Part shown: piece after piece, positions 1 through 64,000 of the stretch | How positions within the stretch are numbered: position 1 is the stretch's first letter | Layout: each line of letters begins with the position of its first letter | Assembly (NCBI RefSeq): GCF_016835505.1 | Contig: NC_053155.1 | Coordinates: 74,532,088 to 74,596,087 of the forward strand | Direction of reading: 5' to 3' | Source of the DNA: Polypterus senegalus | Taxonomy: Eukaryota | Length of the DNA: 64,000 nucleotides | Position numbers and translations under genes: made by a program | Notes under the pieces: generated by a model | The model's database searches: none | Seen by the model: only the letters and a program-made list of their open reading frames with translations | What the model was told of the DNA's origin: nothing

Positions 1-1700
1 TTGGGGTAATACTTCACAAGTGTTTATGACTTTGAATTTTTGTTAGACATAAAACTGTTGATAATTTAAATTTACCAAGTCCTGCCCATTGCAGAAGTTG
101 TAGAATAACAGCATGAAGGAAGTGTGGGATGGGATGAAGATCATTACTGGCTGCAGCTCGAAGCTGGGTGCTACCATCGAGAGAGACGTGGAGAGAGCAA
201 ACCAAATGAACAACTTCTTTAACAGGTTTGACCACCCTAACCCACTCTGACCTCGGAGTACTGCATCCTTCAACCATCCTTCTGCTGATACCAGCATAGG
301 AGAGACATCCCCATCCACAATTACAGCAGCGCAGAGAGCTGAGGAGACTTCGTGCCAGCAAAGCAGCGGGTCCAGATGGAGTATCGCCACGACTGCTGAA
401 GGCCTGTGCACTGGAACTGGGGAGAGTCCCAAGGCTTTGGAAAACATCTTGTATCACCCCAGTACCAAAGGTATCACGTCCTAGTGAGCTGAATGATTTC
501 CGGCCTGCCGCTCTGACATCACATTTGATGAAGACCATGGAGCAGCTGCTGCTTCACCACCTGAGGCCACAAGTCCACCACGCCCTCGATCCTCTGCAGT
601 TCGCATACCGGGAGAAGGTGGGAGCGGAGGATGCCATCATGTATATGTTACACCGATCCCTCTCCCACTTGGACAAAGGCAGTGGTGCTGTAAGAATTAT
701 GTTTTTGGACTTCTCTAGTGCCTTCAACACCATCCAACCTCCGCTCCTTAGGGACAAGCTGACAGAAATGGGAGTAGATTCACACCTGGTGGCATGGATC
801 GTGGACTATCTTACAGATAGACCTCAGTATGTGTGTCTCGGGAACTGCAGGTCTGACATTGTGGTCAGCAACACAGGAGCACCGCAAGGGACTGTACTTT
901 CTCCGGTCCTGTTCAGCCTATATACATCAGACTTCCAATACGACTCGGAGTCCTGCCACGTGCAAAAGTTTGCTGATGATACTGCTATTGTGGGCAGGAG
1001 GAGGAGTATAGGAAGCTAATCAAAAACTTTGTTAAATGGTGTCACTCAAACCACTTACACCTGAACACCAGCAAGACCAAGGAACTGGTAGTGGATTTTA
1101 GGAGGCCCAGGCCCCTCATGGACCCCGTGATCATCAGAGGAGACTGTGTGCAGAGGGTGCAAACCTGTAAATATTTGGGAGTGCAGCTGGATGATAAATT
1201 GGACTGGACTGCCAATACTGATGCACTGTGTAAGAAATGTCTGAGCCGACTATACTTCCTTAGAAGGTTGGCGTCCTTCAACATCTGCAATAAGATGCTG
1301 CAGATGTTCTACCAGACGGTTGTGGCGAGTGCCCTCTTCTACGCGGTGGTGTGCTGGGGAGGCAGCATAATGATGAAGGACGCCTCACACCTGGACAAAC
1401 TTGTTAGGAAGGCAGGCCCTATTGTATAAATGAAGCTGAACAGTTTAACATCTGTGGCAGAGCGACGGGCACTAAGCAAGCTCCTGTCAATCATGGAGAA
1501 TCCACTGCATCCACTGAACAGTGTCATCTCCAGGCAGAGGAGTAGCTTCAGTGACAGACTGCTGTCAATGTTTTGCTCCACTGAAAGACTGAGGAGAGCG
1601 TTCCTCCCCCACACTATGCGACTCTTCAATTCCACCCGGTGGAGTAATTGCTAACATTATTCAAAGTTATTGTCTGCTTTTACATGTATTTTTATTACTC
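1..1700 (+). mobile_element. 5'-truncated non-LTR retrotransposon, reverse transcriptase (RT) region (Rex1/Babar-like), decayed
   Basis: + strand frames translate to RT motifs (LDPLQFAYR, FLDFSSAFNTI, GAPQGTVLSPVLFSLYT, FADDTAIVG). The C-terminal tail ...RLRRAFLPHTMRLFNS resembles fish Rex1-type LINEs. The RT reading frame is split across at least three ORFs by frameshifts, and an AT-rich 3' end lies near 1660-1700. The element probably continues left of the window. Confidence 0.65.
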
Positions 1701-2899
1701 TTTAATTTTTTTTGTATCAGTATACTGCTGCTGGATTATGTGAATTTCCCTTTGGGATTGATAAAGTATCTATCTATCATCTATCTAGAAGACAGGTCTC
1801 TTGAACTGTCCCTAAAAGCATACCAGGTTAATCTGTCCTTCCATTTCTACAACTGTGGCTTTTTTATTTCTAATAAACACAGTCACTGCACCTGTAGTTT
1901 GTTTGGATTGAATAGTCCAATTCTTCTTTGGATTTCCATATTGGAAAAACTTGCACATCAACAATATTAGGTGGATTCAAAAATGTTTTGGCTAACTAGC
2001 TATGAACTAGTGTCCATCACTACGCAGATTATTAAGTCATGAACTTTGTGTTTTTTTTAATTTTTTATTTAAATAAAGCAATGTTCCAAGAATTCTATCT
2101 CCTATGCAGACTTCAGTTAACAAAGTTCTGGTTCTGAATATTGTGCTTGAAAAATAAATTGTAAGAAGTCATGTCCTATTGTTTGTCGTGTGCAACCAGG
2201 AACATCTTCAGTTTTGTAAAGGACACTGACACAAACGCATTACCTACAATGAGGAAAATTCATTGAACATATTGGACAAGAATACCTGAATTATTAAGAA
2301 AACCTGTATAGAGCAGGTACCATGTATTTTAAAAGACTAATACATTGCTTTATGGGCTAACATGAATGCGGTATTTTTCAGTGTTGTGTTTATAGTGTTG
2401 TAGCCTGTTACTCGGTATTTCCCGACATAGAGAATATAAGTGGTACACCACAGATGATGTGTGATGCATTACAATTAAGTCTGATGTTGAGTAGTCCATG
2501 AAAATGTTAAGTTTCAGTTTGACTTGATGTGACAGTTCATAACACTCTTCGTAAGGCTGGGAATTACATATAATTCCATATTTCTAAACAGCGTTGTGTA
2601 ATGGCAGGTGAAAACTCATACTTGAAATAAATCATGTGGCCTAATTTGATCTGATATTGTTATTTTAATCTGTGCTTTTATTTTAACTTGGTCTTGACTC
2701 CATCTTAATTAGTTGCAGTCTTGGACTTCTGGACTTAATAAAGGTAGACTTGATTGCAGTTCTACTTACCTGTTCAGTTCATTTATGCTTAAAACATTTA
2801 TTGGTTTACTCTTCATCCTGAGGGAGTAATTTTCACAAAATGTGACCTAGTAATTGACTAAAAATGAAGGGAAAGTCATACTTTTCTCAGTATTTTGTA

Positions 2900-5020
2900 A
2901 GAGTGCAGATGCAAAGACTAAAATTGTGAAGTTGAACTTTGGTAAGGCAAAGAACTGATGCGGCAAAGTCTAAGGAAGATAGACTGGGATAAGCTTTTAA
3001 GTGTGGAGACAGTTGATGAGCAGTGGAACAGGTTTAAAAATGTTTTACATGTAATGCAGGACAGGTACATACCTAAATTTGGAATTAATGGGAAGTTTAA
3101 AAAACCTCCACAGTGGATTAGTAAAGACTTAAAAAAGAAGCTGCAAAGGAAAAAAAACTGCTTTATAAGGCATACAAGACTAATGACTGCAAAGTGAATC
3201 GTAGAGCGTATGAGAACATGAGAGCAACCATTAAGAAGGATATCAGGGAGGCTAAAAAACAGTTGGATAGAAATATAACAGATAAGGTTAAAGAAGACCC
3301 TAAGAGATTCTTTCAGTATTTTAGTAGTAAAACAACAGTCAAGGAGGAGGTGAAGCACATCAGAAATAGTAAAGGGGAATTAAAATATAGCGGATACCCT
3401 AAACTTACATTTTTCTGAGGTCTTCACAAGTGACCAAGTGGATAATCTCCCAGAGGTAAACGGAACTACTAAGGAGGTACTGAGGGAGCTGGAAATTGTA
3501 GAGGGCGCTCAGATTAAACAGGAAGAAATCAAACATATCACCGGGACCAGATAATATTTACACTTGAATTCTTAGGGAGGCTAGAGAGTATATAGTGTAT
3601 ATAAACCCTTGACACATATTTTTAGGAAGTTACTGAGCACGGGAGAGATTCCAAAGGACAAGAAAATGGAAAATATCATCCCATTATATAAGGGTGACAG
3701 GGCAGATCCAAGCAACTATAGGCCGTTAATCTTAACATGCATCACAGGAAAATTAATGGAAGGAATTATTAAGGATAAGATTGAGTAACATCTGGCGAGG
3801 ACAGGAGTTATTAGGGACAGTCAGCATGGGTTCAGAAGAAGGAGTTCTTACTAACATGCTAGATATGAGGAGGCAACAAAAGTATATGATTAAAATGGAG
3901 CATTTGATATTATTTATCTTGACTTTCAGAAAGCATTTGATAAGGTGCCACATGAGAGGTAGGGCATCAAACTAAAAGAAGTGGGAGTTCAGGGTGATGT
4001 TTGTAAATAGGTGCAGAATTAGCTCAGACACAGGAAGCAGAGGGTGATGGTGCAAGGAACCTCATCAGAATTGGCTGATGGGTTCAGTGTTGGGGCCACT
4101 GCTGTTTTTAATATAGAGTATATACAAGATTTAGATATGAATATAAGTAACAAGCTTTTTTAAGTTTGCAGATGATACCAAGTAGGTGGATTGGCAGATA
4201 ATTTGGAATCCATTAAATCATTACAGAAGGACTTGGACATCATACAGGCTTGGGCAGATTTGTGTCAGTTGAAATTTAATGTCAGTAAATGTAAAGTGTT
4301 ACACAAGGAAGTAAAAATGTTAGGTTTGAATACACAATGGGAGGTCTGAAAATCGAGAATACACCTTATGAGAAGGATTTAGGAGTCATACTAGGCTCTA
4401 TGTAGTCAACTTCCCAACAATGATCAGAAGCCATTAAGGTGGCAAACAGAATGTTAGGTTATATAGCACCAATGTATGGATTACAACTCCAAGGAGGTTA
4501 TTCTCAAGCTTTATAATGCACTGGTGATGCCTCATCTCGAGTACTATGTGCAGTTTTGGTCTCTATGCTACAAAAAGGACATAGCAGCGCTAGAAAAGGT
4601 TCAGAGAAGAGCGACAAGGCTGATTCCATGGCTAAAGGGAATGAATTATGAACAGATTAAAAGAGCTGAACCTTTTCAGTTTAAACAAAAGAAGATTGAG
4701 AGGTGACATAATTGAAGTTTTTAAAATTTTGAAAGGAATTAGTACAGTGGATTGAGACTGTTATTTTAAAATTAGTTAATCAAGAACACAGGGACACTGT
4801 TGGAACATGTTAAGGGTAAATTTCGCAAAAATATTAGGAAGTTTTTCTTTACACAGAGAACCACAAACACTTGGAATAAGCTACCAAGTAGTGTGGTAGA
4901 CAGTAAAACTTTAGAAACTTTCAAAACTTGACTTGTTTTTTTAGAAGAACTAAGTAGATAGGACTGGTGAGCTTTGTTGGGCTGAATTGCCTGTTCTCGT
5001 CTAGATTGTTCTAATGTTCT
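2900..5020 (+). mobile_element. CR1-like LINE, 3' portion (RT and C-terminal domain), pseudogenised
   Basis: Translation gives RT motifs (FQKAFDKVPHE, FADDTK-like) and the characteristic CR1 C-terminus LEYYVQFWS..YKKDIAALEKVQRRATRLIP...RTNIRKFFFTQR. Several in-frame stops are present. The 3' tail (gctttgttgggctgaattgcctgttctcgtctagattgttctaatgttc) recurs inverted at 8768-8830. Confidence 0.75.
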
Positions 5021-5200
5021 AATTACTGCATGTCACTCTCAAATTTTACTTAGTAAGCTGGAGCACGTCTGCTTTAGTCAGCTGCAGTAGTGCCACTAAT
5101 GCCTTTGGTCTTTTTTCGCAGGGTGTACTGTAAATGAATAGAGACATTGCTCTTAGATAATAAAACTGTTTTTCTAAATATTAGTATTTTTTCCCAACAG

Positions 5201-5308
5201 GGTTTAGAAGTTGAGCTCCCTCCTGTGCTTGCTTATACTGATCTTATCCTGCCAAAGGCAGGAAAACTATTTTCTGTGGTAGTACATCACATGGTGACCC
5301 CGAATGAG
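5201..5308 (+). CDS. rnf17: rnf17-like (Tudor-domain protein) exon; N-terminal part of an extended Tudor domain
   Basis: Acceptor ttcccaacag precedes 5201 and donor gtatgt follows 5308. Phase 0 to 0. Encodes GLEVELPPVLAYTDLILPKAGKLFSVVVHHMVTPNE. It joins in frame with the next four exons to give one continuous extended Tudor domain. The gene symbol rests on synteny with cenpj (an inference). Confidence 0.6.
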
Positions 5309-6479
5309 GTATGTAGAAAGTCTTATTTAATGTGTAGGAATTTTGGGTAGGTTTGATAATACAAATACTGTATTTACAGATTATTGATTAATTTCTTGAA
5401 ATCATAAATTGTATAATTCATTGTTTTATTGTATATTAACAAGAAAGATTGTTATGTTGCACTTCTCACACGACGAAGATCAAGTCCCTGGTTGATAAAT
5501 GAATTACATGGTTTTAATTTTCATTGTGTCTGTTTACTTTAAATATATCAAATATTTAGCAGCATTTCACAGTTTATTTCTTCTTGGACTATTAATCATT
5601 CAGAGTTTCATTTTCTATAGCACGTTTCCTGTTTAAGATTGCAGTATAGCCTTCTAGTCAGCACTCACAAAAGGTTACGTTATTGCGTAAAGAAATCCCA
5701 AGTCGTCCTATGTCATCTGAAATGTTTACTCCTGCCAGTAGGCCCTGAATCATTTTAAAGCTGTCTATGTCAAACATACTTTTCACATGGTATCCTCACC
5801 AGAAAACACACACATTCAGATATTATCTTTCTAAAATGCCAAATTCATCCATTATCACAAATAATGATTCCCACAGACCTACAGAATAAGGTATTTTTGG
5901 CCACTCATTTAAGAAATCTAATTCACTTACTATGTATACCTAACAACCATTGAGAGTTTTTTTCAAGGATTTAGCCACAAATTCACTACTGTGGTCTGTA
6001 AGAATCTGCTGCACTGTTGCTTCTATGTGTATAAGTATACTTATTTGTAAACACAAAATCTTGAGATACTTAAACTTTTCCATTTAGTATAACTGACCCT
6101 AATCCCCAAACCAATTTACCCCAAACACTCCTTCAAGAAAACGACATTCCACTGCCTTCTGGGAGAGAAACATTATTTTAAATTCAAGTTTGGTAATCTT
6201 GACTGCTTCATACTCCACTATGAACCATTTTAGTGCACTCCAAGAAAACGGTAAGTTGATACAGAACATCATACTTTGTTTACAGTAGCCATGCAACAAT
6301 ATGATCCATGTGCAATATCACAAATATAATATATGATCTTGTATACAACCTTAAATTCTGTGTATGAAAATCACAACCTGTTAGAATTTTACAGATCATA
6401 TATCTCATTTCCCTAAGATCAAACTCAATATACAATATCAGACTTACTGTCACAAATATGGACACATCTCATTTTACAC

Positions 6480-7000
6480 AACCATCTGGTGATTGGTTGA
6501 TGGGATCAGTTCATCACTCATTACATGAGTTTTCAAAATCTATAACCACAAATCTGCATATAAAGATAAAATTAACCTACTTAACATTCTGTTGAAACCA
6601 GGCATCCACCACACCCATTTCTTCCAGTTGGGGCCGCAAATAGTTCTCTAGCATTTCAGTGTAACGTTCTGAAGTAACGGTGACCATTGCTCCCCCCTCC
6701 TCAAAAAAGCATGGGCTTACAATGACAAATTCTGCAACGATGCACCAAACTGTAACACACTAACTGTGCAGGGGTCTCTGATGAAATTCACGAGGGTTGG
6801 TTTCAGCCCAATAGCACAAGTTTTGCTTATTTTCGCAACCATTCAAATGGAAATGTGCCTTGTCACTGCACGTGATGATGGCATCTCAATGAGCGGTTTG
6901 CAGAATGTTCATGCACAACTCTCTACACTTCTACCAGTCTGTCTCAGTGAGTTCTTTTTCATTGATGGAAAGTTATGTTCTTACTCTTGACTGTATAAAT
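6480..7000 (-). mobile_element. mariner-like (Tc1/mariner superfamily) transposase fragment, same family as the 45110-46376 element
   Basis: The reverse complement translates to ...CKPLIEM...GAMVTVTSERYTEMLENYLRPQLEEMGVVDAWFQQ. This matches ...CKPFIEM...GAMLTVTSEYCIEMFENSLWPQ...WFQQDGATAHTA of the element at 45.1-46.4 kb. It is truncated just after WFQQ. Confidence 0.55.
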
Positions 7001-8764
7001 ACACGGCTGGGCAATATGGATTTAAATTGATATTGTGATTATTTTGATCAAAAATATTTTCTCACAATGATGATATGAAATATTAACAAGTCTTTTTATC
7101 AAAATTTAATGACTTCATGAATAGTCATGCCTCAAAGAAACATCTCAAATAACATTTTTTCCCAACCATTTTTGTTTTATGTCTCTTCTAGTTCTTTTTG
7201 AATTTTTATTGTATGTATTCCATTTAACACCTTGCCTGCCATCAGTGTCTGCCAGCCAGTAAACATTACTGTCTTTGTTTGACTGCTTTATATAAGGAAA
7301 GACAAAGCTGTTTATTCATTACTGAACAAATTACAGATGATAATACATGTACATGTGTGTATTGTACATATATATTTTTATTAATTATTTCATTTGGAAT
7401 GGTTCCAAAGTATGTATTTGCATACAAGGGCTTTTCCTGACTCCAGTTATTGATTCACAGAATAGTGCAAAGAGTGCAACAATATATATGTGTAGTCTAA
7501 AATAAATATTGAAACAGAAAATTAAATTGCACCAATAATGAGTATAATACAATAACTTTACAGTGCTTTTAACAGCTCAAGTTAAGATATTTTTAAAAAT
7601 GTTATCAACCAGCTCTTGAAACAGAACTACAAAACAAATTTAACAAAAGAACCCGTAGTAAATTAATTTGCATTTATCTACAAGGCACACTGTGCTCATA
7701 AAGTACTATATGAATAAACTCTGTATCCCAAATTCTACCACATACCTTGTTTAAATGTGAATGAATGCTTTGCTTGAACATAAATATATAACTAAAGATA
7801 AACATGATAAACATTGTGAAGATGCTGGCTAATATTTTTTTACTTTGTATACTTAATGTTTGATCACAGATGCACACAACTTAGGAAAAGTTACAAATTA
7901 AACATTCCAAGGTGGTAAAGTGGTGTTACTGAAAATAGCAAGACACAAAGTACAGTATGTACACAAGGACAAAATTGATTATTAAATCAATTAAGACAGC
8001 ATAACACCATAGCTTTATATAATTCGAGACATTCTCACAGTCATTAGGAAGGTCAGTTAACATGCTACACAAAAGTACAAAATCAAATTAAAATAAAATA
8101 GCAGGTAATGCAGTTTACCCCATCACTGATACAGTAACATTTAAAATTAACACACACACATACAAAAAGGCTGCTGTGTTTATTGCTGCTTATAATGTTT
8201 AAGTAGCGGAGGGGGCATAAAATGGATAATTGAGGGCTTAAGTACTGCATGCGCAGGCCTGGCCTTTTCATATGCATCAGTATGTTTTATCTTTAGATGC
8301 TATACTTCTTGAACTGTCATCACAGGAAAACCAAGTCATTTTCAAATGGCCAGTTTAACCCTACCTGTTCTAAGCACTTTGTGTTCTGATCCTCTATTTT
8401 ATTTTTATTTTTTTTTTACATTCATCACTGCCATGGGTGGAGTCAACGTAAACATGCTTAAAAAGAGCAGTTAAGCCTATATGGATTTTATTTCATATTC
8501 ATAAGAAGTTGTGGAAAATCATATAAAAGTGTGAACATTGTGATTTTGACTTTTACATATTTTTATTAAATATTAAATCACAAATGTAATATATTGCCCA
8601 GATATATTGTATAGTATGTATAAGAAAAGGATACAATATTATATAGTAACATTTTATGAAACACAGATTATAAACATATCAGATCAATCATATTAAACTG
8701 ATTACTCACTGTACAGCAAGTCAATAGCTTAAAGCATCTGATGCATGAATTAGTTGTCAAGAGG

Positions 8765-9635
8765 AAGGAATTCAGTTAGAACATTAGAACAATCTAGACG
8801 AGAACAGGCCATTCAGCCCAACAAAGCTCACCAGTCCTATCCACTTGTTTCCTCCAAGAAAACATCAAGTCGAGTTTTGAAAGTCCCTAACGTCTTACTG
8901 TCTACCACACTACTTGGTAGCTTATTCCAAGTGTCTGTCTATCTTTGTGTAAAGAAAAACTTCCTAATGTTTGTGCGAAATTTACCCTTAACAAGTTTCC
9001 AACTGTGTCCCCGTGTTCTTGATGAACTCATTTTGAAATAACAGTCTTGATCCACTGTACTAATTCCCTTCATAATTTTAAACACTTCAATCATGTCACC
9101 TCTTAATCTTCTTTTGCTTAAACTGTAAAGGCTCAGCTCTTTTAATCTTTCCTCATAATTCAACCCCTGTAGACCTGGAATCAGCCTAGTCGCTCTTCTC
9201 TGGACCTTTTCTAGTGCTGCTATGTCCTTTTTGTAGCCTGGAGACCAAAACTGCACACAGTACTCAAGATGAGGCCTCACCAGTGCATTTATAAAGGTTG
9301 AGCATATCCTCCTTGGATTTGTACTCCACAGATCGTGCTATATAACCTAACATTCTGTTAGCCTTCTTAATGGCTTCTGAACACTGTTGGGAAGTTGATA
9401 GCTTAGAGTCCACTATGACTCCTAAATCCTTCTCATAAGGTGTACTCTCAATTTTTTCCACAGAATATTTATATATAGTACTGCTACCATCTACAGCTGT
9501 GTATTTTATGGTTTTATCATGAACTGTGCTCTTGAATGACTTGAAAGGCACAATTAAATAAAATGTATTGTTATTACTGGTTTTATTTTCTGTGAAAGTG
9601 CCACTGCTGTGAAACATCCTGCATTGTTCCAGTTC
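8765..9635 (-). mobile_element. CR1-like LINE 3' fragment (second copy, inverted relative to 2900-5020)
   Basis: - strand ORFs read MRPHLEYCVQFWSPGYKKDIAALEKVQRRATRLIPGLQGL...GKFRTNIRKFFFTQR and ...EKDLGVIVDSKLSTSQQCSEAIKKANRMLGYIARS. The 3' tail is the reverse complement of 4960-5015. Confidence 0.75.
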
Positions 9636-9639
9636 CAAA

Positions 9640-9830
9640 GATCAGCGGCACTTATGTCACACTATATGAAGATCCTTGAGAGACTGATCATGGACTATAT
9701 GAGTGTTGTTTTGTTTTAGACCACCTGGACCCACTGTAGTTTGCCTATCAGATAAACTTAAATTCTATAATGTAAGGAAAGGTTGTCGCTGAGGCTTGAC
9801 TGGAGTTTGAATGTATGCCATTTCAACTTT
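9640..9830 (+). mobile_element. small Rex1-like RT fragment
   Basis: + strand reads LMSHYMKILERLIMDYMSVVL..HLDPLQFAYQ, homologous to LTSHLMKTMEQLLLHHL...LDPLQFAYR at 500-620. The upstream piece is frameshifted. Confidence 0.4.
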
Positions 9831-11436
9831 CCTCTACTCAAGTTAGTACAGTCGCATTACTGAAAATTTCAGAAACTGTACAATTGAATGTTGTGTGGTA
9901 CAGGCAATTTATAACAGAGTAACACAGTATTTCTTGCTCATTTTCTCACAATCTCAAGAGTTGGACATTTTTTTGTATTCATCCCCTGACTTTTCGGTCA
10001 CCTTTTCACAGAGTTCCTTGAGTTCTGTTGTATTTATTGTGTGGGTTAGGTAGGTAAATTGACTTGCTACTACAATCAATTGAAACATCTTGACAGGTGA
10101 TTTCCTTTGAATTAATTAAGTGACTTCTAAAGCCAAATGGCTACACCAGTAATGATTTCGGTGTGTTGTATTAAGTTGTGTGACTACATACAGTATGCAG
10201 TATTTTTTGTTTTAAATTTGTTATTAATAAGCCTGCTGATTAATTACATCTAACATCTGTGATTGCAGTTTTTAACAAAACATCTAAATCCCATTAACTT
10301 CACTGTGCTTCACACATAGTTAATTAAACAGCATCAAATGAATCCAAGTCTATTAATTGTAGTAGCAGTGTAGCACTGCCGCATAAATACTGCATATTGT
10401 ACAAGTGTCTGTCTTATGAGTGCTGTTTATCACTGCCTGGTCTTCCACACATTTAACGTGTGGAAGCTTTCTTCATCCCAGGACTGAGAGTGGAAAGAAA
10501 ATGATTGACAACATTGCCCATTGATAGTGAAATTTCTAGGCTCCAGTCAGTGACTAATACAAAAATAGATAAAGAGGCAGCCAAAAACAAAGAGAGAAGG
10601 AAAAACCCATTGAGAGATATCCAGTTTAAGCTCAAAGGTTATATTAAGTGGGGAAAAAAGAAAGGAGTTGGTAAAAAAAAAAAGCATACCTTGAACCAAC
10701 CAAAGTAAATCAACACAACTGGCTGAAATAGTATTTTATTTTTCATTGTAGTGTCATTTTAAACATCGCATTATAGACAGAATCAATCAAAGTGACTGAC
10801 TAATTTGTATTAGAAGGTAATCACTGAGGTATTTGTGCTTTACAGAAAAATATTAATATGGTTGAAGGAAATGCATAAACTTTCAATTTATATTCAGTTA
10901 ATTTCAATTAAGTTTTAATCATAGGATTAATTGAGACTCAATTTTTTGATCTATTAGTGGCCGTAGTAATTCATTTAGTCCACTTCGCAGAGATCTGTTT
11001 TCACTCAAACTCTTGCTTTGAGATCTTTTTTCTGCCGATCGATGTTAAACAAGCCAAATTAAATACATTTTCAATCAATATTGTGTAACAAAATATGAAG
11101 GCATTGAACGGTGTGAATACTTTTTATAGGCACTTAACATTTGAATAACAGCCATGCCCCATACTTCTGTTGGCATCACAGCAGAATAGCTTTATCAGAA
11201 ACTTATACAAAAATGTGATTTTTGGCTAGAAATATTACAGATTGTTTTTCAAATAATTTTATGTATTATTGAATGGCCCATGACTATCTCTGTAACTTCT
11301 TGTTTAAGCTGATACTCTACTATGGACACAAATAAGATCAGATTTCAAAGAACAAAAAAATATCATGCATAATGGAATTTCTTTAAGACAGAAAGATTTG
11401 TGTTTCACTAATAATAATATTTAAACTATTTTTCAG

Positions 11437-11563
11437 GTGTACCTGTCTCCTAGTGATGGGGTGCATGAAGTAAGCAATCTGGAAAATGCAACTTTGCAAG
11501 ATGTTTTAGATCAGATTAATGAAAAAACGGATACTCTTCCATTTGTTACTGATTTTTGTCCAG
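11437..11563 (+). CDS. rnf17: rnf17-like exon (Tudor domain, part 2)
   Basis: Acceptor ctatttttcag and donor gtagtt. Phase 0 to 1. Encodes VYLSPSDGVHEVSNLENATLQDVLDQINEKTDTLPFVTDFCP(G). Confidence 0.6.
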
Positions 11564-13479
11564 GTAGTTTTATTGTTCTTTTCATGTTTGTTTTAGAAGT
11601 AACTGTAGAGCTTTGAGACTTGCTGATCTTTAAAAAAAAAATTTCCTCCTGCATAGTTAATCAATCACCATAACAGTGTCAATCAAAAATGATACAAAAA
11701 CTATTAGGAGAATATGCACAGGATACAAAGTGGTAGTTAACTAAATGATTTTAAAAATCACATTTTTCTTTTTTTAAAATGCATACTGCAGGAGCGTTGA
11801 AACTGTTTGATTTTTTTTAGTTTGTCTTAATTCTGTGAAATTGTTTGAAGACACAAGAAAACATTACTGATGTAATTGATAATGCTGAGTGATTTGATTT
11901 TACAGTGCTTGTTGTTAATGCATTGATTGATGGCAAGATACGTTTTTTTCTACAGTTTTTGCCATGGAAAATATGCATTTAAAAGCCTTGTGATTATAAA
12001 CTACTAGCAGTGTCATTTCAAACCTTCCAAACAATGATGTGTCTCATTGTTGTAATTTGACAATATTCTAAATCTTCTAAGACTTAAACTCCAAGAGTGT
12101 TCAGCAGTTAACAGCTTTGTTTTGTATCATCAATAATGAAAGGAGTATGATGCTTATCAAAATTACTAATTTCTTTAGTTGCATTTATTTGGGGCACACA
12201 CTTCTTGCAGATATTTATAAAAGAATTTCTGCTGTGCTAGAATTGATTAACACCTCCTAAGTGCCAGTAGTAAGGATCATAAGATTTAGAAATTATAGAA
12301 ATAAATTATTTATTTAGCTTTTTTATTGTGGATTATAAAATAATAAAAAAAAAATAAAGAATCCCGTAAAACAGTGAAATGTCTTATGATGTCATAGTGA
12401 AGAATACCTTACTGGTGTCCAGCAAGACACCATGACGTTCATGGCAGTCAGAGGCGTCATTTTAGGCACAGGCAGCAGTGAAATATCTGTCTGTCCAGAG
12501 TGGAAGCACTATAGAAATGCTACAAGGAAATGTTAGCTATTTGTTACTATCATATTCCAGATTTTTCTCAGATTCAGTTCTGGTAATCTGGGGAGATAAA
12601 TGGTTTGCCTCAAACTATGAGATCCTTGTGGTGCTCAGCATATACAAAAAAGGAACTTGTTTGCCCCAGGTCAACTTTCCTATGTAAGTCTGATCTCCAT
12701 GAAAACATGTCATTAAAATTTTTTCGCAGGTTATCACTACAAACAACATGGGGCAAGTAACACGAAAAAAATGTTATTTCCACCTTTAACTGTAATAGAC
12801 TATGGTATTTTTCAGCAATAACAGCAACCATTTTTCTTGTAATTTTTGTACTGTTTCATATTGTAATGTGGAAGTATTTTGACCCAGTCCTCCTTGAAGA
12901 ACTGCTTCACCACAGTAACATTAGTGGTTTTTCAAACATGAACTACTCATTTCAGATCCTTGGACAAGGAGCCATTTAGGTGTCTGTCTCCATCTATTCT
13001 AATGTAAACTTGTTTATGTCTTTTGAAACAGTTTCTTTCTTCATGACCCAGCTTACAGACAAACAGCTTTACAGCTTTGTGAAAAGTTCTCATATAAGGC
13101 AAAATTACTGGTTCCTTTAGTTAGTCAGTTTCTTATACAGTAAAGCCTTCCAAAACCATGACACTAATGCTTTTGTTTTCCCAGGGCTTCACCCAGGCTT
13201 TAGTTTCTCTTCCTTATGTTTATTTATTCAGTTGTATATTTATTTATTAGTTGTTTTATGTTATTTATTACACATTACTGTATTTTTTGATTCTATTTGT
13301 TTTTTAGAGGATTTCCTTGTTTACTATTTGTTTTGCAATTTTGTTTCTATATTTTGTGCATGTTCAGCCTAGGGGATTGTGGTCTTCTGGCACTGCAGCT
13401 GCTGTGCCTGCTTGTGGCCTATCTAAAGGTCTGTGATGCCACAGGCTCATGCTGAGGCATTATCATTCCCTGCTGTTAT

Positions 13480-13610
13480 TTCATTTTCTAACCAGCTTAG
13501 ACCAGGGTGGCATGGGGCTGCTAAAGCCTATCCTAGCTAGCATAGGGCACAAGGCAGGATAAAACCCTGGACAGGGTGCCAGTCAATAACAGGCTCATGT
13601 TATTTATTTC
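13480..13610 (-). repeat. teleost LINE/SINE 3'-tail fragment
   Basis: Contains gcctatcctagc...gggcacaaggcagg...accctggacagggtgccagtc, the reverse complement of the common teleost tail motif ...ctggcgacctgtccagggtg...gctgggataggctccagc. The same motif ends the LINE at 32812-36240. Confidence 0.4.
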
Positions 13611-14971
13611 CTTGAAATATTTTCAAGTCTTTTTGGTCTTTTGACATTTTTATTTGGTTCTTCTTGTTTTAGATTGTTATTATTGTTGTTATTAGTATTG
13701 CTGGGCAGTATAACCAAAATTCAACACGGTATTTTTCAAAATTATACTGGTTTCATGGTATTCGGCGGTATTTTTTTTCCCATGCATGAGTGGATGTTAA
13801 TCACATTTTTCACTGTAATTACTGCAGTAGACTGGCTAAGAATAACCTATTCCACTGTCATGATAATTATAAAAACATTTTAATGTGCACACAACTATTA
13901 AGACAGGTTTGTATGGCTCCATAAAGTGATAGTTTTCAAAGGGATGGCACTGATGAAAAGAAGGAATCGCATTGTATGACAGTTGCAGTCCAAATATATA
14001 ACCTTTTTATTGAACAAAGTCTGCAAACAACTTAAACTATAATTTTGACAACCTATTTTCAACCATCCAAAGAGGTATTTAGAGTTAGTAAAATATCCAG
14101 AGCTGCTTGTCAAAAGTTGTATTGCACGGAACATGTTTTAGAAAAGGAATAAATAGTAAATATTTTTTGTAAACCAACTACACTTTTTGTTATTGTTAAC
14201 AATCTATGTCCACTGACACATTAGCTGTCTGGATTGTAATGGCGTTGGTTGTCTTGATCCATCGCTTGCTTTTTTTGTCGTAGGCAGTACCTCTAGCAAA
14301 CGTGTCTACAAGTGACTCAAGTGTCCTCCAGCTTTTTCAGTTTAACCTAAGGACGTGGAGGGTGCCAATCTTAGTTCCATACATTCGTGGTACTCCAAAG
14401 CATGTTAAAGCGGCTAAAGTGGTGCAGTAAATTGCTTGTGTTGCCGCCTCCACCGACAACTTTAGCTCAACAGCATTTGCAGTAAATAGTTGTTTGGTTC
14501 ACACCCAACCTTTTCAAACCAAAGTATTTCCAGACAACAGACACGGCTCCTTTTTTTGGCAAAAGTTCTTCTGTGTCATCATGTTGAACTTTATCGTCTA
14601 CTACAGGTTCGGTTTTGGAATGCTCTCTGTCCATTTTCACTGCACAATACCTCCACTAACGCATGTACTCCGTTGCATGCATGTTTAGCAGTGTAGCAGT
14701 GAAAAAGGTCCCCTCTTAAACAGTTTACTGCTGCGCCACGTTCTGAACATTGTTTAGGCTATTTAAACTGGTGTTACGGTATAAGAAAACTCCATATCAT
14801 AACAAAAATAAAAAACGGTTTTCAGTATGATCCCGTATACCTCCCAGCACTAGTTATTAGTATTATTTCACTAGCAAAATACCCGCGCTTCGCAGCGGCG
14901 AAATACTGCCTTAAAATTTTTATTAAGAAGAAAATTAAACCTTTTTAAACTGTGGGAAAATATACCAATAA

Positions 14972-15163
14972 TTATTTGTTAAGGATCTCTTTGTATACCA
15001 CATTGTCAGTTCGGCCCTCCGGTTGTAATATGACCAAGCTGTGCACTGAGCTTACTCTTGAGCATGCAACGTACAGTTGGCCATGTGAAAAGTAATCTTG
15101 TCTCAAATCACACAGCTTGGATTGCTGAGTCATAATCAGTTTGAGTTTCATGGTTTGTTCCAA
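14972..15163 (-). pseudogene. Helitron Rep/Hel helicase C-terminal fragment (Pif1-like)
   Basis: - strand ORF ...MTQQSKLCDLRQDYFSHGQLYVACSRVSSVHSLVIL...NVVYKEILN. The GQLYVA(C/L)SRV and NVVY motifs are the conserved C-terminus of Pif1/Helitron helicases. Confidence 0.55.
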
Positions 15164-15515
15164 TTACGACAGTATTTGCAGGACTTGTGTTGAAGTGACA
15201 TTCGGCATCTGTCAAGCGTTGTAAGCATACAACCGGTTTCATCGATAACTTCACATCCAGCTTTTGAGAGTTTAAACATTCATAAACAAAGTGTCAACTA
15301 CTGAAATTGTCACCTGTGAATCTAAGATGTTTAAGAGGCATTGGCGGTTGTCAAAAGGAGTAAAATATTTGGCCATTTCGGTACACTTGAAAGCGACAAC
15401 CAAACAATTCAGCGGCAGCCATCACCTCACATGCAGAGCCATAGGTGAAGGGCTTAAACATTTCACTCTTATAGTACTCCTGTGTAGTATAATTATCTCC
15501 TGTACCGTCATCAGT

Positions 15516-15740
15516 CTACACCTTGAACCTGTCCCAGTCATTCAATACATAAGACACAATGTTCCTCCGGATATCAAGAGTGAGCCTGAAATGGCCGTGC
15601 AATATGTAACAAAGAGAATGGAAAAGACAGGCAGCATCTCCGGACATGGAAATCACTCGGTAAGTGACAGCTCTTTGATCGATGGTGATCACCTTGATAG
15701 ACATGTTAATGGGGGTACGGTTGGAACGATAAAGGAACAA
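15516..15740 (-). pseudogene. OTU-like cysteine protease domain fragment (Helitron-associated)
   Basis: - strand ORF ...VISMSGDAACLFHSLCYILHGHFRLTLDIRRNIVSYVLNDWDRF. The GD(G/A)xCLFH(S/A)L catalytic-Cys motif plus the downstream (I/L)Rxx(I/V)xxY...N pattern define the OTU family. OTU domains are known in some animal Helitron Rep/Hel proteins. Confidence 0.5.
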
Positions 15741-17523
15741 TGTAAAGTAAGTCTAAAATACCTACACAATAACTATAATCGTAATAAAAGAACAATAAAA
15801 CAGCGGAGAAGCCGTGGATTAAATAAAAAGGCTGTATTTATCAGTAGGGAGACGTGAATCCCGTGGCGAAGCAAGGAAGGGAATGTAGAGACCGGCGACG
15901 GACAGCCTTATATAGGCAGGCAGCCAACAACGTGGGAGGCGTTGGGATGGGGGACCCAACACCGCCCCTCACAGTGACCGAGCTGCAGGCTATGGACGTA
16001 TATATGTACGCAAGTAGGATTCAGTTAGCGTTGGGAACCCGCGTACCAAATTTCTTGAAGATGGGCCCATAAGTAACAAAGACTGTTGGAAAGTTCAATA
16101 TGGCAACCGACAGTGGCGTCATACCACCAAAATAAGTACGTACATTGGTTTCGGTTAGCGCAGGGAAGCTGCCTACCAAATTTTGTGAAGATGGGGCCAT
16201 AAATAAGAAAGTTCAACATGGTGGACGTTGTCGACCGTTATGACCGTTACATGTTTCGAATTGAAACCTGCTTAAAGTTTGTAAGTAAGCTGTAAGGAAT
16301 AAGCCTGCCAAATTTCAGCCTTCTACATACATGGGAAGTTGGAGAGTGAGTGAGTCAGTGAGGGCTTTGCCTTTTATTAGTATAGATTTATAGAAGCATT
16401 TCAAGGCACTCAGGGACACCTTACAAAACACATTAATAGTAATATTTACAATATAGAATAAATAAAAAAAATTACAGTTGAAATAAAACCAGTTCATTGT
16501 AATTAAATGTATCAACTAAAATTTATATCGAACAAATTAAGCAAGCTTAAAAAGCTGTGTTATAAGGTGAGATTTAAAGATATGAAGAAAGTCGTTGTTA
16601 TGGGGGTTTTAAGGGAGAGAATTCCAGAGAGTCTTGAGTTTTTGTTCTGTTTCTTGGTTTTGGAGATTTAGCTTTGGGATTTTGGTCCTGTCTTGATATC
16701 CAATGTGTTTTATTCACTTGTCTTTATTAAATAATAATAATATAATGCATTTTTTGTTATGTTTCTTTTGGGCTAAGGTTTATGGTTCCTTTCTCATATG
16801 TGTAGACCTAAGCCTTGTTTTGAGTTTTTTTGTAGGCTTGTTTGAAGTTGTGGATTCTGAATCATAACAATGCCCATATTACTTAACCACTGATATGAAG
16901 TGGAGTGCTAGTTTTCCTTTCACTTCTAACCATGGAAATCTTATACCTAAAATTGAATACAGTTAGAAAAGAAAGCCAATTCTGGGATTATTGTCTATAT
17001 TTGCACATTTTCTGCCTTTGGGCAGTGAGGCTTTGACAGCAGGTTATAAACTTTTAGAAATAGCTTTGTAACATTTCTAGATTGCTAGATGTTTAGTTTT
17101 TTTCTTGGCCTGTGATTTGTCAGGTTTAATAGAATGTTAAGACCCCAAATATTTTGGATACACATATTTGGCAAGATTGCTTTTTTTTTTTTTTTTGCAA
17201 TAGTGTACCTTAATAATTTCTTTTAACTTATTTACTTCACAGCAGGTTGAATGAAGTACAAAAAATATTGTCATGCTGGATCTCTGTATGTTTGCTTGAC
17301 TAATTTGCACATCATACAGATTAAAGAAACAATCTTAGCATTCTTTTCCTCCTTTCACTCAGTTTATATTGATTATCAAACCATTTAAAACATCTGAAAA
17401 AATTAACGTAAACTTAGCTTGGTAGGCTGCCAAATTGCATTACACACATCTGCTTAATGTTTTAATGGTATTAATATTTAAACAGTCATTATGGATTTTT
17501 TTCCTTTTTTTCTGTTATTACAG

Positions 17524-17662
17524 GTGCTCCTTGTCTCGCTCAATATAGTGATGGGAAATACTACTTTAGAGCTGAGATGATAAAAGTTTTGAATCTCAGC
17601 CCAGTAAAGGTTCTAGTTAAACATGTTGACTATGGTTCTTCTGCAATCTTGATCACCAGCAG
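17524..17662 (+). CDS. rnf17: rnf17-like exon (Tudor domain core)
   Basis: Acceptor tgttattacag and donor gtatag. Phase 1 to 2. Encodes (G)APCLAQYSDGKYYFRAEMIKVLNLSPVKVLVKHVDYGSSAILITS(R). The C.A.YS.DG.(W/Y)YRA....V.....V.(F/H)(I/V)DYG...(V/I)L pattern is the canonical Tudor core. Confidence 0.7.
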
Positions 17663-18257
17663 GTATAGAAGAGCATCCTGTTTTGTTTCATACTTTTATA
17701 TCATTGTTAAGATGATGTACAGTATATTTGGTGCTAATCATATTTATACATTTTTTCTCACAGAATATAAACTAGACATGTTTTTCTTTTAATTACAACG
17801 CACATTGTTCTAGATTTTGATTGTTGATTTTTGTAAACTTAAAATTTTAGAGTTTTCCAAAAATATTAATTTATCAGTTATTTTTTAAATGCAATTTATA
17901 TTTTATCTGTACATGCCCAAACCATTTAACATGGTTGAGTGTACATATCTAAATTATAATTAACCCATTTATGCCTAAGGAGTTTGTGCATGAAATTCAC
18001 ATATGTTGCGTAGAAAAATATAAGGAATAAGAATTTAAAGAGAAAAAAAAATGATTACATTCCATTGTGGAGTTATGTGGCGTTCCAAAATTGGAAAACT
18101 AGGCAAATCCACTTCTTACATTATGCATAACATATAAAATTACCTGATTGTCGTTCCAGTAATGGAACACGAGGCATTAATGGGTTAAATACTTAAGCAC
18201 TTTCAGTTAATATATGGTAGAAAATCATGCACCTTTTATGTTACATTTATTTTTCAG

Positions 18258-18447
18258 ACTTCGGCAAATCCCAGCTGAGCTTATGAAATACCCACGTCAG
18301 GCAGTCAAGGTAATATTGGGAGGATTTAAGCCTCTTCAAAATGATCTTGAATCTGAAAGAATTCTTTACAAGCCTGAATGGAGTATGAAAGCACTGTGGG
18401 CTATGATGGATTTATTGCAGAGTAAAACATTGCAAGCTCAGATTGTG
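18258..18447 (+). CDS. rnf17: rnf17-like exon (Tudor domain, C-terminal extension)
   Basis: Acceptor atttatttttcag and donor gtaggt. Phase 2 to 0. Encodes (R)[63 protein letters not shown]. This is the extended-Tudor pattern L..LP.....P.QA..C.L.G.KP....W.... Confidence 0.65.
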
Positions 18448-19984
18448 GTAGGTTTTCAAAGGGTAACTTTTTGATTTATTGTTTATGCTAATTATAGATT
18501 ATAACTTACTTTCATTGATTTAAATTAGTCATTTGTATTTTCTATGAATAAACAAACTTACACTTGCAAATTATTTTCACTAATGTGAGTGACAGATTTT
18601 AAATACCTAAATAATTAAAATTCTCAAATTATCTTAATCCAGTTTAGAGTTGATGGGGGCTGAGGCCTATTGCAGCAGCATCTCAAAACAAATTATGACC
18701 CAGCCCTAATAAATTGTGATATGAAGCAAAGCATGATTTTATAACCAGAAAAGTACTTTTGATTCAAAGTAATACAATGCAAGACACTTGACCATAATTC
18801 ACACCTAGGGAAAATCTGCCATAAAAATAAGGGCTATTTAAAATAAGTATTTAAACCACAATTTTAATGGGGAACATTTCAAAGGCATTACCAAATATGG
18901 TGGTTGTGCATTCATCTGAATGGCATCGTAAGCTATATAAACAAAGCTCAGTAGACAAACAGAATGGATACAAGTAGCCACACCTCTTTGTGAAATGGCA
19001 GTTGAGATGTAGAGAAGCTGCTGCCTAGACTAAACTGCTCAGCTGTGCAGACCACACACAGAACCCAATCAGCTGAAAGCAGTTTTGATCTGATTGGCAG
19101 CTATTTCTAGTCTGACGAGTCACCTGTGGAATTGTTGGTCACCAGCTGCGAACCTGCAACATTTTCTTTTCAAAGACATGCTCAGATATAGCTTCTTATT
19201 GCTTTGAACCAACAAGATTTTTTTTCTGCTGCTGTGCACAAGAGCATCTTTGATGTTTCTGCAAACATTGCACTTCCTAGTGATGTCAGCTAAGCACCCA
19301 GTCAGCTTCCACTCTGTGTACCACATCACTGGACTACCCATAGTGCAAATGCTTTTTGGAAATCAGTTTTTCCATTCTAGTATTCCCCTGTGGGATCACA
19401 GATCTCCATCCACAAATATATAATGTTTGGATTACAAAAACACTCTCAGAAACAGTAAGGTAGCTACAGCTATGCTGAGCACACAGAAGCCAAAAACTGG
19501 AACATGGGATGGTGTGGCTGGTTGAGAACACAGGACAAGTTGGTTATCTGTACCAAACATCAGGAAATGGTTTTCAGTAACCAGTCTTTCAGGTAGCTGG
19601 ATGACTGGTGGTCAATAACTACAGTAGCTTATCCCCACCTTTTATGGATTGTTGCAGTCTTTGATTTTTCACAGAGGTTCCATAGAGTCATTTCCTCTGT
19701 TCCTGAATAATATTGATCTTCACAGGGTAGCAGTGGGGTATTGGTACTAGTGGCATAGGAGGGGATGGAGGGGTCATCTTTTAATTGCATACATGTTTTT
19801 TCTGTATTTTTTCCACTTATTTTCCTAATAAAATATTGCCTAAAAATGGAAAATGTGTATTAAACAGTCAAACCCTATTGGAGAGTTCGTCACTGGATAG
19901 ACAAAATAAGGACAACGTATTTGGCGGGAGGGGTGTTTGAAACCCCCTAGACTCAATTAGACACAGTTCTCCCTTGCCTCAATT

Positions 19985-20944
19985 GAGGTCAGTGTTCACG
20001 ACTCCACCATAAGAAAGAGACTGGGCAAAAACGGCCTGCCTGGCAGATTTCCAAGACGCAAACCACTGTTAAGCAAAAAGAACATTAGGGCTCATCTCAA
20101 TTTTGCTAAGAAACATCTCAATGATTGCCAAGACTTTTGGGAAAATACCTTGTGGACTGATGAGACAAAAGTTGAACTTTTTAGAAGGCAAATGTCCCGT
20201 TACATCTGGCGTAAAAGGAACACAGCATTTCAGAAAAAGAACATCATACCAACAGTAAAACATGGTGGTGGTAGTGTGATGGTCTGGGGTTGTTTTGCTG
20301 CTTCAGGACCTGGAAGGCTTGCTGTGATAGATGGAACCATGAATTCTACTGTCTACCAAAAAATCCAGAAGGAGAATGTCCAGCCATCTGTTCGTCAACT
20401 CAAGCTGAAGCGATCTTGGGTGCTGCAACAGGACAATGACCCAAAACATACCAGCAAATCCACCTCTGAATGGCTGAAGAAAAACAAAATGAAGACTTTG
20501 GAGTGGCGTAGTCAAAGTCCTGACCTGAATCCAATTGAGATGCTATGGCATGACCTTAAAAAGGCGGTTCATGCTAGAAAACCCTCAAATAAAGCTGAAT
20601 TACAACAATTCTGCAAAGATGAGTGGGCCAAAATTCCTCCAGAGCGCTGTAAAAGACTCATTGCAAGTTATTGCAAACGCTTGATTGCAGTTATTGCTGC
20701 TAAGGGTGGCCCAACCAGTTATTAGGTTCAGGGGGCAATTACTTTTTCACACAGGGCCATGTAGGTTTGGATTTTTTTTTCTCCCTAAATAATAAAAACC
20801 ATCATTTAAAAACTGCATTTTGTGTTTACTTGCGTTATATTTGACTAATGGTTAAATGTGTTTGATGATCAGAAGCATTTTGTGTGACAAACATGCAAAA
20901 GAATAAGAAATCAGGAAGGGGGCAAATAGTTTTTCACACCACTG
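19985..20944 (+). mobile_element. Tc1-like transposon, 5'-truncated (DD34E-type transposase C-terminal two thirds plus 3' terminal inverted repeat)
   Basis: Translation reads ...RKPLLSKKNIRAHLNFAKKHL...LWTDETKVELF...VKHGGGSVMVWGCF...LQQDNDPKHTSKSTSEWLKKNKMKTLEWRSQSPDLNPIEMLW...AAKGGPTSY*. The 3' terminal inverted repeat is ggaagggggcaaatagtttttcacaccactg followed by TA (reverse complement tacagtggtgtgaaaaactatttgcccccttcc). The N-terminal DNA-binding region is missing. Confidence 0.75.
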
Positions 20945-20946
20945 TA

Positions 20947-22372
20947 AGTATTCACAGCCTTTGCCATGAAGCTCAGAATTGAGCTCAGGTGCATCTTGTT
21001 TCCCCTGATCATCCTTGAGATGTTTCTGCAGCTTAACTGGAGTCCACCTGTGGTAAATTCAGTTGATTGGACATGATTTGGAAAGGCACACGCCTGTCTA
21101 TATAAGGTCCCACAGTTGACAGTTCATGTCAGAGCACAAACCAAGTATGAAGTCAAAGGAATTGTCTGTAGACCTCTCAAGACCGGATTGTCTCGAATCT
21201 GGGGGAGGTTACAGAAAAATTTCTGCTGCTTTGAAGGTCCCAATGAGCACAGTGGCCTCCATCATCTGTAAGTGGATGAAGTTCGAAACCACCAGGACTC
21301 TTCCTAGAGCTGGCCGGCCATCTAAACTGAGCGATCTGGGGAGAGGGGCCTTAGTCAGGGAGGTGACCAAGAACCTGATGGTCACTCTGTCAGAGCTCCA
21401 GAGGTCCTCTGTGGAGAGAGGAGAACCTTCCAGAAGGACAACCATCTCTGCAGCAATCCACCAATCAGGCCCGTATGGTAGAGTGGCCAGACGGAAGCCA
21501 CTCCTTAGTAAAAGGCACATGGCAGCCCGCCTGGAGTTTGTCAAAAGGCACCTGAAGGACTCTCAGACCATGAGAAACAAAATTCTCTGGTCTGATGAGA
21601 CAAAGATTGAACACTTTGGTGTGAATGCCAGGCATCACGTTTGGAGGAAACCAGGCACCATCCCTACAGAGAAGCATGGTGGTGGCAGCATTATGCTGTG
21701 GGGATGTTTTTCAGCAGCAGGAACTGGGAGACTAGTCAGGATAAAGGGAAATATGACTGCAGCAATGTACAGAGACATCCTGGATGAAAACCTGCTCCAG
21801 AGCGCTCTTGACCTCAGACTGGGGCGACGGTTCATCTTTCAGCAGGTCAACGACCCTAAGCACACAACCAAGATGTCAAAGGAGTGGCTTCAGGACAACT
21901 CTGTGAATGTCCTTGAGTGGCCCAGCCAGAGCCCAGACTTGAATCCGATTGAACATCTCTGGAGAGATCTTAAAATGGCTGTGCACCGACGCTTCCCATC
22001 CAACCTGATGGAGCTTGAGAGATGCTGCAAAGAGGAATGAGTGAAACTGGCCAAGGATAGGTGTGCCAAGCTTGTGGCATCATATTCAAAAAGACTTGAG
22101 GCTGTAATTGCTGCCAAAGGTGTATCAACAAAGTATTGAGCAAAGGCTGTGAATACTTATGTACATGTGATTTCTCAGTTTTTTTTATTTTGAATAAATT
22201 TGCAAAAAAAATCAAGTAAACTTTTTTCACATTGTCATTATGGGGTGTTGTGTGTAGAATTCTGAGGGAAAAAATGAATTTAATCCATTTTGGAATAAGG
22301 CTATAACATAACAAAATGTGGAAAAAGTGATGCGCTGTGAATGCTTTCTGGATACACTGTAGATGGGCATTG
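20947..22372 (+). mobile_element. Tc1-like transposon (fish Tc1 family), near full length with a truncated 5' terminal inverted repeat; transposase disabled
   Basis: The 5' leader ...ctgtctatataaggtcccacagttgacagttcatgtcagagcacaaaccaagtATG is typical of fish Tc1. The ORF 21126-22040 (304 aa) is followed by a stop, then a further ~35 aa (...KLVASYSKRLEAVIAAKGVSTKY). The conserved QQDNDPKH reads QQVNDPKH: GAC to GTC replaces the second catalytic Asp with Val. The 3' end is ...gctgtgaatgctttctggatacactgTA. The 5' end begins agtattcacagcc, so about 15 bp of terminal inverted repeat are missing. Confidence 0.8.
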
Positions 22373-22439
22373 CATAACAGGAACAAGACTCGGCAGGATA
22401 CAAGTACTAAACAGGTGTGGATCAGTGAGACACCGGTAG

Positions 22440-22905
22440 CTTAAAGGAACAAAAAAAAAAATTCATGCTACTGAAAAATGGCCACCTAAGAACAAAACCC
22501 TAAAAACCCTGATTTAGGCTTTTCCTGAAAATCTTCATTGGTCTACAATTCTTGGTCCCTAACAATATTAGCAAAACTAAAACCTAGGGTACTGTGGTGC
22601 AGAGTCTTCCAAGTTTCTACAGTAAGAGAAACTGTACTCCACATGTTTTATTTTAACACTGTAAAAGTAAAAATCATAACCAGAGAGAGTTATTACAACC
22701 CAATGACTGCTTTGTTTGAGTCAATCAAGGAGAAAAGACGAGGAAAACTGAAAGCAGGCGTGCTGCTTCTTCACGACAATGCAGCGGTTGACATGTCACA
22801 TCAATTACAGGCTACCATCGGTGAATGTGGGTTTTAGCAGCTGAACCATCCACCCTATAATCCTGACCTGGCTCCCTCAGATTATTTCAAGTGATGAAGA
22901 TGTTG
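22440..22905 (+). mobile_element. mariner (DD34D-type) transposase C-terminal fragment
   Basis: ORF ...ITRESYYNPMTALFESIKEKRRGKLKAGVLLLHDNAAVDMSHQLQATIGECGF*QLNHPPYNPDLAPSDYFK contains the classic mariner motifs LLHDNA...H and HPPYSPDLAPSDY(F/H). It directly abuts the 3' end of the Tc1 at 22372. Confidence 0.6.
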
Positions 22906-23769
22906 TTGACGCGGGTTCAAAGAGAGAAGACAGCAGAGGATAGACAGTGTTTGTTGAATCAATACATACCTTTATTCTTTATGATTCTTGATGAGTAGAG
23001 AGACATCGCAGCGCCTGTCAGTTCAGGACTCAGCGCCAGCAGAATCTCTCGTTCCTCTTTTCTTACAGCCTTTATAAGTCAGCTGTCACGTACACATCAT
23101 GCCAACACCCTGAGTAACAGACATATAGCTTAGATAAGGCATCACTTCTAGCTTAAAATTTAAGCAAGCATTTTTGATTAGTAATGAGTCACAAGACTCT
23201 TCCTTAAAGCGTGCATTTTTAAAGATTATATTATGGGTGAACTTTATATGTGAAGAAGTAATTTGTCATCTTTGTGATTAGGCCGACTTCCCTTTATCTT
23301 TTGTGACATGCTGTTCTTGTTTTCTGCGTACTGGCTTATTTGCATGTTCAAGGGTGCAACTGGCATTAAAGGAATGTTACACCCAAGAATTTAGGGAACA
23401 GGATAAGAGAAAGAAATTATACTGTCTTTTAAACTACATCTTTGTTCATAATAATTTCTTTTTTCCACAATGTCAAGGCAGCTGTGATGTCCTGGTTTGA
23501 AGGTCAAACACAAGATTTTTTTCCCAAAGGGTTTGTCATTGCATGAAAAGTGGATGAACTGTGTGGAACTATCAGTGGACTATATTAAAAAAATAAAACA
23601 AAATTTTTTTTTTTAAAACTCTTTTCTTTCCTATGAGGTAGATAAATTACTTAATGCCGCTTGTAATATTACCCCACTAGGACTACTTATGCATAAGTAA
23701 AATATGTTTTGGTGCATTATTTGAATGATAGGGTTTATTAATTATGTGTGCAAATTGTCTGTTTTGTAG

Positions 23770-23862
23770 TCACAGGATGAAAAAGTTACAGTACACTTGT
23801 TTGAAAATGGAAGTCTCATTCATGAAACGTTTGTCAAAAATGGTTACGCAGAATATATTTAG
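23770..23862 (+). CDS. rnf17: rnf17-like terminal coding exon (Tudor domain C-terminus, then stop)
   Basis: Acceptor gttttgtag. Phase 0, in frame with the previous exon. Encodes SQDEKVTVHLFENGSLIHETFVKNGYAEYI* (TAG at 23860-23862). V.L.D......N..LV..G.A is the usual Tudor C-terminal pattern. A consensus donor CAG|gtaagt sits 10 nt after the stop (23872/23873). Confidence 0.55.
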   Translation, partial: SQDEKVTVHLFENGSLIHETFVKNGYAEYI

Positions 23863-24289
23863 TGTTTGCAGGTAAGTAGGTCTTGTCTTTCTTTCTTTGA
23901 TTGTTAAATGTTGTATATAAAGCACATACAGAAGGTCATTAGTCAATATTTTTAACTTCAAATCAGTACTTTATTTCTTCCAAGTTATGATCCAAATCCT
24001 TTATTCTGAACTTAAAATGTATTGTATGTTTGTGTGTGAATTTTTTTTTGTTTATTTTAAGGTGCTTTCATTGTATTTAAATATCCAATATGCTACATAA
24101 AGTAAATATTGGATTGAATTGCTAATGCTGCCAACATTAGCATTTTAACACAGCTTCTCACAGCACTATCCTAACATTCAGCGTTTCAGAAAATTTGAAC
24201 AGCCACACTAAATGTGCTTTATTTTAGCAGAGTATCCATCAATTTACAATAGGACTGTTTCTGTATATTACCAAAGTGGTCACAAATAA

Positions 24290-24660
24290 TAATGTCACGC
24301 CGCACTGAAGTAGTAATTCATGCAAAAGGAGCCCCGACCAAGTGTTGAGTGCATACATGGACGTACTTTTCAATAGGCCAACATTTCTGCATTAAAAATC
24401 AATTTGTAATATGTAATATTGTAATATGTAACCACTTATGTTATATTCTAATTTTCTAAGATGCTGAATTTTGAGTTTTCATTACCTGTAGGCCATAATC
24501 AGCAAAAAGAAAAGAAGTAAACTCTTGAAATATATCACTCTGTGTGTAATGAATCTATATAATATATGACTTTCACTTTTTGAATTGAACTACTGAAATA
24601 ACTTTTCGATGAAATTCCAATTTATTGAGATGTACCTGTATACTGTAAAATCATATCTTA
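24290..24660 (+). mobile_element. possible Tc1-like 3'-terminal fragment
   Basis: gcaaaaggagccccgaccaagtgttgagtgc reads AKGAPTKC*, resembling the ...AAKGGxTKY* Tc1 transposase C-terminus. The fragment ends ...cctgtatactgTA. The call is weak. Confidence 0.25.
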
Positions 24661-26199
24661 GTTTGATTTTAGATAGATATTTTATTAATCCCAAGGGGAA
24701 ATTCACATACTCCAGCAGCAGCATACTGATAAAGAACAATATTAAATTAAAGAGTGATAACAATGAAGGTATAACAGGCAGACAATAATTTTGTATAATA
24801 TTAACGTTTACCCACCCCCGACCCCGGGGGGAATTGGACAGTGACAGCAGTCTGTTGGGGACTGTAATTTAAGCCTACATGTTACATGATACTGATAGTA
24901 TTAAATGGCTCTTTTCTATTTTAAACATATTTCTTCCAAAACAGATTTCTGACATTCAAACATTTTTGTAAATCTGTGTTACAAATACATAGTAAAGTGC
25001 TCTGATTTGGTACATGATAATATCAATTCAGAACCTTTAGACATCCAAGAAGTCATGTCTTAAATGACAAGAAATTGTCCAGATCATTTGGTTTCCTCTG
25101 TGACCCCTCAGTAGGATCAGCAGAGTAACATAAATTAAAATATTATTTAGTTTATATTCTATGTAGCCTTAAATTTTAATTTTTAAAGTGCTCTAAATTT
25201 TTGCAATAAGTCTCTTATCCATCCTGTTAAGTTTTATATTTATGGTAAAACATGCATTTTGGTGTTGTGCCCGCTTAGTGGCATTCACGTTTCTGTTTTT
25301 ATAATAGAATAAACAACACACTGGATCTTCTTGTTGTCAATTCCATGTGCACTTGAGTTACTACTCCGTTTAGGCATCACCCTCACTGGCACTCAAAGTA
25401 CAAAAAGTATCATGAAAAACTCGACTCTAAGACTAAATAAAAAAGCAAGACAATAACCTTAACAGATCTAAAAAATGAAACATTAAAAAAGAAGTGATAT
25501 AAAGACATAAACTGTTGATTAAAGTAAATAATAATCGATAGAGTAGAAAGTATAAATATTGTCTCTGAATATTGGCTGAGGAACAGAACAGACTGTGTAT
25601 GGTAAGCCAAACTAACAGAAATAATAAGAGTATAGAATCTGGCCCCAGAAACACATGCCTTTCTGACAATGGATAGGAAAATGTTGTTCATTAATTAAAA
25701 CATACTGAGGCTCTCCACACCCTGCCAGATGTTTTGCTATATTCCATTTTCATTTTTTACTGATATTTGCTCTGTTTTGTAGTTAAGTATATGGTTTGTG
25801 CCAAGACTAATACCTAAAATAAATTGGTTTAGAGAGATGAGCCTTGGTCAGTTTAAAAATATTATTCACTAGCAAAATACCAAGGCCATGGAGAAGTAGT
25901 GTGTTAAAGAAGTTATGAAAAAGAAAAAGAAACATTTTAAAAATAACGTAACATGATTGTCAATGTAATTGTTTTGTCACTGTTATGAGTGTTGCTGTCA
26001 TCAAGGATTTGATTATCATTATTTCTTTCAGTCAGGTTCATATTCGGAGGATGTGTTGTATTCATATTCAAGTTATATTCCGTGTTTGTCAACCGTTGTA
26101 AAGATAACAGGTTTCATTCATCGAAGTGAGCAATACCCAAATCGGTACTCGTGAATCTAAGATGTTTAACAGGCATTCCCGGTATTAAGTTGTGGATTT

Positions 26200-26940
26200 G
26201 CTTGGGAATATTTAGCGGTAGCGTGTCTATGAACTTAATTTAACCTTTCCCAGTCCTGCAAAGTCAGTTCATGTGAGCCGCTCGGAGTACATGCATCAAA
26301 GCTTCTGAGCTGTGCTTGTGCTATCTCGTTCGATCTTGCGATGTCCATGGCTTTATTTAATGTTAGCTCAGACCCAGCACTTAAAAGTTTCTCTCGCACT
26401 TTTGTTGAGTTTGTGCCAAACACTATTCTATCCCTGACCATCTTATCTTCGTTTGCATAAGCACAGTCCTTCACCTACAACTTTAATTCCGCTACAAAGT
26501 GCTGAAAAGTCTCGTTTATACCCTGCGTCCTCTCAGTAAACTTGTATCTTGTGAATATCGTATTTGTCTTAGGCATGACAAACGCCAGTGGCAGTGTGTC
26601 TATGAACCTAATTTAAAGTTAAGCTTTACACCCTGCTTTCCTATTCGTTTGCATAAGCACAGTCCTTCACCAGCAATTATAACTCCGTTACAGCAATTGT
26701 AACTCTGTTACAAAGTGATTAAAAGTCTCGTTTATACCCTGCGTGTTCTCATTAAACTTGTATCTCGCGAATATTGTATTCGTCGTAGGCATGACAAATG
26801 CCAGTGGCATGCCTGTCTATGAACCTAAATTAAACTTAAGCTTTACACCTTGCTTTCCTATTGATATGTGTACAAAGGCTTGTTCAGCGTCAGAGGGTTT
26901 CCGCAGTAGCTGCACTTATGAATATGCTAAGCACAGTCCT
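26200..26940. repeat. tandem array of ~217-bp units (about 2.5-3 copies)
   Basis: Unit 26490-26706 (caaagtgctgaaaagtctcgtttataccctgcgtcctctcagtaaacttgtatcttgtgaatatcgtatttgtcttaggcatgacaaacgccagtggcagtgtgtctatgaacctaatttaaagttaagctttacaccctgctttcctattcgtttgcataagcacagtccttcacc...) repeats at 26707-26925 at roughly 85% identity. Partial unit pieces lie at 26200-26235 and 26445-26490. Confidence 0.6.
26235..26474 (-). pseudogene. retrotransposon gag-like fragment inside Helitron-like copy B
   Basis: - strand ORF ...MVRDRIVFGTNSTKVREKLLSAGSELTLNKAMDIARSNEIAQAQLRSF. The (R/K)DR(I/L)V.G......EKLL.E.DLTL.KA..IAR..E pattern recurs in gag/polyprotein leaders of LTR-type retroelements in animals. Confidence 0.35.
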
Positions 26941-27589
26941 TCACCTGCGAATATTTATCTTATATGGGCAGGCACTCAATAACGTGGGAGGCCTGATGAT
27001 GCGGGACGCAACTCCGCCTCACACGGCGACCGAGCTGCTGGCTGTAGCCGTATATATGGATGAAAGTAGGTTCCAGTTATGACCATTACGCATAGAATTT
27101 CGAAATGAAACCTGCCTAACTTTTGTAAGTAAGCTGTAAGGAATGAGCCTGCCAAATTTCAGCCTTCTACCTACACGGGAAGTTGGAGAATTAGTGATGA
27201 GTGAGTGAGTCAGTGAGTGAGTGAGGGCTTTGCCTTTTATTAGTATAGATAATATGTGGTCTGTGGTGAAGATGTTAACATTAGGTTGTTTTCTTATTCC
27301 TTTCCCATTAGTTTTATTCTTTTCTCAGCTTGTGTTCTGCAGGTAATGTATCTTTGCTGGGATGAAGAGTGTTGATTCTTTCATCATTTTGGGATTAATG
27401 TGTTCAGCTGGGAGTCATAACTCCACTCATAGAAAATGCACTACAGAATAATAATAGTAATATATTTTATTTATATATTACAATGGAGGAAAAATCACCA
27501 CCAACACAACAACGATTACGACACAAATTTATTTTTATTACATGCGTTAAAGGTTCAGTCAGCCAGGTTCATGTCAGGCAGTGGTTGTA

Positions 27590-27990
27590 CGATACAATAC
27601 AATACAATACAATACAGTTTATTTTTGTATAGCCCAAAATCACACAGGAAGTGCCGCAATGGGCTTTAACAGGCCCTGCCTCTTGACAGCCCCCCAGCCT
27701 TGACTCTCTGAGAAGACAAGGAAAAACTCCCAAAAAAACCTTGTAGGGAAAAATGGAAGAAACCCTGGGAAAGGCAGTTCAAAGAGAGACCCCTTTCCAG
27801 GTAGGTTGGGCGTGCAGTGGGTGTCAAAAGAAGGGGGTCAATACAATACACAGAACAGAACAAATCCTTAATACAGCAAAACAAAAATAATAAAATATTT
27901 AGAAGTACGGAGCAGAATTTAACAGTAGATGATACTGCCTCCTCAGCACTGTTCTCCCCCCAATCTCTGTGCAATACAACATGAAACTGA
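27590..27990 (+). repeat. (ACAAT)n microsatellite followed by an unclassified teleost interspersed repeat
   Basis: acaatacaatacaatacaatacaatac, then ...gtatagcccaaaatcacacaggaagtgccgcaatgggctttaacaggccctgcc...aaggaaaaactcccaaaaaaaccttgtagggaaaaatggaagaaaccctggg. I recognise this string as a widespread teleost repeat, but that is recall, not a search result. Confidence 0.35.
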
Positions 27991-28217
27991 ATTGAGATGA
28001 GATGATTGTCAGCTCATGGTTGTACATGGTTTCTGTTTGACACTTTTGTCATGTGGAAGGTTGGTTTGGGTGCAGATCGTGAACCCAGTTAACTTCTTTC
28101 TTTTGACATCTCGTACTTGTCTGCTCTCTGAGTTCAGTTAAACTGTGGCAGAGTGCCTGCTGCTTTAAGTGTCTAAAGGAATGTGATACCAAAAAAACAT
28201 TTTTTATTGTCTTCCAG

Positions 28218-28420
28218 ACACCAGGAATTTGAAATCCAGAAGAAACTCCGAAAGTGTGTTATTCGGCTATGTCCTCATATCTTTTTGTTAAGAACAAGAT
28301 GTTGTTTTCTCATTTATGAGTCTTCAGTTAAATTACTAGAGTTTGGTAAAAATGTTTCTGTACTGAAAAGCAGAATATTGTTTATGTTATAAATAAAAGT
28401 TACTTGAATAACAGGAATAC
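28218..28420 (+). other. candidate 3'-UTR terminal exon with AATAAA (possibly the spliced 3' UTR of the rnf17-like gene)
   Basis: Acceptor ttattgtcttccag|ACACC at 28217/28218. A polyadenylation hexamer AATAAA sits at 28392-28397. It could be joined from the consensus donor at 23872. This is a hypothesis only. Confidence 0.2.
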
Positions 28421-29654
28421 TTAACAGTATTGTTTGTTGTCGCCTGAGCAAAGATCTCATAAACAGCACGGGATCAAGGCAGGATTCAGCTCATCTGTGA
28501 AACCTTCAGTTAAACTGGAATATTAAAGATCACAAGTGCCGACATTGCTGGCACATCTTATTCTGTGTTCTTTTTCACTCCGTCTTGTGTAATGTTGAAG
28601 CTCGTGGAGCATCTCTCATTCTGTGTTCGGTAGCATTCTTTCAGATATGCAAATATGGTGTCACTTTCTTTGAAAATAACTGGGCAGAGACTTTATGACC
28701 AACATTTTTACACTTTCACTTGTTCTGTAAGAAGTTTGTACCAAGATACCAAGGTCAGGTATCCATCAGACTCTCACCATGGTTTGTACTTGGCTGTAAT
28801 CTGTTTCAAACTGAAAGGCCCAGCGCTGTAAGGGGCTGTGAAACTGGTAACATCTGTACTCAGATCCTTCCTGTTCCCAAGTTCTAGTCAAGACAATAAA
28901 CCATGTAAAACAAACGCCTGCAGTAAACTAGTTGGGACTACATTGTTGTTGTCTTCCTCTTTATATCCAAGGGGTTTGGTCCCATCTAACAGTCAACATT
29001 TAAGCTTTAGTTGCTGGTGACACACAACATCTGCATGAATTTGTTTCACAAAGGTCTACAGTTGAGGAGGTGAGTATAACTTAAATATTTCAATAGATCT
29101 TTAGCCCTCATTGCATGACAGGCCATCTGTGTAACTTAATTGCTGTTATTTTTAGGAAAGTGAAGTTGCTGATTGTTTACGGTACAGTATGACAATAAGT
29201 GAGTGTGATACTGTAAGCATTTGTAAAATATTCAGATGTCTTAGTGTTAAAGGTGGAATGGCCTTCACATGAACTTCACAAATGAAAAACAAATTAAATT
29301 AAACAGCAGCACATTGGCCTGTAATGCGCGGACATTTTATGGTTCTGAAATCAGCATTTCTTCTGTAAGCTTGATGTTGAACAGTGGCATTGATTGCAGG
29401 ACACAGCCATTTCTTAGGTAAGGTGGTTCTACTCGCTGAGCATGGGGCTGGGGAATGGAGATGTGTTGCATGTTGATTAGTACATGTAAGGTAGCATTAA
29501 CTGCACACGTGACATGTCTGACCCTATAAACCTGTGCCACTTAACCAAGTGGAAACAAACCTAAAGATAAAAGGATAATGTGTGGTCATCACTGAGGTCT
29601 TAAGTGTTGGTGCTTCTGAAGGTCCATTTTTAATTTAATGCCACAGATGTTGGT

Positions 29655-30600
29655 TGGCACAGTGGGCAGCACTGCCACATTGTGGATCAAGTATCTGGGG
29701 TTCAGTGTGCAGGTCCTGCTCCATGCTACCACTTCCAAATTTGGGAGCCTCTTGAACCTGTCAACGTAACCAGAAGAACTGGCAGATGGGGACAAAACAC
29801 ACTTGGAGCAAGAGAATGATGTAAAGTGTTCAGTGCTTTTATTAAAGCAAACCAAAACAAGATGATTTCCAAATAGTGCAGTGCATCAAAACATTTTCAA
29901 TAAATAATCCATAAAAATGTGAAACTGGTGAATCCTTCAATAAATAAATCCTTTAAAATTAGGTTAAAACTAATACAGGAAGTTGTCATTTTTTTAAAAC
30001 AAAACTGCCTTCTCCCTTTAACTGGCGGCTCCCCTGCTTATCCTATATGGGCCTTGCAGTAGGGGAGTCGCACACTCGGCAGGTTCAGCTGACCTTCAAC
30101 TGGTCCGGTTGCCTTCCATCCCCTCACCGGACTGAGACTCCGGTCCCCAGCGACCAGGGCCCAACACACTGGGGCTCTCTCTCCCAAGCCTCCTCGACTT
30201 GACTCCCATTGCCTTCCATGGTGAGCCGTTCAACCTCCTGTTAGCTCCTGCTCCTCAGAACTGTTCAACAGGAGTGACTGCTTCCAACTGCCTCAAGTGT
30301 CGGCCATACATTTCTTCTGGGATGCCTGCTGTCCACAGCTTGCTCACTCACAAACTGGCTCCTTCCATCTCCTGCCCTCTGTTTTTTCCTTTTTCCTCCT
30401 TTATTCCTCTCTTCTGCACTCACACGTCTACTTTTTATATGGGGACATGGCACAGGTGTGGTAATTGGCAGCTCCCGGGAACCTCTCCCACCACACTACC
30501 ACGCGCCCTCCTTAACGCAGCGAGTTCAGAGATTAGTTATTTAAAAAGGCAATTGGCCCATTCACACTCTGTGCCTGCTCATCTACACGTTCCTTCTGTG
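29655..30600 (+). repeat. unclassified ~1 kb interspersed repeat, copy 1 (SINE-like head, A-rich middle, GC-rich tail)
   Basis: Head ggcacagtgggcagcactgccacattgtggatc...ggggttcagtgtgcaggtcctgctcc. A-rich middle agtgcttttattaaagcaaacc...aataaataatccataaaaa. GC-rich 3' half. Homologous to 31566-32540 (copy 2). The ORFs inside (for example 30199-30609) look non-coding. Confidence 0.45.
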
Positions 30601-31565
30601 ACAACTTAAGTTTTCATCCTACATCACTTGCTACTAGTCATTTAAAAAATTGAGCAGAAAATGAAGTTGAATGTAGAACCTGTGAAGCAGTAGAACCAGT
30701 TTAATGTGGAGGAAGAAAATTTTAGAAGAGACTGAAAGGTTAAAGTAGGCTAATGCACCAGAACAGCAAGTGTTGCACCCTGAGTTGTATGCTTGCAGCA
30801 CTTAAGGTTATGTATATTTTATATGGGATTGACAGAATTCCTAACACAAAGTCAAGACAGTTTAGGGTGGGTCAGAATGCTGAACGCCCCCACTGCAACG
30901 TTTCATTTTCTTAGTGAAAGAAAGTTAAAAATGTGCAGAAATGGGCCTGTAGAGGTGTAACATGAGAGTTGGGCTTGTCATTTTGGTTTTATCCCAATAA
31001 ATCTCTAGTGAGCCGAGGAGTGCTTTCACTGGCTGTGGTGTAACAGTTGATGATTTGAAAGTTCAACTGCCACGTTTGCCACACCCTGCATTTTTAGTTT
31101 GGTGGTACTTCGCCAACTTCGATTCCTTTGGTTTAATCAGCTTGTTGTGTCACTAATCCTTAGAACCTGTTTGTTACCTTTGTTTAGTCACAAACTTGGC
31201 CACGGTCATCACCCTTTTATTTGGAAAATTGTCCATTATTTAATATGTTACTTAATGAAATACAATTCTCTAACATTTCATTTTCATCGAGACATGCACC
31301 CAGTATACTCAGAATGGAGACGAATGTGGTCTTCTCCCCAGTGTTCATTTTGACAATACATTTTGATTTTGTTTTATTCTTTGTCTTTTGACTAAATTGC
31401 ATTTTACTTTAACAAATTAATTTTAGTCAACTAAAAGTAAATTAGTCAAAATGAGATGGATGTCTTGTTTAACATATGAGCCTCTAAACAATTATACAGT
31501 ACTAACATGTACACGAATGAGCCAAACCACATGTAGTGATTATTAAACATAAAATGAAGAATAGG

Positions 31566-32540
31566 CATTGTGACGATGTGGGTTCTGGCTCCACGCTCCC
31601 TTTGATGTTTGGGAACCCTTGAACCCAACACCGTCGATAATGTTACCGAGAGAGCTAGTCAGTGAAGGCAAATTGAGCATCTGAGCAAGGGGATGGTTGA
31701 AAGTGCAACAGTGCTTTTATTAAAACAGTCAACAAAATAAACAGTGTTCATAAAGTGCAGTTCTTTCTTCATCAAATAAATAATCCATTAAAAGAACGTG
31801 GAGGTTAAAACAGTAGAAAAAAAAAAACACAATCCTTTAAAACCAGAGTTTAAAAATCTTCTTTAGGAAGCAGTCTTTAAATAATAACAAATCCGGTGCA
31901 TCGTTTCTATTAGCGTCTCACCTGCCTATCCCGTTTAGGCCAAGCAGCAGGCAAGACGCTCTCTGCAGCTGCCCTCCTGAAACACACGCATGAGACTGGA
32001 GACCTCCCGATCCCTGGCTCCGGTATGGCACTCATCCCAGCCTCGGAGAACTTGGTTTCCACCAACGGCCAGGTCGCCCAAGTTGGGGATTCCAACCACC
32101 AAGTCTCCCGACTTCCGCTGCCTTTCCATGGCCTCTCTGCGGCCAGTCGCCTTCCTGGTCACTCCGCTACATGGTCGCTCAGCGGGAGCGACATCCAACT
32201 GAAACGTCTGGGTGTTGGCCCAACACCCAGCTTCCTTACAGCTGCCCTAGAGCGCTCGATCGCGCGCTCACCACACGCACACACTGCGTGTCTGTCTCTC
32301 CTGCACCGCATGCTTCCTCGCTCCCTGTAACCTCCGTCCTCTTTCCTTTCCTTTTTCTCTCCGATCGTTTCTTACACCTCCCCACAACTGACTCGCGCTT
32401 CCTTTTAAAACGTGAGGGGCCATCCCAGCTGTAGCATTAGCCACGGGAGCAATCACGAATGTGGGCAGTTCCTCATCTGTGCACACAGTGAGAAACGCCC
32501 ACATCGACGACTGCCCCGCGGCTCACTACAACATCACCCC
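31566..32540 (+). repeat. unclassified ~1 kb interspersed repeat, copy 2 (5' head truncated)
   Basis: ggcattgtgacgatgtgggttctggctccacgctcc...agtgcttttattaaaacagtcaac...aaataaataatccattaaaag, then a GC-rich half with the same landmarks as copy 1 (cttccatgg; the ending ...ctgtgc...gac(a/g)ac). Confidence 0.45.
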
Positions 32541-32811
32541 CCCCTCACGAAGCCGCCTCGGGTGCGGTGATTATTTAAAATGAATGGCCTTTTCTCAACG
32601 AGCTGTGGACCCATAACACCACAGGCATACAAAGGATTTACTTCAAAAGATCTTGGTCTGTCATCGCAGTTTTCTGGCCTTCAACATGCCTTACTTACAC
32701 TGCTGTAAGTTTTACTATAAAAGGCCGAACCAAGCAACACATTTCATTTCAGCATCAGGTTATGAAAGAATGAGATCATCCTTGGACTACGTGATTCATC
32801 TGACCAGGTAC

Positions 32812-35800
32812 ACATTTTAAATTTATTCTCCATCCATCCTCTTCCGCTTATACGAGGTCGGGTCACAGGGGCAGCAGCTTGAGCAGTGATGCCCAGACTT
32901 CCCACTCCCCGGCCACTTCTTCTGGGGGAATCCCAAGTCGTTCCCAAGCCATCCAGGAGACGTAATCCCTCCAGCGTGTCCTGGGTCTTTCTCGAGGCCT
33001 CCTCCTGGTTGGACGTGCCCGGAACACCTCACCAGGGAGACGTCCAGGAGGCATCCTGATCAGATGCTCGAGCCACCTCATTTGACTTCTCTCGATGCGG
33101 AGGAGCAGCAACTTTACTCTGAGCCCCTCCTGGATGACTGAGCTTCTCACCCTATCTTTAAGGGAAAGCCCAGACACCCTGTGGAGGAAACTCATTTCAG
33201 CCACTTGTATTTGCGATCTTGTTCTTTCAGTCACTACCCATATAGCTCATGACCATAGGTGAGGGTAGGAACGTAGATCGACTGGTAAATTGTGAGTTTT
33301 GCCTTACGGCTCAGCTCCTTTTTCACCACGACAGACCGATGCAGAGCTTGCATCACTGCGGACGCCGCACCGATCCACCTGTCAAGCTCACGCTCCATTC
33401 TTCCCTCACTCGTGAACAAGATCCCGAGATACTTGAACTCCTCCACTTGGGCACGATCTCGCTCCCAACCCTGAGAGGGCACTCCACCCTTTTCCGGCTG
33501 AGGACCATGGTCTTGGATTTGGAGGTGCTGATTCCCATCCCATCCGCTTCACACTCAGCTGTGAACCGATCCAGAGAGGGCTGAAGATCACGGCTTGATG
33601 AAGCAAACAGGACATCATCATCTGCATAAAGCAGTGACCCAATCCTGAGTCCACCAAACCGGACCCCCTCAACACCCTGGCTGCGCCCAGAAATTCTGTC
33701 CATAAAAGTTATGAACAGAATCGGTGACAAAGGGCAGCCCTGGTGGAGTCCAACTCTTACTGGAAACGGGTTTGACTTACTGCCGGCAATGCGGACCAAG
33801 CTCTGACACCAGTTGTACAGGGACCGAACAGCTCTTATCAGGGGGCCTGGTACCCCATACTCTCAGAGTTACACAAACCCCTTCCCAGCCCCAGGATTCC
33901 CTGAGGAACACAGTCGAACATCTTTTCCAAGTCCACAAAATGTGCAGACTCATTGGGAAAACTCCCATGCACCCTCCAGGACCCTGCTAAGGGTGTAGAG
34001 CTGGTCCATTGTTCCACGACCAGGACGAAAACCACACTGTTCCTCCTGAATCTGAGGTTCGACTATCTGATGGACCCACCACTCCAGGACCCCCGAATAG
34101 ACTTTGCAGGGAGGCTGAGGAGTGTGATCCCTCTGTAGTTGAAACACACCCTCTGGTCCCCCATCTTAAAGAGGGGGACCACCATCCCGGTCTGCCAGTC
34201 CAGAGGCACTGTCCCCGATGTCCATGCGATGTTGCAGAGGCGTGTCAACCAAGACAGTCCTACAACATCCAGAGCCTTGAGGATCTCATCCACCCATGGG
34301 GCCCTGCCACCAAGGAGTTTTTTGACCACCTCGGTGACCTTAGCCCCAGAGATGGGGGAGCCCACCTCCAAGTCCCCAGGCTCTGCTACCTCATTGGAAG
34401 GCATGTTAGTGGGATTGAGGAGGTCTTTGTAGTACTCCCCCCCACCGACCCACAACGTCATGAGTCGAGGTCAGCAGCGCACCATCCCCACCATATACAG
34501 TGTTGATACTGCACTACTTTTCCCCCTCCTGAGACACCGGATGGTGGACCAGAATCTCCTCGAAGCCGTCTGAAAGTCGTTCTCCATGGCCTCCCCAAAC
34601 TACTCCCATGCCCAAGTTTTTGCCTCAGCAACCACCAAAGCCACATTCCACTTGGCCTGCCAGTACCTATCAGCTGCCTCTAGAGTCCCACAGGACAAAA
34701 GCTTCTTCAGCTTGACGGCATCCCTCGCCACCGGTGTCCACCAATGGATTCGGGGATTGCCGCCACGCCAGGCACCGACCACCTTACAGCCACAGCTCCG
34801 GTCAGCCGCCTCAACAATAGAGGCACGGAACATGGCTCATTCGAACTCAATATCCCCCACCTCCCTCGGGATATGGTCGAAGTTCTGCCGGAGGTGGGAG
34901 TTGAAGCTGCTTCTAAAAGGGGACTCTGCCAGATGTTCCCAGCAGACACTCACAGCACGTTTGGGCCTACCAGACCTGACCGGCATTCAACCCCACCATC
35001 AAAGCCAACTCACCACCAGGTGGTGATCAGTTGACAGCAATGTTCCCTCTAAGGAGTAGCATATAGTGAGCAAAAAACATTGTTTATGAGCGACATTTTG
35101 TTTAAGCCAAAAATTTATGAGCACCAATCTTTGCGCCAAGTACGAGCAATGCCGTCGGAATGAGTGATCGTGCAGGAAGTATGAGCGACGCTCTGAATTC
35201 CCTCACACGCTCAGCTTAGAGGGAACATTGGTTGACAGCTCTGCCCCTCTCTTCACCAGAGTGTCCAAGACATGTGACCGCAAGTCCGATGACACGACCA
35301 CAAAGTCGATCATCGAACTGAGGCCTAGGCTGTCCTGGTGCCAAGTGCACATATGAACACCCCTATGCTTGAACATTGTGTTCGTTATGGACAATCCGTG
35401 ATGAGCACAGAAGTCCAATAACAAAACACCGCTCGGGTTCAGATCGGGGGGCCATTCCTCCCAATCATGCCCTTCCAGGTTTCACTGTCATTGTCCACGT
35501 TAGCATTGAAGTCTCCCAGCAGTACGAGGGAGTCCCCAGAAGGTATACCTTCTAGCACCCCCTCCAGGGACTCCAAAAAGGCTGGGTACTCCAAACTCCA
35601 TTCGGCGCATACACACACACACAACAGTTAGGACCCATCCCCCCATCCGAAGGCGTAGGGAGGCTACCCTCTCGTCCACCAGGGTAAACCCCAATGAGCA
35701 GGTTCCAAGTTGGGGGGTAATAAGTATGCCCACACCCGCTCAGCGCCTCTCACTGGGGACAACTCCAGTGTGGTAGAGAGTCCAGCCCCTCTCAAGGAGA

Positions 35801-36240
35801 TTGGTTCCAGAGTCCAAGCTGTGCGTCGGCGACACACATCCCAAGAGTCAGCTTCTGTAGCTGAGGATCAGACCGCCAAGGTCCCCGTAACTCACACTGC
35901 ACCTGACCTCCTTGGTCCCTCCCATAGGTGGTGAGCCCATGAGAAGAGGGACCCACGTTGCCTCTTCGGGCTGTGCCTGGCCGAGCCCCATGAGTGCAGG
36001 CCCATTTGCCATCGAGCCCCACCTCCAGGCCTGGCTCCAGAGGGGGGCCCTGGTGACCCGCGTTCAGGCGAGGGAAAACGCCATCCAAAGTTTTCATTCA
36101 TCATTGAAGGTTTGCTGAACCGCTCTTTGTCTCATCCCTCATCTAGGACAAGTTTGCCTTGGGTGGCCCCATCAGGGGCATAACGCCCCAGACAACAGTT
36201 CCTAGTGCCATTGGGACACCCAAACCCCTCCACCACGATA
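32812..36240 (-). mobile_element. near full-length non-LTR retrotransposon with a single APE+RT ORF (RTE/L2-like fish LINE family), frameshifted
   Basis: Running 5' to 3' on the - strand: apurinic/apyrimidinic endonuclease (APE) segments ([23 protein letters not shown]; [23 protein letters not shown]); then RT (PLDWQTGMVVPLFKMGDQRVCFNYRGITLLSLPAKS; HQGCPLSPILFITFMDRI; LLYADDDVLFASS; QVEEFKYLGILFTSEGRMERE); then the C-terminal tail ...RIERSQMRWLEHLIRMPPGRLPGEVFRARPTRRRPRERPRTRWRDY. The reading frame is split across several ORFs. The 3' end carries ...gataagcggaagaggatggatgg, the tail motif shared with teleost SINEs. The element is GC-rich. Confidence 0.8.
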
Positions 36241-39200
36241 AGGTGGCAGTTCGGTTCAGTTCTCTAATATTAAAATAATACTAAAAATACAAATTAATAC
36301 ATTATTATATCTGTAGTGCTGAATTAGTAAATTCCAAAATAACGTAGGATACGTACATTTAAACAAACCCTTAAGGATGTTTCTTTAACAAAATACTCTT
36401 AAAATGTTGTTTGTCAGAGAAACTGTTAAGTTTGCAACATTTGCTATTGTAAGATTTATATTGACATAATTAGCTTGTTAAAAAGTAACATTTAACAGAC
36501 TAGTCTCATCTTTTTACATTAATCTGATATTTCAGAGCTATTGTAAAAGAGTCTTTGCTGTGTTGTTCCCACGAGCGTAATAATAATAATAATAATTCAT
36601 TACATTTATATAGTGTTTTTATCGCTTAGCTGTGTGCTCATGGAGTCCGAGAGAGACGGGGGTTATGCTCATAAACATTATTTCACCCTCAAACACCAAA
36701 CGAGTAACACAAATGGACTGTTTTCAGGTTTGTACTTGGCAGTGAAGCAGTGCTGTGTTGCCGTTGTGCATATGTGCTTATTATATTAATTGGGATGTGC
36801 GCTTCAAGCACTGAAATCCTAAATCCATTTTATGTTAGTATTAAGAAATGGAGCATTTGAGTCGGCCCTTTTTCCAAACTCGCTGTAGATTTGCTACATT
36901 CTCACACTGCTCATGGCGAGTGGGTATGGATGCCTTTGATCGGGCGAATCCATCTGCCAAAGTGCTTGGAGTGTTCCTAATGGACTGCCATTGCGCCATT
37001 AATCCCTCCATTAAAGGACTGTCTGTCTTCTCATAGCGTCAGAAATCCCAATCTGGAGCAGACTCTGACTCTCAAGTGAACTGAACCAGTAATAAGAATA
37101 TTTCTGCTCTTTGGAAGAATCGCCTCGTCTAATGCATGATTCTTGAATCACTGAAGAACTCGGCCCTACTTAAGGCCCGCAGGACTCAAACAAAAATGAA
37201 TCTTACATCTGCATGTCCCGGATGTTCCCCTGCTACAATTCCTTCCATTAAAGCAAGCAAAGAAAAATCTTACATAATGTCCTAAAGACATCAGCGCTGA
37301 GGTTTGGGTTTGGTCCTGATACTCTAAATTGTTTTCCTCAGAGAATATTTCAGGCTATGAAGAATGTGTTGTTTTTAAGCTAAGCTTGATATGCCTGGTA
37401 TCTCAGAACATGAGGAAGCCTTATCTGATGTCCAGTTCCTTTTAAAGAGTTGCGCTTGGCTCTCACTGCCAGCCCTGGCCTTGACGACATGCCACCAGAA
37501 CTTACAGTGGCATTTTGGGAGCCTTCACGTCAAACTCCTCCATTAACATCTCCCCACTTGAACACAGCGCTGACCACCTTACTGGTACACATAACTCTGA
37601 CCCCGCATTACGTCAGAATTATAGACCTCTCGTCAATACAGATGTTAAATTATGAGCTAAAATGCTAGCTATGCATCCTGAAAAGGAGTCCACCCACACC
37701 AAACTGGCTTCATCCAGTCTCACAAGTTCCTTTTAACTTATGTACTGCTAAAATTAAAAGTTCATAACAAATCACTCGACATGCGGATGGTGGCTGCTAA
37801 GGCACTGAAATCCTATCTGGTGCAGCTTTCACTCCAATATTAGCAGCATTTCTAGCACCAGGTTTACTTCTCTGTACCTGAAATATCAGATGGCTGGCTG
37901 GGGTGTGGGGTTTCTTTTTTTTTCTTTTCTATTGTTGAGATGGCATTTTTATAAAGTGGTATTACATTTGTCATTTCAAACTTATAAAAAGATAAATAAA
38001 CCGTGGTATTTGCTACGATCACCCACCTATGCTGTAGGACTTTATATATCTTGGCACGCTGCTCTCCAAAAATGAATAATAATAATAAAAATCAGCTCTG
38101 CAAATGTCACCAGACCAAAAGTGTGCCAAGAAGTAAAATGTGGTTGAAGAACAAGACTGCAAGTGGACCTCTTTGTCCCCATGGATGGCCACAGTTGGGG
38201 TTTCTAGCAGTAACAATGAGGTGGGCTTTTGGCCTGCACCTGAAAGTGCACACCTGGGCACACTCAACTCTGTGAAGGACACACAGCCAGACAAAGTTAC
38301 ACAAGGGCCACACTTTAAGAAGGGAATACCAGAGGCCGTACTTTACAATAAGGGACACAGTAGTGGGTGCCATGAAGGGGCTCCGCATTCTCCTAAAAAG
38401 GACACACAAGTCAATGCAGGCAGCTTAGGGAAAGGCAAAGTGAGTGGAGCCTGAATGAGAGCTAAGGACTCTCCAAGAAGGACCTGTAATCACTGTGGCA
38501 GGTAAATTTGTGGAATCAAACTGGCGAGGTAGACATCAGGAGTTTCAGAGCCAAAGGCTTTGCATTAGAGTACCAAATGTCACATCATACAAAGCCATAG
38601 AGCGGCACTTCGTCAAATGTACGTACGTCATTCAGTTCAGGGTCACATGTGCAACAGGGCATACCCTGGAAAGGTATGCGCCACACACACCCCACAACAG
38701 CAACTTGCAATCGTGAGTTAATTTGGCTGGCAGAGCTGCAGCGAGAACAAGCAAATGCCACTCACAGAATAGTGGCATTCGAATCAGCACAGTGGCGGCA
38801 GCAGCAATGCCAAACACTGCCCAGCTCTGGTGTCCCAGAAAATGGCTAAGCAGCGGAGAAGAGACAATTTCACCTTCTGGTCATTAGCTGTCCATCTCCC
38901 TTACTTCCCATGTCAGTGCATATAAACAGACCTGCTCCTTGGTTTCTGTATTTAACAGTAAATTGTTTTTATCCTATTTTTCATACACGCCTAACCTCTG
39001 GGAATCCTGATTCACATCAAGCAGTGAAGAAAAGAAGAGTAGAAGAAAAATCTCAGAAAACTTGTTAGTTACTGGCTTGTCAAAGGTGATGCTGGGATTT
39101 AATTTTATCCTAAAACATGCCATCATTTCCAAATCATCTCTCCCTCTGCTGAACAAAATACTTTAACGCTCACAAATATTTGAATGTCTGGAATGGACGA

Positions 39201-40993
39201 GGTATTGTGCAGCGCAAAGAGCACGGATTTATGTTTTAGCTTATAAATAAACGGAATTATTCACTACATAAGCACACAAAAAATGAAATCATGATACGCA
39301 TTTTTGTTTCTGCACAATACACAACGCTGATGAAATACACGTCACGAAGTTCAGTCAAACCGCGATGCGTCACTATGCTGTGTAATCCAGACGCTTTGCG
39401 CTCTTACAGCCTGATCATGAAATAGGATTCTTTCAGGTACCATTTCTGCTTTTGATTTTTATCCTACATTAATTTTGCTCTCATTTTATCAGCCATTCTT
39501 GTCTTTGTTTTCATCATCACGCTGTAGGCACATACTTAGCGGGCTCTGAGACGATAGTAAGGTCCTTTGTATCCAGAGATTAATCTTCTAGAATACAGTC
39601 CCTAGTTAAATTGATTTTTAAAGTTTTATAATACAGGTTTGGTATTTGAGACCCTCAACCCTGAGCTTTTGAATTGTGGCCCCCTCTACACTTTAGGCCC
39701 TCAGTCCAGTTTCTAACTGCGGTGCCTCATGTCAAGTATAAAATGATTGCTAATGTCCTGATGGTTTATTTTTGTTGTGCTTCCTTTGTTACCGTTGCGA
39801 CTTTAAGGAGGGCAAATGTCTGGACTGCTCGTCATCAGCAGACTTGAAATAGCAATCACTTCATGACAGTAAAGCAGCGGACTACGGACCACACGACATC
39901 ACACCTATCAAATGTCTGTTCCGAACTAGGACAGTGGAATTGATATGAAAGGACTCATCTTGTGGACAGTTTAATATACAGTGCCCGCTCAAGAACTGGG
40001 CAAAGTACAAACCAGTATAGGCTCAAAGAATAATGAAACAGCCAAAAAAAACTGTGCAGGATGCTCTTCTTTATGGTGTACTTTGGCAAGCATCAGAAAA
40101 ACAACAGCAGGTGATGCGGGTGGCAGTTTAAAGTCGAGGTCGAGGGCTGCCCCTTGCACCATCCTTCAGCAGAACAGATATTGGGGTCCTTCCACATTGC
40201 CACAAAACGTGAGCGGAATAAAATGGATTTGCTTACAGGGCAACATCTTCATTTACATAGCCATGCTGATTTCTCGCAGCATCATCGGCTGTTGTTAGTT
40301 TTTAGTAAAATGCGCCTCCGGTTTGAATCGTTTCTCATTAAGAGATCATGTGGCACCTTTACCAAGGAAAGCTGGACACGGTTTTATCAATAAACTGTCA
40401 CAAGTGGAGATAAAGTGATGCCTGAAAACATCAAAAAAGAACAAAGACATCAGCTTACCTACGGCAATCGTCTTCACTGAGCTGACACCTCAAACCAAGC
40501 ATGTGCTACAAAATCAGTGACTTTTATTAAAACATTCTGAATGGCACGAACAAAGATGAGGGACACATGAATGACATGACATAAATAAAATCAAACCCAT
40601 ACCACACACAGGTTTTATCGCCTTTCTCTAAATAAAAAAGAGCCAAGCATAGAGAGTTAATACGTTCAGCTCAGCACATGCAGCTTCATAAGAAAACTCT
40701 CAGCCTCCTAAGACATCCAACTGCGCAAGCAAACTGCTCCTAAAATCCTCGCCAGTCCAGCACCTCCTTTTTAGTAGATGCCAGTGACTGTTGGCACTTT
40801 GAACAGCATACATCCACATAAACCCCAGTGCACTAATCCCTTGGATTTCACAAATATTTCCAAAGATAATTTACAGTGGTAATTTAAATAAAATATATTT
40901 TAGAAGTACATGACCCCACCAAAATTTACACTAAGCATAATTTTTCAATTGTGAAACTCTATGTATAGTACATGTTATATACAATATACACTC

Positions 40994-41025
<32 letters not shown>

Positions 41026-41202
41026 CCATAATTAGCAGAGGTTTTGTTCATACAGCACTGGCACAACGGCAAGCTTCAAGCTCATTATTTGTGTGCATAC
41101 ACTTCATTAAAGTTACATCTTTGATTTTTAAGTGACTAAACTTGAGACCAACTGTGTTAAACGTGTCCATCTCTTAACGAAAAACAACGTACAATTTCAT
41201 GG

Positions 41203-41395
41203 TCACATTCTTGTGTCAACAATGATGTTTCCATCTTTATCCTTTATTCTTACTCTCCCTGTTGGATAGTGAGTTTCCTGTTGTCCGCTGGCATACACCG
41301 TTTTAACGGTTCCATCCGGATACTCTCTCCTCTTGTACTCAGATGTGTGAAGTTCCCTTTGACCATTGATGAATTCTATAATTTTGTTTCCGTTT
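41203..41395 (-). CDS. cenpj: cenpj (CPAP) last coding exon: G-box / TCP10 C-terminal repeats, then stop
   Basis: Acceptor ...ttctgttctgaaatttcatacag|A. The exon starts with 1 nt completing CA|A = Q. Encodes (Q)[63 protein letters not shown]. This agrees with my recollection of the human CENPJ C-terminus (...[17 protein letters not shown]...[23 protein letters not shown]...). Confidence 0.85.
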
Positions 41396-42892
41396 CTGTA
41401 TGAAATTTCAGAACAGAAGAACAAAGTTAAACACCTAAATATTCGACAACAGTTCAGCTACACACATACCTCACACTACGGCTGAACTGTAAGCAGCAAC
41501 TGTACAATATAATGAAGCACATGCCCAAGATGGCCCCATTTATTGCTGCGCTAACACTGATATAAGAACAATGAAGTAGCGACCCCTACCACCCATTTAA
41601 CTACAGGCCAGAACTGCCTTCTGATGTCGGCACGGCCCTACTGCTAACATTTCTAACCAATAATTTCTCTTATGTGTGCTACAAAACACACCTTTCAAGT
41701 CTTCATATCCCATCTTTGTATTTCCTACACTTTGACATTTACTTCCATTAAATTTCACCTATGAAAACAGACCCACTTCTGAATTCTGTCCTAGTCCAGA
41801 AGTCAAGATGTTGCTGTCTGTCAGCCATCACTCTACCAAGATCAGGGGCATCTGTAAAGTCAGACCTTTGACCAAAATAAGCAAACCTTACCGAGCTGCA
41901 CTGATATTTATGTTTTAAAGGGCTGAATATCAAAATTGTTTTTGATTTTATGTGACATTGTTTTATATTGGGGGGGTGATTTTAAGGAAATGAAGAATTT
42001 GGAGATATGTTGTTTGTACAAGTATTCATTTTCCACATATTTTGCAGCAATAACAGCTTTAAGGGCTGGTTTATACTTCATGCTCAGAAAGCGTACACGC
42101 GCACATCATGGCTGCCAAGCGTTTCCAGCGTTCATTTGACACGTCCTCAGAAATGAATGCGACATGTGCGCAAGTTACAGTACCAGCAAAAAATCAGGGG
42201 GAGCAGTGCGTTCAAGTTGGAACGAGACGTTAGAGTCACCGTGACAGCAAACCACTTAGCAGGTCCTGCAGGGTCGACATGCGCACTTCGAGGTTTGATG
42301 AATGGTTCGATGTGGTGCAACAATCATCTAACTTAAACACGGACATATAAATGTATTCATGGTGCTTTTCTTCATCTATTTCTCACACAGACAATACAAG
42401 CATTGCATATTCCCCATCGTAATACATTTTATTACATCTTTTGTGCCATCTTTATTGCACCTTCACAGCAGCATCAGAATGTACGGCAGCGTACTTGAGC
42501 CAGAGAGCAAATAAAATTAAGGACACAATGAAAAAAGTCTCTCTTGTGATTAAAGTGGAAATTTCGGCTTTCATCTCAAAATTTCCAGTTTAATCTTGTA
42601 GTTTATTTTGCCATTAAAGCAGAACGTTGTAAACGTCATCTTAAAACTGACCCAGTTGTTAATCGCTATGTGCCTCTGGGGCTTCCTTCAGCACTGACAG
42701 CAGTGGCAAGCAGCATCGCCACACAGCACACATTAAATTTATGATATTCCATCTCTCTGCACATTTAGAATCCCCATATTTATACTTGATATCACTTTCA
42801 TGATGATATGTGTTAAAGGATGCAAAGTACATTTTACACATAAATTGTTAGATTCATTTAAATAATCGATATTGTTAATAATTACACATGTG

Positions 42893-43110
42893 GGGACGGC
42901 GCAGTGGTAGCGCTACTGCCTTGCAGTTGGGAGTCATGCCCTGGTGGTCCCTGCCTGCAGTTTGCATGTTCTTCTGGTGGATTTCCACAGTGTGCTCTGG
43001 TTTCCTTTCAAGAACATGCAGGTTTGGGGATTTGGTGAGCTAAAATGACACAAGTGTCTCTGTGTGTGCTCGATGAGCTGATGCCCCATCCAGAGATTGT
43101 TTCTCCCTCA
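42893..43110 (+). mobile_element. tRNA-derived SINE (head region)
   Basis: ggggacggcgcagtggtagcgctactgccttgcag...agtttgcatgttcttctggtggatttccacagtgtgctctggtttcctttcaagaacatgcaggtttgggga. The tRNA-like A/B-box region and the ...agtttgcatgttct...tggtttcc...acatgcagg core match the common teleost SINE family. It is not a tRNA gene. Confidence 0.5.
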
Positions 43111-45109
43111 TGCCCGATGCTTGTTGGGCACGTCCCTGGATTGATGGATGCAATCATTAAACATCCATCCTTTTCAGAGTTATTGTGGCATGGTTTCCTG
43201 AATTTAATGGATGTTTTGGGCAATTCACGACATAGTGAAGCTGAACTGATATCTTGCACTGCCACCTAGTGGAATTCTCCAGATTTACATAAAGGACATG
43301 CAGAAGTAGAAACAGTACACAGCTTACATAGCAGATGCGCCTGCAGGCACATGTGTCACATGATGTATAAACCTGGCCTAAGACTTTTTATCTTTGAACT
43401 ACTGTAACATTACTTTGGGCTTGTTTTTTTAGAGTCATTGTACTACTGAATAATCGACTTTTTATTGAAGCTTCAGCTCTTCAGAAAACTTAAAACAGGT
43501 TGTCTAAGTTTTTCATTTTATGAAGATCATGTTTCGATAATTGGCTTGTGAGCTTCACTCTGTTACATCATGGCTTACCAGATAATCGACCCTTTTCATT
43601 TTCATAAAAAAAAAAAAAAAAGTGTAATCATTTTAGTTATTTATTGTCACATGTAGAAGGTACAATGTAACTTATATGCACTGTCATACTCTCTCACAAG
43701 AGAACAAGACATAATGTAACTGGTGAAAAGCACTGCCAACACAATCACTTTATCCCTTAGGTAATGATTGGTGACGCATCCATGAAAAATGTAAAACTTC
43801 ACCCACAATGACCGCTGTGAGCAGACAAGCAGACTGGAAACGTAAAATTTACTACTTTGACTTTACTTTTTGTCACATGCATGCCTCAGAAAAGCCAAAG
43901 GCACATTTTCTTAAATTTAAGTCATTTTGCTTTAATGTGGATGTATTTGATAAGTTTAGTACCCCATTGGCTTCCATTTTAAATTGCAAGAACAGACAAG
44001 GTATTTGTTTTTAATTTACAGAAAATGTTTCACTACAAATATTATGTGGCAAATTAATATATACCATGATTGTAACGAAGTAACTGACTTGAAAAATACC
44101 AATCCTGCCCTTTAAGATTTTTTTTTTCTAACATGAAACAATGTCACCTTCAAAAAGTGATCTAAAATAAAAATGTAACAGTGAACTAAATTTCAGTGCA
44201 GGTTTTTCCTTTTTATTAATATCATACGATAACTGGTCAAGGGTCTGATTACTTTGCAGCTGCAGTACTAATCCCAAGGAGCCTGTATTTATTACCATCT
44301 AATTCAGGAAAACTTCCTCACACCACGACTTTTGGTTTCCTGTGTCTGTGTCCATGAGCACTCTTATGGGCAAACCGCCTTCAATATCCACAGAACTAGA
44401 CAAACTTTCCATAACAAAAACCATAACCTGATTTTTCTTCCTCTTTTTATTTTCACTTTTAAAGTAATCTGTCTCATTTATCAGTACAATTAAGATGCTA
44501 GCTGCCCAAGCTAGCTCCACAACTCATGAAGTACTGTACATGGGACTTGCAGGCTACAGGGGTCTATCTTGGAGCAGACCGAATTCAGCGACATGCAGTA
44601 AATGTAATCGCTAGACCTTGTGAATCACATTAGACCAAACACAAGAGAATTATGATATGTATACAGTAAGCCACACAGTGGTGAAATTTAGCATCATTTG
44701 ACAACTCCAAACTATTCTGGCCCATTACACCATCAGCAGCACTGGGCACAAAGTCATCAGAAGGCCCACTCACACACATACCAACACTCACGTGAAGCCA
44801 GATTGGAGCTGCAAATTAACACAATCTGAATCTTTTGGGCATAAAGGAATAAAGCTGTTTGATAGATCCAGCACTCTGGGTTTGAATCCTGTGCCTAGCA
44901 ACTGTTTATGAGGAGTTTCCACCTTCTCTCAGCAAAAACTGTCTTTGTAAGAGGAGGGATAATCTACCACTCAGAAGGTCAATTCAGAATCTCCAACTAC
45001 ACTATCAAACTAAATCAAAACCACCATAAACGTCTCAACTAAGAAAAAATTAATATAAAAATGTCCAGTCTCCTGCTTCACATACCAACAAGGAAGCAAG
45101 TCATTTCTA

Positions 45110-46376
45110 CAGGGTGAGCCAAAATGAAGTACCACATTTCTAAAGGTCACTGCAAGAGGTAGAGGCAGCCAAGTGGGATTGAGTGGGGGTCCTTTGCTAG
45201 GCAATCCCTTGTAGTTTTCAGTTGGCACCATGCTTTCACTGTCGAAGCATTCTAATGAATCCATCATCACTACGCAACATGCCTTCCGAACGCACTTCAG
45301 CATTCCTTCTAACGGTGACGCTCCAAATTGGAAAACAATTCTTCAGTGGGTAGCTAAATTTAGACAGACGGGTACAACATTGAACAGAAAATCTCCAGGC
45401 TGTCCTCTGACTGTACAAACACCTGAAAACATCCAAGCTGTAAGGGCATCAGTTTTGCAGTCTCCTAGATGTTCAGCACGTAAACATACTTCTGTCTTAG
45501 ACATTTCCAACACATCTTTGAGGAGGATTTTGCATGAGGACCTTAATTTCCATCCATACAAAATGATGGTAAGTGCAGGAACTCACTGAGAGAGACTGGG
45601 AGAGTTGTGCACGAACATTCTGCAAACCGTTCATCGAGATGCCATTGCTATGTGCAACGCCGAGGCACAATGCATGTGTAAATAAGCAATACTCTCTTCT
45701 CTATTGGGCTAAAACCAACCCTCGTAAACTTCATCAGAGACCCCTGCACAGTGAGTGTGTTTCTACAACAGCACACCAAACTGTATCTGGCATTGTAGGC
45801 CCTTACTTTTTTGAGGAGGTGGGAGCAATGCTTACCGTTACTTCAGAATATTGCATTGAAATGTTCGAGAACTCTTTGTGGCCCCAAACTGGAAGAAATG
45901 GATTTGGTAGATGCCTGGTTTAACAGACTGGAGCAATAGCTCATACGGCACAGAGATCCATGCAAGTTTTGTGGGAGATGTATCTGGAGAAGCTGATCTC
46001 CCTGCGTGGAAATGTCAGGTGGCCTTCACTTTTGCCTGATCTCACTCCATGCTATTTCTTCTTGTGGGGCTCTCTCAAGTCAAAGGTATATACACACCGA
46101 CCTCAAAACCTTGAAGCCCTCAAGGATGCTATTCACCACAAAACTGCTGCTATTCCTCTTGAAATGGCTGAACAAGTCATGTGAGAGTTCAGAAATCGTC
46201 TCAAAGAGTGCATCGCTAATGATGGCCACCATCTTGAAGACATCATTTTTAAAACAGTGAAAAAAAAAAAATCTACTTTGTATACCCTTTCTTAAATCGT
46301 AATGAGATTTATTTTATCTTGTAGTGATTTTGTAGAATCAATGTTTGAAATGTGGTACGTTTTCTTGGCTCACCCT
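45110..46376 (+). mobile_element. mariner-like (Tc1/mariner superfamily) element with ~30-bp imperfect terminal inverted repeats; transposase frameshifted
   Basis: 5' repeat cagggtgagccaaaatgaagtaccacatttc and 3' repeat gaaatgtggtacgttttcttggctcaccctg (reverse complement cagggtgagccaagaaaacgtaccacatttc). Three consecutive ORFs (45230-45589, 45573-45923, 45960-46184) carry a helix-turn-helix N-terminus, then ...WFQQDGATAHTA...LLPDLTPCYFFLWGSLK. The second-D to third-position spacing is about 41 residues, and the third residue is Y rather than D. The 5' flank is TA; the 3' flank is AA. Confidence 0.7.
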
Positions 46377-46470
46377 GAATTTATAACTTCAAAATAAACT
46401 CTTTTAATTCAATTAAATTAGTATTATGCGTATGTTTAGAATAAATGTGAATGTGTAAGACAGGACTCAC

Positions 46471-46591
46471 TGTGCCACTCTTATTACTGTGCCATCAGGC
46501 AGTAAGCTTTCTTCCTGGCCATCTGGATACACATTCTTTATAGTCTGGTCAGGAAAAGTGATTTCTTTTCTTCCATCAGGAAAATGTTTTT
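46471..46591 (-). CDS. cenpj: cenpj penultimate exon (G-box repeats)
   Basis: Acceptor tattcttag|AA and donor CA|gtgagt. Phase 1 to 2. Encodes (E)[39 protein letters not shown](Q), compared with human ...[40 protein letters not shown]. Confidence 0.85.
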
Positions 46592-47043
46592 CTAAGAATA
46601 TAGTCAAAACAAAAATAAACTGGTTAATGGATTGTATATATTCCATAAAACCTCATAATCAACTGACAACAAGAGGGTTGCCACAGGCAGAATAGCTGTA
46701 AAACAAGCACAAGTCAGGAAAAAGACACAACTAACACACCTGGGACAGCTAGATCTATAAAGTACTGCATGCACCTCAGAAGTGAGTATTGTGTTAAATG
46801 TACCATCATGGAGTCTAACAGAAGTTCTTCCATAAATCTTATTTTACTTATTGACAGTTTAGACATGTGTGTAGGTGGTAATTTTGCTTCTAAACAAGGT
46901 CACAGAAGTGTATTACTACACACCTAACACTATGGAAATGGCATATTAAAATTTTGCAGCACAAGTTCAGCTGCCATCACAGTAGAGCCCTAAGCACACC
47001 CTTATTTGTGTTTTTATTACAAGTATTTCATGGTAAATCTTAC

Positions 47044-47128
47044 CTATTTGATTGTTAGGAAACTGCAAAACCTCAAGACCATCTGGATAAGTAGTATGGG
47101 TTGTCTGTGCATCAGCATAAAAATATAT
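47044..47128 (-). CDS. cenpj: cenpj exon (G-box)
   Basis: Acceptor ctctcttttcag and donor G|gtaaga. Phase 0 to 1. Encodes [28 protein letters not shown], compared with human [28 protein letters not shown]. Confidence 0.85.
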
Positions 47129-47204
47129 CTGAAAAGAGAGACAGCAACCCTTTAAGTTTACTAATACTCACCCCATTTAAAGCAAATCAACACAAGGTAC
47201 TCAC

Positions 47205-47345
47205 CACTCTCTGGTCTGCCATGATTTGTTTAATATCGCCATTGAAGAATGTCACTTTTATCGTCTTTCCATCAGCACATATCTCCTTTCTGCTTCCATT
47301 GGGGAAAATGATGATTTGGTCACCATTTTGCAGAATCTGTTCAAT
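47205..47345 (-). CDS. cenpj: cenpj exon (G-box)
   Basis: Acceptor atatatttacag and donor GTG|gtgagt. Phase 0 to 0. Encodes [47 protein letters not shown], compared with human ...[34 protein letters not shown]. Confidence 0.85.
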
Positions 47346-47727
47346 CTGTAAATATATTTAAACAATAATAACTGTTGCAACACATCTTTTGTAAAGAGTA
47401 TTTCTGATTAATTACAGTTCAAGTGTTCAACACTGCCTGTATCATTCCACTGGAATACAAATGAACAAAACACAAATCTCAGTGAATGCATTTTAAATAA
47501 AACTGATATGTGAATACCCCACCTTTATAAAACATTAGAAAGTAGACTAAAGAAAAAACACATTTTGTCATGTAGTGTAACATTCAAGTACAAAAGATTT
47601 CTGATCAATATTTTATTTTATAACACATCTGACTAAGTTAACATCCCAGCTACCACTGATGTTCAGCTGTACCTATTACTGTACATAAAAGTGAATTATC
47701 AACCTCTTTGATTTGTAGAAATCCTAC

Positions 47728-47787
47728 CTTTCCATCAGCATGGCTTATTTCCTGAAGGACTTCTTGTCGTAAACCACCTGAAGTAGT
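47728..47787 (-). CDS. cenpj: cenpj exon (start of the G-box region)
   Basis: Acceptor ttttcttgtacag and donor AAG|gtagga. Phase 0 to 0. Encodes TTSGGLRQEVLQEISHADGK. Confidence 0.7.
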
Positions 47788-48001
47788 CTGTACAAGAAAA
47801 GCAAAAAGAACAAATACTGTGCTAAAATACATTAAACATTTTCTTGTTTATATATGACAAAGGAAAATTGTTTAAATCATTTAATTCAACAAATAGTTGT
47901 ACAATTGTCATAGAATGAATATAAAACTAATTAAATATATTCAGTAAAATAATACTACTAAGCAGTAATTTAGTAAATTAAAAAAAAGACAAAAGGCTTA
48001 C

Positions 48002-48120
48002 TTGATGTGGTTTTGTAGCCATTCCTGGATAGACTACGTTGTGCAACTGTCCAGCAGTTTCTAGTGCCTCCACTTGACATTTATCTGCTAACACTGGTAT
48101 ATTTTTTCTTCCTTCATTTT
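48002..48120 (-). CDS. cenpj: cenpj exon
   Basis: Acceptor cataatactttcag and donor CAA|gtaagc. Phase 1 to 0. Encodes (E)NEGRKNIPVLADKCQVEALETAGQLHNVVYPGMATKPHQ. The acceptor lies 133 bp downstream, in gene orientation, of the intact Tc1 insertion. Confidence 0.7.
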
Positions 48121-48129
48121 CTGAAAGTA

Positions 48130-48158
48130 TTATGCATTTTATATATTTAATATATATA

Positions 48159-48234
<76 letters not shown>

Positions 48235-48250
48235 TACATACACACACATA
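48130..48250. repeat. (TA)n/(CA)n compound microsatellite (the Tc1 target site)
   Basis: tatatatttatatatatatatatatatatatatatatatatatatacacacacacacacacacacacatacatacatacacacacatatata. A similar (TA/CA)n stretch resumes at 49483-49540 on the other side of the Tc1. Confidence 0.9.
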
Positions 48251-48252
48251 TA

Positions 48253-49482
48253 TACACTCACCTAAAGGATTATTAGGAACACCTGTTCAGTTTCTCATTA
48301 ATGCAATTATCTAATCAACCAATCAATCACATGGCAGTTGCTTCAATGCATTTAGGGGTGTAGTCCTGGCCAAGACAATCTCCTGAACTCCAAACTGAAT
48401 GTCAGAATGGGAAAGAAAGGGGATTTAAGCAATTTTGAGCGTGGCATGGTTGTTGGTGCCAGACGGGCCGGTCTGAGTATTTCACAATCTGCTCAGTTAC
48501 TGGGATTTTCACACACAACCATTTCTAGGGTTTACAAAGAATGGTGTGAAAAGGGAAAAACATCCAGTATGCGGCAGTCCTGTGGGCTAAAATGCCTTGT
48601 TGATGCTAGAGGTCAGAGGAGAATGGGACGACTGATTCAAGCTGATAGAGGAGCAACTTTGACTGAAATAACCACTCGTTACAACCGAGGTATGCAGCAA
48701 AGCATTTGTGAAGCCACAACACGCACAACCTTGAGGTGGATGGGCTACAACAGCAGAAGACCCCACCAGGTACCACTCATCTCCACTACAAATAGGAATA
48801 AGAGGCTACAATTTGCACGAGCTCACCAAAATTGGACAGTTGAAGACTGGAAAAATGTTGCCTGGTCTGATGAGTCTCGATTTCTGTTGAGACATTCAAA
48901 CGGTAGAGTCAGAATTTGGCGTAAACAGAATGAAAACATGGATCCATCATGCCTTGTTACCACTGTGCAGGCTGGTGGTGGTGGTGTAATGGTGTGGGGG
49001 ATGTTTTCTTGGCACACTTTAGGCCCGTTAGTGCCAATTGGGCATCGTTTAAATGCCACAGGCTACCTGAGCATTGTTTCTGACCATGTCCATCCCTTCA
49101 TGACCACCATGTACCCATCCTCTAATGGCTACTTCCAGCAGGATAATGCACCATGTCACAAAGCTCGAATCATTTCAAATTGGTTTCTTGAACATGACAA
49201 TGAGTTCACTGTACTAAAATGGCCCCCACAGTCACCACATCTCAACCCAATAGAGCATCTTTGGAATGTGGTGGAACGGGAGCTTCGTACCCTGGATGTG
49301 CATCCCACAAATCTCCATCAACTGCAAGATGCTATCCTATCAATATGGGCCAACATTTCTAAAGAATGTTTTCAGCACCTTGTTGAATCAATGCCACATA
49401 GAATTAAGGCAGTTCTGATGGGGAAAGGGGGTCAAACACCGTATTAGTATGGTGTTCCTAATAATCCTTTAGGTGAGTGTAT
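48253..49482 (+). mobile_element. intact Tc1-like DNA transposon: perfect 31-bp terminal inverted repeats, TA target-site duplication, uninterrupted 346-aa transposase ORF
   Basis: 5' repeat TACACTCACCTAAAGGATTATTAGGAACACC (48253-48283). The 3' end 49452-49482 is its exact reverse complement. TA flanks at 48251-52 and 49483-84. Total length 1230 bp. Inserted inside a (TA)n(CA)n microsatellite. Confidence 0.85.
48407..49447 (+). CDS. Tc1-family transposase, full-length open reading frame (346 aa)
   Basis: MGKKGDLSNFERGMVVGARRAGLSISQSAQLLGFSHTTISRVYKEWCEK... (paired helix-turn-helix) ... KNVAWSDESRFLL (first D) ... FQQDNAPCHKA (second D) ... PQSPHLNPIEHLW (E) ... VLMGKGGQTPY*. No stops or frameshifts. 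By manual count 36 residues separate the second D and the E, against 34 in Sleeping Beauty. Confidence 0.85.
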   Translation: MGKKGDLSNFERGMVVGARRAGLSISQSAQLLGFSHTTISRVYKEWCEKGKTSSMRQSCGLKCLVDARGQRRMGRLIQADRGATLTEITTRYNRGMQQSICEATTRTTLRWMGYNSRRPHQVPLISTTNRNKRLQFARAHQNWTVEDWKNVAWSDESRFLLRHSNGRVRIWRKQNENMDPSCLVTTVQAGGGGVMVWGMFSWHTLGPLVPIGHRLNATGYLSIVSDHVHPFMTTMYPSSNGYFQQDNAPCHKARIISNWFLEHDNEFTVLKWPPQSPHLNPIEHLWNVVERELRTLDVHPTNLHQLQDAILSIWANISKECFQHLVESMPHRIKAVLMGKGGQTPY

Positions 49483-50669
49483 ATAGATATATATACACAT
49501 ACATACATATATACACACACACACACGTATGGTATATACAGTGAATCATTAATATTCGCAGGAGTAACATTGCAAGAAAAAGGTGCAACAATCAAAGATG
49601 CAAATGTTAACAGAAATTATGGGAAACAGAAGGTTAGGTTTCCACAACCACCAAAAACTAATATTTTGCTAGCGATTGCTCAAAAGACCACTTTTCCTGC
49701 ATGGATTTCTTTATAACAAAATATTTCTTATAATGTGCATTTTTCAAAATATCCCGTAAAAGGCAGTGCACAAAATAAAATTGGTATCATGCAAAACATT
49801 TTTTCTTGCTAGTCTTTCTCTGAAATTCTGCCAAAAAGAAAAAAAAAACTTTTAGTTACTAATATTGTAAGACACCAAGACTGGCAAGGTCTCAACATCA
49901 CCTCTGACACTCTCTCCTTAACTCCTGTCTACAAATTAGAAGGATTCACATGCATTTCACAACCATTATCATGGCTAAAAATGTAAGCAAATAGAGTTTT
50001 CTGTGTGGTCCCTCTATTTTACAGTCTATAATTTATATCTGAAATGTGCCATCATTAATCAAGTACACTATAAATTCAGCAGGTTTTTGATGCAATAGTT
50101 ACAACATTCTCCACTTACCTTAGACTCGTTATTTGTGAATACTTTTAACTCAGGAAATTATTGAATCATCTATGAAAGTGCAAACCAGCAAATCCCACAA
50201 AGTTCTGAGATCACTTATTACCACAAACCTTCTAATCCCTGTTTCAATCTTATAATATTTATTGCAATAGCATACAGCTTTGTAGACCCACTGACAGACC
50301 ACTGTGCTCTTCTGCTCGAAATGCTGTTTGCCTGTGCTGTGGTTCATGGCAGTGTGCCTAGAATGTGGACCTAGAGTACTGGGACAAGTATTTGATACTG
50401 TAAGAATGTAGTGTTTTACAAACAGAAACTGTGCAAATTTACTAATATAGATTTTGTGCAAGTACCGTATGGTGTTATTGTTGCATGCTAGTTTGCAATT
50501 TAACTTTACAGTGTTTGTAAAGTGTTTATAAGTGTAGTGTGATTAACAAGAATAAGCTGAAATGAATCATGCCAGCAGCCTTGGAAAGTTTCATTTTCAC
50601 TGTTTTTGTAACAGAAACAGAACAAAACACACAATTATCTTATACTATAATGTGCAAAGGAGTACATAC

Positions 50670-50757
50670 CTTTAATTGGTGAACAGCTTTCTTTTGGTGT
50701 CTCCGGTGCCACTGAAGCAGGTGTGGTTGCACTGAATTTTAGTAAGCCTGGAGGACT
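50670..50757 (-). CDS. cenpj: cenpj exon
   Basis: Acceptor ttcttttataaaag and donor AAG|gtatgt. Phase 0 to 1. Encodes SPPGLLKFSATTPASVAPETPKESCSPIK. Confidence 0.6.
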
Positions 50758-50804
50758 CTTTTATAAAAGAACAAAGTCATATTACTGAAGTCTAATTAAT
50801 GTCA

Positions 50805-50935
<131 letters not shown>

Positions 50936-51902
50936 ACAAAGAATATTATGACTATCATAATTAATCTTATTGTACTGGACTTCAGTCAGGTATATAACAA
51001 AAATTAGCACTCAGTGTCTTTCTTGCATCTCATGCTCATTTGTAGTTATGAAATAAATGTTCATTATCAAATAACTTTGCAGGGTTAGAGCAATCATTCC
51101 AAATAAGTTCAACACAATAGATGTCATCTGATAGCTGCCATAGTCACCTTACTTACATAGTCACACTACTATTAAATAAAATATATTTCAGCCTTTATAA
51201 GCATTTATAAAAGGTCAAGGGATAAACAGAAAAATGTGAAAAAGAACTGAGACACACTGGTAAATCATGAAAAAAAAAAACCACATTTACAAATAAATGT
51301 CAAATACAGTTATGTTATCAGATGTATTAATATAAAATGATGAAGCATCATAATAATTGTTCCACTAAACCCCAAAGCATTTTTGAAGTCATCAAACAGT
51401 ACATTAGCTTAAATGTAATCCACATAATCATTTCATCAAATCCACTGTAATTTAGATTTAGTGGAGAAAGATTTATAGAAATTTCTAGAAATAAAATAGC
51501 ATAGGAAGAAGAACTGGAAATTTCATAAGATCCAGCCACCCATCTAATTTCTTAACAAGCTCACTGAATACACATTGAACATTAACAAAAAAAAAAAAAA
51601 GTTATTATACTTAAATTATTACTAAATCAGCATAACATAACTGATCACATTTTCTGTTTAATAGGTTTTAGAAAACCAGCTGATTGCATGCGTAACAAAG
51701 GCATACACATATTCTGAAACTAATTTTAAATCCAAAAGAAACTTGATTTATTAAAACACAAGTTCTAAAATAAATACCTAGAAATGTAACCTTTTAGCAA
51801 AAATAAAAGACTATTTGCCTTACATTTTTTCACATTTAATAAAAAAATGTTTACATTTACCATAGGCTTTAGCTTTTGATTGCAGGATACTATACTGTCC
51901 AC

Positions 51903-52106
51903 CTGTTTATGTTTCTCATTTTCTGCTTCCATTTTTTTCCAAGCTTCAACTCTAAGTCTTTCCATCACCTTAAGTTCATTTCGGAGGTCTCCGTTTTCTT
52001 TTGTGAGAGACTCCAATTGTTTTTTAAGGCGGCTAAAGGTATTGGACCATCTTGTCTCTTTTCGTTTTAGTTCTTCTTGTAATTCAGTCACTTGCTGCTT
52101 TAACGC
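51903..52106 (-). CDS. cenpj: cenpj coiled-coil exon
   Basis: Acceptor ttctttttgtag and donor CAG|gtggac. Phase 0 to 0. Encodes [68 protein letters not shown], which shows heptad-like charged periodicity. Confidence 0.7.
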
Positions 52107-52224
52107 CTACAAAAAGAATTTTCTTAATACTGCACAACCACCACCACCAATTGATGAATAATTTGTCTCTAAGTCACCTTAGGATGTTTTTATAAATAAA
52201 ATCAAAGGAAATAAGGAGTATTAC

Positions 52225-52390
52225 CTGCATTTCTTCACGTTCTTTTTTGTCAGGGATAGCTCTTGCAGCTGCAGCATATTTTTCAAACACTTTTCGCTCT
52301 TTTTGTAATTTTCTCATTTCTTCTTTTTTATATTCTTCCAAACGAGTTAGCTCATCTGCTTTTACTTTTTCAAAATCTGCTACCTTTTTC
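52225..52390 (-). CDS. cenpj: cenpj coiled-coil exon
   Basis: Acceptor gcattattacag and donor CAG|gtaata. Phase 2 to 0. Encodes (R)[55 protein letters not shown]. Confidence 0.7.
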
Positions 52391-52934
52391 CTGTAATAAT
52401 GCAACCGCTAAAATAAAATTCTTTAGAAAACTAATTGAACTCCATATTAACACAACATTAATATTATGGAATAAAAAAATAATTGTTAATGCAGTAATAA
52501 ACTGCTTTGCACATATGCAACTGCACCCTAGTGATCAACAAACCATATCAATGTGCATAAAACATGCTAGAAACAAACTACACAACATTGCAGTACATTA
52601 TACAAGTGGTTATCTGTGCATCATTTTAGAAATGTTTGCCTTTTTTCCTGTTCAAATTGCTATTTAACTTGAAATGGAACGACACCACAAGTAAACTGTA
52701 TGTGAGCCAACTGTGCACTGATAATATTCTATAATCCAATGTCCCTATACAACTGGCTATCACCTAAGCCAACAGTCTATTTCTCATATAATGTACCCCG
52801 TTGACACCGTTTTGCTTATGTCTAACAGTGTGTTGTATTAAAGAGGCATTAGTACTTTTTCCTGTTCAAATAGCTTTGGACTGTGTTGTAACCCATTTTC
52901 TTTTAACAGCTAGTGTATTAATGCAATAATATAC

Positions 52935-53067
52935 CTCCATTCTTCTGAAGCCTTATTACTCTCCTGGCGTTGGTTTTCCAAAGCAGAATTTAAAGTTCTA
53001 AACCTCTCAATTTCAGCCTCCAGTTCAAGACATCGCTTATTCAACAAATCAGATTGTGCTTTGCTCT
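52935..53067 (-). CDS. cenpj: cenpj coiled-coil exon
   Basis: Acceptor tcctaattgcag and donor AG|gtatat. Phase 1 to 2. Encodes (E)SKAQSDLLNKRCLELEAEIERFRTLNSALENQRQESNKASEEW(R). Confidence 0.7.
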
Positions 53068-53365
53068 CTGCAATTAGGATGAAAAAATGTTCAGCTTTAT
53101 ATGCATTATTTTAAATACAATCAGAATAAATTAGAACACATTATTAAGAAAAAAGTTAAGGATTACTCAACACTGTGAAACTCCTTTATTAACTAAAAAC
53201 CATTCCTCCACTCAATCTTAGTCACAACTTGACTGTGTTTAGGACCACCTCAAACAGAATCTGGTATTTGCCTGCTTTCACTTGCTTTTCAATCCAGCTT
53301 CCAAATCTGGTAATGTCTTTTGGTCATAATGAATTACTTTATTAATGTTCAAATGTATACACATA

Positions 53366-54938
53366 CAGTGGGTATAAAAAGAATCGCCCCCTTTGAAATA
53401 TTCCCTTTTTTACTTTACAGCCTTAAATGAAAACACACACAAAAAATATTTCTTCCCAGCTTTACTTTCTCAATGCAACCGATAACCTCCAAGTGAAAGA
53501 TATCATAGCTACAGTTCAGAAAAATTGCAAAAAAATCAAAAACAAGACATACTGAGATTAATAAAAGATTATCCCCCAATGTCAATATTCTTTTGAACCA
53601 CCTTTTGCTTTAATGACAGCCTTGAGTCTGTTGGGATACTTCTCGGTCAGCTTTGCACATCTAGATTGAGTAATATTTGCCCACTCTTCTTTACAGTTTA
53701 ACTGTTCAAGTTCGATCAAATCAGATGATGAGTGTTGGTGGATTGCTATCTTCAAACCTTTCCACAAATTTTCAATGGGATTTAAGTCTGGGCTCTGACT
53801 GGGCCACACGAGGACATTCATTTTTTCTCCTTCAGCCTCTGTGTGGTCAATTTTGCTGTGTGCTGTGGGTCGTTGTCATGTTGAAAGGTGAACATTCTGC
53901 CCATCTTCAACTTTCTGGCGGAGGGTAGCAGGTTTTCCTCAAGAATTTGACGGTATTTTGCCCCCTACCCTAACAAAAGCCCCAGACCCTGCGGCAGAGA
54001 AACACCCCCACAACAGGATGCTGGCACCTCCATGCTTTACTGTAGGCATGGTGTGTTGTGGATGGTGAGCAGCACTGGATTTCCGCCAGGTGTACCGTTT
54101 GGTATTGAGGCCAAATAGTTTGAGTTTGGTCTCATCTGACCATAAGACCTTTTTCCACTTGACTTCAGAATCTTCAAGGTGCATTCTGGCAAAGCTCAAG
54201 CAAGCCTTAATGTAGCCTTTCTTGAGAAGTGGCTATTTCCTTGTGACCCTCCCAAACAAGCCACAATTGTGGAGCACTTGTAAAATCACATGCACACAAT
54301 GACCATTCTTTGCCATAAAATCCTGTAACTCCTTCAAAGTGGCCATTCGCCTCTTGGTAGCCTCTCTTACCAGTTTCCTCCTTGCTCTTCCATCCTATTT
54401 TGAGGGACGGCCGGATCCAGGGAGGGTCCTAGTAGTACCAAACACTTGCCACTTCTTTATTATGGACTTTACTGTGCTCCTTGGGATTAATAATCCTTTG
54501 AGATTTTTTTGTATCCATCTCCTGTCTTATGTCTGTCCACAACTCTATCCCTGAGATCTTTTGAAAGTGACTTGCCACTCATAGTCAGTTGTTTGTTGTC
54601 AGTTGCGCTACCCAGCAAGCAAATGCTCCACTAATCACACGGATTACAGTTGATCACAGGTTGAAGTCAATATCCATGGTCTACAATGGAAATGGCGGTT
54701 ACTTACCCCTGAGTGAGTTTAGGAGGGGGGTAATCCTTTATTAATCTCAGTATTTCTTCTTTTTTATTTTTTAAAATTCTTCTGAACTGCAGCTGTGATA
54801 TCTTTCACTTGGATGTTATAGATTGCATTGAGTAAGTAAAGCTGGAAAAAATTTTGGTTTGTGTGTTTTCATTTAAGGCTGTAAAGCAAACAAAATGGGA
54901 ATATTTCAAAGGAGGTGATTCTTTACTATACCCACTGT
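53366..54938 (-). mobile_element. Tc1-like transposon (IR/DR type), complete ends, decayed transposase, inside a cenpj intron
   Basis: Terminal inverted repeats cagtgggtataaaaagaatcgccccctttgaaatattccc (53366-) and gggaatatttcaaaggaggtgattctttactatacccactg (-54938), with TA on both flanks. Each arm carries the internal direct repeat expected of IR/DR Tc1 elements. - strand ORFs ...[22 protein letters not shown]...[18 protein letters not shown]... and ...WPSQSPDLNPIENLW...IKAKGGSKEY are in different frames. Confidence 0.8.
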
Positions 54939-55257
54939 AGATAGCCAGGTTGTATACATTTGTAAATTTTATAACAGTGCCACTAGTGGGTTCAAATGGT
55001 CCATCACTTTAAAAACATATTTAAAAAATTATAGGCACAATAACAATGGATGTATCATGTTTTTACTACCTTATTCAAATTTTAGGTATTCATTAAATGT
55101 ATTAAAAGATAAGGTACTCTGAATTTGAAATATGCACACTATACAAACATTTCAATTATATACCGGACTTTGTAGCCAGGAAAAGTCTTCACCATCATTT
55201 CTCAGATTTTATTACATTATGATACAGTAGTGTATTTATAAAAACATTCTTTCTAAC

Positions 55258-56824
55258 CTGGACTTTGCTGGGATTCTGTGCTGGTCACAGTATTTTGAAC
55301 TACTGCAGGCTTGTTCTTAGGCTTCAGAGATGGAAAAAGCTTCACCATTAATTCTGAGGCTGGCTGCTGTTCTATTCTGTTATCAAGAAAAGTATCTCCT
55401 GATTTGCGGTCACCAGTCTTTCCATTTGCCACCTTTCTTTTCATCTCTTTATTTGCTACAGTTCGGTCAATTGCAGTACAATGAATATGCAAGCGATCAA
55501 CAACTTCATCATTCCCAGCAGTTTCTAGATGACCATGTTTGTCAAACACCTCCAGATCATTCCAGGTATCATCATCATCAAAGGTCAAGGGATCTATATT
55601 GCCTGGCTGTAGTTTACATTTCTTTTCAATAACAGTCGATTCATCACTTGTATATCCAACCTCATCCACATGCACACCATCACTTTCATCTTCACTCTCT
55701 TTGGTGTGATCTTGGTAAGCGGTTTTATCATAGAGGTTGATATGTTGACATGGAGTAATCTCAGATGTCAATACTCCTTGACTTATGCAGGGTTGCAAAG
55801 CTGTATCATCATCCTCCACCTCTGAATCTGAAATATCCTGACAAGATTCAGAACACCTATTTGCTCCTTCTTGGTCATTTGTAAAGCTTGCACTTTTTTT
55901 TGAAATGCAATTTAAAATAATAGCCTTGTTGCTGGCTACATGTGTTCTTTTGCAGTCTAGGGTTTCTTGTATTATTTGGGATAAAGTCTGCACTTTTCCA
56001 TCTCTTGTAAATGGGCTGATTTTGGCAGTTTGCTGATGTTGTTTTAAGGTCTTAATGGGTGTAGAAGACAATCTATGCCCTGTCTGGCCCTGCACATCCA
56101 AATGCAATACCTTTTGCATGAAAGAGGAGTTGCTTGAAAAGGATATTTCATCTGCAGCTTGCTCCAACAGCTCAAATTCATTCAATTCAAGATTCTCTTT
56201 TTCTTTTTCTTCATCCCACTTTTCAATCTTCTTTTGAAAGGATAAATCAAATGAATACTCCTGTCCAGATGGTGGAACATTTCTTGCAGTTCTCGAAATG
56301 CTGTACTGTTTATTTCTTTCATAAGTCATTGGGTTTAAACTAGCAGATGAATGCATTTTAGCACTTATAGAATCACTAACTTTAGAAACCTCCTCACTAC
56401 TCCAATTAGCTTTTACAGGAAATGGTTTCACTAGTGTTTTTTCCACAGGTTTTACTTGTATTTTTGGTTCAGTTAACAGTTTGGGTGGAACTTCAGCAGT
56501 GTTTTCTCCACTTTGGTGCCCAAAACTGTTAGTCTCTTGTATATGGTTCATTTTGCAGAGACTGTGAGTATCTGCCTTTTTTTGCAGTCCAATATCTTTA
56601 CCAGAGAGATTTTTTTTCTTTAGCACAGATGTTTTGCGCTGTACTTGTGGCTTGTTTATCTTTGATACAGATTTTGCCTGTGCAACCTTTTCAGCGTTAA
56701 TAGGTTGTGTTTCCTTACAAGGTGGTTTAACTGGAAAACTACGGCTTGTGAATCTTGCTAAACCTTCCCCACGCTTCAGAAATGGTCTTTTAGTGTTGCC
56801 TTTAACTTCAGCTTTAGCAGACAT
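55258..56824 (-). CDS. cenpj: cenpj large central exon (~522 codons, low-complexity Ser/Lys/Glu-rich)
   Basis: Acceptor ctctttttatttttcag|ATG at 56825/56824 and donor CCAG|gttaga at 55258/55257. Phase 0 to 1. The 1567-nt open frame reads MSAKAEVKGNTKRPFLKRGEGLARF...VTSTESQQSP(E). Human CENPJ likewise has one very large central exon followed by ten small ones. The initial M is not a start codon; the exon is internal. Confidence 0.7.
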
Positions 56825-58423
56825 CTGAAAAATAAAAAGAGCAATTAAATATGGGACTACTTTGTCTAGATATAGTATAGCAAAGATATATTACAATTAA
56901 AGTTAACTGCAAATTACAAATACTAGCTAATTAATGTATATTGCAATTTAATCATGAAATGTTAACCTGCCTTCACCCTGCATATTTTAGCCAAATATTT
57001 TACCTTTAATTAATTGACTTTTTCGTGAAGAAGACCCTAGCTTTTCATAATGTACAGTGTCATGTCAAAGCAAATGCACCACATGAAAAGATTTGTTTTT
57101 GGACAAAAGGATATTTAGTAAGTATTTGACATATTTATCATATTTCTAATAAAAAACAACATTGAAACAAATTAATTATTCATTTATTTGTATTATTTAA
57201 ATCAACAGTATTGTACACAAAATGTTAGTATAGCCCTACCTTCATAAATTTATCAAATGCCTAAAATTAGAATCAGGTACATCCAAACAACTGCAAATGA
57301 TCAGAAAGCCGTTACCCAGTATTATGGAGGGCTTCACCTTATTTGAATAACAGAAACCTATGATGTTGTTTGGTTTCAGCAATTGAGCTCAGATGGTCTG
57401 GGAAGAGTTTTAAAGCCATTTACGAGTATTATGTAATGAATCACTCTACTGTGTGAAAGATCAGCTATGAATGCAAAAATTTCAACCCAATGGTAATCTA
57501 TCTAAGACAGGTAGTCTCTTTAAATTCAGGATCAATGCTGACTAAAATATGCCTTGAAGAGTTTTTCAAGAACCCAAGGATAGGATCAAGGTATTTCCAG
57601 GAAAAATCTTACCTCAGCTATCATCAAAATGCATGAATCAACCATCCAAAATTGACTGCACAATTTGGCCGACCTGAGAAATGAACAGGAAGAGGAGGAA
57701 GGAAGAACTGGACTTTCCAGAAAAAAAGGTGAACATAAGATGCTGTCAGGGGCATGGCAAAGTAGTGCCTGAATGGATTATGATGGGAGGTCCTGAACAG
57801 AGAAAAAGTTATGGGAGTAAATAAAAAAAAAAAAAATCTAAGAGGAAGATGTGGCACCATGTGAGTGTTGGGGTCATTTGCCCACTTCATTGAAAAAAAA
57901 GTTGAGAAACAAATGCAATACAAATTCCTTTTGAACCATTGTGAATAGAATGATGTAATGAAATGCTGTATGCAGTTGAGAGGGATATCATGGCCTGATC
58001 ACAGCCTGGCACGAAGAGAAAAATGCTTTTGTTGATATAGAAAAAAGCAAATGCATGCTAGCTACACAATTACACAAGGGCAAGAACTGACAAAAAGGTT
58101 TGCCAGAAACTAGTCTGAGAAATGCTAGAACTTAAATGTACCTCACTATTCACTTTAAACAACTGCACTTGAAATCAGGGAATAGCAAGATTGCTCTTGG
58201 GGAACTATAGCTTCTGTACACACCTTCTTTCCATTCAGAAGCATAAGCCAAGACTTATTCTAGTGAACAACTCACTGTTCTTTACAGTTAGGAGATGTGA
58301 ACTTTAGTACAAGAGGAGAAATTGCTGAGAAACTGGGAATTAAAGGTTCAGTGTAAAGCAAGTATACAGAGTTGTATTTGTAAAAGGATTTTAGTAGAAC
58401 TCGAAATGGAGAGATGGTGGAGC

Positions 58424-59050
58424 TACAGTATCTCACAAAAGTGAGTACACCCCTCACATTTTTGTAAATATTTTATTATATCTTTTCATGGGACAACATT
58501 GAAGATATGACACTTTGATACAATGTAATGTAGTCAGTGTACAGCTTGTATAGTAGTGTAAATAGTGCTGTCCCCTCAAAATAACACACAGCCATTAATG
58601 TCTAAACCGCTGCCAAAAAAAGTGAGTACACCCCTAAGTGAAAAAAGTCCAAATTGTCCCCAATTAACCATTTTCCCTCCCCGGTAGTGTTACAAGGTCT
58701 CAGGTGTGAATGAGGAGAAGGCGTGTTATCGCTCTCACACCCTCTCATACTGGTCTCTGGAAGTTAAACATGGCACCTCATGGCAAAGAACTCTGAGGAT
58801 CTGAAAAAAAGAATTGTTGCCCAAGACCATAACGGTTGTCTTTTGAAAATAGACGTACGAGTGCTGCCAGCATTGCTGCAGAGGTTTGGGGGGTCAGCCT
58901 GTCAGTGCTCAGACCATATGGCGCACACTGCATCAAATTGGTCTGCATGGCTGTCATCCCAGAAGGAAGCCTCTTCTAAAGATGATGCACAAGAAAGCCC
59001 GCAAGCAAAAAAAAAGTTTGCTTAAGACAAGCAGAATACCTTGTGAATAC
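58424..59050 (+). mobile_element. Tc1-like transposon 5' fragment (terminal repeat plus transposase N-terminus)
   Basis: 5' terminal repeat TACAGTATCTCACAAAAGTGAGTACACCCCTCACATTTTTGTAAATATTTTATTATATCTTTTCATGGGACAAC..., with the internal repeat ...aaaaagtgagtacacccctaagtg. ORF MAKNSEDLKKRIVAQDHNG...LPALLQRFGG..., followed by frameshifted ...TIWRTLHQIGLHGCHPRRKPLLKMMHKKARKQ. Truncated near 59050. Confidence 0.7.
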
Positions 59051-59821
59051 TTTGCCTGAAGAAGGTGTCTGAGTTGCCTCGAAAGCTTGCATATTGTAAT
59101 CTTTTTAGTTAGCCAATAAAAGGTGTCACTGTGCTTGACTTTTCACTAAATCCAAAATATAGTAATCCCAAAGCATAACAGCAGAAACAAAAGCATCAGA
59201 TGTCCAAAACAATTAAACATGTGGCAAAAAAAAAAAAAAAACTCACTCTGCAGTGTAGCTTAATTTAATCAGTTTTACTTTTACTTTGCATTTCACCATG
59301 GCATTTTATTATCCTTTTCTAAATGTGGCAGCAAGAACATATACATACGTACATACATAATGTACACACGCGAGTGTACACACATAGGCATATTTTAAAG
59401 AAGGAAAAAAGTCAGAACAGAAATTCAAATTAACATAATATTGTATTAGCCACAGATTTCTAGCATTTAACCATTTGCATGAATGAACTTGGAAAGCTAA
59501 ATGAACAATTGCTCATTTCAGCCTTTTGTTTATATTATAGCAGGTATAACTAGCTCTGGATTAAAAACTGTACTATTCAACTGTACAACACAGCGAACAT
59601 CACATAATAGCAAAGCTCCATTTTGTGTTCACAAAACATCATTGGCACACTATTTACCAAAGGTAAAAGCACACAGGTGATTCAATTCTAAAGCAACAGC
59701 TAAATAAATTAAAAAAGAATCTGTATAAATGGTCATAAACTACAACACATTTATAAATTCACTTTCATAAATTCAACTAATTCAAAAAATGAACAAAGCA
59801 AAAGGATCAAAGAAAACTGAC

Positions 59822-59927
59822 CTTTACTGGTTCTGTACACTTAAGTCTTTCTTCTTCTAGCTTTAACTGTTCTTCCAGCATCTCTTCAAATGACTGCATT
59901 TTCATCCCAATTCCAGGATTAATGGGC
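59822..59927 (-). CDS. cenpj: cenpj exon immediately upstream of the large exon
   Basis: Acceptor ttcctttattag and donor AAG|gtcagt. Phase 2 to 0. Encodes (x)PINPGIGMKMQSFEEMLEEQLKLEEERLKCTEPVK. Confidence 0.6.
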
Positions 59928-60424
59928 CTAATAAAGGAAAAACAACTAACTTCTGAGTTTCCTTATTAAATTAGGAAAATATGAATATTTGCTACTATAA
60001 TCATAAGACATAACAAATGAACATGACAGGATGTTATAGTCTGGAAGTACTTCAATTTGCTTCTGGTCCTTTATCATCCTAACATACACTGAAAATGTGT
60101 AGAAATGTAACAAGTATTTAAAGAAACCTGAAATCAAAATAGCACCATATTACCACATATTTATCATGCTTTATACGAGTTCACCACTATAGCACCAAGT
60201 CCTACTAACCCCTGATATCCATTTTCTTACCTAAACCCTGTGTTACTCAGATTCTGAATTCTTCCCATCTACCATATATTGAAAATACAGCTACTTCCTT
60301 CTTTGTGTGCGTTGTTTACCAGAAATATGAAGGATGTAACAATAAGCATCATAATGAATGAATAAGGCTTCAAAATAAAAGCCATGTAAATCAAACATTA
60401 ATTATAGGCATGAATACCATACCA

Positions 60425-60560
60425 TTTTATAAGCCACTTAATCCCGAGTAGGGTTTTAGGAGACTGGAGCCTATTCCGGCAAACAAGGCAGGAACAATCC
60501 ACTGGATAGGGCGCTAGTCCATCGCAGGTGAACACACTCACACATCATATATTCACTTGA
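60425..60560 (-). repeat. teleost LINE/SINE 3'-tail fragment
   Basis: ...ggagactggagcctattccggcaaacaaggcagg...ccactggatagggcgctagtccatcgcagg is the reverse complement of the ...cgatggactggcgccctgtccagggtg...gctgggataggctccagc... tail motif. Confidence 0.4.
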
Positions 60561-60809
60561 TCATGAATAACTTATTTAATAATAAATATGATTATTTTTT
60601 ATATAGTTTATTTTATTAAAATCAAAAAATATTACACACATGCAAGTCAAATTTAACAAAACTGATTTGAAACAATTCGACCCCCATCCATGAGAAAGAG
60701 AGCTAGGTCAGCAAAGTAGCACTTCAATAATACTGTTGTAAAAATATGTAAAATAAATGAAGAAAAATTGATAGAATAGAAAAAGAGGGCAGAGAATTCA
60801 CTTCCTCAA

Positions 60810-62230
60810 TTTAAATTCTTATTCTGAAATATAATTTATCAGATCCTGCCAAGTTTTGAAAAGGTTTTGTTCAGATCTTCCAAGTGTGAATTTGATTTTT
60901 TCCAATTTTAGATAATATAGAACATCAGTTATCCACGGACATAAAAGAGGGGAGTTAGGATTCTTCCAGTTAAGCAAGATAACTCCACATGTCGATAGTG
61001 TAGTAAAGGCAATTACAGTTTGTTCGTCCTTCTCCACTTTAAGCCCATCTGGATGTACACCAAGCACAGCTTTTAGTGGATTAGGAGGGATTATGACACC
61101 AAGGCTGCCTGAAAGACATTTAAAGATTTTTTGTCCAAAGTGATGTTAATTTGGCGCAGGCCCAAAACATGTGGCCCAGTGAGGCTGGAACTTGATTGCA
61201 ACGTTCGCAGGTTGGATCTTGCCCAAGAACCAATTTGGAAAATTTTAAACGAGAGAGATGCGGTCGATATATAAATTTAAATTGAATAATTGTATGCTTT
61301 ACGCATATGGAGCTCGAGTGAATTCTGTGCATTGCTACCTTACATTCCTTTTCTGAGATGTTGAGTGAGAGATCCTTTTCCCACTGTTCTCTGGGATCTT
61401 TGAAAGGAAGCGACATTAAAATGTTTTTATATATTAAAGAAATGCTGTTTGAGTCCTCAAGACTGATCAATATATCTTCCAGTATATAGGCAGGTGGGAG
61501 GCGAGGTAAATTGGGTAGGTTTTGTTTAACAAAGTTTCTAATTTGAAGGTAGTGAAAGAAATGTGTTGCTGGAAAGTTAAACATGGAGTATAATTGTTCG
61601 TAGGATGCAAAGACATTGTCTATGTACAGAACTCTAAGTGATTTAATACCGGATGTTTTCCAGACATTAAAAACTGCATATATTTGAGAGGGTGGAAAAA
61701 GGTGGTTCTCGTGCAGATGTGCCACAAATAAAAGCTTCTCTATCATAAAATGCTTCCTACATTGGTTCCATTTTCTGAGTGAGTGAAGCACTATTGTGTT
61801 GTTAGTATATCGGCAATGACTTGTGCTTATTGGGGTACAGAGTAAGGAATATAAACAAGTACTGCAAGACTTTATTTCTATTGTGGACCAAGCTTGTGTT
61901 TGCTCGCCTATGTGTGTCAATGTACAGGTTTTTATAGTTTGTATATGCACCACACAGTAATAAAATTGAAAGTTAGGTTAAGCCATGCCACTTTCTTCCT
62001 TAGGTCTTTGTACGGTCACCTTTTGGATAAAAGGATGTTTTGAATTCCAAATAAATGAGGTTATGGTTGAATCTAATTTCTTAAAAAAGTATTTATTGAT
62101 ATATTTTGGAATTTTTTGAAATAGAAAGAGAAGCTTAGGAAGGATATTCATCTTGACTATTTTATTTCTTCTAGCTAAAGTTAAATGAAGGGTAGACCAT
62201 AAAATGATTTTGTACGACACAAAAATGGAT
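60810..62230 (-). mobile_element. L1/Tx1-like LINE ORF2 3' fragment (RT thumb plus Cys-rich C-terminal domain)
   Basis: - strand ORFs read ...KMNILPKLLFLFQKIPKYINKYFFKKLDSTITSFIWNSKHPFIQKVTVQRPKEESGMA (the L1 RT motif), then ...FIYRPHLSRLKFSKLVLGQDPTCERCNQVPASLGHMFWACAKLTSLW (the L1 C-terminal CxC...HxxxC domain), then ...WKNPNSPLLCPWITDVLYYLKLEKIKF. Confidence 0.7.
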
Positions 62231-64000
62231 TTAAAAAAAAATCAATGATACAATATTAATGTTATGCTTTTAGACATTAGTTAAATGCTACAGAGCTGTA
62301 AATATACCTTTATATTTATATCCTTGTAGTGTCTTGATAGGGCTTATGAAAACAGCAACAATATTTATTGTAAGAAAAACCTGTAAAAGATACATACCTT
62401 CATATACACTTGTCTTCTTGCTTTAAATGTTCCTTCAATAGATTTTACATTTATAAAACACACTTAGTTTAACATTTTGAGATATATTAACTGTTCTACC
62501 TGACTACACCAAGAAGAGTGACAAAACATATGTTGCATGCATAAAATAAATAAAATGCAGATCTGACACTTTTGACTTCCTAAATAGCAGAAGGACAATT
62601 TTTTTATTTAGCACATAGTTGTTCTGAACATGTGAAATTTTACTTTGAAATAAAGTGTAAGATTTAGAGAAATAGAGATAATTTTGCCATAAAGAACATT
62701 TCATAGAATAGCAGTGATTGTTATCTCAACAGTTCAGTAAGAATATTGAAATGTCATAGAGCATGGAGAATGTGCCACAGTCATAATATATATATATATA
62801 TATATAAGATATTCAACCACTGAGAGACAAATGAGGGTCATGTGGCACACACACTCTTCGTCTCGTTGAGCAACACTCTAGATGGATACCCACAAAGTGT
62901 CCATCCCCTCTTACTTGCCATCTTAAAAACCTTTCGTTAATTCACCTCAAGGAATAATCTTATTACAAATGTGTTGATTATTATTTGCCCTTAATAAGTT
63001 CAACCATTAGAGTTACTCAGTAGCAAATGTAAAAATCTCATTTTTTTCAGCATGCTTAAATAGTTAAAAATTCTGAATAAGTATTGCAGTCGACATAAGC
63101 ATGTAATACTGGCATTTTTTTGCTACAATATCGTTTCAAATTCTTTTGAAATACAATCACATCAGTATTCAATTGTGTTTTAGAGATATTGAGGTTAAAA
63201 GGTATACAGATTCAACAAAAAGGCAACATTTATTGAGGTTTTTTAGTTTTTTTTAATATAATTTTTATGTAAAAAATGTTAAAAATTTTTAACAGCCTAT
63301 AATTAGCGTTGGACTATTACAGCACTTTCTTTAGACTATAATGAAAATAACTGCAAAATTTAAAAGACATTTCTGGAGTGGTTTTCATGTGATGCTCGAA
63401 AGACAGACAGAAACAAATTCAACTTTATATGTACAGTATATATAAATGTATAAAACAATAAGATATATAATATAAATAGGTTCTAAGTAAAGAGTCACTC
63501 CTTCCAAGCAATTTCTAATAAAAGATACTATTGACTTGTTGCTATCTAGCAGATATATACTGCTGTCAATTTAGCATTATTTCAGCTGATAACAGGAAAT
63601 TTCAATGAGGCAGTCTCTGTTTTTATTTTTTCATAGACAAACAAATCTAAAATTTTATTAGCCTATATTCTAAGTTAAGCTATACCAGAAATAATAACGT
63701 TTTTCCATGATTCTCTAACAGATCGTATAGATACATAATTCACATATGCAATAATGTAAAATTAAGCATACAGCAGCTGAAGTCATATTCTTATGTGGTA
63801 TTAGGTCTTATAATAAAAAAATCTATTGATCATAAAATAAAAATTTCAGGGAAAACATAAAACATTCTATATATTCATTATTTTTCTTTGCTAATTATAA
63901 ACTACTTAATACAAGTGTTTTTCTGCTACAAAAAAAACAGTATTTTATTTACAATATACATATGTATACACATAAACATACAAAATCTTATTTTGTGATA

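Follow-up and report, generated by a model that had tools for sequence, protein, structure and literature searches.

The window analyzed here, a stretch of 64,000 nucleotides from the genome of the bichir Polypterus senegalus, carries two related elements on the minus strand, which we refer to as copy A (1516 bp) and copy B (1381 bp). Separated by 9.5 kb and oriented alike, both run antisense to an RNF17-like gene, and they sit on either side of two of its exons (17520-17663 and 18256-18438, plus strand) that encode a Tudor domain (Pfam E=3e-11). The two exons correspond to the C-terminal end of human RNF17, so that they are the last exons of the gene. An earlier sequence-only reading had called them exons 3-5, which is incorrect. 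The features of the two copies, with the basis for each, are as follows.

14871..16386, minus: copy A, read as an internally deleted, non-autonomous canonical Helitron (limits of similarity to copy B; A|TC...CTAG|T)
14871..14971, minus: right terminal sequence (RTS) of copy A, with hairpin CCGCtGCGAAGCGCGG at 14883-14898, a 12-nt spacer and CTAG-3′ at 14871-14874 (sequence, folding, layout of relatives)
14972..15170, minus: remnant of a Pif1-like helicase C-terminus in copy A (..DLRQDYFSHGQLYVACSRV..VVYKEILNK), stop codon at 14972-14974 (bichir helicase matches)
15171..15289, minus: linker downstream of the OTU in copy A (..YECLNSQKLDVKLSMKPVVCLQRLTDAECHFNTSPANTVVI..), boundaries approximate (contiguous with OTU in P0001, P0002, P0004, P0008, and P0017)
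15290..15704, minus: remnant of an OTU cysteine protease in copy A, inner boundary 15290 approximate and set by eye (translation, Pfam, matches to bichir proteins and L007)
15907..16386, minus: left terminal sequence (LTS) of copy A, from 5′-TCTATACTAATAAAAGG to the TATA box CCTATATAAGG (81% identity to the copy B LTS)
25869..27249, minus: copy B, read as a non-autonomous Helitron of a related subfamily (comparison with copy A; segments recurring at other bichir loci)
25869..25942, minus: RTS of copy B, its last 13 nt those of copy A, CTAG-3′ at 25869-25872, decayed hairpin region CTCCATGGCCTTGG (alignment, folding)
25928..26183, minus: remnant of the OTU C-terminus in copy B (..PVKHLRFTSTDLGIAHFD..) and a diverged linker (protein and DNA alignment)
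26169..26909, minus: foreign insert in copy B, a gag-like retrotransposon fragment in sense orientation, partly tandemly duplicated (protein matches, tblastn extents)
26955..27249, minus: LTS of copy B, with TATA-like CCCATATAAGA at 26958-26968 (alignment to the copy A LTS)

Termini and flanks of the two copies

The sequence-only reading had proposed two non-autonomous Helitrons, oriented alike and bounded by A|TC...CTAG|T junctions, and its coordinates, ends, and flanks for both copies (A, 14871-16386; B, 25869-27249) proved exact on the minus strand. Read on that strand, both copies take the form A|TCTATACTAATAAAAGGCAAAGCCCTCACT ... GGTATTTTGCTAG|T, with a host A on the 5′ side and a host T on the 3′ side, and they have their initial 30 nt (TCTATACTAATAAAAGG...) and final 13 nt (GGTATTTTGCTAG) in common. 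Across the window there are exactly two occurrences of the 22-nt 5′ terminus (0 expected by chance) and two of the 17-nt 3′ junction. We set the ends of the elements where the similarity between the two copies stops, which is at the TC and CTAG ends, the flanks being unrelated past ~10 nt; these boundaries are based on two copies from the bichir genome and on cross-species comparisons of the RTS. Flanking direct target-site duplications, which the earlier reading had named as evidence that would count against it, were looked for, and none was found abutting either copy. Inverted repeats at the termini are not significant in either copy (shuffling gives p=0.88 for copy A and 0.058 for copy B).

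At the left end, where ~300 bp were said to be shared, 236 of 291 aligned nucleotides are indeed identical (81%). The similarity stops at a TATA box (CCTATATAAGG, 15907-15917, in copy A; CCCATATAAGA, 26958-26968, in copy B), which is probably the element's own promoter. The left end of copy A carries ~205 additional nt, among them a 130-bp tandem duplication (16002-16081, 16132-16211). The 3′ side is also similar, but a contiguous 300 bp of shared sequence, as previously described, overstates what is a patchy resemblance: blastn pairs 14861-14949 with 25860-25942 (72%) and 15277-15348 with 26115-26183 (75%) and finds no other matches, and a gapped alignment gives 230 identical columns among 349 aligned. 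The motif gtgaatctaagatgtttaa, reported as common to both copies, is present in each and is coding sequence of the OTU C-terminus (..KHLRFT..).

The RTS of copy A, ~100 nt long, follows the helicase stop codon. Its sub-terminal GC hairpin (CCGC-t-GC-GAA-GC-GCGG, 14883-14898), separated from the 3′ end by 12 nt, is real but small (-5.3 kcal/mol), and has no stability advantage over shuffled controls (z = +0.45 for one choice of folded stretch and -0.33 for another). The corresponding region of copy B, to which the earlier reading had assigned only a short palindrome, folds at -0.4 kcal/mol and yields no usable hairpin. The same layout, in which a hairpin is followed by 10-13 nt and GCTAG|T, is found in four non-bichir contigs (L002, L003, L005, and L006) that carry related helicase genes, with unrelated AT-rich flank beyond GCTAG|T. 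The fourth pair of the outer stem, C-G in copy A, is T-A in L002 and L006. Save for the decayed hairpin of copy B, the structural features looked for in the two copies were all found.

Coding remnants and foreign DNA

Copy A keeps the TATA box, start codon, OTU, linker, the last ~60 helicase codons, the stop, and the 100-nt right end. Its OTU has an initiator Met at 15704, the catalytic-Cys motif GDAACLFHS, and a disrupted His motif; with a frameshift and in-frame stops, it is a pseudogene. Decayed as it is, it matches Pfam OTU at E=0.004, is 80-90% identical in amino acids to intact bichir copies (~40 gene-model exons), and is 35% identical (E=2e-30) to the N-terminus of ORF1 of the Helitron L007, with the same initiator Met. 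The helicase remnant is 81% identical to the C-terminus of P0028, a bichir “PIF1 helicase” model, and is matched by 20 helicase proteins; taken alone, it matches Pif1-family chains at E=0.002-0.1. P0034, a bichir helicase model that shares this C-terminus, matches Helraiser (7lcc) at E=1.5e-54, compared with 1e-12 for cellular Pif1. The helicase ORF of copy A is not followed by an endonuclease domain and closes only 100 nt short of where the element stops. Both the OTU and the helicase pieces had been described as captured; both are present, but they are what is left of the transposase ORF of the element itself, which in L007 runs OTU, Zn-finger-like region, Rep, and Hel.

The gag-like fragment of copy B (~740 bp) has protein matches with E-values down to 4e-30, among them a “Retrotransposon gag domain-containing” protein from Mytilus, and is the only foreign DNA in that copy. 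Its tandem repeat pairs 26448-26645 with 26644-26862 (80% identical; unit ~200-217 bp). The gag fragment and repeats had thus been recognized correctly; in addition, remnants of the OTU C-terminus and linker survive in copy B. No helicase piece was found in copy B. Its OTU-linker segment is 30-36% identical in amino acids to P0001, P0002, P0003, P0004, P0008, and P0017, and so low a similarity between the OTU-linker remnants as protein points to different subfamilies for the two copies. Segments of the copy B type recur at other bichir loci (P0002 N-terminus, 93%; P0175, 90%).

Family membership and alternative readings

One search finds the OTU ORF in 38 P. senegalus gene models, and another finds it in further models, at 76-95% identity. 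With dozens of such models, this is a multicopy family at the protein level. At least five of them (P0001, P0002, P0004, P0008, and P0017) cross the junction between OTU-linker and helicase remnant seen in copy A, and the recurrence of that junction indicates that the deletion derivative was itself amplified. The autonomous relative, L007, has the order OTU, Zn-finger-like region, Rep, and Hel; the same order, with OTU upstream of RepHel, is found in P0250 and P0178. L007 is 70% identical to the bichir family at the helicase C-terminus and 35% in the OTU; from the bichir family itself no Rep was recovered. The Rep of L007 carries the Helitron-type VEWQKRGLPHIH signature (GLPH) and matches the Helraiser Rep at E=1e-108, and no endonuclease domain was called on its contig. 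G-L-P-H in Rep is diagnostic of Helitrons, and G-S-P-H of Helentrons (PMC4067079). The composition of L007, the absence of a called endonuclease, and the RTS layout of the relatives therefore point to canonical Helitrons (HLE1) and not to Helentrons. We consider it highly probable that both copies are fossil non-autonomous members of one OTU-bearing canonical Helitron (Helitron1/HLE1) family, or of two sister subfamilies, the HLE1 Rep signature being read in L007.

Among known systems, the family resembles the bat HLE1 elements Helibat1 and Helraiser in its 5′-TC and CTAG-3′ ends, A|T integration, a small palindrome close to the 3′ end (11-12 nt upstream), a RepHel transposase in which the helicase forms the end of the protein, and abundant non-autonomous deletion derivatives, some with captured foreign DNA. 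In Helraiser itself, a palindrome lies 11 nt away from the terminal CTAG, integration is at AT, and AT-rich 3′ flanks are preferred (PMC4778049). Unlike these elements, the bichir family has an N-terminal OTU protease domain on its transposase, family-specific terminal sequences, and a shorter hairpin (a GCGAAGC core in a 4-bp outer stem, compared with the 19-bp palindrome of Helraiser). The OTU-bearing HLE1 variants found with HELIANO share both the OTU before RepHel and the canonical HLE1 ends, in a paper that does not mention polypterids (Li et al., NAR 2024, PMC11417382). A horizontally transferred Helitron, Heli1Xen1-b, has been described in P. senegalus and Erpetoichthys (Li & Pollet 2025, PMC12001565), and shares with our copies the host group, TC...CTAG ends of the canonical type, and a wealth of non-autonomous copies. 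However, the RTS hairpin CCCGTTA...TAACGGG and the TATATAAA-rich LTS of Heli1Xen1 are both absent from copies A and B, that paper makes no reference to an OTU domain, and Heli1Xen1 copies are young (0.58-10.7 My; PMC12001565), whereas copies A and B are strongly decayed. Among Heli1Xen1 hosts, 81-100% identity would be expected, whereas the closest non-bichir relatives of P0034 (in Rhinatrema and aphids) are 64-68% identical over most of their length; P0029, a shorter freshwater-metagenome fragment, is 83% identical to P0034 over 61% of the query. The Helitron copies described here are ordinary repeat content, and the family is of a known kind.

Similarity between the two copies continues for ~10 nt past CTAG (TGAAATAATA in copy A and TGAATAATAT in copy B, with TGAA(A)TAATA in common), so the family end could lie ~10 nt further out, or there could be a target preference. 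If the true 3′ end were at least ~10 nt beyond CTAG, CTAG|T would be internal and the copies would derive from a master copy with a read-through or de novo end, of the CTAG-bypass kind documented for Helibat and Helraiser (PMC4778049). The anchored-prefix test (p ~0.011-0.015) favors this. However, local alignment of the 30-nt flanks gives p=0.15, the preference of Helraiser for AT-rich 3′ flanks (PMC4778049) would inflate chance similarity, and the four related elements of other hosts stop at GCTAG, followed by T and unrelated AT-rich sequence, so that we regard an end further out as unlikely. The proximity and common orientation of the copies, together with these weakly similar 3′ flanks, might also suggest a local segmental duplication or the pieces of one rearranged element. 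Yet LTS and RTS are both complete in either copy, the flanks of the copies are unrelated past ~10 nt, the breakpoints of their internal deletions and their contents differ, and the low identity of their OTU-linker remnants indicates different subfamilies. A single origin is accordingly exceedingly improbable, and two independent insertions are supported.

It is also very unlikely that the copies belong to HLE2 (Helentron/Helitron2) as non-autonomous elements like HINEs or DINE-1, with T-T insertion, short TIRs, and a terminal stem-loop. Helentrons belong to the same rolling-circle superfamily, frequently carry OTU ORFs, and have non-autonomous copies with internal tandem repeats (PMC4067079), as copy B does; OTU domains were long held to be specific to HLE2 (PMC4067079). 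However, elements in which an OTU precedes RepHel are now known from HLE1 and HLE2 alike (PMC11417382), and the repeat of copy B is a duplicated gag fragment and not a HINE-type central repeat. The T|T targets, subterminal inverted repeats, terminal stem-loop, and AP-endonuclease fusion of Helentrons were not found in copies A and B, where the 5′ flanking base is A, inverted termini are not significant, the hairpin of copy A stands 12 nt inside the CTAG end, and the helicase ORF ends, without an endonuclease domain, just 100 nt from the element end. The Rep of the autonomous relative is also G-L-P-H, not G-S-P-H.

Proposed origin of the copies

Under the preferred reading as HLE1 Helitrons, the progenitor would have encoded an OTU protease, a Zn-finger-like region, an HUH Rep nuclease, and a Pif1-like helicase in one protein, flanked by a ~290-nt LTS with its own TATA promoter and a ~100-nt RTS. 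Copy A could then have arisen by an internal deletion from just past the OTU linker to the last ~60 helicase codons, and copy B by a larger loss, with the ~740-bp gag fragment, either captured in the course of transposition or inserted later, now in place of the segment from the promoter to the OTU C-terminus. By analogy with the Helraiser model, each copy would have been mobilized in trans by the RepHel of an autonomous copy: Rep would nick at the 5′-TC of the LTS, the helicase would unwind 5′ to 3′, and the small hairpin of the RTS, 12 nt upstream of the terminus, would mark the second cut, after CTAG. The resulting single-stranded circle would insert into AT-rich DNA between an A and a T of the host, and the target would not be duplicated. 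Given the stops and frameshifts in their ORFs, the loss of the hairpin in copy B, and LTSs that differ by 19%, both copies are now dead.

Termini, flanks and shared sequence of the two elements

The sequence-only reading had placed two elements on the same strand, each with A|TC...CTAG|T junctions, and this is borne out by the exact termini and the A and T flanks. On the minus strand, copy A (from 16386) and copy B (from 27249) both start with A|TCTATACTAATAAAAGGCAAAGCCCTCACT. The 5′ ends (TCTATACTAATAAAAGG...), with their TC start, are identical over the first 30 nt, and similarity between the copies stops at the TC. The 3′ ends read ...GGTATTTTGCTAG|T (copy A to 14871, copy B to 25869), in which CTAG is of the CTRR type; the last 30 nt of the element are CGCCGCTGCGAAGCGCGGGTATTTTGCTAG. 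Searching the 64-kb window gave exactly two occurrences of the 22-nt 5′ terminus, which never appeared in shuffles, and likewise two of the 17-nt 3′ junction. In both copies, the flanking base is A on the 5′ side and T on the 3′ side. Flanking direct target-site duplications, which that reading had named as pointing to a different repeat class, were looked for and none abuts either copy, the only matches being non-abutting, AT-rich and 4-5 nt long. The best inverted match between the ends was not significant (p=0.88 for A and 0.058 for B). Transposons with terminal inverted repeats or target-site duplications were rejected on these two counts. Empty sites would be predicted to read as follows, with an intact A|T:

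Predicted empty sites
Copy A: ...TTCTATAAA|TGAAATAATAC...
Copy B: ...ACATATTA|TGAATAATATT...

Past CTAG, both 3′ flanks carry TGAA(A)TAATA (TGAATAATA), a weak similarity of ~10 nt that gave p=0.011-0.015 as an anchored prefix under AT-rich nulls, and on this ground the true 3′ end of the family might be placed ~10 nt beyond CTAG. We consider such an end very improbable, given that local alignment of the 30-nt 3′ flanks reached only p=0.15, that the related right terminal sequences (RTSs) on four contigs from other sources (L002, L003, L005, and L006) all terminate at GCTAG|T, and that the bat canonical Helitron, Helraiser, strongly favours AT-rich sequence on the 3′ side when it integrates (PMC4778049). 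Target preference or chance is therefore the favoured explanation for the similarity after CTAG. Segmental duplication was also rejected as the origin of the two copies, because the flanks beyond ~10 nt are unrelated and the internal breakpoints differ.

When each copy was compared with the window by blastn, only the other copy matched, in four blocks. Two of these cover the 5′ ~290 nt (80-81% identity), the third (75% identity) is 72 nt long and includes the motif gtgaatctaagatgtttaa, and the fourth (72% identity) lies at the 3′ end and is 89 nt long. MAFFT alignment of the 5′ parts gave 236 identical positions out of 291, with the similarity ending at a TATA box in each copy. On the 3′ side, an alignment requires large gaps, with identity in 230 of 349 aligned columns. 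Thus, the ~300 bp said to be shared at the 5′ end stand, but the 3′ figure of ~300 bp reduces to patchy similarity with two short blastn blocks. The left terminal sequence (LTS) of copy A contains ~205 extra nt, made up of a 130-bp tandem duplication.

Features of the left terminal sequences
15907-15917 (-): TATA box of copy A, CCTATATAAGG, where 5′ similarity to copy B ends
26958-26968 (-): TATA box of copy B, CCCATATAAGA, where 5′ similarity to copy A ends
16002-16081 and 16132-16211 (-): 130-bp tandem duplication in the LTS of copy A

Within the duplication, an ORF-like motif is repeated (GPIFKKFGTRVP and GPIFTKFGRQLP), and a degenerate third copy is found nearer the 5′ end; the motif, GPIFxKFG, had no meaningful match in Pfam.

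Coding remnants and foreign sequence

Coding sequence of the following kinds was recognized in the two copies:

Coding remnants of copies A and B
15290-15704 (-): OTU domain of copy A, found by translation, starting at the Met codon at 15704 (MSIKVITIDQRAVTYRVISMSGDAACLFHSLCYILHGH...) and interrupted by a frameshift and in-frame stops
(-): linker of copy A, ~45 codons long, following the OTU domain
Stop at 14972-14974 (-): Pif1-type helicase C-terminus of copy A, last ~60 codons, in another frame, ending ...DLRQDYFSHGQLYVACSRVSSVHSLVILQPEGRTDNVVYKEILNK before the stop
26183-25928 (-): OTU C-terminus and diverged linker of copy B, ...PVKHLRFTSTDLGIAHFD, found by protein and DNA alignment

Pfam gave a weak OTU match on the decayed copy A (E=0.004) and did not recognize its 63-aa helicase remnant. 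The helicase stop lies 100 nt before the end of the element, and two related proteins, P0028 and P0031, end at the same helicase position. P0028 (81% identical to the remnant) and P0034 are bichir helicase fragments with the C-terminus of copy A; P0034 matched the Helraiser transposase (PDB 7lcc) with E=1.5e-54, compared with 1e-12 for cellular Pif1.

In at least five gene models (P0001, P0002, P0004, P0008, and P0017), the OTU domain is followed by the linker and then by ...ETNHETQTDYDSSNPSCE. This last stretch maps to 15160-15123, where it overlaps the start of the helicase remnant in another frame (helicase matches reach 15157), and the five loci therefore share the deletion junction of copy A. 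The deletion derivative represented by copy A has itself multiplied through the genome.

The OTU and linker remnant of copy B has 30-36% protein identity to copy-A-type sequence, and alignment with copy A revealed no helicase piece in copy B. From the TATA box to the OTU remnant, copy B instead holds ~740 bp that match retrotransposon Gag proteins (E down to 4e-30, 59-67% identity), among them one with the name "Retrotransposon gag domain-containing". A tandem repeat with a unit of ~200-217 bp makes up the N-terminal part of the fragment, so that both the gag-like fragment and the ~217-bp repeats first read from the sequence were recovered. Pfam did not recognize the fragment. Segments of the copy B type are found elsewhere in the bichir genome, at the N-terminus of P0002 (93%) and in P0175 (90%). 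The OTU and helicase pieces of copy A had likewise been taken for captured sequence; they are indeed present, but as the element's own coding remnants, and the foreign DNA in the two copies is confined to the gag fragment.

Relatives, right terminal hairpin and class assignment

On a Logan contig (L007, SRR32897439, 1-5704) lies an almost complete autonomous Helitron of the OTU-Rep-Hel type that is related to the bichir family; its order is OTU, Zn-finger-like region, Rep with VEWQKRGLPHIH, and helicase, although gene calls split it over four ORFs. ORF1 begins with an OTU domain whose homology to that of the bichir starts at the initial Met (35% identity, E=2e-30), the Rep matched Helraiser with E=1e-108, the helicase C-terminus is 70% identical to the copy A remnant, and no endonuclease domain was called on the contig. 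The contig, also recorded as L004, stops short of the RTS and has no recognizable TC start at its 5′ end. Without exception, the 120 best homologues found for the bichir helicase are helicase-only models, with no Rep among them. An exhaustive, profile-free OTU search returned P0250, which combines OTU with Helitron_like_N (E=9e-39), and P0178, which combines OTU with the Helitron N-terminal Zn-finger-like region.

Several contigs from other sources that carry related helicase genes extend past the helicase stop, and in L002, L003, L005, and L006 the region after the stop finishes with a hairpin, 10-13 nt, and GCTAG|T, after which the sequence is unrelated and AT-rich.

Right terminal hairpins
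14883-14898 (-): copy A, CCGCTGCGAAGCGCGG, CCGC-t-GC-GAA-GC-GCGG, then a 12-nt spacer and CTAG
L003, 1682-1695: hairpin of relative
L006, 2283-2298: hairpin of relative
L002, 1750-1765: hairpin of relative

The copy A hairpin has a 6-bp bulged stem (-5.3 kcal/mol, no better than shuffled sequence), and the corresponding region of copy B is decayed (-0.4 kcal/mol) and offers no usable hairpin. The T-GCGAAGC core of copy A is the same in L003, with the variants GTGAAGC in L006 and GCGAACC in L002. The outer stem, CCGC...GCGG in copy A, is CCGT...ACGG in L006 and L002, a single compensatory pair (C-G to T-A). The GCGAAGC heptamer has been described as an unusually stable DNA mini-hairpin. In this analysis, the strongest evidence for CTAG as the probable true terminus, and for a hairpin that would be functional in the family, comes from this conservation across species.

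In canonical Helitrons (HLE1), the ends are of the form TC...CTRR, with a hairpin shortly before the 3′ end, and insertion is at A|T; Helitron2 elements (HLE2) insert at T|T and are bounded by inverted termini of 11-18 nt, with a stem-loop at the terminus (PMC11417382). Helentrons are a kind of HLE2 with an additional C-terminal endonuclease, and the Rep signature is G-L-P-H in Helitrons and G-S-P-H in Helentrons (PMC4067079). An OTU domain upstream of RepHel in HLE1 was first recognized in 2024 (PMC11417382). Unlike the T|T target of HLE2, the 5′ flanking base of copies A and B is A; unlike the terminal stem-loop, the copy A hairpin is separated from CTAG by its spacer; and unlike Helentrons with their C-terminal AP-endonuclease, the copy A helicase frame runs to its stop without an endonuclease domain. 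HLE2, including HINE, was rejected on the A flanks and the lack of significant inverted termini and of an endonuclease. Because of the A/T flanks, the absence of inverted termini and endonuclease, the RTS layout, the G-L-P-H Rep read in the relative L007, and the occurrence of OTU in HLE1, we concluded that copies A and B belong, as non-autonomous members, to an OTU-bearing family of canonical Helitrons. The original interpretation as non-autonomous Helitrons is thereby supported, with corrections as to the element's own remnants, the patchy 3′ similarity and the identity of the neighbouring exons.

The family differs from Heli1Xen1-b, a Helitron already reported in Polypterus (Li & Pollet 2025), whose published hairpin is CCCGTTA...TAACGGG, whose LTS is TATATAAA-rich and whose copies are very young (PMC12001565); here, the hairpin is CCGCTGCGAAGCGCGG and the LTS starts with TCTATACTAATAAAAGG. 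We think it unlikely that the two copies represent an undescribed OTU-bearing canonical-Helitron lineage of polypterids, with a virus-linked OTU and with a captured gag in copy B. Were this so, copy B would be a Helitron that had placed a captured gag fragment immediately downstream of the element's TATA promoter, and the link to P87/VP80 could point to virus-mediated exchange of the OTU module or of the whole transposon. The two copies are fossil repeats of a well-understood class and at most a new family member. They place a family of OTU-bearing HLE1 elements on record for a basal ray-finned fish and allow two repeats close to an RNF17-like gene to be annotated cleanly; their scientific weight is modest, with no hint in these results of a new mechanism or of an effect on the host gene.

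As a separate observation, the OTU at 15290-15704 (-) resembles the N-terminal OTU of P87/VP80 proteins (E ~1e-14 to 1e-21, 31-40% identity), and proteins with both OTU and the baculovirus capsid P87/VP80 Pfam domain include P0249, P0251, P0272, P0277, P0279, P0291, and P0220. Viral contigs searched with the helicase yielded no relatives. A freshwater metagenome contig (L001, ERZ936912) matches 15110-14956, 155 bp of the helicase remnant, at 551-705 with 85% nucleotide identity, and its similarity to copy A ends immediately past the stop codon, long before the RTS; this match could reflect fish environmental DNA or horizontal spread of the Helitron lineage. The LTS terminus had no match in IMG/VR or prokaryote genomes, and JGI metagenomes matched neither the 22-nt LTS terminus nor a conserved block of 24 nt in the LTS.

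Copies in the bichir annotation and the neighbouring genes

A protein search with the concatenated copy A pieces gave 45 matches, 38 of them "partial" P. senegalus gene models (76-94% identity), chimeras in which real host exons are joined to the transposon OTU ORF. This protein-level evidence points to dozens of family copies in P. senegalus. The deposited annotation is contaminated by the Helitron OTU ORF, which calls for caution among users in comparative genomics. At least ~40 "partial" GenBank models of the species (P0001-P0036, P0041, P0175-P0183, and others) contain the ORF at 76-95% identity, under names such as ANX10, ARTN, BODG, MCE1, TFF3, and CLPX.

Both Helitrons are antisense to the RNF17-like gene, whose Tudor-domain exons in the window are as follows:

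Tudor-domain exons of the RNF17-like gene
17520-17663 and 18256-18438 (+): exons between the copies (Pfam TUDOR, E=3e-11)
5216-5311 (+): further exon

The exons between the copies had been called rnf17-like exons 3-5. They align instead to residues ~1482-1588 of what we take to be human RNF17 and, as a lead only, would be the last, C-terminal exons.

At 55253-56824 (-), a 523-codon open exon carries a CPAP/CENPJ tubulin-binding motif (Pfam PF25779, E=3.5e-6) and probably belongs to a neighbouring CENPJ-like gene; in human, CENPJ neighbours RNF17. Rfam found no family over 14500-27600, its one sub-threshold miRNA-like match lying outside the elements. By eye, ORFs at 20150-20725, 21126-22040, and 48407-49447 (+), 525-1429 (+), 8939-9638 (-), and 32863-34461 (-) look like transposon sequence, namely fragments of LINE reverse transcriptase and transposases of the Tc1/mariner type, one of which is an open frame of 346 codons.

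Follow-up and report, generated by a model that had tools for sequence, protein, structure and literature searches.

A 1.2-kb segment of Polypterus senegalus DNA, lying in the 64-kb stretch analysed here (the window), is almost certainly one genomic copy of DD36E/Incomer (IC), a family of Tc1/mariner cut-and-paste DNA transposons, judging from its length, ends and coding sequence. Taken as a whole, the locus is very probably best explained by an Incomer copy that inserted in an intron of cenpj and has since drifted neutrally. The DD36E lineage found here is an already published family, first described by Sang et al. in 2019 (Mob DNA 10:45; PMC6875036), and not a new kind of element; the 36-residue spacing of catalytic residues in the initial annotation of this DNA is diagnostic of that published family (PMC6875036). 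The significance of the finding is mainly one of annotation: DD36E/Incomer is the correct label, under which the element should be masked, and it should not be entered as a gene or as a new Tc1 lineage. The host order is its sole modestly new point; the corresponding P. senegalus proteins are already public under a generic name.

Boundaries and insertion site of the element

Reading the region from 47900 to 49800, we found a compound microsatellite split by a unique segment of ~1.2 kb, which is the element. A repeat finder delimited an inverted repeat with arms of 35 nt (48249-48283 and 49451-49485) that are 100% complementary. The outer 6 nt of these arms, TATATA, are self-reverse-complementary and belong to the flanking microsatellite rather than to the element. 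The remaining 29-nt core, CACTCACCTAAAGGATTATTAGGAACACC, occurs at these two sites alone in the 64-kb window, in inverted orientation, where none is expected by chance. Placing the boundary as published for the family, in which the terminal inverted repeat (TIR) starts with CACTC, defines an element proper of 1225 bp at 48255-49479 with perfect 29-bp TIRs (Table 1). The initial annotation had delimited 48253-49482, or 1230 bp, with perfect 31-bp TIRs; the repeats are indeed perfect, but that span counts the TA duplications plus one further base.

The same annotation had described TA on either side of the element and an insertion within a (TA)n(CA)n microsatellite, and both descriptions agree with our analysis. 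TRF detected repeats on both sides, with TA x33 at 48140-48204 and AC x22.5 at 48204-48248 to the left, and a TA abuts each TIR. Because the flanks are TA-rich, however, the paired TA dinucleotides do not count as independent proof that the target site was duplicated and support it only weakly.

Table 1. Coordinates in the window of the element, its parts and neighbouring features.
Feature	Coordinates	Strand	Description
Left part of interrupted compound microsatellite	48140..48252		(TA)n then (AC)n; TRF
TA, left copy of target-site duplication	48253..48254		From sequence; the flank is a TA repeat, where TA is expected anyway
Left TIR	48255..48283	+	29 bp, CACTCACCTAAAGGATTATTAGGAACACC; perfect match to right TIR
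5' untranslated region of element	48284..48406	+	Private 4-bp CAAT duplication (48320-48323) and 3 substitutions; aligned to IC_Caau, IC_Paki and IC_Nofu
Transposase ORF	48407..49447	+	346 aa, uninterrupted; N-terminal paired-like HTH DNA-binding domain and DD36E catalytic domain
Right TIR	49451..49479	-	29 bp; begins 3 nt past the stop codon
TA, right copy of target-site duplication	49480..49481		From sequence
Right part of interrupted microsatellite	49480..49525		TA/AC (TA/ACAT repeats); TRF
Putative cenpj exon	48002..48120	-	119 nt; acceptor tttcag/, donor /gtaagc

A transposase with DD36E spacing

The uninterrupted reading frame that had previously been recognised as a 346-aa transposase was recovered as such (Table 1), and its product matched the Pfam families HTH_Tnp_Tc3_2 (3.8e-15), DDE_3 (1.4e-13) and HTH_23. 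Its D..D..E triad, earlier called plausible, is intact: D155 (48869-71, in WSDES), D246 (49142-44, in QQDNAPCH) and E283 (49253-55, in NPIEHLW). HMMER returned a sole match of solved structure, the catalytic domain of the Sleeping Beauty transposase SB100X (PDB 5CR4; E = 2e-41), in which the query segments wsDes, qqDnapch and npiEhlw fall on wsDet, DNdpkh and npiEnlw of Sleeping Beauty. This alignment contains a clean 2-residue insertion in the query (WFLEHDNE versus WL--KDNK). The same two extra residues separate the second D from the E when MAFFT is used to align the protein with a relic of a DD34E Tc1 element elsewhere in the window (21126-22037). The separation of D246 and E283 is 36 residues, a spacing found in 101 of the 106 homologues that have the D and the E aligned. 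Both alignments and the homologues thus uphold the value of 36 that had been counted by hand; a true DD34E spacing, named in the initial annotation as one outcome that would overturn its reading, was checked by alignment, and the spacing is 36, not 34.

The overall architecture is that of Sleeping Beauty and DD34E Tc1 elements: a paired-like HTH is followed by a GRPR-like motif, which is mutated in the window copy, by a basic linker and by a DDE domain of RNase-H-like type. The spacing of ~90 residues between the first and second D is likewise that of Sleeping Beauty, as is, presumably, cut-and-paste transposition at TA. The two differ in the distance from second D to E (34 residues in Sleeping Beauty, 36 here) and in their ends, which are short, simple 29-bp TIRs in the window element and long IR/DR repeats in Sleeping Beauty.

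Placement in the Incomer family

Incomer elements are defined by a length of ~1.2 kb, one ORF of ~346 aa, a DD36E triad, TIRs of 22-32 bp that start with CACTC, and duplication of a TA target; a typical intact member has 1225 bp, 346 aa and 29-bp TIRs (PMC6875036). Compared with the Incomer consensus elements IC_Paki, IC_Caau, IC_Eslu and IC_Nofu, the window element has the same length of 1225 bp, 346-aa ORF, DD36E triad, 29-bp CACTC TIR and TA; the earlier assignment to a DD36E-type lineage is borne out by the spacing. The published termini of the elements of Esox lucius, Carassius auratus, Paramormyrops kingsleyae and Nothobranchius furzeri, (TA)CACTCACCTAAAGGATTATTAGGAACACC, are identical to the window TIR (supplement of PMC6875036). 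Full-length alignment over ~1225 positions gave 26 differences to IC_Paki, 27 to IC_Caau and 34 to IC_Nofu, which corresponds to ~98% nucleotide identity for the first two. Made from ~98% nucleotide identity to three published consensus elements rather than from a tree, its placement in the Incomer clade is unambiguous. The element falls in Incomer 'cluster B', whose members have passed by horizontal transfer between ray-finned fishes and frogs and among the fishes themselves.

Protein comparisons point the same way. The best matches were clusters 94-95% identical to the window protein, with 155 and 111 members, from Cyprinus carpio and Paramormyrops; further members come from Esox lucius, Leuciscus, Xenopus tropicalis and Polypterus senegalus. 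Amino-acid identity to consensus-like Incomer proteins is 95-96%. Hundreds of 'intact' Incomer copies have been reported in some fishes (PMC6875036).

Two other identities were weighed against Incomer. That the element is a canonical DD34E Tc1, its 36-residue spacing being an artefact of counting or alignment, has a probability close to nil: to such elements it bears a general similarity only, with ~31% identity to full-length Sleeping Beauty and 27% to the DD34E relic in the window, whereas the HMMER and MAFFT alignments agree on the 2-residue insertion relative to both, and the homologues carry the 36-residue spacing. The DD34E class was rejected on these grounds. A long and open reading frame might also suggest a domesticated transposase gene co-opted by the host, but the TIRs are complete and flanked by TA, the element is multi-copy and nearly identical copies of it occur in fishes that are not closely related, its substitution pattern is neutral (see below), and its position is intronic and antisense; we give domestication practically no credence.

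Divergence from the consensus and neutral decay

As the reference for divergence we took the majority consensus of IC_Paki, IC_Caau and IC_Nofu, which is a cross-species sequence and not polypterid DNA. Besides the 4-bp CAAT duplication (Table 1), the window copy carries 25 substitutions relative to this consensus (2.0%), comprising 16 transitions and 9 transversions. Five changes convert CpG to TpG or CpA, lowering the number of CpG dinucleotides from 23 to 18. Expressed per nucleotide, 5 of 46 CpG positions changed (11%) versus 20 of ~1179 others (1.7%), a preference of ~6x. Such CpG-biased loss is the mark of a sequence that has resided in a methylated germline.

The ORF contains 22 of the substitutions, 14 nonsynonymous and 8 synonymous. 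When 22 random substitutions were simulated on the consensus ORF, the neutral expectation was 15.8 +/- 2.1 nonsynonymous changes (P(<=14) = 0.26), and 33% of the simulated ORFs remained open. The probability that 25 hits spare both TIRs is 0.30. Because each has a chance of about 30% at such divergence, an intact ORF and intact TIRs are weak evidence of youth or activity, and on their own a 2% diverged copy that retains both is not thereby shown to be active. The substitution pattern indicates that this copy, structurally intact, has been drifting neutrally since its insertion.

Focusing on the protein, we identified 13 changes private to the window copy relative to the consensus of the P. senegalus copies and the window: R36H, R61L, R82G, R111W, R121Q, K131N, D240N, D278H, D287N, A295T, R331H, K338M and A339G. 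At R121, K131, D240, D278, D287 and K338 the majority residue is held by 89-94% of homologues (104-136 homologues). R61 aligns with the arginine next to the invariant glycine in the GRR/GRP motif, on its C-terminal side, in Sleeping Beauty and in the Tc1 relic of the window; as a result of R61L (48587-89), the GRPR-like motif of the window copy reads GLK versus GRK in the family. R121Q and K131N fall in basic clusters aligned to a basic stretch of Sleeping Beauty that we take to be its bipartite nuclear localisation signal (NLS). The Incomer N-terminus, which combines a pair of HTH motifs with a GRPR-like motif and an NLS, is present in the window copy as an architecture, but the GRPR-like motif is damaged by R61L and the putative NLS region by R121Q and K131N. 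D278H lies in the near-invariant SPDLNPIE, five residues ahead of the catalytic E; 6 of 128 homologues have the same change, one of them a P. senegalus copy, and it may be tolerated. We considered whether the 13 changes mark an amplifying sub-lineage and rejected the idea, as three is the most that any homologue has in common with the window copy and those that are shared are mostly recurrent CpG changes.

Under an assumed rate of 1-3 x 10^-9 substitutions/site/year, 2% divergence translates to an age of some 7-20 million years. The 8 synonymous differences and the 3 in the untranslated region may in part distinguish the polypterid subfamily, in which case the copy would be somewhat younger than 2% implies and the age estimate would fall.

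These observations can be arranged into a proposed history. Going by the biology of the family, an Incomer transposase would have bound the 29-bp TIRs and excised the element, which would then have reinserted at a TA inside the (TA)n(AC)n microsatellite of the cenpj intron, in antisense orientation, with duplication of the TA. After insertion, as comparison with the consensus shows, the copy accumulated ~2% of CpG-biased nucleotide drift, the 4-bp duplication in its 5' UTR and the 13 replacements.

The cenpj context

The minus-strand gene that hosts the insertion is cenpj. Its 523-aa ORF at 55253-56824 (-) matches CENPJ, including the tubulin-binding region PF25779, and has its best match in Acipenser sinensis (41%). 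Searching with three CENPJ proteins (Acipenser, Oryzias and Nematolebias), tblastn placed minus-strand exons at 56791-55289, 53086-52922, 52407-52219, 52106-51933, 47357-47202, 47128-47039, 46595-46476 and 41394-41209. With these exons on the minus strand and the element ORF on the plus strand, the earlier description of an insertion in a cenpj intron and antisense to the gene is confirmed.

The element had further been placed 133 bp from a cenpj exon at 48002-48120. The distance is correct (133-135 nt), but the exon is doubtful. Its splice-site motifs are good (Table 1). No tblastn match to it was found with the Acipenser, Oryzias or Nematolebias CENPJ, and its one open frame requires that the exon before it contribute a single nucleotide. 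Of the conserved exons on either side, 52106-51933 ends in phase 0 (...AAA CAG/GT), and 47357-47202 starts in phase 0. As the frame of the 119-nt segment is incompatible with these phase-0 neighbours, either an undetected exon of 3n+1 nucleotides lies between 51933 and 48120, or the segment is not a constitutive exon. An undetected 3n+1 exon is plausible because this linker of CENPJ, going by the human protein, has considerable length and little conservation across other vertebrates.

Possible activity of the copy and possible effect on cenpj

The initial annotation had seen in the element a recent and possibly still mobile copy. Its structural premises hold, since the ORF is open and the triad and TIRs are intact; together with the TA flanks, these are what would be expected of a very recent autonomous copy with a functional transposase, and the copy counts as 'intact' in the operational sense used by Sang et al., in a family thought possibly to be active in fish (PMC6875036). 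Against recency and autonomy stand the 2% nucleotide divergence with the 4-bp duplication, the 13 private replacements, mostly at conserved basic or acidic positions and including the GRPR-like motif, a nonsynonymous to synonymous count indistinguishable from neutral, and the preferential loss of CpG; an open ORF and untouched TIRs are unremarkable at such divergence. We regard continued autonomous mobility as quite unlikely. The replacements suggest instead that the copy's own transposase is probably impaired or dead. Should the genome encode a functional Incomer transposase at another site, the perfect TIRs of this copy would still allow that enzyme to mobilise it in trans.

A consequence for the host gene, either altered splicing of the nearby cenpj exon or exonisation of the element in antisense, was weighed in the same manner. 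Read in the sense direction of cenpj, the left TIR contains TAG/GTGAGT, a near-consensus 5' splice site whose last exon base would be 48262, and upstream of it the element offers three acceptor-like sites (49414, 48785 and 48605); a (TG)n tract also lies ~85-130 nt upstream of the putative acceptor of 48002-48120. The donor-like and acceptor-like sites could in principle permit exonisation, but they show a potential of the sequence and not its use. The element nevertheless ends at a distance from that acceptor that is beyond the usual branch-point/polypyrimidine zone, the exon is itself putative and out of frame with its conserved neighbours, and intronic Tc1-like insertions are commonplace, a Tc1 relic being present in another cenpj intron (54514-53585). 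An effect on splicing is accordingly very improbable in our estimation, and the most likely effect of the insertion on cenpj is none.

Incomer copies in polypterids

Seven full-length P. senegalus copies are annotated as "TCB1 transposase"; protein entries named 'TCB1 transposase, partial' include MBN3288932.1, KAG2466869.1 and KAG2460309.1. Compared as proteins only, they have the same 346-aa length as the window transposase and belong to the same Incomer subfamily, and they represent insertions other than the window copy; no database record of the exact window protein was found. The residues N165, G219 and P345 are common to the window transposase and all seven copies examined. They are not confined to polypterids, since N165 and P345 are also present in IC_Paki, and all three in IC_Nofu. 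The consensus of the seven copies and the window differs from the cross-species consensus at A219G only, the residue at this position being G in polypterid copies and A in the consensus of carp, pike and mormyrid. The six unfused copies carry 5-15 private substitutions each relative to the consensus, as the window copy carries its own, and protein divergence of the seven annotated copies from their own consensus is 1.4-4.3%. One copy (P0246) has a frameshifted C-terminal tail, and the annotation of another (P0259) is chimeric.

Among ray-finned fishes polypterids form the deepest branch, and African mormyrids such as Paramormyrops live in the same rivers. A polypterid consensus that is one residue off the carp, mormyrid and killifish consensus fits a geologically recent horizontal transfer, and mormyrids such as Paramormyrops are a plausible exchange partner, because they share rivers with polypterids and contain hundreds of intact copies. 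It is possible, although we consider it doubtful, that Incomer entered polypterids by a geologically recent horizontal transfer and that the present copy may still be trans-mobilisable and polymorphic in populations. A search of IMG/VR for Incomer in viral contigs, as a transfer vector, gave no match. Polypteriformes are absent from Table S1 of the 2019 Incomer survey (PMC6875036), and no report of Incomer in polypterids was found in the literature searched. The presence of Incomer in a polypterid at ~98% identity to the teleost consensus adds one host order to the documented pattern of horizontal transfer.

No other Incomer copy or fragment was found in the 64-kb window, which contains only three distant relics of DD34E type. 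In keeping with a polypterid host, the reverse-transcriptase ORF of a LINE (525-1016) shares 88-91% identity with proteins of Erpetoichthys calabaricus, the next species being at 81%.

Splice-like signals around the Incomer element and the neighboring putative cenpj exon

Read outward, both terminal inverted repeat (TIR) ends of the Incomer element, the DD36E/Incomer Tc1-like transposon copy lying antisense in a cenpj intron, form a near-consensus 5' splice site, TAG/GTGAGT (see table). Whichever strand is transcribed, an intronic Incomer insertion would therefore offer a strong donor-like site. The cenpj-sense strand also has acceptor-like sites at 49414, 48785 and 48605. On that same strand, 48204-48250 is a (TG)n tract followed by (TA)n; the putative acceptor of candidate exon 48002-48120 lies approximately 85-130 nt downstream of the (TG)n tract. 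TDP-43 binds TG repeats near acceptors in other genes, such as at CFTR exon 9.

The putative cenpj exon at 48002-48120 (minus strand), named in the initial annotation, is 119 nt long, and its sole open frame is the phase-1 frame. The junction between the conserved cenpj exons on either side of it (52106-51933 and 47357-47202) is phase 0/0. Given this length and phase, either an additional, undetected exon of 3n+1 nt is needed, or 48002-48120 is not constitutive.

The D278H replacement and Incomer relatives

Among the private changes of the window transposase (its replacements relative to the consensus), D278H is a non-CpG transversion, GAT to CAT, in codon 278 (window position 49238), and falls within the SPDLNPIE motif. 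The same replacement was present in 6 of 128 homologues, one of them the P. senegalus Incomer copy P0259. These homologues share none of the other private changes, with the exception of P0055, a distant homologue (61% identical) that also has T295. Judged from these sequences, D278H would be either recurrent or else tolerated.

By sequence reading, the Incomer protein of Paramormyrops kingsleyae is near-identical to the polypterid consensus, differing at E48A and A219G. African freshwater habitats are common to polypterids and this mormyrid. A search for Incomer copies in IMG/VR viral contigs found none.

Other mobile element remnants

Coordinates of remnant transposable elements and donor-like TIR termini
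Feature	Position	Strand	Remark
Non-LTR retrotransposon reverse-transcriptase fragment	525-1429	+	525-1016 compared with Erpetoichthys calabaricus proteins
Non-LTR retrotransposon reverse-transcriptase fragment	8939-9638	-	
Non-LTR retrotransposon reverse-transcriptase fragments	32863-34506	both	
Tc1-like transposase relic 1	19979-20722	+	28-34% identity to Incomer protein (range of the three relics)
Tc1-like transposase relic 2	21126-22136	+	as relic 1
Tc1-like transposase relic 3	54514-53585	-	as relic 1
TIR terminus, donor-like	48255-48268	read on -	...CCTTTAG/GTGAGTG outward
TIR terminus, donor-like	49466-49479	+	...CCTTTAG/GTGAGTG outward

Relic 3 sits in a different cenpj intron from that of the Incomer element. 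Canonical DD34E spacing is seen in the ORF at 20150-20725, whose motifs (QQDNDPKH...SPDLNPIE) are similar to those of Sleeping Beauty. The compared reverse-transcriptase segment is 88-91% identical to the E. calabaricus proteins, and this similarity marks the host as a polypterid. Upstream of the large cenpj exon, at 61120-61953 (minus strand), is a 277-aa ORF with a C..C...H..W.C-type motif (CERCNQVPASLGHMFWAC) at its end; this ORF looks like the C-terminal portion of a LINE ORF2.
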